From a virus (lineage: Duplodnaviria; Caudoviricetes), in IMG/VR virus record IMGVR_UViG_3300032024_000049, positions 1 to 43,137 of that record: 43,137 nt of DNA. One strand, 5' to 3'. The notes under the pieces were generated by a model. The model saw only the letters and a list, made by a program, of their open reading frames with translations. It ran no database searches and was not told the origin of the DNA. Positions 1 through 43,137 of this stretch are shown piece by piece. Position numbers and translations under genes: made by a program. The first letter of the stretch is position 1. Each line of letters opens with the position of its first letter.

Positions 1-33
1 TGAAATCCGCCTCCTCAGGATTGTCGGATACCT

Positions 34-292
34 TTTCGCAGCGCGGACCTTTGCAGAGCGGACCTTTACGGCGCGAACCTTTACGGCGCGGACCTTTACG
101 GCGCGAACCTTTACGGCGCGAACCTTCGCAGCGCGAACCTTTGCAGCGCGAACCTTTACGGCGCGAACCTTCGCAGCGCGGACCTTCGCAGCGCGGACCT
201 TCGCAGCGCGGACCTTCGCAGCGCGGACCTTTACGGCGCGAACCTTTACGGCGCGAACCTTTGCAGCGCGGACCTTTACGGCGCGAACCTTG
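34..292 (+). repeat. 15-bp tandem repeat, about 17 units, encoding pentapeptide repeats
   Basis: Units gcg(g/a)acctt(tacggc/cgcagc/tgcagc). Confidence 0.95.
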
Positions 293-564
293 GCGAATCT
301 GGAAAGTTGACGGGCGACCGTCCGTTTTTCCAAGTCGGCCCCATTGGTTCGCGGCAAGACGTTTTGGCCGCTTTCCAGACAGAAAAAGGCGTATTCCTTC
401 TCGCCGGTTGCTTCTTTGGCACCGTGGAAGAGTTCCGGGACAAGCTCCAAGGGGAACACGGCGACAACGTCCATGCGATTGAATACCGGGCCGCCCTGGT
501 GCTGGTGGAAGCCCATTACGCCGCCTGGCCGGCCACTGTGGTCGAAGAGGAAGCCGAATCCTGA
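34..564 (+). CDS. Pentapeptide-repeat protein, C-terminal part (repeats plus C-terminal DUF5758-like domain); N-terminus lies at the window end
   Basis: Frame +1 reads A(D/N)L(YG/RS/CS) about 17 times, then GESGKLTGDRPFFQVGPIGSR...AGCFFGTVEEF; open into ORF 307..564. Confidence 0.85.
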   Translation, partial: FRSADLCRADLYGANLYGADLYGANLYGANLRSANLCSANLYGANLRSADLRSADLRSADLRSADLYGANLYGANLCSADLYGANLGESGKLTGDRPFFQVGPIGSRQDVLAAFQTEKGVFLLAGCFFGTVEEFRDKLQGEHGDNVHAIEYRAALVLVEAHYAAWPATVVEEEAES

Positions 565-585
565 CCGTTACATATGGGAATTTAC

Positions 586-609
586 AGGCCCGCCGCGTGC
601 GGGCTTTTT
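586..609 (+). terminator. Intrinsic terminator
   Basis: GGCCCGC-cgcgt-GCGGGCT followed by a T-run, after the stop at 564. Confidence 0.8.
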
Positions 610-613
610 CTTG

Positions 614-642
614 TTGACATAGGTAAATTATTTATCTATAGT
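614..642 (+). promoter_or_regulatory. Class A sigma70 promoter with palindromic spacer operator
   Basis: TTGACA-TAGGTAAATTATTTATC(17)-TATAGT. Confidence 0.9.
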
Positions 643-674
643 ACGCCCATACCAGCCAACCGGAGCGCAACCAA

Positions 675-971
675 ATGTCTACCACCATCGCCCAAACCAT
701 CCTTACCCAACTTGGCGGCAATCGCTTTCTTGCCATGACCGGCGCCAAGCAACTTTGCGACCTGGGCGACGGCATCATGTTCAACCTTCCTCGCGGCGCC
801 AAGAACAAGGCCAACAAGGTCGCCATTCGCCTGGCCGGCGATTTGTACACCGTCAAGTTCTACAGCTTGCGCGGCGTCAATGTGACCGAACGCGGGGAAT
901 TTGAAATGATCTACGGCGACCGCCTGGCCGCCCTCTTCACTGAACAAACCGGCTTCGACACCCGGCTTTGA
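675..971 (+). CDS. Conserved small early phage protein
   Basis: GGAG RBS, directly after the promoter; TILTQLGGNRFLAMTGAK motif is familiar from phage hypotheticals. Confidence 0.8.
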   Translation: MSTTIAQTILTQLGGNRFLAMTGAKQLCDLGDGIMFNLPRGAKNKANKVAIRLAGDLYTVKFYSLRGVNVTERGEFEMIYGDRLAALFTEQTGFDTRL

Positions 972-995
972 CATTGGCGGCCACACAAGCGCACC

Positions 996-1015
996 GGAGC
1001 CCCGCCAAGGGCTCC
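996..1015. terminator. Hairpin between convergent genes
   Basis: GGAGCCC-cgccaa-GGGCTCC; no clear U-tract. Confidence 0.45.
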
Positions 1016-1020
1016 CGCGG

Positions 1021-1530
1021 CTACTTGAAGGACATAGGGGGCGTCGTGTCCGGTTCGTCCCATTGGCGGGCCGCCTTTATCGCTTTGGCCCTGCAAGCGT
1101 TCGCGTCAATGCTGTGCCCCTTGAGCATGCCGTCGGCCAACTGGCGAACCTGGGGCACGTCTTCGGAATGGCAAAAGAACGCATACAGTCCCGTTCCTGC
1201 CGTCTTGTCTTGAGGCAGCAACCGCGGGTCGACGTCCCCTAGCGTAACGACTGGATTCCGCATCACGGCAAAGGACCACACGGCCGCTGCCAAGGCATCC
1301 CGGTCAACCTCATAACAACGCAAGCGAACTTGCACCAAAAGCGCCTTTGCTTCCTTGCGTGCAATCGTCGTTTGGTCACTCGACGGCCGGTTATGTTCCC
1401 GGATGCAACCGCTACAAGCGCCGCTAGAAGTGTACCTATAGGTTAAATGGCCGTTTTTGCACGGCATCCCCGTAAAATATTGGGTTTGACCTCTTAACTT
1501 GGCTTCGCCCCGACTGGTGTACGGTTGCAT
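1021..1530 (-). CDS. Hypothetical protein with N-terminal Cys/His Zn-binding motif
   Basis: YFTGMPCKNGH...RY...CSGC resembles the N-terminal module of phage HNH proteins; AGGAG RBS; no HNH nuclease motif seen. Confidence 0.75.
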   Translation of the reverse strand: MQPYTSRGEAKLRGQTQYFTGMPCKNGHLTYRYTSSGACSGCIREHNRPSSDQTTIARKEAKALLVQVRLRCYEVDRDALAAAVWSFAVMRNPVVTLGDVDPRLLPQDKTAGTGLYAFFCHSEDVPQVRQLADGMLKGHSIDANACRAKAIKAARQWDEPDTTPPMSFK

Positions 1531-1910
1531 GGTTTACGCTCCTAAAATTGACGCTCTGATTTTAGCGCATCTTAACCGCCGCCGCAAGTAAGACTTAACC
1601 GCCGGCTAAAGTAAGAACCCCGGGTCGCTTTCCCCGCACGCTTACTATCCTACGGCACTGTAGACCATCTTACGGTAAGGTTTAGTTAAGGTATTACTCT
1701 TACTGTAATGTAAGATGGTCTAAGGTGTACAGCAATCTATTATTAAGGGGTAACGGGGTAATATAGAGTAAACAGTAATAAAATCAAGGTGTTACGTTAC
1801 CCACCCCGTAATTTTAGCTAATGGGGTAACAGGGTAAATGGCAAAGCAACCCGGCGTCGCGCTCATTGTGGTTGCTTCTTGTGGCCGCCAAAGGCTAGAA
1901 TCTAGTCACT
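1531..1910. other. AT-rich non-coding region; candidate replication origin or pac site
   Basis: Longest gene-free stretch; 13-bp inverted repeat 1661-1673/1710-1722; GGGGTAA repeats; CTTAACCGCCG twice. Confidence 0.5.
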
Positions 1911-2639
1911 ATGAGCCTGACACCTAAGCAACGCCGATTCGTGAACGAGTATTGCGTCGATGAAAACGCGACGCAGGCCGCCATTCGCGCCGGATATTCG
2001 CCTGATACGGCCGGCGTGATAGGTTGCGAGAACTTAAAAAAACCTTACCTGGCCGAAGCGATCAAAGAGCGACAGGCCGACGTCACTGTGGCAGCAAGCA
2101 TTACGCCCGAAATGGTGCTGCGCGAATGGGCTAAAATTGCCTTCGCCGACCCCAACGAACTGGTCAACGTCAGACGGAATTGTTGTCGCCATTGCCATGG
2201 CTTCGGGCACCAATACCAGTGGACTGAAGCCGAATATGGTGCTGCCGTCGACAAGGCCGTGGATTCCGGCAAGCCCGCCCCAGACGGCATGGGTGGCTTT
2301 GGGTTTGACCCGAACGCTACGCCCGCGGCGGACTGCCCTGAATGCGGGGGCAATGGTATTGCCGAAGTCCACGTCGCTGATACCCGGAAGCTAAAGCGGC
2401 ACCCGCTTTACGCTGGTGCCGAACAGACCCGCAACGGCATTAAGGTCAACATGCGGGACAAAGACGCAGCACTGTTCAATCTGTCCCGATACCTGGGGAT
2501 GCAGATTGACCGGAAGGAAATCAGCGGCCCCGGCGGCGGCCCCCTGGGTATTGTGGGATTGACCGCGGACGACCTGACCGACGACCAGCTTGCTGCGCTG
2601 ATAGCTGCTGAGGAAGCGAATGGCAGTAACGAGGCTTGA
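1911..2639 (+). CDS. terS: Terminase small subunit
   Basis: LTPKQRRFVNEY..D.NATQAAIRAGYS motif; directly precedes TerL. Confidence 0.92.
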   Translation: MSLTPKQRRFVNEYCVDENATQAAIRAGYSPDTAGVIGCENLKKPYLAEAIKERQADVTVAASITPEMVLREWAKIAFADPNELVNVRRNCCRHCHGFGHQYQWTEAEYGAAVDKAVDSGKPAPDGMGGFGFDPNATPAADCPECGGNGIAEVHVADTRKLKRHPLYAGAEQTRNGIKVNMRDKDAALFNLSRYLGMQIDRKEISGPGGGPLGIVGLTADDLTDDQLAALIAAEEANGSNEA

Positions 2640-4065
2640 TGCTCTCAGGACGATAGCCCGGCGCCGCGAAGCCCGTCGGCAACTGGCCGCCTATATCGGC
2701 TACACGTCCCCGAAGTACAAGCCGAGTGGCTTTAGCGCCGCCGTTTGCGCGGCCCTCGACATGTTCATTGATGACATGCAAGCTGGCAGCCGGCCCATTC
2801 TGGTTTTGCAGGCCCCACCCCAGCACGGCAAGTCGGAGATTGTTAGCCGCAAGCTGCCCGCGTTCCTGCTGGGACGCTTCCCTGACTGGCGGGTCGGTGC
2901 GGCCAGCTACAGCGACGAACTGGCAAACGCCATGGCCCAAGACGTGCGCCGCAACCTGGCGGACGACCGGCATAAAAAGCTATTCCCCCAGCCAGCCGAA
3001 AAGCGCCGCTATGACGTTAACCGCACCGGGGAATTTACGGCGCCAGGCGGGAACGGCGGCTATCTTGGCGTCGGTGTGGGTGCCGGCCTGACGGGACGCC
3101 CGGTCGACATTGGCATCATTGACGACCCGGTAAAAAACGAAAAGGAAGCGTTGAGCCCCACGACCAAGGAAGGGCATTGGAACTGGTATCAAACCGTTTT
3201 CACGACGCGGCTGTCCGAAAACTCCGGGCAAATCATCATGGCAACGAGTTGGGCGGAAGACGACTTGCCCGCCCGGATTTGCTCCCACTTCAAGGGCGAC
3301 CCGCGGCTTACCGTCTTGCGCTTCCCGGCAATCAACCTGCCCGGGGAAGTTGGCTACAACCCGAACTTGCCCAAGGGGCCATTGGTCCCCGAACTTAAAA
3401 GCCTGGCATTCCTGCAAGAAGTCAAAGGGCTGTTTTCCGACTACTGGTGGGCGGCCATGTACCAGCAATGCCCGCGGCCACTTGGGGGCAACGTCTTCAA
3501 GGAAGAGGGCTTGCGGTACTACTTGCCTAAGGACTTGCCCGCCAAATTCGACAAGGTGCTGGCTTCCTGGGATTGCACCTTTAAGGACACGGACGGCACC
3601 GACTTTGTCGTCGGCCAGGTTTGGGGCAAGGCTGGCGCCAATAGCTACTTGCTGGCCCAAGTCCGCGCCCGCATGTCCTTCACCAAGACGGTAAAAGAGG
3701 TCGTGCTATTGCGCGAAGCCTGGCCGCGCATCCGGGAAATCTTGATCGAGGATAAGGCGAACGGGCCGGCGGTAATCGACACCCTGAAAGCCAGCGTGTC
3801 GGGCATCATCCCGATTGAACCGGACGGCTCCAAGCTGGCCCGGGCGCATGCTGTTACCAGCTATTGGGAAGCGGGCAATGTGTGGTTGCCGCATCCGGAC
3901 CTTTTCCCATGGGTGAAAGACTTGGTCGCGGAGTTGACAGCGTTCCCCGCGGCGGGCAATGATGACCAAGTCGACGCCCTTACCCAAGCACTCCGTCGCC
4001 TGTATCCGTTGTTCAACAAGCTGAAGATTAGCCAAGCTGCGCTTGACAAGGCCATGGGCAGATAA
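2620..4065 (+). CDS. terL: Terminase large subunit
   Basis: Walker A APPQHGKS, Walker B IIDDP, nuclease motifs SWD, IEDKANG and DDQVDA. Confidence 0.96.
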   Translation: MAVTRLDALRTIARRREARRQLAAYIGYTSPKYKPSGFSAAVCAALDMFIDDMQAGSRPILVLQAPPQHGKSEIVSRKLPAFLLGRFPDWRVGAASYSDELANAMAQDVRRNLADDRHKKLFPQPAEKRRYDVNRTGEFTAPGGNGGYLGVGVGAGLTGRPVDIGIIDDPVKNEKEALSPTTKEGHWNWYQTVFTTRLSENSGQIIMATSWAEDDLPARICSHFKGDPRLTVLRFPAINLPGEVGYNPNLPKGPLVPELKSLAFLQEVKGLFSDYWWAAMYQQCPRPLGGNVFKEEGLRYYLPKDLPAKFDKVLASWDCTFKDTDGTDFVVGQVWGKAGANSYLLAQVRARMSFTKTVKEVVLLREAWPRIREILIEDKANGPAVIDTLKASVSGIIPIEPDGSKLARAHAVTSYWEAGNVWLPHPDLFPWVKDLVAELTAFPAAGNDDQVDALTQALRRLYPLFNKLKISQAALDKAMGR

Positions 4066-4083
4066 AAGCCCCTTTCGGGTCTT
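4064..4083 (-). terminator. Terminator of the antisense HTH mini-gene, possibly bidirectional
   Basis: Minus strand AAGACCC-GAAA-GGGGCTT-TTA. Confidence 0.55.
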
Positions 4084-4089
4084 GGTTGG

Positions 4090-4212
4090 TTATAGGGTGC
4101 GAACGAATTCTGTTACGTCGCGTTCGGAAGCGCCAGTAAGTTGGGAAATCTCCCACACGTTGCGGCCTTGCTTCCAGAGGAGTTTTGCGGCGGCTTGTTG
4201 TTTCTTGGTCAT
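4090..4212 (-). CDS. 40-aa helix-turn-helix microprotein (not in the ORF track)
   Basis: MTKKQQAAAKLLWKQGRNVWEISQLTGASERDVTEFVRTL*; AGAGGA RBS; own promoter and terminator. Confidence 0.7.
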   Translation of the reverse strand: MTKKQQAAAKLLWKQGRNVWEISQLTGASERDVTEFVRTL

Positions 4213-4248
4213 TTAGGTTTCCTCTTTGCGTTTGGTTGGTATGGCTGA

Positions 4249-4277
4249 ACTATAGATAAATAATTTACCTACGTCAA
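4249..4277 (-). promoter_or_regulatory. Class A promoter/operator
   Basis: Minus strand TTGACG-TAGGTAAATTATTTATC-TATAGT. Confidence 0.9.
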
Positions 4278-4320
4278 CACTTATTTTGCAAAATTAATTA
4301 TTTTCCCGCAAAATATACGC

Positions 4321-5838
4321 ATGGACACTCCAACTAAGCGCCCCGTGGGTCGGCCTCGTAAGACCCCCGCCATCACCTTCCCCACCAAGCCCAAGGGAGA
4401 CGGCCTTAAGCGTGCAGCGAACAAGGCCGGCATGCTGGCGTCCGACGTCAAACCCTACGACTACCCAATCAAGCCGCCGACCCTGGCGCCTGGCGTCGTC
4501 CCTGCCGGTGTGACCGCCCCCGTGCTGGCAATGGACGCCAATGCCTATGACTTCGCACAGCAAATGTTCCCGGGCGGCGGATTCCCTGGCTTTGCGTACC
4601 TTTCGCAACTGGCGACCCGCGCTGAATACCGCGCCTTTGCCGCAACCATGTCGACGGAGTTGACGCGGGAGTGGTTGGAATTCACCAGCAAGCAAGACGA
4701 CGACAGCGATAGCGCGGACAAAATCAAAGCCGTCGAAGAAGAATTTAAGCGGCTCAATGTTCGCGTGGTAATCCAGAAGGCCGCGGAAAATGATTGTTAC
4801 TTTGGCCGGGCGCAAATCTTCTTGGAGATTGCCGGCGCCGACCGAACGACCCCGCTGATTCTTGACCCGCGCACCATCGCCAAAGGCAGCTTGGAACGGG
4901 TTGTACCTGTGGAAGCCATTTGGACGACCCCGGCCGGCTATAACGCCTTGGACCCCGCGGCCCCTGACTTCTACAAGCCGTCGTCGTGGTTCATGCTGGG
5001 CCAGCAGGTCCACGCGTCCCGCCTGATGACGGTCGTAACCCGCCCGCTCCCGGACATTCTCAAGCCGGCCTTCAACTTCGCCGGCATGTCCCTTTCCCAG
5101 CTTGCGGAGCCCTACGTCGACAACTGGCTACGGACCCGCCAAAGCGTTGCGGACCTTATCAACAATTTCAGCATTACCGCGCTTGCCACAAGTATGGACC
5201 AAGTGCTGCAGGGTGACGACGACGGGGCGGACGTATTCGCCCGGGCCGAACTCTTCACCCGCACCCGGAGCAACAAGGGCTTGATGCTCTTGGACAAGGA
5301 GCGGGAAGAAATCGTACAGGTCAACACGCCGCTGTCGGGCCTGCATGAACTCCAAGCGCAAAGCCAAGAACATATGTGCAGCGTTTCGCGCATGCCGGCC
5401 ATTGTGTTGACGGGCATTTCCCCCAGTGGCTTGAATGCCAGCAGCGACGGCGAAGTCCGGATTTTCTACGATTGGGTGGCCGCCCAACAGGAAGCCTATT
5501 GGCGGGAACCGCTGGAAGTAATCCTTAAGGCCGTGCAACTATCCTTGTTCGGAGAAATCGACCCCGACATTGGCTTGGCGTTTATTCCGCTCTATCAAAT
5601 GACGCCCAAGGAAGAGGCCGAAATCAGGCTATCCGATAGCCAAGCGGATTGCGCGTATATCGCGGCCGGTGTGGTCGACCCGTCCGAAGTCAGGGAACGC
5701 CTGGCCCGCGACCCGAATAGCGGCTATCAGTCCTTGGACACTTCGGTCGAACTGGTCCCGCCAGTTGAGCCGACGGGAGAGGAAGACCCAGCCGGGGCGG
5801 CCACGGTGGGCGGGGGCGCCAATGGCCCAACAGCCTAA
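4321..5838 (+). CDS. Portal protein (DUF1073-like)
   Basis: Follows TerL; 505 aa; GFAYLSQLATRAEY and P..L.G.SP.GLNASSDGE motifs. Confidence 0.9.
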   Translation: MDTPTKRPVGRPRKTPAITFPTKPKGDGLKRAANKAGMLASDVKPYDYPIKPPTLAPGVVPAGVTAPVLAMDANAYDFAQQMFPGGGFPGFAYLSQLATRAEYRAFAATMSTELTREWLEFTSKQDDDSDSADKIKAVEEEFKRLNVRVVIQKAAENDCYFGRAQIFLEIAGADRTTPLILDPRTIAKGSLERVVPVEAIWTTPAGYNALDPAAPDFYKPSSWFMLGQQVHASRLMTVVTRPLPDILKPAFNFAGMSLSQLAEPYVDNWLRTRQSVADLINNFSITALATSMDQVLQGDDDGADVFARAELFTRTRSNKGLMLLDKEREEIVQVNTPLSGLHELQAQSQEHMCSVSRMPAIVLTGISPSGLNASSDGEVRIFYDWVAAQQEAYWREPLEVILKAVQLSLFGEIDPDIGLAFIPLYQMTPKEEAEIRLSDSQADCAYIAAGVVDPSEVRERLARDPNSGYQSLDTSVELVPPVEPTGEEDPAGAATVGGGANGPTA

Positions 5839-6616
5839 GACGTGCAAGGCCGTTCCCGCCAATCGGGGACTTGAAGCCAAGTACCGGAAGGCCCTGCAGC
5901 GCATGATTGCGGAAATGCACGGGTCGGTCGAATACTGGCTTACCGCTGCCTATCGCAAAGACCCGCCGCGCATGGCTGCCCTGGTTGAGCAAGCCCAAGA
6001 CGCCGCCCCCAGCGCCAAAATCAAACGCATCCTTGACGAACTGGCCCGCCGGTGGACCAAGCGTTTTGAGGATTACGCCCCCAAGCTGGCGGAAGCCTAT
6101 TTGCAAGGCATGTTCAAGGCCAGCGACTCCGCGTTCCGTCAAGCCCTCAAGGAAGCCGGGTGGACCGTCGAATTCAAAATGACGCCCGCCGTGCGCGACG
6201 CCTTCAATGCGTCACTTGAAGAAAACGTCGGCCTTATTCGGTCCATTCCTGAAAAATATTTGCAACAGGTAGAGGGCACCGTTATGCGCTCCTATAGCGC
6301 CGGGCGCGACCTTGAATCCATGGTGAAGGAATTAAAGCAACTTTACCCGGCGGCCAGTCACCGGGCGGAATTGATAGCCCGGGACCAATCGAATAAGGCG
6401 AACGCCGTCGTCAACCGGGCCAGGCAAATGGAACTTGGGATTACGGAAGCCATTTGGATGCACAGCCACGCCGGCAAGAATCCGCGACCGGACCATGTGG
6501 CAGCGAACGGCAAACGGTATAAAATCGCGGAAGGCTGCAAAATCTCCGGGGAATTTATCCAGCCGGGTTTTGCCGTCAACTGTAGATGCACCAGCCGGCC
6601 GGTTTTGCCGATTTAG
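5822..6616 (+). CDS. Head morphogenesis protein (Mu gpF/SPP1 gp7-like)
   Basis: RAELIARDQ, W.HS...PRPDH and PG..VNCRC motifs; start MAQQPK overlaps the portal end. Confidence 0.9.
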   Translation: MAQQPKTCKAVPANRGLEAKYRKALQRMIAEMHGSVEYWLTAAYRKDPPRMAALVEQAQDAAPSAKIKRILDELARRWTKRFEDYAPKLAEAYLQGMFKASDSAFRQALKEAGWTVEFKMTPAVRDAFNASLEENVGLIRSIPEKYLQQVEGTVMRSYSAGRDLESMVKELKQLYPAASHRAELIARDQSNKANAVVNRARQMELGITEAIWMHSHAGKNPRPDHVAANGKRYKIAEGCKISGEFIQPGFAVNCRCTSRPVLPI

Positions 6617-6626
6617 GAGGTGAACT

Positions 6627-7160
6627 GTGTACCCCTCTTCGATTCCTGATAATGGTTTTGACCGCACCAAGGTCGACCCGGAATTGGCCTCATTTCATGC
6701 AGGCACTCAAGCCCGGTCGTTTCGTGAAATAAGCCTTGCGGCCGGGGCGTCCCTTTATGTTCGCATGGCCCGCCCGGTTGATATCATCATTCGGCGGTTC
6801 AACCTGTACGTGAACGCTGGGGAAATCCGTTGCGAGATTTACCGCGGGGCGACCGCCGCTGGCACTTGGGCCGAAACTCTCCCGGTTTTTGCAAAATGTG
6901 AAACTGGCATGCGCCCAAAGCCGCTTTATGTTCCTCAAAGCAAACTTTACGCGGGCGGGACTTTCAGCGGCGGCACGCTGTACGACCTGATTCATATCAA
7001 GACTTCGGGCGGCGGCGGAAACCAAGGGACGGTCGGCAATAGTAGCGACGACGTTCTTGGGGCGCCGGTCGGAACTGGCTGGTATAAATTTTCCAATCCG
7101 GGCGCACAAGCGGCGGTTGGTATATTCTCCATGTGGTGGGAAGAATTGCCCCCAACCTAA
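6627..7160 (+). CDS. Hypothetical protein, possibly virion-associated
   Basis: AGGAGG RBS with GTG start; Gly-rich with beta-strand character; located in the head module. Confidence 0.7.
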   Translation: MYPSSIPDNGFDRTKVDPELASFHAGTQARSFREISLAAGASLYVRMARPVDIIIRRFNLYVNAGEIRCEIYRGATAAGTWAETLPVFAKCETGMRPKPLYVPQSKLYAGGTFSGGTLYDLIHIKTSGGGGNQGTVGNSSDDVLGAPVGTGWYKFSNPGAQAAVGIFSMWWEELPPT

Positions 7161-7181
7161 AATAGCGTCATAATCCGAAAC

Positions 7182-8453
7182 ATGCCTATCTTACGCCTAG
7201 CCTTTGACCGCACCGCCCGCCGGATTGATGCCGACGGACGCCTGCACGTCGACCGCTCCCACATTTCCAAGGCCACGGTCAACCCGTACTACGGTAAGGA
7301 AATTCCGGGTTATGAGGCGTTGAGCCTGGTGCCCGACAAAGTTTATCGTCTGCTTCGTGACCCTGTGGAACTGGAACGCGGGGCGCCAACGTTCGCCCGC
7401 CTGCCCATTCTCTCCAAGCATGTGCCGGTTACGGTCAAGACCATGGCCGACGACGAAGAGCAAAAGAAGTTGGTCGTCGGGTCCATTGGTTCCGAAATCA
7501 CTTTTACCCCGCCTTACCTCGACGCCGACCTTTGCATTTGGGACGCCGCGGCAATTGCCGGGATTGAAACTGATAAAGTACGAGAATTATCCTGTGCGTA
7601 CCGTTACGTTCCCGTCATGGAGTCCGGCGAGTTTGAGGGCCAGGCATATGACGGACGCATGACCGAAATACAGGGCAATCACCTGGCGTTAGTTGAGGTC
7701 GGCCGCGCCGGGTCCGACGTAGTTGTGGCCGACGAAAAACCATTCATTTTTGACAAGGAAACCGCCATGAAAATGAGCAAGCTGGGCAAAGCCCTTTTTG
7801 CGGCATTGTGTGCGGCCTCCCCTGTGCTTGCGGCGGATTCCGCCCTGCCCGCACTGGTAGGCGACGCAAACCGCAAGACATTCAAACCCGCTGACGTAAA
7901 GAGCAAGTTGCTTGCTCTAGACGCTTCGCTTGATTCCAACAAACTCGACGCCGTTCTCGACGCAATTCTGGACGTGGAGCAAGACCCGAAGCCGGTCGAA
8001 ACCCCGGCCGCCGCCGCTGACGAATCGCCCGCCGACAAAATCAAGGCGCTGTTGGCTGGAAAAGTTGACGATGCCACGATTGAGCAGATTTGCGCCCTCA
8101 TGGCACCGCCGGCCGCTGCTGACGCTGACCCGGACGACCCCGGCATGAAGAAGGAAGAAGTTACCGCCGCCATGGACGGCTTGCGTAAGGAATTGCGCGA
8201 AGCCGAAGAAGCCCGCCGCGATGTTCGCGCCGTCGTGGGCGACGTGCTGGGCATGGATTCGGCCGCCGACGTCTATGGCTTCGCCCTTGACCACATGAAG
8301 GTCGACCGCGCTGGCGTTGAAGGTGCCGCGGCTCTTCGTGCGCTGTTCAAGGTCGTGGCTTCCAAGTCTTCCACCCCGGCTCCGCGCATCGCTCAAGATG
8401 CCGGCGGCCTCGACGCGAAGTTCCCGGGCGCTGCCCGTTTCCGTAACGCTTAA
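7182..8453 (+). CDS. Prohead protease/scaffold (DUF2213-like)
   Basis: RELSCAY and GNHLALVEVGRAG motifs; Ala-rich C-terminal scaffold-like half. Confidence 0.88.
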   Translation: MPILRLAFDRTARRIDADGRLHVDRSHISKATVNPYYGKEIPGYEALSLVPDKVYRLLRDPVELERGAPTFARLPILSKHVPVTVKTMADDEEQKKLVVGSIGSEITFTPPYLDADLCIWDAAAIAGIETDKVRELSCAYRYVPVMESGEFEGQAYDGRMTEIQGNHLALVEVGRAGSDVVVADEKPFIFDKETAMKMSKLGKALFAALCAASPVLAADSALPALVGDANRKTFKPADVKSKLLALDASLDSNKLDAVLDAILDVEQDPKPVETPAAAADESPADKIKALLAGKVDDATIEQICALMAPPAAADADPDDPGMKKEEVTAAMDGLRKELREAEEARRDVRAVVGDVLGMDSAADVYGFALDHMKVDRAGVEGAAALRALFKVVASKSSTPAPRIAQDAGGLDAKFPGAARFRNA

Positions 8454-8465
8454 GGAGCCAATACC

Positions 8466-9593
8466 ATGGGCTTTCAAAAACAAGTTAACCTGACTCCTGC
8501 GCCCGCGGTAGCCGGGGACTTTGCATCATCCAATCCGCGGGCAACTGTCCTTGCCGGTCCTGGCGGCCTTGTTGCGGGGGCGCTTGGCGTCACCGTTGGC
8601 AAGTTCGCTTGGGTCGATGACGACGGTTCCACCGTCCAAAGTTTTGGCACCGCAACCAAGGCCCCGCAAGGCTTTGTTCACCGCGAACAGCAAGCACTTA
8701 TCCAAGTGTACCTTGCTGAATCCGGCATGAACATTCCCCAAGGCTTCCCGGTTGTCCTGCACAATGAGGGCGATTTTTGGGCGAAGCTGGCCGGCGACAA
8801 TGCTGCAACCATCGGCGCCGCTATTTATGCGGACTACTCAAACGGCGACGTTTGCGCGGTAGCGGCTCCGGCCGGCGCTTCGGTCACTGGCCTGATGGGT
8901 TCGACCAACACCGCCGCACTTGGCGCAACCTTCACGGCCAGCGCCGACACTGACGCGACCCGCCTGGTTGTAACCAGCGTAACCGGCCTTATCTCCGTTG
9001 GCGACGCGGTAAGCGGCTCCGGCATTCCTTCGGGCGCCGTGGTTGCTTCGCAACTGAGCGGCACCGCTGGCGGCGCTGGTACTTACCAACTGTCCGCGGC
9101 CAACACCACCAGCGCGGCAACCGTTACGGCCTTCGGCAAGACCATGAAGACCACGTCGACCACCGGCCTTATCTCCGTTGGCGACACCGTGAGCGGCGGC
9201 GCTGGCTTCCCGGTTGGTGCGACCGTTGTTGCTCAAGTGAGCGGCACCCCCGGCGGCGCTGGCGTCTATACGCTGAGTGCCAACGGTTCCGCTTACACGG
9301 CCAGCGCGACCGGCGTTACCACCTTCGGCAATGTCTTGGACGTTACCGCGGTCGGCTCCGGCGTGCTGGAAGTTGGCGACGCGGTAAGCGGCTCCGGCAT
9401 TCCTTCGGGCGCCGTGGTTGCTTCGCAACTGAGCGGCACCGCTGGCGGCGTGGGCGTCTACACGCTGGATACGCGGGCAACGGCTTACGCCGCTTCTACC
9501 ACCGTTACCGCTGTCGGTGGCGTGCTGACTGCCTTTAAGGCACAATCGGCCGCTGCTGTTGGCGAACTTGTCAAAATTTCCACCTGGGGGTAA
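8466..9593 (+). CDS. Head decoration/cement protein with inserted repeated beta modules
   Basis: GFQKQVN...AGDFASSNPR...FVHREQQALI N-terminus; ends GELVKISTWG; precedes the capsid gene. Confidence 0.8.
   Translation: MGFQKQVNLTPAPAVAGDFASSNPRATVLAGPGGLVAGALGVTVGKFAWVDDDGSTVQSFGTATKAPQGFVHREQQALIQVYLAESGMNIPQGFPVVLHNEGDFWAKLAGDNAATIGAAIYADYSNGDVCAVAAPAGASVTGLMGSTNTAALGATFTASADTDATRLVVTSVTGLISVGDAVSGSGIPSGAVVASQLSGTAGGAGTYQLSAANTTSAATVTAFGKTMKTTSTTGLISVGDTVSGGAGFPVGATVVAQVSGTPGGAGVYTLSANGSAYTASATGVTTFGNVLDVTAVGSGVLEVGDAVSGSGIPSGAVVASQLSGTAGGVGVYTLDTRATAYAASTTVTAVGGVLTAFKAQSAAAVGELVKISTWG
8997..9450 (+). repeat. 79-bp perfect direct repeat (8997-9075 and 9372-9450)
   Basis: Both copies encode VGDAVSGSGIPSGAVVASQLSGTAGG. 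Confidence 0.9.
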
Positions 9594-9596
9594 ACC

Positions 9597-10634
9597 ATGA
9601 ATCCGATTCTCCAAGCACTGATGGAACGGGCGGGGGTCCATTTCATGGGCCAACCCTCGCTTGACTTCCAAGCGGCAAACGTGGCGCACAACATGAACGT
9701 CGCCATGGACGCCCAACCCGCCCTTATCACCACCAGCAATGCCGGTATTCCGGCGTTCCTCTCCACCTACGTCGACCCGAAACTGATTGAAATTTTGGTT
9801 TCCCCGATGAAGGCGGCCGAGGTCGTCGGCGGCGAAGTGAAAAAGGGCGATTGGACCACCGAAACGGCAATGTTCCCGGTTGTGGAATCCACGGGCGAAA
9901 CTTCGTCCTATGGCGACTACTCCGAAAACGGAAGTGTCGGCGTCAACTCCAACTTCCCGCAACGCCAAAGCTATCATTACCAAGTGATGACGCAATGGGG
10001 TGAACGCGAACTGGAACGCGCCGGCCTGGCCCGGATTGATTGGGCCAACCGCATGAACATTGCGTCGGTTCTGACGCTCAACAAGTTCCAAAACAAAACG
10101 TACTTCTTCGGCGTTGCTGGCCTGCAAAACTATGGTCTGTTGAACGACCCGAACCTGTCCGCCGCCATCGTACCGACCACCAAGGTCGCGGGCGGTACGG
10201 GCTGGGCTGGTGCTACGGGCCTTGAGGTTGTTGCCGATATTGCCAAGCTCTACAAACAGGCTCAAACGCAAGCAGGCGGCCAGATCGACTTGAGCACAAA
10301 GATGACTTTGGCTATGTCTCCGGTGGCAGAAGCTGACGGGATGATTAAACCGTCACTGTACATGAACACCAACGTTCGAGAATATCTCAAGACGCTGTAC
10401 CCGAACATGACGATCAAGACCGCGCCGGAGTACACCACCGCGTCCGGGGAACTGGTGCAACTGATCGTGGACGAAGTGGAAGGCCAGCGCACGGCCGACA
10501 CCGCCTTTACGGAAAAACTCCGGGCGCATCCCATTGTCGTGCAATCTTCCAGCTTCAAGCAGAAGAAGTCGCAAGGGACTTGGGGCACCGTGATTTTCCG
10601 GCCGGCATTTATTGCTCAGATGTTGGGCGTGTAA
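9597..10634 (+). CDS. Major capsid protein (DUF2184-like)
   Basis: 345 aa; E.KKGDW, YGDY, YFFGVAGLQNYGLLNDPNL motifs; followed by a terminator. Confidence 0.92.
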   Translation: MNPILQALMERAGVHFMGQPSLDFQAANVAHNMNVAMDAQPALITTSNAGIPAFLSTYVDPKLIEILVSPMKAAEVVGGEVKKGDWTTETAMFPVVESTGETSSYGDYSENGSVGVNSNFPQRQSYHYQVMTQWGERELERAGLARIDWANRMNIASVLTLNKFQNKTYFFGVAGLQNYGLLNDPNLSAAIVPTTKVAGGTGWAGATGLEVVADIAKLYKQAQTQAGGQIDLSTKMTLAMSPVAEADGMIKPSLYMNTNVREYLKTLYPNMTIKTAPEYTTASGELVQLIVDEVEGQRTADTAFTEKLRAHPIVVQSSSFKQKKSQGTWGTVIFRPAFIAQMLGV

Positions 10635-10642
10635 CGCAATAC

Positions 10643-10668
10643 CCCGGGGGCTTCGGCTCCCGGGTTTT
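10643..10668 (+). terminator. Intrinsic terminator after the capsid gene
   Basis: CCCGGGGG-C(TTCG)G-CTCCCGGG-TTTT. Confidence 0.85.
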
Positions 10669-10692
10669 CCACCAAACAAGGAGAGTTTGAAC

Positions 10693-11040
10693 ATGGCTGC
10701 AAAAATCGTCGTAGTGGGTTGCAAACTGCCCCACGGTATCACCATCGAACACCCCATGGACCCGAGCAAAACGGTCGAACTCAAGGGCAAAAACAAAGCC
10801 TTGATTATCGGCGCCGAGTACGGCACGACCGAAGTTGACGGGGACTTTTTCGAGCAATGGGCCGCCGTGAATAAGGAATTCCCGGCCGTCAAGTCCGGCG
10901 CCATCTTCGTCGCCAAGAGCGCAACGGACGCCGCTGCAATGGCTGCCGAATTCAAGGACCGCAAAACCGGCTTTGAAGCCATGCGTACCGACGGCAAGGA
11001 CGACCGCGCCGCTGGCGTCAAGACTGCCAAGGAAGATTGA
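10693..11040 (+). CDS. Virion assembly protein
   Basis: AGGAG RBS; VVGCKLPHG motif; position after the capsid gene. Confidence 0.75.
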   Translation: MAAKIVVVGCKLPHGITIEHPMDPSKTVELKGKNKALIIGAEYGTTEVDGDFFEQWAAVNKEFPAVKSGAIFVAKSATDAAAMAAEFKDRKTGFEAMRTDGKDDRAAGVKTAKED

Positions 11041-11042
11041 CC

Positions 11043-11441
11043 ATGCCCGCCGTAATCTTCGACCCTGTGGCGTTCAAAGCGCGCTATCCGGAGTTTGCGG
11101 CGGTTGCCGACCTGACCTTGGGGGCCTGCTTTACGGAAGCGGGCCTTTATTTGTCCAACGCGAATAATTCGCCCGTGCAGAATGTCACACGGCGGGCGCT
11201 GCTTTTGAACATGTTGACCGCGCATATCGCCTTCATTGGCGGAAAACTGGCCGCGGACGGCATGCCGCGCCCCGTTGGGCGCCTTTCGCAAGCTGGGGAA
11301 GGTAGCGTATCGGCCGCGTTTGAAGGGCCGCCCCCGGGCTCCGCGCAATGGTTCCAGCAATCGCAGTATGGCGCCGCCTTCTGGCAGGCGACAAGCAGCT
11401 TGCGCGGCTTCCGTTACCTGGCACAGCCGACGAGGTATTGA
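11043..11441 (+). CDS. Head-tail adaptor (DUF4054-like)
   Basis: FKARYPEF...LTAHIA...EGSVS...QSQYG..FW motifs. Confidence 0.85.
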   Translation: MPAVIFDPVAFKARYPEFAAVADLTLGACFTEAGLYLSNANNSPVQNVTRRALLLNMLTAHIAFIGGKLAADGMPRPVGRLSQAGEGSVSAAFEGPPPGSAQWFQQSQYGAAFWQATSSLRGFRYLAQPTRY

Positions 11442-11443
11442 CC

Positions 11444-12007
11444 GTGGCCGACCACGTCCTACACGGCGCCGACGGGGTATCCAAAGCCCTGGAAGAAATC
11501 GCCCGCAAGATGGGCGGCGGCGAAGTGGCGGTCGGCTTCCCGGCAGGCGACGCCTATGGTGACGGAACGCCAGTTGCAGCAGCCGCGTTTTGGAACGAAT
11601 TCGGAACATCAACGATTCCGCCGCGCCCGTTCTTTCGCCCAATGATCGCCAAAGAGTCGGCCACTTGGGCACCGAAAATGGCAGCATGGGCGAAAAGGTT
11701 CGATTACGATGGCCCTAAAGTTCTGGCATGGTTGGGGGAAGATATTGCATGGGCGTTGCGTCAATCAATTATCGACGTCAACAGTCCAGCGCTTTCCCCG
11801 ATAACCTTGATGCTGCGGTCGATGGTTGGTAACAAGCCGGAATTGATAACCGGCAAAATGGTCGGCGAAGCTGCGGCGAAAGTCGCCAAGGGCGAACAGG
11901 GCGCATCGGGCACGCAAGCTAAACCGTTGAACTGGACCGGCACGATGATGCGGGCGCCGGCCTATAGCGTCAATGGCGGCGCGTTCACTAAAGTAGCGGG
12001 AGGTTAA
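11444..12007 (+). CDS. Neck/tail completion protein
   Basis: GAGG RBS with GTG start; NEFGT..IPPRPFFR and KPLNWTG motifs. Confidence 0.8.
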   Translation: MADHVLHGADGVSKALEEIARKMGGGEVAVGFPAGDAYGDGTPVAAAAFWNEFGTSTIPPRPFFRPMIAKESATWAPKMAAWAKRFDYDGPKVLAWLGEDIAWALRQSIIDVNSPALSPITLMLRSMVGNKPELITGKMVGEAAAKVAKGEQGASGTQAKPLNWTGTMMRAPAYSVNGGAFTKVAGG

Positions 12008-12034
12008 GACATGATACCGAAAGGAGATGGTTAA

Positions 12035-12424
12035 ATGGACTTGCGCGGCCTCGCCAATAGTGTGACCACCACCGTCAACCCGAATCAAACCGTTACCGTT
12101 TTGCGGTCGACGGGCTTCACCACGGGCGCCGGGGCAAAGCAGGTTCCCAGCTACGCCGCCCCCGTAAGCGGCCCGGCTCAAATTCAAGCCCTCGACGCGG
12201 ACGATATTAAACAGCTTGACGGCCTCAACATTCAAGGCACCATCCGGGCAATCTACTTGCGCGGCACCCTGGCTGGCGTGGTGCGCCCGAATCAAACCGG
12301 CGGCGATTTGGTAACGATTGCCGCCCCCGCGCCCGTAGCTTTGCGCGGCACCTGGCTTGTCGTCAAGGTGCTGGAAAGCTGGCCCGATTGGACAAAAGCT
12401 GCAGTCGTCTTGCAGGGGCAATAA
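12035..12424 (+). CDS. Head-closure/neck protein
   Basis: AGGAG RBS; WLVVKVLESWPDW motif; synteny. Confidence 0.75.
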   Translation: MDLRGLANSVTTTVNPNQTVTVLRSTGFTTGAGAKQVPSYAAPVSGPAQIQALDADDIKQLDGLNIQGTIRAIYLRGTLAGVVRPNQTGGDLVTIAAPAPVALRGTWLVVKVLESWPDWTKAAVVLQGQ

Positions 12425-12946
12425 ATGTATACCAGCAGCATAACCGTCGACCAAGTAATTGACACCCTGGCCGCGTTCCTCGCACCCTTCATGCCTGGGG
12501 CTCAAATCGTCCGCGGGCAAGTGAACCGCGTCGCGTTGCCGTCCAATCCTTGCGCGGTCCTTACTGAAATTTTGCAAGTCGACCTTTCCGTGCCCCATAC
12601 GGATTACCAGCCGCCGGTCGACCCGGCGCCAGCGGACGGAACGGCCACGATTTACGGCCCTTCGCGCATCGACGTTCAAATTGACTTTTACGGAGCCCAA
12701 GCCGGCGAATTCTGCAAGACGGTTAAAACCGCCTTCCGTTCCCATTGGGGCTTTGCCCATTTCCCCGCGGGAATAAAGCCGCTTTACACGTCCGACGGCA
12801 TGCAATCACCATTGACCACGGGGGAACAACAGTATGAAAGCCGTTGGACGTTGACGGCCTCAATGCAATACAATCCGACTGTTACCGTTCCGCAGGAATT
12901 TGCCGACCAAGCTACGCCGAATCAACTTATTCCCGCAGATGTGTAA
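12425..12946 (+). CDS. Tail terminator/neck protein
   Basis: VQIDFYG and QQYESRW motifs; directly precedes the sheath gene. Confidence 0.75.
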   Translation: MYTSSITVDQVIDTLAAFLAPFMPGAQIVRGQVNRVALPSNPCAVLTEILQVDLSVPHTDYQPPVDPAPADGTATIYGPSRIDVQIDFYGAQAGEFCKTVKTAFRSHWGFAHFPAGIKPLYTSDGMQSPLTTGEQQYESRWTLTASMQYNPTVTVPQEFADQATPNQLIPADV

Positions 12947-12968
12947 TTCATTTATTTAACGAGGTGCA

Positions 12969-14450
12969 ATGATGACAATTCCCGCAAGTGATATCGTCGT
13001 AGTCAACCCCGGCGTCGTCGGTTCTGGCGGGAATCCGCTGGCCCTTAACGGCGTCATTCTTTCCACGAATACCCTTTTGCCGACCGCCGCTGTCCGCTCC
13101 TTTGCGAGTCCCGACGCGGTCGAGGCTTTCTTCGGCGCTGCTTCCGCGGAATACGCGATTGCTCAGGTATACTTCTTGGGCTTCGATAATTCCACGATCA
13201 AGCCCGGAACCCTGTATTTCTCGCCCTACGTCAATACGGCCCGCGCCGCGTGGCTGCAATCGGGCAAACTGGCGGCAATGACCCTTACGGACCTGCAAGC
13301 CCTTTCCGGCGTGCTGACCGTTACCATTGACGGCGTGGCGAAAACTTCCAGTTCTATCAACCTTGCAACGGCGACCAGTTTCAGCGACGCCGCAAGGTTG
13401 ATTGATACCGGCTTTGTATCCGGCGACGTTGCTGTGACTTGGGGCGCGGTTAACAGTACGTTCCTCTTCACGTCCCCGACGACCGGCGCTTCTTCGACCA
13501 TTGGCTTTGCAACCGGCACGCTGTCCGCCGGCCTGATGCTGACCAGCGCAACCGGCGCCATTCTGTCCCAAGGTGCGGACGCGGACACGCCGGCCACGGC
13601 AATGGATGCCGTCAAGGCTGCAACTCAGAATTGGGTCGACTTCATGACGATGTTTGAACCCGTGCTTGAAGACAAGGAAGCCTTCGCGGTTTGGACGAAC
13701 GCGCAAAATCAGCGGTTCATGTACGTGTGTTGGGACACCGACGCGCAAGCCATCGTCAACGGTTCGACTACCTGCTTCGGCGCTGTTGCCAAGTCCTTGC
13801 AGTACGACGGCGTCGTGCCGGTCTACAACACCAAGGAGCTTGCCGCGTTCATGCTGGGCACCGTGGCGTCGATTGACTTTAGCCGCCTGAATGGCCGCAT
13901 TACTTCGGCCTTCAAGTCCCAAAGCGGCTTTGTGCCCACTGTGACCGACCAGCAAATTGCGGCCAACCTGTTGGAAAACGGGTATAGCTTCTATGGCTCC
14001 TACGCCACGGCAAACGATCAATTCAACTTCCTCTATAACGGGCAAATGTCCGGCAAATGGAGTTGGGTCGACACCTTCGTGGACCAAGTCTATTTGAACG
14101 CGCAATTCCAATTGGCCTTGCTGTCCCTGCTGACCAGCGTTAAGTCGGTCCCCTACAACGAGTCGGGCTATTCGCTGATTCGTGCGGCCATGATTGACCC
14201 AATCAGCCAGGCGCTTAACTTCGGCAGTATCCGCACCGGCATTACCATGTCGGCGTCGCAAAAGGCCCAAGTGAACCAAGCCGCCGGCCTTGACGTGTCC
14301 ACGATCATTGAGCAGCAAGGCTATTACTTGCAAATCCTTGACCCGGGCGCCCAAGTTCGCGGCAACCGCGGCACGCCGGTAATTAACTTCTGGTACACAG
14401 ACGGCGGCGCCGTGCAGAAGATTACCGTCGCTTCTATCGACATCATGTAA
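12969..14450 (+). CDS. Tail sheath protein (DUF3383-like)
   Basis: IPASDIVVVNPGV start; FG..S.EY..A..YF.GF; ends WYTDGGAVQ. Confidence 0.92.
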   Translation: MMTIPASDIVVVNPGVVGSGGNPLALNGVILSTNTLLPTAAVRSFASPDAVEAFFGAASAEYAIAQVYFLGFDNSTIKPGTLYFSPYVNTARAAWLQSGKLAAMTLTDLQALSGVLTVTIDGVAKTSSSINLATATSFSDAARLIDTGFVSGDVAVTWGAVNSTFLFTSPTTGASSTIGFATGTLSAGLMLTSATGAILSQGADADTPATAMDAVKAATQNWVDFMTMFEPVLEDKEAFAVWTNAQNQRFMYVCWDTDAQAIVNGSTTCFGAVAKSLQYDGVVPVYNTKELAAFMLGTVASIDFSRLNGRITSAFKSQSGFVPTVTDQQIAANLLENGYSFYGSYATANDQFNFLYNGQMSGKWSWVDTFVDQVYLNAQFQLALLSLLTSVKSVPYNESGYSLIRAAMIDPISQALNFGSIRTGITMSASQKAQVNQAAGLDVSTIIEQQGYYLQILDPGAQVRGNRGTPVINFWYTDGGAVQKITVASIDIM

Positions 14451-14459
14451 GGGGCCATC

Positions 14460-14894
14460 ATGGACACCACAATTACCAGCGCGAACAGCGTTTTTACCAT
14501 CGTGGTCGCGGGCTTGTTCCCGGCCCCGGTGCAGCTTCGCGGCTACGCCAGCGACAAGGCTTTCACCACGGAAGCCATTGACCTGGCCGAAGTCCAAATG
14601 GGCGTCGATGGCCGCATGACCGCCGGTTTCATTCCGAACCCGGTCAAGCAAACGATTACGCTGCAGGCGGACAGCCCGAGCAAGGACATTTTCACCGCCA
14701 TGATTCAGGCCATGAAGACGGCGCGGGAAGTGTTTTACATTTCGGGTTCCATCGCTCTACCGTCGACCGGCGAATCCTTCACGCTTACCCGGGGCATTCT
14801 CACGAACGCCAAGCAGATTCCGGACGCGCAAAAGGTTCTACAACCAGTGGATTACATCATCACGTGGGAAAACGTGAACCGCTCCCTGCTGTAA
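14460..14894 (+). CDS. Tail tube protein (DUF3277-like)
   Basis: TITSANS...MGVDG...LQADSPS; follows the sheath gene. Confidence 0.88.
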   Translation: MDTTITSANSVFTIVVAGLFPAPVQLRGYASDKAFTTEAIDLAEVQMGVDGRMTAGFIPNPVKQTITLQADSPSKDIFTAMIQAMKTAREVFYISGSIALPSTGESFTLTRGILTNAKQIPDAQKVLQPVDYIITWENVNRSLL

Positions 14895-15014
14895 CCAGTT
14901 CGCCCCGGGCAAGGTCCACAAGGCCGCGTTGCCCTCTCCCAGCGCACGCCCGGGGCACCAAACACCAAGGAGAATTAGACATATTTGGCACTCTTCGTTA
15001 CGTCACCTTTGTCG

Positions 15015-15269
15015 TCAAATAACAGCGTCTATTTCGGAAGCCAACGCCACCAGAATGTCGCGAAGTTCTCTAAATTTCGGTCGCATGCTACGGGACACCT
15101 TATCCGTCCCCACAGTTCGGTGCATTTCAATTTCGTCGATGACCAGTTTTTCTATTGAAAAGAGTTGACATGAGTCGAGCAAATACCCGCCGACTTCAAA
15201 ATTAACAGTAACATCGGCGACGTTTTCGTTTCTCTTTATATCTAGTGTCAAGTCAACATCAATGTCCAT
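15015..15269 (-). CDS. AT-rich antisense moron gene
   Basis: AGGAG RBS; own promoter at 15299-15327; low GC; inserted in the tail operon. Confidence 0.7.
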   Translation of the reverse strand: MDIDVDLTLDIKRNENVADVTVNFEVGGYLLDSCQLFSIEKLVIDEIEMHRTVGTDKVSRSMRPKFRELRDILVALASEIDAVI

Positions 15270-15298
15270 GTTATATACTCCTGTAAGTAGTAAAACGC

Positions 15299-15327
15299 AT
15301 CTTAGAACTTAATGACAGCTTCGTCAA
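15299..15327 (-). promoter_or_regulatory. Class B promoter/operator
   Basis: Minus strand TTGACG-AAGCTGTCATTAAGTTC(17)-TAAGAT; TGAC-N6-GTCA palindrome. Confidence 0.75.
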
Positions 15328-15351
15328 CAACTTTTCGCAGGAGAGCGAACA

Positions 15352-15810
15352 ATGGCACGCACCGTATCAAATTACACCGTTACCGACGAAGGTCGGGACA
15401 ATGGTAAGGTTTTCGTCCTTACCGAAATGCCCGCCAGCCGGGCGGAATCCTGGGCAATGCGGGCGCTTCTGGCACTCATGGCCGGCGGCGTTGAAGTCCC
15501 GGAAGGCTTTGAGCGCATGGGCATGGCGGCAATGGCCGAAATTGGCATTAAGGCGCTAGCCGGGCTCAAGTGGGAAGTCGCGGAACCGCTGCTTGCTGAA
15601 ATGTGGTCGTGCGTGCAAATCATGCCGGACCCTAGCAAAACGCACCTTGTCCGCAATCTGATTGAAGAAGACATTGAGGAAATCACGACCCGGGTAAAAC
15701 TCCGCGCCGAAGTGTGGAAGCTGCACACGGGTTTTTTGAAGGCCGTCGCCCCCTCAATCTCCGGCGGCTCCCCGGCGGCGGCCCACAAAAAGGCTTCGCG
15801 GAATACTTGA
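15352..15810 (+). CDS. Tail assembly chaperone (gpG-like)
   Basis: GRDNGKVF.LTEMPA..AE.WA.RA motif; lies between tube and tape measure. Confidence 0.85.
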   Translation: MARTVSNYTVTDEGRDNGKVFVLTEMPASRAESWAMRALLALMAGGVEVPEGFERMGMAAMAEIGIKALAGLKWEVAEPLLAEMWSCVQIMPDPSKTHLVRNLIEEDIEEITTRVKLRAEVWKLHTGFLKAVAPSISGGSPAAAHKKASRNT

Positions 15811-15959
15811 ACGTATCGGCGCCGGTTGCGACGTTGCTGTCCAAACGAATGGCAACGCTGCACGAATTGGATACGGTCTATGGGGTCCGGGACGTCTACG
15901 ATATGCTAGAGGTCATAACGATAGACGATTACAATAACGCCTTGGCGAACCGGGAATAA
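15729..15959 (+). CDS. -1 frameshift extension of the tail chaperone (gpGT-like)
   Basis: Slippery G GGT TTT at 15729-15735; the -1 frame stays open to 15959 (ATLHELDTVYGVRDVYDMLE). Confidence 0.75.
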   Translation, partial: GFFEGRRPLNLRRLPGGGPQKGFAEYLNVSAPVATLLSKRMATLHELDTVYGVRDVYDMLEVITIDDYNNALANRE

Positions 15960-15964
15960 TCCAC

Positions 15965-17821
15965 ATGGCTACTATCATCGACAGCTTACTTGTGAAACTT
16001 GGCTTGGATTCTTCGGAATTCGACGCCAAGAAGTCCAAGGTCGACAAGGGCCTTAAGGATACCGGCGGCGAAGCGGACAAGACCGGCGCCAAACTCAAGA
16101 AGAGCGGCAAGGACGGGGCGGAAGGCTTTGAGAATGTAGCCAAGAGCGCCGCCAAATTCCTTGCCCTCATTGGCGGGACAATGGCCGTAAAGCGGTTCAT
16201 TGAAAACCAGATTGAAGCGAATGCCGCCCTTGACCGCTTCGCGCAAAACCTCGACCAAAGTGCAAACAGCATTTCCGCATGGGGCAACGCTGCCGAACTG
16301 GCCGGCGGCTCCGCGGAAGGGCTGCAAGGCACCATGGACATGCTCAGTAAGTCGCAAACGGAATTGCAGCTTACCGGGCAAAGTGGTCTTATCCCCTATT
16401 TCTCCGCGCTTGGCGTGAGCCTGGCCGATACCCAAGGCAAGGCCCGGCCGGTCAATGAGCTATTGCTAGACCTGTCCGACCGTTTCAGCAAAATGGACCG
16501 CACCACCGCCAACAACATGGGGCGGATGATGGGTATTGACCAAGGAACAATGCAACTTTTGCTTAAGGGGCGTTCCGAAGTTGAATTGATGATTGCCCGG
16601 CAAAAGGAGTATGGCGCCGTCACCAAACAGCAGGCCGAAGAAGCCAGCCGCTTGCGTAACGCCATGGTCGCCAGCAAGCAAAGTTTTGAAGCCTTCGGCC
16701 GCGAATTGCTGTCGGCCGCGACGCCCGCGCTGGAAAAAATGTTTGCCATCTTCGCGGACTTCGGTTCATGGATTCAGGAAAATAAGGAGTTCGTCCAAAC
16801 CTTCCTTACCATTCTGGCTGTAGGTCTTGGGGCCGTCGCTGCCGCAATTATTCCTATTAACCTGACAGTGGTCGCCGTGCTGGCCCTGTCCGCTGCAATT
16901 ACCGCCCTGTGGCAAGACTATCAGACGTGGAAGCGCGGGGGCGACAGCTTCATTGATTGGAGCAAATGGGAGCCCGGATTTAAGGCCGCTGGCGCCGCTA
17001 TCAAATGGCTTAAGGATTTGTTGGGCGACATGGTGTACCGCGCAATTGCCGCGGCCGACGTGTTGTCCGCCGTGTTTGAACGCGATTGGAAGCGGGCCAA
17101 GTTCGCCGCCGGGGAGTTCATGAGCGGCAACGGCAAGGCGTATGGCACCGACGATGCTCCGGCGCCCCCTGCTGCCCCCGCTTCGTCCGCTGGTTCCGGT
17201 ACTGTCAATTCAACCGGAAAGAGCGCCGCCGGCGGCACGAGGGAAGAGCAAGCCAGGTTAACCGCACTTGAACAGAAATACGGGCTACCTGCCGGAATTC
17301 TCGATAACGTATGGAAAACCGAATCTGGACGAGGTCGAAATATGACAAGCCCAGCGGGTGCGCAGGGGCATTTTCAATTCATGCCAGCGACCGCTGCGCA
17401 GTATGGTCTAAAAAATCCAAACGACTTTAACGAATCATCCGACGCGGCTGCGCGAATGTACCGTGATTTATTAAAGGCGAACGGCGGTGACGTGAGCAAG
17501 GCGGCTGCCGCGTACAATTGGGGGCAAGGCAACCTTAACCGCAAGGGCATGGGTGCGGCCCCGACCGAAACTCTCAACTATATCAACAAAGTCACGTCCG
17601 GCATAGGTGGCGCATCGCAGGCCGCCGCCGGGGCTGGTGCGGTACAGGTTGCCCAAGCGAACGCCGCCGCGGCACCTGGGGGCGGTTCCAAGAGCGTGGA
17701 AACCCACATTGGCGAAGTCAAGGTCTACACGGCGGCCACGGATGCCAACGGTATCGCCAAGGACATGGGCAAGTCGTTGGATTACCTATTCACCTCGCAG
17801 GCAAATTACGGGCTTATGTGA
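15965..17821 (+). CDS. Tape measure protein with lytic transglycosylase (SLT) domain
   Basis: ATIIDSLLVKLGLD start; ESG...SPAGAQGHFQFMPATA...AAYNWG. Confidence 0.92.
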   Translation: MATIIDSLLVKLGLDSSEFDAKKSKVDKGLKDTGGEADKTGAKLKKSGKDGAEGFENVAKSAAKFLALIGGTMAVKRFIENQIEANAALDRFAQNLDQSANSISAWGNAAELAGGSAEGLQGTMDMLSKSQTELQLTGQSGLIPYFSALGVSLADTQGKARPVNELLLDLSDRFSKMDRTTANNMGRMMGIDQGTMQLLLKGRSEVELMIARQKEYGAVTKQQAEEASRLRNAMVASKQSFEAFGRELLSAATPALEKMFAIFADFGSWIQENKEFVQTFLTILAVGLGAVAAAIIPINLTVVAVLALSAAITALWQDYQTWKRGGDSFIDWSKWEPGFKAAGAAIKWLKDLLGDMVYRAIAAADVLSAVFERDWKRAKFAAGEFMSGNGKAYGTDDAPAPPAAPASSAGSGTVNSTGKSAAGGTREEQARLTALEQKYGLPAGILDNVWKTESGRGRNMTSPAGAQGHFQFMPATAAQYGLKNPNDFNESSDAAARMYRDLLKANGGDVSKAAAAYNWGQGNLNRKGMGAAPTETLNYINKVTSGIGGASQAAAGAGAVQVAQANAAAAPGGGSKSVETHIGEVKVYTAATDANGIAKDMGKSLDYLFTSQANYGLM

Positions 17822-18576
17822 TGCCACTTATTCCATTCCCCAGCGTCCCCAAGCTGCCAGGCGTCCCGGCATTGCCGCGGTCGGCCAAGTTCCCCCCAAT
17901 CGTCCGGGCGGGCCTTGGTTTGCTGCAAGGGATGCTATGGCGCATTTTCCAAGTGCAAACCCGTTGGGGCATTTGGGACAGCAAGGGCAAGCCGCTTGGC
18001 GACCCGTCCAAGTTCACCGGCCTGATTGGCAACGCACTGGAAGCTGCCGGCCTGGGCTCCACGTTGTCCACCGGCTCCGTGGATTACTCCAAGGAAACCC
18101 GCGTAAGCGACTTCCCGCTTGAGCGGGGCAGCTTTGCGGCCTACAACAAGGTGGAAACCCCGGCGTCGCCGCAAGTGGTCCTTTGCATGCAGGGGAGCGA
18201 AAAGAGCCGCCGCACCTTCTTGGAAGCCGTCGACACCGCATGCAAGTCGACGGACCTTTACAGCGTGGTAACTCCGGAAGTGACCTATATCAACTACACG
18301 GTCGAACGGTACAACTACGCCCGCCACAATTCCAAGGGCGCGACCCTGCTGATTGTGGAAATCACCCTTAAGGAAATCCGCCAGGTATCGGCGCTTTACA
18401 CCACGTCCAACAAAGGGCAAGTCGACAAGCCGAAGGAAGCCGGCGCCACGCCGCAAGCTGATAATGGCAAGGTGCAGGCCCAAACGCCCAAGCCTTCGAC
18501 CCTCAAGAGCATTGCCAACAAATTGCCGGGCCTCGCTGAAAAGGCCAGCAACTATCTTCAAGGGCTGGTGAACTGA
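17821..18576 (+). CDS. Baseplate/tube initiator protein
   Basis: SDFPLERGSFAAYNKV..P and YSVVTPE motifs; follows the tape measure. Confidence 0.8.
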   Translation: MPLIPFPSVPKLPGVPALPRSAKFPPIVRAGLGLLQGMLWRIFQVQTRWGIWDSKGKPLGDPSKFTGLIGNALEAAGLGSTLSTGSVDYSKETRVSDFPLERGSFAAYNKVETPASPQVVLCMQGSEKSRRTFLEAVDTACKSTDLYSVVTPEVTYINYTVERYNYARHNSKGATLLIVEITLKEIRQVSALYTTSNKGQVDKPKEAGATPQADNGKVQAQTPKPSTLKSIANKLPGLAEKASNYLQGLVN

Positions 18577-18884
18577 TGCAAACCGTACCCCTGCAGCCCG
18601 TGCCGTCCCAATCGACCAAAGTTGTTTTGGGCGGCCAGAATTGCCAAATTTTCATTTACCAAAAGCCGCAAGGTTGCTTTGTTGATATCAACGCGGACGG
18701 CGTCGACATTGTTGTCGGCATCATCGGCCGCAATGCGGTCCCGCTGGTTTGCCGTGAATACACCGGCTTTATTGGCAATCTGATTTTCATTGACACGCAA
18801 GGTAGCGACGACCCCAGCTATGAAGGTTTGGGGGACCGTTGGACGCTGGTTTATTTGACGGCAGAAGAATATGCCCTCATTTGA
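18576..18884 (+). CDS. Baseplate protein
   Basis: VPLQPVPSQ...F.D..G..DP...GLG.RW.L.Y; synteny. Confidence 0.8.
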   Translation: MQTVPLQPVPSQSTKVVLGGQNCQIFIYQKPQGCFVDINADGVDIVVGIIGRNAVPLVCREYTGFIGNLIFIDTQGSDDPSYEGLGDRWTLVYLTAEEYALI

Positions 18885-19743
18885 CAACAAGAAGCAATTA
18901 CGCTTCGTCGTCACGTTGGGAACGGGGAAGTTCGGGTCGTCCAACAATGACACAATCACGCTGCAGGGCTTCCGCGCAACCGCGGACATTGACAAGGCTG
19001 GCGGCATGATGATGGGCACGCTACGCGCCAAAATCTACGGCGTGAAGCAAGCGGACATGAACAGCGTTACGACGCTGCAATGGAAGCCGGGAAGCCGCAT
19101 AGCGAACACCGTCGAAGTCTTCGCAATCGACGGGGCCGCTGAAACTTTGGTCTTTGCCGGCAACATCGTCAACGCTTGGGGCGACTATCAGAACATGCCC
19201 GACGTCTTCCTTCACATTCAGGCGCAAGCGTGCTTCTTCAATGGCCTGCAAGCGGTTCAACCTTTGAGCATCAAAGGGGGCGTCGACGTTGCTGTGGTCA
19301 TGGCCCGAATCGCCAAAGACATGGGCCTTGTTTTTGAAAATAATAATGTAAGCGTCATGCTAACCGACGTCTACGTGGCAAACACTCTCAAAGAGCAGGC
19401 GCTAGAACTGGCGCGTGCCGCAAATTTCTCGCTGTACATCGACGACAAGGTGCTGGCGATAACCAATAAATACGCCCCGCGCAAGGGGATTATTCCAGAA
19501 ATCTCCGCGCAATCTGGGCTTGTTGGGTATCCTACTTTTGACGGCATCGGCGTCAACTTCCAAACGCTATTTAATCCCGCCATCACCTTCGGTGGCTCTA
19601 TCAAATTGGTAAGCGATTTACCTCAAGCCGCTGGGGAATGGATTGTTACGTCGGTCGCCCATAGGCTTGAATCTGAGAAGCCGGGCGGAGCTTGGTTCTC
19701 AACAATCCGGGGTAACGCTAATGGCCTCGCCATCTACAGATAA
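18871..19743 (+). CDS. Baseplate hub protein
   Basis: 290 aa; GLVGYPT motif; synteny. Confidence 0.8.
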   Translation: MPSFDNKKQLRFVVTLGTGKFGSSNNDTITLQGFRATADIDKAGGMMMGTLRAKIYGVKQADMNSVTTLQWKPGSRIANTVEVFAIDGAAETLVFAGNIVNAWGDYQNMPDVFLHIQAQACFFNGLQAVQPLSIKGGVDVAVVMARIAKDMGLVFENNNVSVMLTDVYVANTLKEQALELARAANFSLYIDDKVLAITNKYAPRKGIIPEISAQSGLVGYPTFDGIGVNFQTLFNPAITFGGSIKLVSDLPQAAGEWIVTSVAHRLESEKPGGAWFSTIRGNANGLAIYR

Positions 19744-20521
19744 GCAGCAAATTCCCGACGGTACTCTCGCTCCGCAAAGCACTTGGGGTGAATTCAACAA
19801 TATAGCCTTCATGGTGCAACAGGCGCTAGGGAAGATGCAAACCGCGACCCTGGTCCGCATTGAGTCTTGCACGAACGCGGGCGGCCTGTCCCCCGTGGGC
19901 TATGTCGACGTCACGCCGCTGGTCAACCAGCTTGACGGCCAGGGCAACCCGACGCCCCATGTGACAATTTACAACGTGCCCTATTTCCGGCTGCAGGGCG
20001 GCACCAATGGCATCATCATTGACCCGCAAAAAGGGGACATAGGCGTCGCCGTCTTCGCGTCCCGTGACATTTCGCAAGTCAAGTCGACCAAGAAGCAAGG
20101 CAACCCCGGGAGCCATCGCCAATACAGTTTTGCCGACGGCATGTACCTTGGCGGCATGCTCAACGGCACCCCGACGCAATATATCCAATTCAGTACCGCC
20201 GGCATCCGCATTCATTCCCCGACCCGGGTCAAGATCGACGCCCCCGACGTGCTTATTGAAGCGCAAACGGTGGAAATTAACGCCAGCACGTCAACCACGG
20301 TAACGACGCCAACTTTCACGGTAAACGGGGCGACCGTGCTTAATGGTCCGCTTACCCAAGGCGCGGGCGACGGCGGGGGTGCCGCAACTATGCAAGGTCC
20401 GTTGCATGTTATCGAAGACGTTACGGTCGACGCCGATGTTGTGGCATCCGGCACAAGCCTTCATAATCACGTTCACGGGGGAGTTCAACCCGGGGGCGGT
20501 AACACAGAGGCGCCAGTATGA
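19721..20521 (+). CDS. Baseplate spike (gpV/Gp138-like)
   Basis: VPYFRLQGG...P..GD.G..VFASRDI; C-terminal HNHVHGGV metal-binding tip. Confidence 0.88.
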   Translation: MASPSTDKQQIPDGTLAPQSTWGEFNNIAFMVQQALGKMQTATLVRIESCTNAGGLSPVGYVDVTPLVNQLDGQGNPTPHVTIYNVPYFRLQGGTNGIIIDPQKGDIGVAVFASRDISQVKSTKKQGNPGSHRQYSFADGMYLGGMLNGTPTQYIQFSTAGIRIHSPTRVKIDAPDVLIEAQTVEINASTSTTVTTPTFTVNGATVLNGPLTQGAGDGGGAATMQGPLHVIEDVTVDADVVASGTSLHNHVHGGVQPGGGNTEAPV

Positions 20522-20877
20522 CCCGATACAATACTTTGCTCTTGGATCAATCGGCCTGGGATTTGGTCATAGACAGCGCCGGCAATATCGCCATGGCGAC
20601 GCCCCCTTACGCCCTGGCCCAAGACGTTGCAAGCGCCGTGCGGCTGTTCCTGGGGGAACTTTGGTACAACACGCCCAAGGGCATCCCGTACTTTGAAGAC
20701 GTGCTTGGACACTTGCCGCCGCTGTCATTGCTTACGGGCTACATGGAACAGGCGGCGTTGACGGTTCCCGGCGTCGTGTCGGCACAGGTTATAATCTCAG
20801 AATTCTCAGGCCGTGAGATTCGCGGCCAGGTCCAATTTATTGACGAAACGGGGGCCGCAAGTGGCATTTCCTTCTAG
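20518..20877 (+). CDS. Baseplate wedge subunit (gp25/gpW-like)
   Basis: WDL..D..GNIA...AQDVASA..LF.GE.WY...G.PY. Confidence 0.82.
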   Translation: MTRYNTLLLDQSAWDLVIDSAGNIAMATPPYALAQDVASAVRLFLGELWYNTPKGIPYFEDVLGHLPPLSLLTGYMEQAALTVPGVVSAQVIISEFSGREIRGQVQFIDETGAASGISF

Positions 20878-22078
20878 CGTGCCAAAAATTCAGTTTACGC
20901 CCGCAGGTTTGGTTATCCCGGCGGAAACTGACATTTTAGCCGGCGTGCAAGCCGACATGAATGCTGCGTTTGGCGGCGGCCTGAATCCGGGCCTTGAAAC
21001 TCCCCAAGGGCAACTTGCTTCCAGCCAAGCCGCGGTAATCGGGGATAAGAACAGCGAAGTCGCCCTTATCGTTAATCAGGTGGACCCGCAATATTCCGCC
21101 GACCGCTTCCAAGATGCCATTGGCCGTATTTACTTTTTGACTCGTAAGCCGGCCACGCCGACCGTCGTCACGGCCACGCTTGGCGGCATCGCTGGCACCG
21201 TCATTCCCGCGGGCACCTTCGCCCAAGACACCGACGGCAATACCTACGCTTTGAGCGGCGACGCAACCATCGGCATTGCCGGCACGGTTGACGCGGACTT
21301 CCAGAATGTCCAAACCGGCCCCATTCCACGCGCCGCTGGCACGCTTACGTCGGTCTATCAGGCAATCCCGGGTTGGGACACCATCACCAATGCAACCGAC
21401 GGCACCATGGGTTCCAACGTGGAAAGCCGGGCCGACTTTGAATACCGCCGCCGCAATTCGGTTGCCCTCAACGGCAAGGGGACGCCCCAAGCGATTTACG
21501 CCGAAGTTTTCGACCTGCTTGACGTTCTCGACGTCTATGTCAAAGACAACCCCAGCGGAAACACGGTCAACACCGGCCCCACGAATTACCCAATTTTGCC
21601 CCATTCCATCTATGTGGCCGCCGTGGGCGGTACGGACGCCGAAGTCGCCGCCGCCATATGGCGTAAAAAGGACGTTGGTTGTGATTACAACGGCAATACG
21701 TCCGTAATTATCGTGGACGACTCCGGCTACAGCTACCCCCAGCCGACCTATACCGTCAAGTTTGAACGCCCCGCCGCCTTGCCGGTACTCTTCGCCGTGA
21801 GCTTGGTCAACGACCCTTCGTTGCCTTCGGATATCGTGCAGCGCATCAAAGCTGCCATCATTGCCCGATTCAACGGCAACGACGGGACCGTGCGGGAGCA
21901 CATAGGGGCACTTATCCTTGCAAGCCGATATTATGGCGCTGTCGTCGCCGTGGCGCCCAATGTGTCACTTATCAGCGTCTTGATTGGGACCGTTACGGCC
22001 ACATTGAGCCAGATTACCGTCGGCATTGACCAAAAGCCGACCTTGTCCGCCGCCGACATTGCCGTTACGCTAGTCTAG
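20861..22078 (+). CDS. Baseplate J-like wedge protein
   Basis: GTG start; TPQGQLA, G..QDAIGRIYFL.R and ESRADFE.RR motifs. Confidence 0.88.
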   Translation: MAFPSSVPKIQFTPAGLVIPAETDILAGVQADMNAAFGGGLNPGLETPQGQLASSQAAVIGDKNSEVALIVNQVDPQYSADRFQDAIGRIYFLTRKPATPTVVTATLGGIAGTVIPAGTFAQDTDGNTYALSGDATIGIAGTVDADFQNVQTGPIPRAAGTLTSVYQAIPGWDTITNATDGTMGSNVESRADFEYRRRNSVALNGKGTPQAIYAEVFDLLDVLDVYVKDNPSGNTVNTGPTNYPILPHSIYVAAVGGTDAEVAAAIWRKKDVGCDYNGNTSVIIVDDSGYSYPQPTYTVKFERPAALPVLFAVSLVNDPSLPSDIVQRIKAAIIARFNGNDGTVREHIGALILASRYYGAVVAVAPNVSLISVLIGTVTATLSQITVGIDQKPTLSAADIAVTLV

Positions 22079-22080
22079 CC

Positions 22081-22740
22081 ATGATTAACGTCGAAGACAC
22101 CATAATTAGCCAATACGGAAATACCGCGACCATTTCGCAATTGGTCCGGAATATGAATCAATATTTAGACCCGCGGGCGGACTTCGACGCATTTTACGAC
22201 TTCGTGTGGAACGTGGAAACGGCCCAAGGTTTCGGCCTCGATATTTGGGGGCGAATAGTCAACGTATCGCGGGAACTGACAATTAACGCGCAACAAAGTT
22301 ACTTCGGATTTAGCGACGCTTTGCCTGGCTCGTTCCCATTTGACGAAGCCCCATTTTATGATGGTACTCCCGGGTCGACCCAAACTTACCGCTTGGCTGA
22401 CGACGCCTATCGCAAATTGATTTTGACCAAGGCGTTGACCAATATTTCAACCAGCGACGCTCCCTCGCTCAATCAGCTTTTGCAAAATATGTTCGGGGAC
22501 CGCGGGCGCTGCTACGTCAACGACCTGGGCGGCATGCAGATTCGGTACACGTTTGAGTTCTTACTTACCGACTACGAATACGCTATCATGACTCAATCCG
22601 GAGCCATCCCGCGCCCGGCTGGGGTTGGCGGTTCGATCATTACCACCGACGCCCCGGTTTTCGGATTTTCCGAAGCGGCGGCGGCTCCATTCGACCAAGC
22701 TCCATTTATTCAAGAGGGTGCCACTCATGCAATTATCTAA
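22081..22740 (+). CDS. Baseplate wedge protein (DUF2612-like)
   Basis: SQY...TAQGFGLDIWGRIV...PRPAGV. Confidence 0.87.
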   Translation: MINVEDTIISQYGNTATISQLVRNMNQYLDPRADFDAFYDFVWNVETAQGFGLDIWGRIVNVSRELTINAQQSYFGFSDALPGSFPFDEAPFYDGTPGSTQTYRLADDAYRKLILTKALTNISTSDAPSLNQLLQNMFGDRGRCYVNDLGGMQIRYTFEFLLTDYEYAIMTQSGAIPRPAGVGGSIITTDAPVFGFSEAAAAPFDQAPFIQEGATHAII

Positions 22741-25174
22741 CACGCCGGGCAAGCTACTTTTGCCGTTCGCCGCCGATGGGACTAAAAACGCAATCCCGGT
22801 CGACTCCCAAATTGGCATTGTGGCCGGCAAAGCGTCGCTTGCTGACGGCTTTCCGCCGCTGACGCGCACCCCCTTGTCGGCCGGCGGCGTTCCGCCTTCT
22901 GGCTTGGACATGAACGGTATTTTGTTTGAAATGTCGGACGTTATCCGCTGGGCAAATGCTGGGGGCGGTTACGCTTACGACGCCGCTTTCGCTACCGACA
23001 CCAACGTCGGCGGATACCCCAAAGGCGCCCGCGTCATGCGTTCCGACGGCTTGGGTTATTGGTTCAATACGGTCGATAACAACGAAACCGACCCCGAAGT
23101 GGCAGGGGCCGCCGCCGCAGGCTGGGTTCCTGACTTCACCAGCGGAGCGACTGCTATCGCAATGACGAACGCAAACGTTACGCTAACGCCGCCCCAATAC
23201 GGCAAGCCGACGATTGTTATCAGCGGAATCCTGACCACTAATTTAAATTTGATTTTTCCGAGCATCGCGGGACATTGGAACATCATCAACAATACGACGG
23301 GCAATTTCACCATTACTGCAAAGACATTGGCGGGAACGGGCGTCGCTGTAATTCCCGGCTTCATCGGGTCAATATTCGGCGACGGCGTGAATATATCCGG
23401 CCGACTGGCTGACGTTAGCGGCCCATTGGGCGATACGCTTGTCGGCCACACGGGGAGCGGTTCGGTTGTAACTACCGTCGCCGCTCAACTTCAATTACTG
23501 TCACGGGTTACTGTTTATCTGAAAAGCACGAATACCGCGGCTCAAAACAAAGCGGCGTTCCTTACAGCTATCGCCAGTTTGACGCGCCCGAGTAAGCTAC
23601 TTTTGCCGGACGGGTTCTATGAGTGCGCCCCGGGCATTGACCTTGGTACACTGGTTGTATCCATTGAGGGCGGCGGCAAATATGGAACGTACCTTAGCAA
23701 TTCAGCGGCAACCGCGGCGACTTATTTCTTTGGCGTTGCCGATGCGACGCTAATGGAATATTTGCGTTTTTCTGAATTTGGCATTGACTGCGGGGGCGCG
23801 GTATTGCACGGATTTCGCTTGGCTAAATGCAACCATTCCAAATTCGGCGAACTACTAGTGACTGGCGCAAGCGCAAGCGCCATGTATATTGGCGGCTATT
23901 CAAACGACTTTGTCGAAAACGATATATTTGTAAATGCCGGCAGCGGCATGTATCTAACCGGGACGTTAAATAACGTGGACGTTACCCGGAATCGGATTTA
24001 TGCAAATGACGGAATCGGCATTATTCTTGGTAGCACGGACGCCGACGCCGGCCTGTCAATTTCAATCCATGACGGTAACGCAATTGAAGCCAACAAAATT
24101 GCCGGCATCATCGCATTCAATACCAAGGGGCTGAATATCCGCGGCAATTACTTTGAACGGAACGGGGCGACCGGATATCCTTATAGCGTTCCAGAATCAA
24201 TAGTAATTCGAGCCGACATTCATTTACTTTCAGCCGATGATTTTCGAATCGGGAATAACGACACCTATTCCAACAAGTCCCCGATTATAAGCGGAAACCA
24301 AGCGGCGGCGATTGGCGTCGGAACGGCTTTGCCAAATATGGACGGCTTTATTTTCACGTCGCATGCTGACAACTTGCGCGTCGAAAATAACGAAATGTTT
24401 GACGCAACTAAAATTAATGCTCTGGTTTCATGTTACGCAAACCGCACTTATTCCAAGATTACCGGCGGAATGTCACTTTCTGGAAACACCACGGACAGCG
24501 TCGGTTACATTGGGACCGTTAGCGCCGCTACTCAATGCTTGGCTACACAGCACTTTGTCGACAATCAGGAACTTCCCGAAATCGTCAATTATGCAGAACC
24601 AAATTTTCTTGCCTGGATTATTTTTGACGGCACGGCGGGAACTTTGGTGCGCGCCTCGAATGCTTATTTAGGGCTTCCGGTTTTCCAACTCACCGACGGC
24701 GACTTTCAGTGGGGATTCGGAGTCGACACCAATATAAACCCGGAATTGCTGGGCAAGTGGGTTTATTTCGGCATGTGGGTTAACACGCAAGGCGGTAACA
24801 CAAATGCCCGACTTTTCATTTCGGGCAATTCTAGTTCCGGTGCGACTGACTTTGACGCGACGTCGACCTGGAAATTCAAGAGTACTCTTTTGCAAATTTC
24901 CAATACTCCCGGCGTCACCTATTTCGGAGTAAAGAAAGTCGGAACTGGCGTACCCGTGTTGCTCTGCAATCCGGTTGTCAGTGTGGTCGGTGGGGCGTAC
25001 AACCAACACCGACCACAAGTACCCGTGTGGAAGCGGGGGGCGGCACCAACGACGGGCACTTGGAAACTAGGGGACCGTGTTTTTAACGTCACACCGGCCG
25101 TCGGACAGCCTAAATCATGGATTTGCACGGTCGCCGGTACGCCGGGAACTTGGGTAAGTGAGGGGAATTTATAA
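22727..25174 (+). CDS. Tail fibre/tailspike with beta-helix (putative depolymerase) domain
   Basis: N-terminal anchor GFPPLT..P..AGG.PP.G.DMNG.L and GGYPKGA; Asn/Gly-rich beta-helix repeats; C-terminal WKLGDRV.N..P..G...WIC...GTPGTW. Confidence 0.88.
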   Translation: MQLSNTPGKLLLPFAADGTKNAIPVDSQIGIVAGKASLADGFPPLTRTPLSAGGVPPSGLDMNGILFEMSDVIRWANAGGGYAYDAAFATDTNVGGYPKGARVMRSDGLGYWFNTVDNNETDPEVAGAAAAGWVPDFTSGATAIAMTNANVTLTPPQYGKPTIVISGILTTNLNLIFPSIAGHWNIINNTTGNFTITAKTLAGTGVAVIPGFIGSIFGDGVNISGRLADVSGPLGDTLVGHTGSGSVVTTVAAQLQLLSRVTVYLKSTNTAAQNKAAFLTAIASLTRPSKLLLPDGFYECAPGIDLGTLVVSIEGGGKYGTYLSNSAATAATYFFGVADATLMEYLRFSEFGIDCGGAVLHGFRLAKCNHSKFGELLVTGASASAMYIGGYSNDFVENDIFVNAGSGMYLTGTLNNVDVTRNRIYANDGIGIILGSTDADAGLSISIHDGNAIEANKIAGIIAFNTKGLNIRGNYFERNGATGYPYSVPESIVIRADIHLLSADDFRIGNNDTYSNKSPIISGNQAAAIGVGTALPNMDGFIFTSHADNLRVENNEMFDATKINALVSCYANRTYSKITGGMSLSGNTTDSVGYIGTVSAATQCLATQHFVDNQELPEIVNYAEPNFLAWIIFDGTAGTLVRASNAYLGLPVFQLTDGDFQWGFGVDTNINPELLGKWVYFGMWVNTQGGNTNARLFISGNSSSGATDFDATSTWKFKSTLLQISNTPGVTYFGVKKVGTGVPVLLCNPVVSVVGGAYNQHRPQVPVWKRGAAPTTGTWKLGDRVFNVTPAVGQPKSWICTVAGTPGTWVSEGNL

Positions 25175-25431
25175 TGGACCAGCAACAACTATTTAACGTT
25201 CTTTTTGCCATTGTCGGCGTACTTGGTGGCTGGTGGATGAAGGCCATGTGGGAAGCCGTCAAGTCACTGGAACATGCGGACAAGGCGTTAAGCAATCAAG
25301 TCGGTGAACTGCGGGTGCTAGTGGCCGGCGGCTATGTCAAAACGGAACAATTTGAATCCCATTCGAAGGCGATATTTTCAAAACTCGACCGAATCGAAGA
25401 CAAATTGGACAACAAAGTCGACAAACCGTAG
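25174..25431 (+). CDS. Single-TM lysis-region protein (holin/antiholin-like)
   Basis: N-terminal TM followed by a coiled coil (KLDRIEDKLD); directly upstream of the lysin. Confidence 0.65.
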   Translation: MDQQQLFNVLFAIVGVLGGWWMKAMWEAVKSLEHADKALSNQVGELRVLVAGGYVKTEQFESHSKAIFSKLDRIEDKLDNKVDKP

Positions 25432-25442
25432 GAGAATCCGGC

Positions 25443-26384
25443 ATGAAACCGCTTATTCGACACCGTTCCTTGTTCCTGTTCGGGGGTGCTATCTTGGCCG
25501 CCCTGGCGTCCTTTTGGACTGACCCGGACGCCAACGGCTTGTCGACCCTCTTGGGCGGCCTGGCGCTCATTCAAGGCATTTGGGCCGTGGCCGCCAGCCA
25601 TTGGGCACGCAAGGCCCTGACGGACTACCCGGAAGCCGACCAACGCCGCTTGTTTGCCAAGGCCGCGGAAGACCCCGTCGGCGCCGGGCTTGCGCTTATT
25701 GCCCTGGCAATCACGTTTGTCGGGCTGCTGCTGGTCTTTGCGCCCCGTGCCCATGCTGACACCTTGCCGGCCGGCTTCATCACGTATGGCCCCGTTCTGA
25801 AAGCCGAACAGGCCAAATATTGGGCCGACCATCCGGACCCGGCAATTTTGGCCGCCCTGGTTGAGCAAGAGTCGTGCGCCAGCTTGAAGTCGCCGCGATG
25901 TTGGAACCCGGCCGCCCGGCTCAAATCGGCACGCGAAGAGGGCGCCGGCATGGGGCAGATTACGCGGGCTTACCGTGCCGACGGCTCCTTGCGCTTTGAC
26001 GCCCTGGCGGGGCTCCGGGGCCAGTACGGCGCGGACTTGGCCGGCTTGTCTTGGGATACCGTCTATCAGCGCCCCGACCTGCAATTGCGGGCCTTGGTTC
26101 TCATGTCCCGGGATTCCGCCCGAACGTTTCGCGGGGCGCCCGCCTGGTTGGCGTTCGGGGATGCTGGCTATAACGGCGGCGTCGCTGGTGCCCAAAAGGA
26201 GCGCCGGGCCTGCAAGCTGTCCACCGGCTGTGACCCGGGCCAATGGTTTGGGCATGTGGAAGCGCATTGCCTCAAGTCCCGGCAACCCATTTACGACAAC
26301 CGTTCGGCGTGTGACATTAACCGGGAGCATGTCCGCAATGTGCTTTTGTTACGCCGGGCGAAGTATGTCGGGGTCATGTCATGA
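25443..26384 (+). CDS. Endolysin (lytic transglycosylase) fused to an N-terminal 3-TM membrane domain
   Basis: Three hydrophobic segments in the first ~100 aa; EQES catalytic motif, GAGMGQIT, YNGG. Confidence 0.85.
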   Translation: MKPLIRHRSLFLFGGAILAALASFWTDPDANGLSTLLGGLALIQGIWAVAASHWARKALTDYPEADQRRLFAKAAEDPVGAGLALIALAITFVGLLLVFAPRAHADTLPAGFITYGPVLKAEQAKYWADHPDPAILAALVEQESCASLKSPRCWNPAARLKSAREEGAGMGQITRAYRADGSLRFDALAGLRGQYGADLAGLSWDTVYQRPDLQLRALVLMSRDSARTFRGAPAWLAFGDAGYNGGVAGAQKERRACKLSTGCDPGQWFGHVEAHCLKSRQPIYDNRSACDINREHVRNVLLLRRAKYVGVMS

Positions 26385-26893
26385 ACCGCCTTGTCGGCAT
26401 GATTACGGGCAATCCCGGCTTGCTGTTTTGGCTGGTAATTGCAGCGTTCGTCATTGGTATGGGCTCCGGCGGTTCCGCGGCCTGGTGGGCACAAGGGCTA
26501 CGCCTCGACGCCGTGCAAGCTGAATACGACGGCTTTGTTGCCACAACCAAGGCCGAAGGGGAAGCCGCAAAGAAGCTGGCGGACGCTACGGCCGCCGAAG
26601 ATAAACGGAAAAAGGAGAGTTCCGACCATGAATATCAAACAACTATTGCCGGCCTTAATGCTGACGTTAAGCGCATGCGCGACGCCCGTGCCGGTAGCCG
26701 TTTCATGCCCGCCGCCCCCGCCGGCTCCCGACGTGTTGACCTTGCCTGTTTCGACCGGGCCGAGCTTGAGCGAACGTTACGAGACTTTGATACAGCAATT
26801 CAAGGACTCGTTGACCAAGGCAGCGCGGACGCCGTAGGGCTCAACGTGGCCCGCTCTTGGGCTGCTGGCATTCGTCCCGATACGTCCCATTGA
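26381..26893 (+). CDS. Inner-membrane spanin (Rz-like)
   Basis: N-terminal TM plus coiled coil; follows the endolysin. Confidence 0.82.
   Translation: MNRLVGMITGNPGLLFWLVIAAFVIGMGSGGSAAWWAQGLRLDAVQAEYDGFVATTKAEGEAAKKLADATAAEDKRKKESSDHEYQTTIAGLNADVKRMRDARAGSRFMPAAPAGSRRVDLACFDRAELERTLRDFDTAIQGLVDQGSADAVGLNVARSWAAGIRPDTSH
26628..26837 (+). CDS. Outer-membrane lipoprotein spanin (Rz1-like), embedded in Rz in the +1 frame
   Basis: AGGAG RBS; MNIKQLLPALMLTLSAC lipobox; Pro-rich CPPPPPAP. Confidence 0.85.
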   Translation: MNIKQLLPALMLTLSACATPVPVAVSCPPPPPAPDVLTLPVSTGPSLSERYETLIQQFKDSLTKAARTP

Positions 26894-27023
26894 AGTCGGG
26901 CCAATAACCCGCCTTGACCATTTCGCAATAGCGTTCCTGTTCGGCTTGCTGGTCTTCGTAATCCATTTGACCGGCAAGCCCGAATAGCCCCAGCAGGGTC
27001 AGCAGTACGACGGTCGTCTTCAT
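26841..27023 (-). CDS. Small membrane-anchored phage protein
   Basis: Hydrophobic N-terminus; DYED..E..YCEMV..G.WPD motif; ATGA-type overlap with the upstream gene. Confidence 0.7.
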   Translation of the reverse strand: MKTTVVLLTLLGLFGLAGQMDYEDQQAEQERYCEMVKAGYWPDFNGTYRDECQQPKSGPR

Positions 27024-27487
27024 AGTTCCACCCTATCCAAAAATAAACGGTAAGCCGCCTGCATGCCGGCCCTGTGGCCGCCATTGGCCTGGTAAGTCTT
27101 GACCATTTCGGCCGCCACGTCTTCCGGGAGCTTGTCGGGGAACCTGGCCGGTTCGCGGGGCTTCGCTTCAAACTTCACGGACTCTTTGACCGCTTTAAGC
27201 CGCCGGTCAACCTTGCGGCACTCCGGCGGCTCCGGGTCGTTCGTGTCCCAAGTGAGCCCGCACGGGGCGCACATCATTTGGTCGCCGTATTGGCGGGCCT
27301 GGCAAGCGTGGCGCTTCATCGCGGGTTCGGCGTCGATCCAGTCGCTGTAGCCACGATCTGCGACCAATCGGTTTGCAACATCGTGCATTTGCTCTTGGCC
27401 ATCGAATATTCGTGATTGCGACGGAACCGGCCACGGGTCGCAGCACATCAGCAAGTCAAGAAAAGCGCGGAATTCCATGTTGTTCAT
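27020..27487 (-). CDS. Apparent fusion: cassette-borne N-terminus (MNNMEF..WIDA) joined to a Zn-finger phage protein (MKRHAC.., 27319-27020)
   Basis: AGGAG RBS before 27487; internal Met at 27319 begins CQARQYGDQMMC..CGL.WD.ND..PP.C. Confidence 0.6.
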   Translation of the reverse strand: MNNMEFRAFLDLLMCCDPWPVPSQSRIFDGQEQMHDVANRLVADRGYSDWIDAEPAMKRHACQARQYGDQMMCAPCGLTWDTNDPEPPECRKVDRRLKAVKESVKFEAKPREPARFPDKLPEDVAAEMVKTYQANGGHRAGMQAAYRLFLDRVEL

Positions 27488-27511
27488 TTCAATCTCCTGT
27501 AGTAAAAACCC

Positions 27512-27594
27512 GCATAACACAGCGGTCGATGTCGCGCTTCGCGCTGGACCTTCGGCAACTGGCGTTGCCTCGGCCCATCACCTAAGCGTTAGAA
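27512..27594 (+). mobile_element. Integron attC-like site 1 (83 bp)
   Basis: R'' GCATAAC, 5 nt, L'' GGTCGATG (one extra base), hairpins including GGCAAC/GTTGCC, L' CATCACC, 5 nt, R' GTTAGAA. Confidence 0.8.
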
Positions 27595-27821
27595 GGCGTC
27601 AGATGCACAATGCGCACGTCCTTCGCCCATGATTTCCCGTCGAGGTACATCCCGACGTTGAAAAATTTGTTCTTGCGCAGGTTGAAAATCACCTCGGTTC
27701 CGTCGTGCTCGGAAACCTTCACGCGTTGCGCTTTGGCGTGCGTCAGTTCGCGGCCGTCGCTTATCAGCAACAGGTCGCCTTCGCGCACATGGTCAATCTT
27801 TACCAGCGGTTCAATCTGCAT
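27582..27821 (-). CDS. Gene-cassette ORF, 79 aa, antisense to attC
   Basis: Purine-rich RBS; fills the space between the two attC sites; stop codon lies inside attC1 (ends ...TPSNA*). Confidence 0.75.
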   Translation of the reverse strand: MQIEPLVKIDHVREGDLLLISDGRELTHAKAQRVKVSEHDGTEVIFNLRKNKFFNVGMYLDGKSWAKDVRIVHLTPSNA

Positions 27822-27902
27822 TTCTTTCCCTTTCTCAACCAGCCTTCTAACTCCACGGTGCAGCGGACCTTCGCTGCGCTCAGTCCGCTAACCTACGGCG
27901 CG
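27589..27902 (+). mobile_element. Complete integron-type gene cassette (~314 bp)
   Basis: Left core GTTAGAAGGC (27588-27597) is the exact reverse complement of GCCTTCTAAC (27842-27851) at R'' of attC2. Confidence 0.75.
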
Positions 27903-27908
27903 TTAATC
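27845..27908 (+). mobile_element. Integron attC-like site 2 (degenerate right end)
   Basis: R'' TTCTAAC, TCCAC, L'' GGTGCAGC, stem AGCGGAC/GTCCGCT, L' GCTAACC, 8 nt, GTTAATC. Confidence 0.68.
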
Positions 27909-27973
27909 CTGAAAAGTTGGGCAACAGCGACGCCCGCCAGCAACCAAAGGAGCAAGAGGGCGGCGGCTGTCAT
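27893..27973 (-). CDS. 26-aa hydrophobic peptide whose C-terminus runs into attC2
   Basis: MTAAALLLLWLLAGVAVAQLFRINAP*; ATGA overlap with the stop of the upstream HTH gene. Confidence 0.5.
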   Translation of the reverse strand: MTAAALLLLWLLAGVAVAQLFRINAP

Positions 27974-28152
27974 TTTGGATAATCCTTGCAATTTCGGGTT
28001 TGCTCTTGGAGCTTCCAAGCCTTATACCAAGGGGCCATGTAAATTGCGGAACGGGTCAAACCAACTTTAGCGGCCGCGGCGTAGGGTGTAACGCCCCGTT
28101 CCGTCACCATCTTGCGGGCTTTGACCATTGCGGCGGATTCGCGGGCGGCCAT
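27970..28152 (-). CDS. Small helix-turn-helix DNA-binding protein
   Basis: GVTPYAAAAKVGLTRSAIY HTH pattern; GAGG RBS. Confidence 0.75.
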   Translation of the reverse strand: MAARESAAMVKARKMVTERGVTPYAAAAKVGLTRSAIYMAPWYKAWKLQEQTRNCKDYPK

Positions 28153-28370
28153 TATTCAGCCCTCGTAAAGTAGGCGCAATGGTCTTTAAGGTCGTCGCGA
28201 CGATTGATGTGACCGCCGTGAGGGGCCGGCGCTTTCCTAATCCAATACATGCTTGCCGGCAATTCTGGCATTTTATACGGGTAGGCGCACCGTCCGTCGC
28301 CGGAAGGATGCAGTCGACCGGACGCGGTTTTATTCCAATCAGCATGCTTGCAATTTGTGCAATTTTTCAT
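28152..28370 (-). CDS. Cys-rich hypothetical protein
   Basis: MKNCTNCKHA.W..T..GRLHPSGDGRC; GGAG RBS. Confidence 0.7.
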   Translation of the reverse strand: MKNCTNCKHADWNKTASGRLHPSGDGRCAYPYKMPELPASMYWIRKAPAPHGGHINRRDDLKDHCAYFTRAE

Positions 28371-28372
28371 GG

Positions 28373-28864
28373 CTACTCGCTCCCCAGCAATTCGGTAAGG
28401 CCCTGCAGCGTGTGGGTGGCTTTCTTGATATCCAGCATACCCCCCTTGTCTTTCTCCCGCGCCAGGTACGCAATCGCCGTACCCTTCATGTACCCGCGGA
28501 ACTCTTCGGGCGTAAGCCATCGCTGCAAGACTTCCCACGGCTGATAGTCCCCCAGCTTTTTGTAATGGTCCCCGCCCTCTTGCACGTCAAGCGCCGACAT
28601 AGCTTCGGCCACGGTGGGCAGCGGTTCGCCGTCAACCTCAAAGATTGTCGCAACTTCGGAAGTATTAACGTCACCCGTGCCGCTGGCTCCCTGGTAATGG
28701 GTAATCGACTCGTTCGAGTTGTAAACCACGAACACGGCGCCGGATTCCCGGTCGGTAAGTTTGGTCCCAGCCTTGTATTGCACTTCGTACCCCTTGTTTA
28801 AACAAAATCCCAAGCATTCCCCTTCCGGAGAGTTGCAACCGCTCCCGACGTGCGGGCAAGTCAT
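28373..28864 (-). CDS. DUF3310-like protein with N-terminal extension
   Basis: QEGGDHYK...QPWE...F.GY.KG.AI.YL.R...KGG..D..KA. Confidence 0.75.
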   Translation of the reverse strand: MTCPHVGSGCNSPEGECLGFCLNKGYEVQYKAGTKLTDRESGAVFVVYNSNESITHYQGASGTGDVNTSEVATIFEVDGEPLPTVAEAMSALDVQEGGDHYKKLGDYQPWEVLQRWLTPEEFRGYMKGTAIAYLAREKDKGGMLDIKKATHTLQGLTELLGSE

Positions 28865-29184
28865 TTGGCGCACTCCTTGTTGACGTATTCCTGGGCCGCC
28901 CAATCGACTTGCCATTCCTCAAAAGGAACCATGTCGGCATTTTTCAGGCGGGTAATAATGTAAATCAACGCTTCCGCCGCATGGTCACGACTCGCCGGGA
29001 ACGGTTGCCGCTTCATCCGGTATTCCATGGCCGCCCGGTACGCCGGCAACGGTGGATTGGCAGGGTCGAGCGTGACAAGCATATAAGCTTCGTGGGCCAC
29101 GCGGACCCCTTGCAAACATGAATTGTCGCCAGCCTGGGCGTCGCCCCATGCTGCAAAAGCAAGGATTAAGAGAATTACGCGCAT
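28861..29184 (-). CDS. Putative exported protein
   Basis: Signal-peptide-like MRVILLILAFAAWGDAQA; AGGAG RBS. Confidence 0.65.
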   Translation of the reverse strand: MRVILLILAFAAWGDAQAGDNSCLQGVRVAHEAYMLVTLDPANPPLPAYRAAMEYRMKRQPFPASRDHAAEALIYIITRLKNADMVPFEEWQVDWAAQEYVNKECAK

Positions 29185-29196
29185 GGTGTGGGCTCC

Positions 29197-29427
29197 TTAT
29201 TCGAGGGCTTCATTAAGCGAAGAGTCGATATCGTCAAATGCCGACAGTGCGTTATCCAGCGCGTTTGCGGCATTTTCGGAAGCCTGGCCGCGTTCGGATT
29301 GCTGCAAGCCTTCCGGCATATTATCAAAGGCGTCTTGTTCCTCATTTTGCAGGGTTTCCACGCGGGAACGAAGGTCGGCCAGTTCGTTAAGGACGGCTTC
29401 AATTTCTTTGCGACGTTGGTTGTTCAT
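29197..29427 (-). CDS. Small acidic coiled-coil phage protein
   Basis: MNNQRRK...EEQDAFDNMPEGLQ.SERG; first gene after a class A promoter. Confidence 0.8.
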   Translation of the reverse strand: MNNQRRKEIEAVLNELADLRSRVETLQNEEQDAFDNMPEGLQQSERGQASENAANALDNALSAFDDIDSSLNEALE

Positions 29428-29459
29428 GGTTCGCGCTCCGGTTTATTGTTGACGCCCTC

Positions 29460-29488
29460 AATATAGCTAAATAATTTATCTACGTCAA
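29460..29488 (-). promoter_or_regulatory. Class A promoter/operator overlapping the DNA polymerase stop codon
   Basis: Minus strand TTGACG-TAGATAAATTATTTAGC-TATATT. Confidence 0.85.
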
Positions 29489-31501
29489 CTGATAAAAGCC
29501 GACATCTTTAAGCATCGCTTCGGCCTTGCCGACGTACCACGCATAGTCGATATCGTCCGGGAATTCGTCCGGTAGCGTCATGCACGGGCGGGCACCATAG
29601 GAAAGGCTTACCGTGTTGCCGTTGCTGGCGTAGACGATGGGGCCAGGCGCTTGCGTGCTGTAGTACCAGCGCACCACCTTTCCCAAATACTCCGGCGTTT
29701 GCTGGGCAAAGCAACTTTGGTACGCTGTGGCCGCGTCCGTCACGCTGTCACCCTTGCGCCACTTGCGGCCCTCTTTGGTCCAACCGTTGGCGGCCAGGGT
29801 GCCGACCATGTCCATGACCCGGGCGCCCTTGCGCGGCCCTTCGCCCCACATTTTGACGCCGCCCCCGTTGACCTTCTGGATGGTTATGAATTTGGTAATG
29901 TCCCGGCATGCGGCTATGGTGTAGTCGACTGGCACGCCCTTTGCCAAGAATTCGGCCGCGGCGTCCGCGCAAATCTCGACGTCGGGGTTCTTCTTTTCAA
30001 CCAAGCCGCCCTTGCCATACTCACCTTTGCGCTTCACGTCGTCCGCGGTCTTGATGGCGAAATAGTTGTTCACGTCACGGGCGTAAATCGCCAAGTAATC
30101 GTCGGTTTCCATTTCCAGCCCCGTACGCTTTTCCCATTCGGCAATCAGGGCTTCCGATACGTGCAGCTTGTCCCGCGGGCAGTTCACCACAATGCCGTCG
30201 GTATTGGCTGAAATGACCGGGACGCCGTAAAGTTCGTGCCATTCAATCAGCATCAAAAGGGACAATTGGCCGGTCAACGTGGTTTGAATCAACATTTCAG
30301 GGGCAAAAAGTACGCTGTACGGGCTCCCGGTCTTCCCAAAGGTGCCGTTAATCATGATCTTGCCGCCCTCGTTGCCGACCTTAGCTTCCTCATATTCCGG
30401 GCTGCTTGTGTCCCCGGCCTTCTTTAATTTGCCTTGAAGTGACTTTGCGGCCAGGCGGTCCAACTTAATGGCGTCAAATTCCCGAATGAAGGCGTCGCCC
30501 AAGGCCGGCGGCCATGCTCCGGCGTTGACCATCAAATTGGGGTAATAGCTAGCAACGTCCGGCATGCGGATTTGGTGCGTTTCGCTGCTGACGGCGACTA
30601 GCCTTTTCTCCTGGGAGTGCAAGCCGCCGATGCCCATTTTATAGACCGACCCGCCAAGTTTAATTTCCAGCCCGTCAAGCTGTGGCGGCATGGCGACGGT
30701 GCCCTTGGCGTCAAGCTGAAAAATGGATTGCTGCACCAGTTCAAGCGCCCTTTGCAATTGGGGCGACGCGTAGGAAATGAACGCCGGCACCTTGTACCGA
30801 AATTTCAAGTTCCAATCAATTTCCGGCTTGAAGATGCGCCGCCCCGTGGCCTGTTCGCATCGGCGCTTCAATACGGCTTCCGCGACCTGGGCATCGGACT
30901 TGCTCCGAAGGTCCAACCCGTATCGCTTGCCCAAGGCTTCCCGCTGGTGGATTTGCGGCTGCAGGGCGTCAAAGAGGGCTTCCAGCACAGCAAGGTCGTT
31001 TTCGCAATACGTGTCGACCTCCACAATCTCCGCTTCCGTGACATAGTGGCCCGGGTCATACGGCAAGTCGCGCATGGTCTTACAGTGAATCCGGCCGGCG
31101 TATTGCTTTTGGGAGCCGGCGCCGGGCGCCACTTCCATTACGTCGATATGGTCCGCGGGGCGCCACTCCGGCAAGCCGAGTTCCCAAGGCTTCACCTTTT
31201 CAACGATGATACGGTCGTTAAGCCATTTCAATTGCTCCGCGGTGTAGCCGGACAGCGCCGCGGTAATCATGGGGACGTCGTAATAGTTGCCGTTGAAGCT
31301 GACGGAGCAATAGGCGTCGAACAGTAGCCGAATGCGGGCGGCCGTGGCCTGGTCAAACGCTTGACCGGCGCGAAGCCGGAAGCCATACGCCCGGCCGCCA
31401 CGGGGGCGGAATTTCAACAACCAATAGTTTGGGAAACATTCCGTGTCGTAAAACGCGACCGGGCGCGTTGCTGGGGCTGGTGGGGGCGGTGGCGCAATCA
31501 T
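29480..31501 (-). CDS. DNA polymerase, family B-like, with N-terminal 3'-5' exonuclease
   Basis: Exonuclease motifs YDTEC, FNGNYYD, YCEND; polymerase motifs DVASYYP, KIMINGTFG, ANTDG. Confidence 0.9.
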   Translation of the reverse strand: MIAPPPPPAPATRPVAFYDTECFPNYWLLKFRPRGGRAYGFRLRAGQAFDQATAARIRLLFDAYCSVSFNGNYYDVPMITAALSGYTAEQLKWLNDRIIVEKVKPWELGLPEWRPADHIDVMEVAPGAGSQKQYAGRIHCKTMRDLPYDPGHYVTEAEIVEVDTYCENDLAVLEALFDALQPQIHQREALGKRYGLDLRSKSDAQVAEAVLKRRCEQATGRRIFKPEIDWNLKFRYKVPAFISYASPQLQRALELVQQSIFQLDAKGTVAMPPQLDGLEIKLGGSVYKMGIGGLHSQEKRLVAVSSETHQIRMPDVASYYPNLMVNAGAWPPALGDAFIREFDAIKLDRLAAKSLQGKLKKAGDTSSPEYEEAKVGNEGGKIMINGTFGKTGSPYSVLFAPEMLIQTTLTGQLSLLMLIEWHELYGVPVISANTDGIVVNCPRDKLHVSEALIAEWEKRTGLEMETDDYLAIYARDVNNYFAIKTADDVKRKGEYGKGGLVEKKNPDVEICADAAAEFLAKGVPVDYTIAACRDITKFITIQKVNGGGVKMWGEGPRKGARVMDMVGTLAANGWTKEGRKWRKGDSVTDAATAYQSCFAQQTPEYLGKVVRWYYSTQAPGPIVYASNGNTVSLSYGARPCMTLPDEFPDDIDYAWYVGKAEAMLKDVGFYQLT

Positions 31502-31887
31502 TGCACTTGCCACGCTTCAAGGCCGTACTCTTGAGCAACTTCCCGCGCTTTTGTTGCTGCGGATTCCTGTTCAGCCCGACAAAATTCCATGAACGGACGC
31601 CCCGGCTTGACTCCCTGGCGGTGCGCTTGGTCTTGCTTTACCTGCATGGCGATATGTTCCCGGCTATTGCGGTAAGCCTTTTGGGCGGCCAGTTTGCGCC
31701 CGTCAACTTCGGTTTGAATGGCGACCTTAATTTCCTTGGAATTAAGCCCGGTGTGGCGGGTGGCACAAACGGAACCGTAATGCAGAATTTCCCCGTTAAC
31801 CTCAACAATCACGGTCGCTTTAAGGTTGGTTTTTCCGCAGCAATCACAAGTATTCACGGCGTCGTCGGTTCCAAGGATTTTAAACAT
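31498..31887 (-). CDS. Hypothetical protein with Zn-finger N-terminus
   Basis: CDCCGKTNLK...YGSVCA; GGAG RBS after a class A promoter. Confidence 0.8.
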   Translation of the reverse strand: MFKILGTDDAVNTCDCCGKTNLKATVIVEVNGEILHYGSVCATRHTGLNSKEIKVAIQTEVDGRKLAAQKAYRNSREHIAMQVKQDQAHRQGVKPGRPFMEFCRAEQESAATKAREVAQEYGLEAWQVQ

Positions 31888-31922
31888 TTTTCTTTGCTCC
31901 GGTTCGTTGAGTTGATGGACGA

Positions 31923-31951
31923 AGTATAGATAAATTATTTATCTATGTCAA
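31923..31951 (-). promoter_or_regulatory. Class A promoter/operator
   Basis: Minus strand TTGACA-TAGATAAATAATTTATC-TATACT. Confidence 0.9.
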
Positions 31952-32225
31952 CAGCTTTTTACAGCCAGCGCACGCCGGGTCATCAAAGCGCGTCACCGTG
32001 TGGCATTCAACGCTCGACACGTCGACCACCCATACCATTTGCGGCAACACCACCTTGTGGCCGCACTCGCCGACCTGAGCCATTTTGTAGCCGTTCGCGC
32101 AATTGTTCGGCCGTGGGATATTTGCCAATTCCCATGCCAACCGTAGCGACGCCGGACATTTCGCCGTCAGTAATGTGGACCTTCAGTTCAACTTCGACCG
32201 GCCCTTGTATTTTCGTTTCGCTCAT
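31943..32225 (-). pseudogene. Probable chimeric or degraded genes (MSETKIQ.. plus an out-of-frame Cys-rich C-terminus)
   Basis: Protein-like sequence switches frame near 32100, from ..AEQLRERL to ..VECHTVTRFDDPACAGCKK. Confidence 0.4.
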
Positions 32226-32226
32226 T

Positions 32227-32652
32227 TCAATACTTCTTCCCGCCGTCGGCCTTGCGGTTTTCGGGCTTGTGGTCCGGGCGGTTGCGGTTGTATTCCATCT
32301 TTTCCGCGATAGCCCCGCCAAGGTCAAGACCAAGGGCGCCGGCCAAGTCCGCGATGCGGATAACTGCGTCGGCTAGTTCCACTTCAATCATGGGGCGGTG
32401 CGGAAGCTTGTCGTCGGCCAGGCCCTTGCGGTGCCCTTCCATTGCCTCCGAAACTTCGGAATGAATCAAGCACAATTTTTGTGCGACCAAAGCCTTACCG
32501 AATCGCCCGTCGCCGCGAACTTCAGCAACGTCATAGGGTAGGTCGCCGGTTTGCTCAAGTTCGCCCCACCAGCCGGCGGCGGCGCTGGCACCGTGGCAGT
32601 AGTCGACCAACACGTTGCCGGCGTCCTTAATATCCTCGAAAGGAAATTTCAT
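32227..32652 (-). CDS. MazG-like nucleotide pyrophosphohydrolase
   Basis: LIHSEVSEAMEG.RK...EVELADAVIRI.DL...KM.YN..R. Confidence 0.85.
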   Translation of the reverse strand: MKFPFEDIKDAGNVLVDYCHGASAAAGWWGELEQTGDLPYDVAEVRGDGRFGKALVAQKLCLIHSEVSEAMEGHRKGLADDKLPHRPMIEVELADAVIRIADLAGALGLDLGGAIAEKMEYNRNRPDHKPENRKADGGKKY

Positions 32653-32663
32653 TTTCGTACCTC

Positions 32664-32694
32664 AAAAGTAAGCCCGGCCCCGAAGGGCCAGGCG
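32664..32694 (-). terminator. Intrinsic terminator after the SSB-like gene
   Basis: Minus strand GCCTGGCCC-TTCG-GGGCCGGGC-TTACTTTT. Confidence 0.8.
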
Positions 32695-32700
32695 GTTGCG

Positions 32701-33777
32701 TTAAGCCAGCATCAAGCCGTTTTGGACCAACTGAGCGTCGGACCAGCCGGCGGCGACGTACGCTTCATAGGTCACGCCTTGGGCGTTGGCCGTCATTTGG
32801 CGCACAGGAATTACCGGAGCGGGTGGCGGTGCCATGGGGGCCGGAGCCGGCGGGGGAACCTGCACAAAGCCCGGGTTAGGAGTAACCGGGATGGGCGCAG
32901 GCGCACCCGGGACAGGGGCGTAAGGCATCGGCACAGAACCAGCGGGCGCCAAAGGGGCCGGAGCAACCCCCGGGATTTGCGGCACGCCAGCGGGCACGGG
33001 CGGCGGCACAGAACCAGCGGGCGCCAAAGGGGCCGGAGCAACCCCCGGGATTTGCGGCACGCCAGCGGGCACGGGCGGCGGCGCATAGCCAACAGGGGCG
33101 CCAGGAAGCGCCGGAGCGGCGGCGGGGGCCTGGGGCATCGGGATTGCGCCGGCCGGCGGCGTCATGCTGGCGCCAACAGGCAAAGCCGATTGGCCGAAAC
33201 CAGCCGAAGCAACGTCGGGGCCAAAGGAAATTTCAGGACCATAGGCGCGGAAACAGACCATTGAATGATTGATGTAGACGCCCGGCTGGCTTTGCGAACC
33301 ATTGCCGTCGACGCTAAATGCAACCTCCACAAAATAGCCCGGCTTGCAAAAGTCTTTTTGCATGACTTGGACATAGCCGGCGCCCTCTTGCTGGTACACC
33401 TTCGGGGCAAAGCCGCCGGAGAATTTCAGAATCCAGTGACCGCGCCAGCCTTCATTTTCGACCGGCTTGCGACCCTTCTTGTTCGGAATCTGGCTGTCGC
33501 CGTCTTCGATCTTCCACGCGAAGGCCGGGGATTGGGCGGCGTTCGGGAAAGCCTGATTGCCGACGTTCCAGATTTGTTGCCCCCAAGGCGTATGCGCCCA
33601 ATGCGGTTCAGCACCCTTCGGGATTGCCAGGGCGAAGAAGTAGTTAACGCGGGGCTGGCCGGCGTTCGGGCCGGTCTTCACGACCAGCGGTTTGCCTTCG
33701 GCGTCCGTGGTGCTGGGGTCGTAGAGCGAACCCATGACAATGCGACCGACGGGGGAAGTGATATTTACTTTTGCCAT
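32701..33777 (-). CDS. Single-stranded DNA-binding protein-like, with Pro/Ala-rich tail
   Basis: GRIV.GS...FAWKIEDGD...K.GY.V.V....GN.....PGVYIN; sits beside the Cas4-like gene. Confidence 0.75.
   Translation of the reverse strand: MAKVNITSPVGRIVMGSLYDPSTTDAEGKPLVVKTGPNAGQPRVNYFFALAIPKGAEPHWAHTPWGQQIWNVGNQAFPNAAQSPAFAWKIEDGDSQIPNKKGRKPVENEGWRGHWILKFSGGFAPKVYQQEGAGYVQVMQKDFCKPGYFVEVAFSVDGNGSQSQPGVYINHSMVCFRAYGPEISFGPDVASAGFGQSALPVGASMTPPAGAIPMPQAPAAAPALPGAPVGYAPPPVPAGVPQIPGVAPAPLAPAGSVPPPVPAGVPQIPGVAPAPLAPAGSVPMPYAPVPGAPAPIPVTPNPGFVQVPPPAPAPMAPPPAPVIPVRQMTANAQGVTYEAYVAAGWSDAQLVQNGLMLA
32929..33082 (-). repeat. 75-bp exact tandem duplication
   Basis: PPPVPAGVPQIPGVAPAPLAPAGSV twice. Confidence 0.9.
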
Positions 33778-33789
33778 GTTGCGGGCTCC

Positions 33790-33996
33790 TTATTTCTTGG
33801 ACTTGCTTGTGGACTTCGCGGGCTTGACGTCCACGACGGGGGTTTCGGTTTCATCGGCAACGAATGCGGGGAAGTGGCCGCGAATCATGCCATGTTCGCC
33901 ACGCGCCCAAAGGTTACGAAACACCCCGGCGTCGCCTTCGTCCGCCAGATTGGCCGCGAATGCTTCGGCGTCGGCGTCGGTCTTCTTAATTTCCAT
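33790..33996 (-). CDS. Hypothetical protein
   Basis: AGGAG RBS; fills the intergenic gap exactly. Confidence 0.7.
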   Translation of the reverse strand: MEIKKTDADAEAFAANLADEGDAGVFRNLWARGEHGMIRGHFPAFVADETETPVVDVKPAKSTSKSKK

Positions 33997-34008
33997 TTTG
34001 CATACTCC

Positions 34009-35145
34009 TTAGTTTGTGGTGCCGAAGACGCGACGCGCATCGGCGGGATTATCGGGAACCAACTTTATAGACCCCAATGGAGTGATACTGTAAGCCTTAA
34101 TGACGGCTTCGTCAACACCCGACTTTAATGCTTGCTTCGGGGTCTTGACGCCAGGCTTTGAAAGGTCGACGCCCATGAGCGAACCCATGGCAAGCACTTG
34201 GTCGACGGGCATGGTCCATTGCGGGCGACCGTAGCCTTGTTCCGCACGGTGCCAGGGTACGGAATGCCCTTGGCGGATGTAGGTTGCTACGGCTTCCCGC
34301 ATGCCTTCGACGCGGGCGGTCAATCGTTCTAACGACCGTTCCATCATCTTTAGCTCAAGGCTGGCGGCGGCCGGCGGCAATTCAACGGGCGGGGATTTTA
34401 CGGCAAATTCCGCGTCGTAATAGGCCGCTTGCTGCAGGGCCGGGCAAGCATGGCGCCCCGGGCAATCTCCGCATTCTGGATTCGTGACAGCCGGCGGATT
34501 GGGGGCCAGGGCGACCCTTGCAGCGTTGGCAAGCTGGTTGGTGTGGGCGCGAAGGTCCGAAGCCACGACCGACCAAGTACGAACCGGTGACCCCTTGTAG
34601 AAGCATCGCGGCTGTATGACGGTAATTCGCACGCGGACGGCCTGGTCGAAAATGCCGACGCCCTTGCTCAACAGGTGCGCCAAATGCTCAACGATGCCGG
34701 ATGTATATGCCACACATTGGTCGTTTTCGTACTCGTCAACGAAGCGGTGCCCGAACTTGTAGTCGATAACGTCAAGGACATAGGTCGAGCAATCAAACGC
34801 CCAAATATCAGGGGTGCCGAAGCATTCCGGATGAATCGCCGGAATAGCGACCCGCTGTTCAACGTTCAACGGTACGCCGGCCGGAACCAGCGCCCGCGCC
34901 GTATCGACCACAAGTTCCCCGCCCTCTATCATTTCTTCGGTAATAAAAACACCGTTGGGGGCTTGCATTCCTTCAAGCACCGGACGCCCCGCCAGCATTT
35001 CCGCAAAGACCCAATGGGCCGCGTTACCTTCCAAACTCTCCGGCGTGTCCGGTTGCGGGTAAGCCTGGTTCATGGCGACCCAAAGGCCGCACAGTTTCCA
35101 AGCCCCCGCACCCGAAGGTGGAAGGATTGAATGGGCGCCGCTCAT
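34009..35145 (-). CDS. Cas4-like/PD-(D/E)XK exonuclease (DUF2800-like)
   Basis: HS.L.PS....W..C, EG.AAH, FGTPD, IDYKFG, IQPR and C..CPG...C motifs. Confidence 0.88.
   Translation of the reverse strand: MSGAHSILPPSGAGAWKLCGLWVAMNQAYPQPDTPESLEGNAAHWVFAEMLAGRPVLEGMQAPNGVFITEEMIEGGELVVDTARALVPAGVPLNVEQRVAIPAIHPECFGTPDIWAFDCSTYVLDVIDYKFGHRFVDEYENDQCVAYTSGIVEHLAHLLSKGVGIFDQAVRVRITVIQPRCFYKGSPVRTWSVVASDLRAHTNQLANAARVALAPNPPAVTNPECGDCPGRHACPALQQAAYYDAEFAVKSPPVELPPAAASLELKMMERSLERLTARVEGMREAVATYIRQGHSVPWHRAEQGYGRPQWTMPVDQVLAMGSLMGVDLSKPGVKTPKQALKSGVDEAVIKAYSITPLGSIKLVPDNPADARRVFGTTN
34087..34115 (-). promoter_or_regulatory. Class B promoter/operator inside the nuclease CDS, upstream of the SSB operon
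   Basis: Minus strand TTGACG-AAGCCGTCATTAAGGCT(17)-TACAGT. Confidence 0.7.
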
Positions 35146-36122
35146 TGACGGGCAGCAATCAAGGCGTCGATATGGGCCGCAACCTGGGCAACCAAATCAA
35201 GCCGGTTTGCCAAGAGCGGAAGGGCAGGAACGCCAGCGTCGACGCAACACTGGTTCACTTCGGCTTGCGTCACCTTCTGCCCCTGGATAGCGGCGGACGC
35301 ACGGCCAACCAGCGCAACGAACATTGCGCGGGCATCGGCCGGGACTTCACCAACGACGGGGGCTTGGGGTGCAGCCGGCGGCAAGGGTGCGGCAACGGCC
35401 GGAGATACGGAAGCGGTCGGCAAGTTCGCAGTAACCGGGGCGGCCGGCGCAAGGGGAGGGGTCGGAGCGATAGGCGCAGTCGTAGGGGCCAAAGGGGTAA
35501 CGCCCGGCGCCCCCATTAGCTGGCGCAATTCGGCTTCAACCTGGGCAACCTGCGCCGGGTCGAGTTTGCGCTTTTTGCGCCAGGTGCCGTCGGCAATCTT
35601 GCCTTTGCTTTCCGCATGAATGCGGTTATCCCAAGGCATGCCCTTGGCGTCCAAATCGACACCCGCGACCGAAGAGGCAACGCCAGGCGTCGTCGTAATC
35701 GGGGCAGTATTCGCCGGGGGCGGCGGGGCAACGGTAGAGGCCGCCGCACCGGGAGGGATGGAAAGGGCCAAAGGGGCGGGGGGTACTCCAAAGGCCGCGG
35801 CCGGAGCAAGACCAACGTCGGCAAGAGTAGGGCCGGCCGCACCTTGCCCAAAAATGGCATTCAGTTTGGCGGCGTCCGCGTCAAGTGCCGGCGAACCGTG
35901 GGTGCCAAATGCGGCGACCGGCATCGTGGATTCGTGGTCATGCTGCAATTTGCCCAACTCGACGAGACTTTGGTCGGCGGTATCCTTACGGATAAATGCC
36001 GGAATCTCCGCGCCGCACGTTCCGGCACAAGCCTTGCCGGGGTAAGCCAAAATAAAACCGGCGACTGCTTCGCGTTGCTCTTGGGACATGTCGGTCGGGT
36101 CGACGCTGATTTGAATGCTCAT
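35142..36122 (-). CDS. Pro/Ala-rich hypothetical replication-region protein
   Basis: GGAG RBS before MSIQISVD; LD..G.PWD.RIH...K...DGTWR..R module. Confidence 0.8.
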   Translation of the reverse strand: MSIQISVDPTDMSQEQREAVAGFILAYPGKACAGTCGAEIPAFIRKDTADQSLVELGKLQHDHESTMPVAAFGTHGSPALDADAAKLNAIFGQGAAGPTLADVGLAPAAAFGVPPAPLALSIPPGAAASTVAPPPPANTAPITTTPGVASSVAGVDLDAKGMPWDNRIHAESKGKIADGTWRKKRKLDPAQVAQVEAELRQLMGAPGVTPLAPTTAPIAPTPPLAPAAPVTANLPTASVSPAVAAPLPPAAPQAPVVGEVPADARAMFVALVGRASAAIQGQKVTQAEVNQCCVDAGVPALPLLANRLDLVAQVAAHIDALIAARQ

Positions 36123-36168
36123 GGTTAAAAATCTCCGAAAGTTGATGAAGGGCATTGACTACGGGGCA

Positions 36169-36198
36169 ACTATAAACCGATAATGACGCTACCGTCAA
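36169..36198 (-). promoter_or_regulatory. Class B promoter/operator at the divergence point
   Basis: Minus strand TTGACG-GTAGCGTCATTATCGGTT(18)-TATAGT; TGACG-N4-CGTCA palindrome. Confidence 0.75.
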
Positions 36199-36214
36199 CA
36201 GGGTGTAGATAAAA

Positions 36215-37240
36215 ATGATTTTGAACTTGGATTGCCGACACGGCCTTGCGATGCTCCCGGACAACAGCGTCGACGCGATAGTTTGCGACCCTCCTTACGG
36301 GCTCCGCTTCATGCAAGCGAAATGGGATTATGACGTACCTGGCGTCGACATTTGGGTCGAGTGCTTGCGCGTTCTCAAGCCTGGCGGCCACTTGCTGGCG
36401 TTCGCCGGCACACGGACACAGCACCGCATGGCGGTACGCATTGAGGATGCCGGCTTTGAAATCCGCGACATGATCGCTTGGGTCTACGGCAGCGGCTACC
36501 CCAAACACCGGAGCAGCTTAAAGCCAGCCTTGGAGCCCATAACCATGGCCCGCAAGCCGGCGGAACGTGCGACCCTGCTCAATATCGACGCGTGCCGTGT
36601 TGGAACAGAAAGCACGATTCGACCAAATGGCCCGATTGGATATCACGGGGGCGGAAGCGGGGGAATTGGCGGGAGTGAATCCGGGCGTTACCCCGCAAAC
36701 CTGATCCATGACGGAAGCGACGAGGTGCTTGCGCTATTCCCGGACAGCGCGGGGTCGGGGGGCAGCGTGCCAAACGTCAAAATTAGCGGCTACGGGGACG
36801 GAGCGGTCGGCACGGGCTCCGCTGAATACTTGGGCGGCGAACGCACCAAGGTTGATTGCGGAACCGGCAGCGCGGCACGCTTCTTCTATTGCGCCAAGGC
36901 TGGCAAGCGCGACCGCAATGAAGGCTTGGAAGCGTTTCCCGACATAATTTGGCAAACTGTGGCGACCTCCGGGTTGTCAAAACACAGTGACGGTTCCCCG
37001 CGCAATATGAGCCCCGAGGCCAAAAACCCGCATCCTACCGTTAAGCCGACGGAGCTTATGCGCTATCTATGCCGCCTGGTCACGCCGCCGGGCGGGCTGA
37101 TCGTTGACCCCTTTGCTGGATCCGGTAGCACTGGCAAGGCGGCGATTCTTGAGGGTTTCCAGTTCGTTGGTTTTGAATTGGACCCGCAATATACCGCCAT
37201 TGCCAATGCTCGATTGGAGGCCGCCCGCCATGCAGCTTAG
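36215..37240 (+). CDS. DNA amino-methyltransferase (N6-A/N4-C, beta class)
   Basis: DPPY catalytic motif near the N-terminus; HPTVKP and DPFAGSGST near the C-terminus. Confidence 0.92.
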   Translation: MILNLDCRHGLAMLPDNSVDAIVCDPPYGLRFMQAKWDYDVPGVDIWVECLRVLKPGGHLLAFAGTRTQHRMAVRIEDAGFEIRDMIAWVYGSGYPKHRSSLKPALEPITMARKPAERATLLNIDACRVGTESTIRPNGPIGYHGGGSGGIGGSESGRYPANLIHDGSDEVLALFPDSAGSGGSVPNVKISGYGDGAVGTGSAEYLGGERTKVDCGTGSAARFFYCAKAGKRDRNEGLEAFPDIIWQTVATSGLSKHSDGSPRNMSPEAKNPHPTVKPTELMRYLCRLVTPPGGLIVDPFAGSGSTGKAAILEGFQFVGFELDPQYTAIANARLEAARHAA

Positions 37241-38894
37241 ACCGTATCAAATGGAAATCCACGACGCCATTGCGGATGCGTGGTCGGCTGGAAATCAAAA
37301 TGTGCTTGCATGCCTTCCGACTGGAGGGGGCAAGACTGTGACATTCAGCCATATCGTCAAGGAAGAACCTGGATCATCTATCGTGCTGGCGCACCGGGCG
37401 GAACTGGTCGCGCAAATGTCGCTGGCACTTGCTCGCGAAGAGGTACGCCACCGCATAATAGGGCCGTCGTCGCTGGTTCGGCTTTGCGTCAACGCCCATG
37501 TCGGGGAGCTGGGGCGACCCTTTTATGATGCAAACGCAAAAACAGGCGTCGCCAGCGTGCAGAGTGTCACCGCGCATAAGGACGGCTCGCAATGGTTCGA
37601 CCAGATTCGGCTATGGGTGCATGACGAAGCGCACCATTTGCTTAGGGAAAATCAGTTCGGCAAGGCGGTCGCCAGGTTCCCAAATGCCCGCGGGCTTGGG
37701 GTGACTGCCACGCCGGGTCGGGCAGACGGGCGCGGGCTGGGGCGGCATGCCGACGGCCTGTTCGATACCATGGTTATGGGGCCTACCCCACGCTGGCTGA
37801 TCGACCAAGGGTTCCTGTCGCAATACAAGATTTTTGCGCCACCAAGCGACCTTGACCTAACCGCCGTGCACGTAACCGCGAGCGGCGATTACAGTCCGCC
37901 CGAACTAAAGGTGGCCACGCAGAAATCGACCGTGCTAGGCGATACCGTGACACATTACGTCAAGCACGCGTCGGGCAAATCTGGCCTAACCTTCGCCGAT
38001 AGCGTCGAGAATGCCACCGATATCGCGGCACGCTTCCGTGATGCTGGCGTAAGTGCTGAGGTATTGACGGGCAAAACACCCGACGCTTTGCGGGCCAATG
38101 TCATCGCCAAATTCAAGACGCGCCAAGTAATGCAAATAGTGTCTGTCGCCCTGATCGACGAGGGTTTTGATTGCCCTGGTGTGGAAGTCGTGAGCGATGC
38201 GGCAGCAACACAATCATTCAATCGCTTCGCCCAACGATTCGGACGTGGCTTGCGGATCATGGACGGCAAATCACATATGATCTATCTCGATCACGTCGGG
38301 AACACCCTCCGGCACGGGCTCCCGGACGCCCGCCGGGAGTGGTCACTAGACCGCCTGGAGCGCCGGAGCAACGGCAAGTCGGACGCCATCCCAATGCGAG
38401 TTTGCGTCAACCCCGAGTGCGTCCAACCCTACGAACGCGTCTACAAATGCTGCCCGTATTGCGGCCACTACCCGCCCCCGCCAAGCCGAAGCGCCCCGGA
38501 GTTTGTCGACGGCGACCTGTTGGAGCTTGACGCGGAAACACTGGCCGCCTTGCGTGGGGAGATTGCCCGCATTGACGGCGACCCGGTCATTCCCTACGGC
38601 GCCGGGCCGGAAGTGGTCGGGGCTGTCCGCCGCCGGCATTGGGAACGGCAACAGGGCCAAGCGGCCTTGCGGAACGTTATTGCCTGGTGGGCGGGGCTTG
38701 AGAATGCCCAAGGCCACGGGGAGTCCGAAAGTTACCGCCGCTTTTATCATCGCTTCGGGGTCGACGTCGCCAATGCCCAAACCCTCAACGCAAAGGACGC
38801 CGGGGAGCTTGCCGAACGTGTCCGCGTCGAACTTGCTAAATATGGTATTGACGGAACCGTCAACGCCGGGGCATACTTTGCAAATCAGGGGTAA
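37230..38894 (+). CDS. SF2 DEAH-box helicase with C-terminal Zn finger
   Basis: LRPYQ, PTGGGKT, DEAHH, TATP, EGFD and QRFGRGLR motifs. Confidence 0.93.
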   Translation: MQLRPYQMEIHDAIADAWSAGNQNVLACLPTGGGKTVTFSHIVKEEPGSSIVLAHRAELVAQMSLALAREEVRHRIIGPSSLVRLCVNAHVGELGRPFYDANAKTGVASVQSVTAHKDGSQWFDQIRLWVHDEAHHLLRENQFGKAVARFPNARGLGVTATPGRADGRGLGRHADGLFDTMVMGPTPRWLIDQGFLSQYKIFAPPSDLDLTAVHVTASGDYSPPELKVATQKSTVLGDTVTHYVKHASGKSGLTFADSVENATDIAARFRDAGVSAEVLTGKTPDALRANVIAKFKTRQVMQIVSVALIDEGFDCPGVEVVSDAAATQSFNRFAQRFGRGLRIMDGKSHMIYLDHVGNTLRHGLPDARREWSLDRLERRSNGKSDAIPMRVCVNPECVQPYERVYKCCPYCGHYPPPPSRSAPEFVDGDLLELDAETLAALRGEIARIDGDPVIPYGAGPEVVGAVRRRHWERQQGQAALRNVIAWWAGLENAQGHGESESYRRFYHRFGVDVANAQTLNAKDAGELAERVRVELAKYGIDGTVNAGAYFANQG

Positions 38895-38899
38895 AAATT

Positions 38900-39118
38900 A
38901 TGCAATCGCGTTTGAGCAGTTTTATAGAGTCAATGGCAAACGTTCTTATTGGATATTTCGTGTCGTTGCTGGTGCAATTGATCGTTTACCCGATGTTCGG
39001 GGGCGGCACTTCCAAACCAATGACCTTAAAGCAATTTCGGTTGCGCCTGGAAAAACAAGCCGACGACTTTGACTGCAACGACGAGGGGGGTTGTGGTTGT
39101 GCCCTAGCCGGAGAATGA
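38900..39118 (+). pseudogene. Chimeric ORF: membrane-protein N-terminus plus a GGCGC-ending C-terminus
   Basis: MQSRLSSFIES..NV..G...YPMFG joined to GGTSKPMTLKQFR...EGGCGC. Confidence 0.5.
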
Positions 39119-39600
39119 GCCCCGCCGTCTACCAATGGGCCGCCCGACATGGGGTCACGCTGGCCGCCCTCAATGAGTTGCAAGCCCTCTTTGGTATGCA
39201 CGGCGGCCACGACCTACCGCCGGAAGTAAAGGGCACCAGTGAGGCCGCGGTACAAGCCGCCGTGCGCCTGGAAGCTGCCCGCAAGGGGGTCCGCCTGTTC
39301 CGCAACAACGTCGGCGCCCTGATTGATGCGCGGGGCGTCCCTGTGCGCTATGGCCTGGCGAATGAGTCCAAGCAGGTTAACGAAGTCATGAAGTCCGCGG
39401 ACCTTATCGGCTGGCGCCCCTTGCTCATTGAGCAACGCCACGTCGGCCAGTGCGTTGCCCTCTTCGTGTCCCGTGAGTGCAAAAAAGTTGGCTGGCGGTA
39501 CACCGGCGACGACCATGAGCAAGCGCAATTGGCCTGGGCTCAACTGGTCACGGCTGGCGGGGGCGACGCTGCCTTCTGCACCGGGGTCGGAACCCTCTAA
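39115..39600 (+). CDS. VRR-NUC domain nuclease
   Basis: SEAAVQ, LFRNNVG, RYGLAN, SADLIG, ECK and Q..W...V...GG.A.F motifs. Confidence 0.88.
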   Translation: MSPAVYQWAARHGVTLAALNELQALFGMHGGHDLPPEVKGTSEAAVQAAVRLEAARKGVRLFRNNVGALIDARGVPVRYGLANESKQVNEVMKSADLIGWRPLLIEQRHVGQCVALFVSRECKKVGWRYTGDDHEQAQLAWAQLVTAGGGDAAFCTGVGTL

Positions 39601-39607
39601 TTTATCG

Positions 39608-39636
39608 TTGACGGCCGCGTCAATAAAATACACAAT
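39608..39636 (+). promoter_or_regulatory. Class B promoter/operator upstream of the TetR-like gene
   Basis: TTGACG-GCCG-CGTCAA palindrome; 17-nt spacer; CACAAT as -10. Confidence 0.7.
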
Positions 39637-39665
39637 ACAAAGTAATTTCACCTGAGTAGACAGCC

Positions 39666-39977
39666 ATGACAAAAAAGCGCCTTTTGCCCGACGACCGGAA
39701 GCTGGAAATTTTGAACGCTGCCATGAAAGTCGCCGGTCGACCTGGGGGCTGGGCCAAGCTGACCCGCGACGCCGTCGCCAAGGAAGCCGGTTGCGCCGAG
39801 GGCCTGCCGTCAAAGTATTTTGGCACCATGATTAGCTTCCGTCGTTCCATCATGCGGGCCGCCATCGTTGCCGAAGAATTGGGCGTTATTGCCCAAGGAC
39901 TTGCGGCCGGCGATAAGTGCGCCCAAAAGGCCGACGAAAGCCTTAAGCGTAGGGCGCTTGAAACGCTTGCAGGTTAA
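39666..39977 (+). CDS. TetR-like HTH transcriptional regulator
   Basis: RKLEILNAA...G....TRDAVAKEAGCAEGL...YF. Confidence 0.82.
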   Translation: MTKKRLLPDDRKLEILNAAMKVAGRPGGWAKLTRDAVAKEAGCAEGLPSKYFGTMISFRRSIMRAAIVAEELGVIAQGLAAGDKCAQKADESLKRRALETLAG

Positions 39978-39982
39978 CCCAA

Positions 39983-40165
39983 ATGACATTTAAATCGATT
40001 ATTGAATGGGTCCGTTTTGGGCGAATCACGTCGATTACAAGGGCGGTCGACGGCGGGGTTGCTTCGGAAATCGAATACCGCGGGCGATTTGGTAGGACCA
40101 TCGGCTATTTTTCTTACGGAGCGTACGACCCGTCGCTTCCTTATCCCCCAAAGTCTGAGCGTTGA
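39983..40165 (+). CDS. Hypothetical protein
   Basis: Fills the gap before primase; E.EY..R.G..IGY..YG.YDP..PY. Confidence 0.6.
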   Translation: MTFKSIIEWVRFGRITSITRAVDGGVASEIEYRGRFGRTIGYFSYGAYDPSLPYPPKSER

Positions 40166-40167
40166 CC

Positions 40168-42561
40168 ATGCAAGAGTTACCACCAGCCCTAGCGGCAATG
40201 GGAGCGTATCGGCAATTTATTGTCTATGTTGCCCAGCCAAGCCGGACGCGCCCCGGAAAGACCGACAAGTACCCGGCAGATTTTCGAACCGGGCGAGTCG
40301 CCAATGCCCATGACGCCGCGATATGGACGGACGCCCCGACGGCCATCGCTGCGGCGGCGCAGTTTGGGGGAACCTACGGAGTGGGCTTTGTCTTTACCGA
40401 GGCTGACCCGTTCTGGTTCTTGGACCTCGACGGCTGCTTGCTGCCCGACGGTTCCGATTGGTCCCCAATGGCAAAGCAACTTTGCGGAGCGTTCGCCGGG
40501 GCCGCCATTGAGGTAAGCCAAAGCGGCCGGGGGCTGCATATCTTCGGCACCGGGCGCCCGCCCCCGCATGGCTGCAAAAATGAAGCCTTGGGCCTTGAGT
40601 TCTACCATACGGGCCGCTTCGTTGCCCTGACCGGGACCAGCGCCGCCGGCAACGCCGCGACCGATTGCTCCGCGATACTCCCGACCCTGGTTGCAAACTA
40701 CTTTCCGCCGGACGCCGTGCAATCCTTGGAACAGGGTTGGACCGAAGGCCCCGCGGCCGAATGGCGCGGACCAACCGACGACGACGAACTTATCCGCCGG
40801 GCCTTGCGGTCACAATCAACCGCGGCGGCGTTTGGCGGCCGGGCCAGCTTTGCGGACCTGTGGACGGCAAACCTTGAAGCCCTGACCCGCTGCTATCCGG
40901 ACCCCGTGCGGGCCTATGATTCCAGCAGCGCCGACGCTGCCCTAGCCCAACACCTGGCCTTTTGGACCGGGAAGGATTGCGAACGAATCAAGCGGCTTAT
41001 GGAAAAGTCCGCATTGGTCCGGGACAAATGGGACCGGGAAGACTACTTGCCCCGCACCATCCTGGGGGCCGTAGGGCGTCAATTTGAAGTGCTGACGGAC
41101 AAGTCCCCGGAACCTGTGGCCGGCACGCCTGACAGCCCCGCCCCCAGCGCCACGAACGAACCGCCCCGGCCGACGATGGTGACGGGCTCCACCTTCGTGA
41201 ACAACGACCTGCAATTGGAAATGTTCGCGGGGTGCGTGTATATACGCGACTTGCATCGGGTCTTGGTCCCCGGCGGCAATATGTTGAAGCCGGAGCAATT
41301 CAAGGTTGCCTATGGCGGCTACACCTTCACCATGGACACGGCGAACGAAAAGACAACCCGGGACGCCTGGGAAGCCTTCACGCAAAGCCAGGCGTACCGC
41401 TGCCCCCGTGCCGACTCCACTTGCTTCCGGCCGGACCAGCCCCCGGGCGCCATCATTCAGCGGGGCGGGCAAACCTTCGTCAACACCTATTGGCCGGTCG
41501 AAGTCCCGCGCCTGGCCGGCGACGGTACGCCCTTCCTTAATCACTTGGCGAAGGTGCTACCGGACGCCCGCGACCGCTTTATCCTGCTGTGCTACATGGC
41601 CGCATGCGTGCAACATAAGGGCGTCAAGTTACAATGGGCTCCCTTGTTGCAGGGCGTCGAAGGCAACGGCAAAACCCTGTTCACCCGTTGCGTTGCGGAA
41701 GCTGTGGGGCGCCGTTATGTCCATTGGCCCAAGGCGTCGAAGCTGGCCGCGCAGTTCAATAGCTGGATGCTGCGCAAGGTCTTCTATGGCGTTGAGGATA
41801 TCTATTTGCCGGACAGCCGGGCGGAAGTCTTTGAGGAATTGAAGCCGATGATTACCGGCGGCGACGGCCTTGAGATTGAAGGCAAGGGCGTTGACCAAAT
41901 CTCCGCTGACGTGTGCGGCAATTTTATGCTGAACAGCAACCATAAGGACGCTGTACGCAAGACCCAAAACGACCGCCGGATTTGCATTTTGTTTTGTGCC
42001 CAACAGCAGGCCGAAGACTTGACGCGCGACGGCATGGACGGGGAGTATTTCCCCAAGCTGTACGACTGGCTTCGTGCCGACGGGTACGCCATCGTTTCCG
42101 ATTTGCTCCACACGTTTCCAATTCCGGACGAATACAACCCCGCGACCAAGTGCCAGCGGGCGCCGGTCACGACGTCGACAAGCCTTGCGATTGCCGCCAG
42201 TACCGGGGGCGTCGAACAGGAAGTCCACGAAGCCATCGCGCAAGGGCTCCCGGGCTTTTGCGGCGGCTGGATATCATCTATTCAACTCGACCGCCTGCTG
42301 GAACGCTTGGGGGTTGCCCGCCGCGTCACGCACTCCAAGCGCAAGGAAATGTTGGAAGCCCTGGGCTATGCCTATCATCCCGCCCTTGTGGAAGGTCGGG
42401 TCAACAATCTGGTATTGCCGGACGGCGGCAAGCCGCGCTTGTTCGTCCATAAGGACAGCCAGGCCCGGGCCATTCAGGGCGCCGCGGAAGCCGCCAAGGC
42501 ATACGAACAGGCCAACAATCATAACCGCGTGCCGTTCCCCCTGGCACCCGTCCACGCGTAG
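40168..42561 (+). CDS. Primase-polymerase fused to an SF3-type helicase (DUF5906-like)
   Basis: FLDLD, EVSQSGRGLH, D.S.AD.AL...LAFW; Walker A GVEGNGKT. Confidence 0.9.
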   Translation: MQELPPALAAMGAYRQFIVYVAQPSRTRPGKTDKYPADFRTGRVANAHDAAIWTDAPTAIAAAAQFGGTYGVGFVFTEADPFWFLDLDGCLLPDGSDWSPMAKQLCGAFAGAAIEVSQSGRGLHIFGTGRPPPHGCKNEALGLEFYHTGRFVALTGTSAAGNAATDCSAILPTLVANYFPPDAVQSLEQGWTEGPAAEWRGPTDDDELIRRALRSQSTAAAFGGRASFADLWTANLEALTRCYPDPVRAYDSSSADAALAQHLAFWTGKDCERIKRLMEKSALVRDKWDREDYLPRTILGAVGRQFEVLTDKSPEPVAGTPDSPAPSATNEPPRPTMVTGSTFVNNDLQLEMFAGCVYIRDLHRVLVPGGNMLKPEQFKVAYGGYTFTMDTANEKTTRDAWEAFTQSQAYRCPRADSTCFRPDQPPGAIIQRGGQTFVNTYWPVEVPRLAGDGTPFLNHLAKVLPDARDRFILLCYMAACVQHKGVKLQWAPLLQGVEGNGKTLFTRCVAEAVGRRYVHWPKASKLAAQFNSWMLRKVFYGVEDIYLPDSRAEVFEELKPMITGGDGLEIEGKGVDQISADVCGNFMLNSNHKDAVRKTQNDRRICILFCAQQQAEDLTRDGMDGEYFPKLYDWLRADGYAIVSDLLHTFPIPDEYNPATKCQRAPVTTSTSLAIAASTGGVEQEVHEAIAQGLPGFCGGWISSIQLDRLLERLGVARRVTHSKRKEMLEALGYAYHPALVEGRVNNLVLPDGGKPRLFVHKDSQARAIQGAAEAAKAYEQANNHNRVPFPLAPVHA

Positions 42562-42572
42562 GAGCCAAGACC

Positions 42573-42782
42573 ATGAAACTGGTAACAGCAAAAAAGCAAC
42601 ATAGGTGCGATGGGTGCGGAAGGCTCATTGACGTCGGTGAAGGGTATTGGCAGAAACACGAAGACCACGGCGACGCCGTCAATTTCAAAGAGCATACCAA
42701 TTGAGGCTTGGCAGAATTCAACCGGATTGCCGTACTGCCGGAAGGATTCAACCAAAACCGGAAAATGAAGGTGCCGTCGTGA
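42573..42782 (+). pseudogene. Zn-finger ORF with an internal TGA at 42702-42704
   Basis: AGGAG RBS; A.K.H.CDGC...I..GE.Y...HTN*; the frame stays open for 25 more codons. Confidence 0.45.
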
Positions 42783-42988
42783 TTACCCGCCAACCACATA
42801 CCCATTTGACTTGCGGGTTTTGCATACGGTCGAAGCCGCACGAAACCAAAGGCGGCCAGCCGATTTGCCCGGAATGTTTGGACGATTGGAATAAATACTT
42901 TCCGCCCGTTGACGTAGGTAAATTATTTAGCTATAGTTCGTCCCGTAGTATCCTTAATTCACCTGGAGAGGTACACCATGAAGATTGA
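42779..42988 (+). CDS. Small Zn-finger protein
   Basis: GTG start in a GTGA overlap; CGFC...CPEC; reads through promoter A5. Confidence 0.5.
   Translation: MITRQPHTHLTCGFCIRSKPHETKGGQPICPECLDDWNKYFPPVDVGKLFSYSSSRSILNSPGEVHHED
42909..42937 (+). promoter_or_regulatory. Class A promoter/operator
   Basis: TTGACG-TAGGTAAATTATTTAGC-TATAGT. Confidence 0.88.
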
Positions 42989-43137
42989 AATCAAAAGCCG
43001 GTTTTCGCTTGAAGTGCTTTTTAGCCATGAATGCGAAGGCAACAGCGTCGCAATTACTTTGGCCGCCGCGATAAACGCGAAAGCGAACCTTTACGGCGCG
43101 AACCTTCGCAGCGCGGACCTTTACGGCGCGAACCTTG
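42978..43137 (+). CDS. Pentapeptide-repeat protein, N-terminal part (runs off the end and continues at the window start)
   Basis: GGAGAGG RBS; MKIEIKSRFSLEVLFSHECE...AKANLYGANLRSADLYGANL. Confidence 0.85.
   Translation, partial: MKIEIKSRFSLEVLFSHECEGNSVAITLAAAINAKANLYGANLRSADLYGANL

What the first reader, a model, noticed from the sequence alone, without database searches (positions are those of the whole stretch)
27512..27908. Integron gene cassettes (attC sites) in an integrase-less phage, with genes antisense to attC
Seen: two sites with attC architecture. attC1 (27512-27594) is GCATAAC-N5-GGTCGATG...CATCACC-N5-GTTAGAA, with one unpaired base in L''. attC2 (27845-27908) is TTCTAAC-N5-GGTGCAGCGGAC...GTCCGCTAACC..GTT. 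The left core GTTAGAAGGC is a perfect 10-nt reverse complement of GCCTTCTAAC, as expected if the 314-bp unit once existed as an excised circle. Established: attC sites are recombined as folded bottom strands by IntI; cassette ORFs usually point toward their own attC; IntI can insert cassettes at secondary GTT/GWT-type sites. Here both cassette ORFs point the opposite way, co-directional with the phage leftward early operon, and they look like phage-type hypotheticals. No tyrosine recombinase is encoded. Inference: the phage may exploit the host integron integrase to acquire or shuffle accessory early genes, a phage-adapted pool of reverse-oriented cassettes.
Basis: partly seen in the sequence, partly recalled or inferred. 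Interest (0 to 1): 0.9.

Follow-up and report, generated by a model that had tools for sequence, protein, structure and literature searches.

The report
Backward integron cassettes inserted in phage
This phage, which has no integrase, carries a 577-base insert of two integron-type gene cassettes that its relatives lack and whose genes face backwards relative to their recombination hairpins; it was likely inserted by a borrowed integron integrase from a widespread phage-side pool of such backward cassettes.

Summary
Confirmed and extended. Both hairpins are attC sites: a model built from host integron sites scores them 39.5 and 26.1 bits on the strand that codes the genes; next best 9.9. The element is larger than reported: a 577-bp, two-cassette insert (27326-27902) between two GTT triplets. 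None of 68 polymerase-related loci carries it, and close relatives join the flanks at that GTT. attC2 has an atypical 8-nt spacer and is probably decayed; cassette 2's gene is fused to the next phage gene. Backward cassettes are the rule in related phage DNA (48 of 49 and 37 of 37 units; host arrays 15 of 18 forward). Many temperate phages hold them beside their own integron integrase, forming one clade. A Dechloromonas array holds one backward cassette with an identical attC1. CRISPR spacers tie this phage to that family, and 5 of 6 spacer-bearing genomes encode IntI. attC clusters in phages and IntI insertion at GWT are published; systematic backward polarity I did not find in print. This scan noted backward phage cassettes before on other DNA. 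No recombination was assayed.

The parts
27325..27331 (+). Left junction core GTTCGGC; crossover inferred at G|TT (27325|27326). Left of it is native phage sequence.
   Evidence: Empty alleles join the flanks here; contig joint 27324 to 27902 skipping 577
27326..27588 (+). Cassette 2 (263 bp): backward gene plus attC1
   Evidence: Distances between the three GTT triplets; absent from 68 of 68 polymerase-related loci
27020..27487 (-). 155-aa ORF: 51-aa cassette-2 gene fused in frame across the junction to a native phage gene (own ATG at 27319; phrog_8641)
   Evidence: one free-standing relative of the 51-aa part, 57% identical, without attC
27512..27594 (+). attC1, top-strand orientation +, recombining (bottom) strand minus
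   Evidence: 39.5 bits; constrained fold -16.3 vs minimum -16.6 kcal/mol, probability 0.13; identical over 79 nt in L124 and L083
27589..27902 (+). Cassette 1 (314 bp): backward 79-aa gene plus attC2; left core complements own R'' over 10 nt
   Evidence: same gene with other attC in L001 and L257
27582..27821 (-). 79-aa cassette gene, small beta-barrel of no named family; its stop codon lies inside attC1
   Evidence: 74 homologues; model pLDDT 91.5; only weak Tudor/chromo-type PDB matches, E 0.12 or worse
27845..27908 (+). attC2 with an 8-nt L'-R' spacer (family norm 6 nt); R' GTTAATC is the right junction and native phage sequence from 27903
   Evidence: 26.1 bits; 35 family loci; fold probability 0.014 vs 0.13 for a 6-nt copy
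27893..27973 (-). 26-aa hydrophobic native ORF hit by the insertion three codons before its stop; attC2 supplies a new stop
   Evidence: L070 version ends overlapping the next ATG
29460..29488 (-). Sigma-70-like promoter match upstream of the leftward gene run that contains the cassettes
   Evidence: 10 of 12 match; 6 found vs 4.0 expected in the region, so weak

Best explanation
This is a 577-bp pair of integron gene cassettes with backward-facing genes, lying between two GTT triplets in the leftward gene run of an integrase-less tailed phage, and it was likely inserted at a bare GTT by an integron integrase supplied from outside the phage. Shown: attC anatomy, exact empty site in relatives, reverse polarity here and across related phage DNA, temperate phages with their own IntI beside reverse arrays, probable hosts with IntI. 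Inferred steps: (1) the cassettes come from a phage-side pool kept in temperate-phage integrons, where attC faces away from intI as usual but genes point toward intI and would be read from the phage early operon, which selects for backward genes; (2) a circular cassette folded its minus (bottom) strand and IntI, from a prophage or the host chromosome, recombined it with the phage GTT (attC x attG type); (3) the insertion survived because attC2 supplies a stop for the upstream small gene and cassette 2 stays in frame with the downstream gene; (4) attC2 then gained 2 nt in its spacer and is likely less recombinogenic, fixing the right end.
For: Model scores. L070 equals the window on both sides of the GTT; 10 of 68 loci keep the small upstream gene, 9 with GTT and 1 with GAT at the site; L026 is shorter by exactly 577. 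Contigs in 2 of 4 runs laid (one study) skip 577 at the same place. Polarity: viral loci 48 reverse, 0 forward, 1 unclear of 49; attC2-family loci 37 of 37 reverse; viral IntI loci 87 reverse, 11 forward, 4 unclear of 102; host arrays 15 forward, 2 reverse, 1 unclear of 18. Left core complements own R'' over 7 nt in 122 of 166 reverse cassettes vs 12.6 shuffled, maximum 26. 9 of 9 IntI tested pass TIGR02249; 42 of 50 viral IntI plus one prophage copy form a clade (99/98) with none of the other 32 host rows. G022 has terminase, portal, primase, a phage integrase and IntI. CRISPR spacers to this phage in 6 genomes of G028's family, one 32/32; 5 of 6 have IntI, one of them partial. IntI1 recombines phage attC with attI1 (PMC9892861) and inserts cassettes at GWT (10.1101/2022.09.11.507474).
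Against: No recombination, circle or transcript was observed; the two runs holding the window show no joint. Cassette 2's core does not complement attC1's R'', so it is not a clean single circle. The target lacks the CRGM hotspot motif at positions 6-9 described for attG (window 27908-27911). The enzyme cannot be assigned: a host-type IntI (L158) also heads an all-reverse array, 5 of 5. The IntI tree is biased: viral rows were retrieved with a clade member, host rows are the top scorers of one family. The polarity classifier was trained on this phage's genes and gave one doubtful reverse call in the host control.
Confidence: 0.74

Rival explanations
1. The phage keeps a working, repeatedly shuffled cassette platform run by the host's chromosomal IntI.
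For: 70 of 121 genomes of the probable host family encode IntI; an identical attC1 sits in a Dechloromonas array; attC1 folds as well as host sites.
Against: 0 of 30 relatives with both flanking genes has an insert match and 1 of 68 loci has any attC; no attI-like site here; attC2 spacer is aberrant; the attC1 pattern is in only 2 of 401 genomes of that family, so it is not a host-typical site.
Confidence: 0.12
2. The block was picked up from another phage's array by illegitimate or short-homology recombination, with no IntI; the GTT ends are a 3-bp microhomology.
For: The region has other indels without attC (28162-28382); the attC2 spacer anomaly lies at the right junction; cassette 2's ends do not match.
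Against: Both ends fall on the conserved triplet of cassette cores, the left end resembles other cassette tails (L004), and no further homology flanks the site.
Confidence: 0.09
3. The hairpins act mainly as RNA signals (processing or pausing) on the phage message and the attC likeness is secondary.
For: The better-folding strand is the coding strand; stops and sometimes starts lie inside the hairpins.
Against: No Rfam match; no terminator-like call at either site; core/R'' complementarity spans the whole gene, which fits DNA circles; exact G|TT breakpoints.
Confidence: 0.05

Closest known systems
CALINs (attC clusters lacking an integrase) in virulent and temperate phages, Qi et al. 2023, PMC9892861
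   Same: attC cluster in a phage without intI; such sites were recombined by IntI1 with attI1.
   Different: The text I read does not discuss gene-versus-attC polarity as a pattern, empty sites or a phage IntI clade. Of two of its examples I checked, TJE1 is forward and MW202573 is reverse.
attG insertion and SALINs, Loot et al. preprint 10.1101/2022.09.11.507474
   Same: Cassette insertion at a GWT triplet outside attI; small CALINs proposed to arise this way.
   Different: Shown for bacterial chromosomes in the laboratory; here a natural event in a phage with the empty allele in hand, and with backward genes.
Sedentary chromosomal integrons of Rhodocyclales (Dechloromonas; L162, L124)
   Same: Same attC family by covariance model; same core/R'' complementarity (11 of 15).
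   Different: Genes point toward their own attC (15 of 18); here they point away and attC travels at the gene's 5' end.
Top-strand (inverted) cassette insertion, Nivina et al. 2016, PMC5027507
   Same: Gives genes facing the promoter.
   Different: That inverts the whole cassette and keeps gene and attC co-oriented; here the gene is reversed relative to the attC itself.

Membership tests
attC site | R'' RYYYAAC and R' GTTRRRY with conserved AAC/GTT (PMC5027507) | tested here: met
   Triplets exact in both; outer bases deviate (GCATAAC, TTCTAAC, GTTAGAA, GTTAATC)
attC site | L''/L' pairing with an extrahelical base on the bottom strand | tested here: met
   attC1 pairs fully with extrahelical G; attC2 pairs with one bottom-strand G-T and extrahelical C
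attC site | Central spacer of 5-6 nt on each arm | tested here: inconclusive
   attC1 5/5 met; attC2 5/8 not met, while its family copies have 6
attC site | Scores against a model of integron attC sites | tested here: met
   39.5 and 26.1 bits with my own model R1; IntegronFinder and HattCI models were not available
attC site | Recombined by IntI as a folded bottom strand | not testable with these tools
   Needs an attC x attI assay
Integron gene cassette | Mobile unit bounded at G|TT | tested here: met
   Empty site for the pair; cassette-1 gene and both attC in other arrays
Integron gene cassette | Left core complementary to own R'' | tested here: inconclusive
   Cassette 1 10 of 10; cassette 2 not met
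Integron gene cassette (canonical polarity) | Gene on the attC top strand, pointing to its own attC | tested here: not met
   Both genes on the bottom strand
Complete integron | intI and attI in cis | tested here: not met
   No TIGR02249 match in the record, 95% complete by CheckV
CALIN | Two or more nearby attC without intI | tested here: met
attG insertion | GWT at the crossover | tested here: met
   GTT in 9 and GAT in 1 of 10 empty alleles with the upstream gene
attG insertion | Hotspot motif CRGM at positions 6-9 | tested here: not met
   Positions read CCTG; the motif marks hotspots, not all insertions

The most novel reading that the evidence does not exclude
Phages run a second, mirror-image integron economy: a phage-specific IntI clade keeps backward cassettes expressed from early operons, new cassettes are made by filling a reusable shell (leader, core, attC body) with ordinary phage genes and by swapping attC bodies at R'', and these cassettes flow into integrase-less phages and host arrays. 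Phages would then be a place where cassettes are created.
Probability: 0.35. Interest if true: 0.9.

Novelty: new variant of a known kind. Interest (0 to 1): 0.74.

Why it matters
Integrons are treated as bacterial devices whose cassette polarity is fixed so genes read from Pc. Here a natural cassette insertion at a bare GTT in a phage has its before and after alleles, and it ties to a large phage-side pool with opposite polarity, a phage IntI clade and host arrays. One attC body with many genes and one gene with several bodies give concrete substrates for the open question of how cassettes are made.

Tried and rejected
Unconstrained folding did not separate the sites from shuffles. Rfam: 0 matches. 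Cultured phages: no near match to 24000-34000, none to the cassettes or attC1; polymerase best 42% to Seurat/CAjan-type coliphages, so my first guess of a Bcep781-like phage (recalled) is dropped. Most of the 49 bacterial pattern hits were chance; I accept 6 loci as real sites (L107, L124, L128, L130, L142, L150). A test for a sharp breakpoint at R'' was inconclusive: 11 of 30 identical-body pairs differ in the outer R'' bases, and in only 1 of 3 testable pairs did both match their own core. The 100% pairing and covariation are partly built in, as my scanner chose the sites by pairing. GC skew does not fix the replication direction, so a lagging-strand argument (PMC5371416) is untested. 79-aa protein: no PHROG, Pfam, PDB-sequence or Atlas assignment; two unnamed viral structural matches. 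An RBS-based polarity count under-called host genes and was replaced.

Full report
Setting. The window is a 43,137-bp virus record, 95% complete by CheckV, with terminase, portal, baseplate, tail fibre, endolysin, family-B-type polymerase, helicase and primase matches. It has no TIGR02249 match. No cultured phage is close. The finding lies near the end of a leftward run of small genes.

The observation. Both sites are present as described. Free folding is unremarkable, so I built a covariance model from 20 attC sites of forward arrays in two host genomes (8 next to intI in L162, 10 from L124 leaving out the site identical to attC1, 1 each from L167 and L128). Over the whole window with filters off it scores attC1 39.5 bits and attC2 26.1 bits, both as bottom strands on the minus strand; the other 11 matches reach 9.9 at most. 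With R and L boxes enforced, attC1 folds at -16.3 kcal/mol against a minimum of -16.6, probability 0.13, within the range of 16 host sites (0.056-0.78); attC2 reaches 0.014 against 0.13 for a family copy with a 6-nt spacer. Among 35 loci of the attC2 family (28 distinct rows printed) all but one row show a 6-nt spacer followed by GTT, and none has the window's 8-nt form, so attC2 is probably decayed.

The empty site. Of 68 loci found with the polymerase, 30 hold both flanking genes and none of the 68 matches the insert. Ten keep the small hydrophobic gene upstream; nine read GTT and one GAT at the site. L070 equals the window for 14 bases up to the GTT at 27325-27327 and for about 70 bases from the GTT at 27902-27904; L063 and L065 join likewise; L026 is shorter by exactly 577. 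Contigs in runs X3 and X5 (one study) skip 577 bases at the same place with 3 shared letters, flagged 'between: not known'; X1 and X2 hold the window unchanged and may be its source. The element is therefore two cassettes, 263 and 314 bp, starting left of the reported range. The filled allele is the rare one among varied empty alleles, so I read it as an insertion. It cut the upstream gene three codons before its stop, attC2 supplies a new stop, and cassette 2's gene runs in frame into the next phage gene.

The pool. The 79-aa gene has 74 homologues; 22 of 74 carry an attC-core-type tail by a simple pattern. In L001 and L257 it is flanked by other attC sites; in L008 and L009 it has none. attC1 or close variants occur with 12 other flank contexts and different genes. 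L085 has the same attC1 side, tail, leader and attC2 as cassette 1 around an unrelated gene. Scoring gene strand with an amino-acid model trained on this phage's genes, de-duplicated units were 48 reverse, 0 forward, 1 unclear in viral loci; 37 of 37 reverse in attC2-family loci; and 15 forward, 2 reverse, 1 unclear in host arrays. The left core complements the cassette's own R'' over 7 nt in 122 of 166 reverse cassettes, against 12.6 by shuffling, as expected for units that circularise.

Who moves them. Only 4 of 27 related viral records have any tyrosine recombinase, but two of these are integron integrases. Using the prophage copy in L150 as query gave 72 viral loci. Their arrays lie upstream of intI with attC on the opposite strand, the usual geometry, while genes point toward intI: 87 reverse, 11 forward (7 of them in L198), 4 unclear. 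Nine of 9 proteins tested pass TIGR02249. G022 also encodes terminase, portal, primase and a separate phage integrase; L172, L177 and L201 have a second integrase and phage genes nearby. In a tree of 83 distinct IntI (from 98 loci offered, 93 long enough), 42 of 50 viral rows and the prophage copy L160 form one clade (99/98) without the other 32 host rows; sampling favours this result. Reverse arrays also occur outside it (L209; host-type L158 with 5 of 5 reverse). I infer that expression from the phage early operon toward intI selects backward genes.

Host link. In Dechloromonas sp. CZR5 a mostly forward array (L124, not adjacent to intI in the assembly) holds one reverse cassette whose attC is identical to attC1 over 79 nt and whose gene is 53% identical over 55 residues to a non-cassette ORF of this phage at 32010-32225. 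In 401 genomes of that family the attC1 pattern occurs in only 2, so it is a phage-side site that leaks into hosts. Searching window 24000-43137 against the same 401 genomes gave matches in 20; short matches in six proved to be CRISPR spacers, best 32 of 32 in G302. Five of the six have an IntI match over the cut-off, one partial; G388 has none found. 70 of 121 family genomes encode IntI.

Comparison with print. Qi et al. 2023 (PMC9892861; I read parts 1-4 of 7, covering methods, results and discussion, and part 1 of 2 of the supplement; figures not seen) report 17 CALINs in 10,705 phages and IntI1 recombination of 5 of 6 sites. They do not describe backward polarity in that text; my model shows their MW202573 example is reverse and TJE1 forward. 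Loot et al. (10.1101/2022.09.11.507474, passages) show IntI insertion at GWT and propose it as an origin of small CALINs. Nivina 2016 (PMC5027507), Loot 2017 (PMC5371416), Cury 2016 (10.1101/030866), Ghaly 2021 (PMC8618304, PMC8352920), Nemergut 2008 (PMC2426708), Weinberg 2017 (PMC5737381), and two preprints (10.1101/2025.06.18.660453, 10.64898/2026.03.17.712381) were seen as passages only; the first preprint mentions one opposite-facing symE cassette. Nine searches found no paper on systematic reverse cassettes or a phage IntI clade; the library lacks most subscription journals and preprint supplements were closed. Earlier notes of this scan report the same layout on other DNA; they are not evidence, and I tested the points I use.

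Verdict. A real two-site CALIN and a new variant of integron cassettes. The insertion and polarity are shown; IntI catalysis, the donor enzyme, expression and any cassette-making role of phages are inferred.

Noticed in passing
L168, L169, L171, L172, L177, L179, L183, L184, L216, about 50-90 bp upstream of intI: Conserved stretch after the last cassette core with a CGACA/TGTCG inverted repeat and a second TGTC box; candidate attI of the phage integrons.
   Followed up: no
L257 against window 27589-27902: Same leader, 79-aa gene (92%) and tail but another attC body joined at the R'' AAC, with an attC2 body as neighbour; a crossover on the R'' side would give the window's pairing.
   Followed up: partly
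L085:685-807; L006:1357-1461: The ribosome-binding site and start codon of the next gene lie inside the attC variable loop.
   Followed up: no
L142 / L165 (G029:C73): Host-type IntI heading an array of 5 of 5 reverse cassettes.
   Followed up: partly
L325:7700-8430 (G395): Small reverse-cassette cluster with an attC2-family site among housekeeping genes of a chromosome.
   Followed up: no
L307 (MW202573) 2069-3738: A published phage CALIN has reverse polarity.
   Followed up: yes
window 28162-28382: A second indel of about 221 bp carrying a small Cys-rich ORF, absent from many relatives, without attC.
   Followed up: no
window 31943-32225: ORF matching the L124 cassette gene for 55 residues then diverging; a frameshift or fusion is possible.
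   Followed up: no
L070:10729-11229: 166-aa tyrosine-recombinase fragment in another insert of the same variable region of a relative.
   Followed up: no
window 21-482: Low-complexity tandem repeat of about 15 bp seen in the translated frame.
   Followed up: no
L030:9597-12563: The one polymerase-related locus of 68 with attC sites: five, all on one strand.
   Followed up: partly
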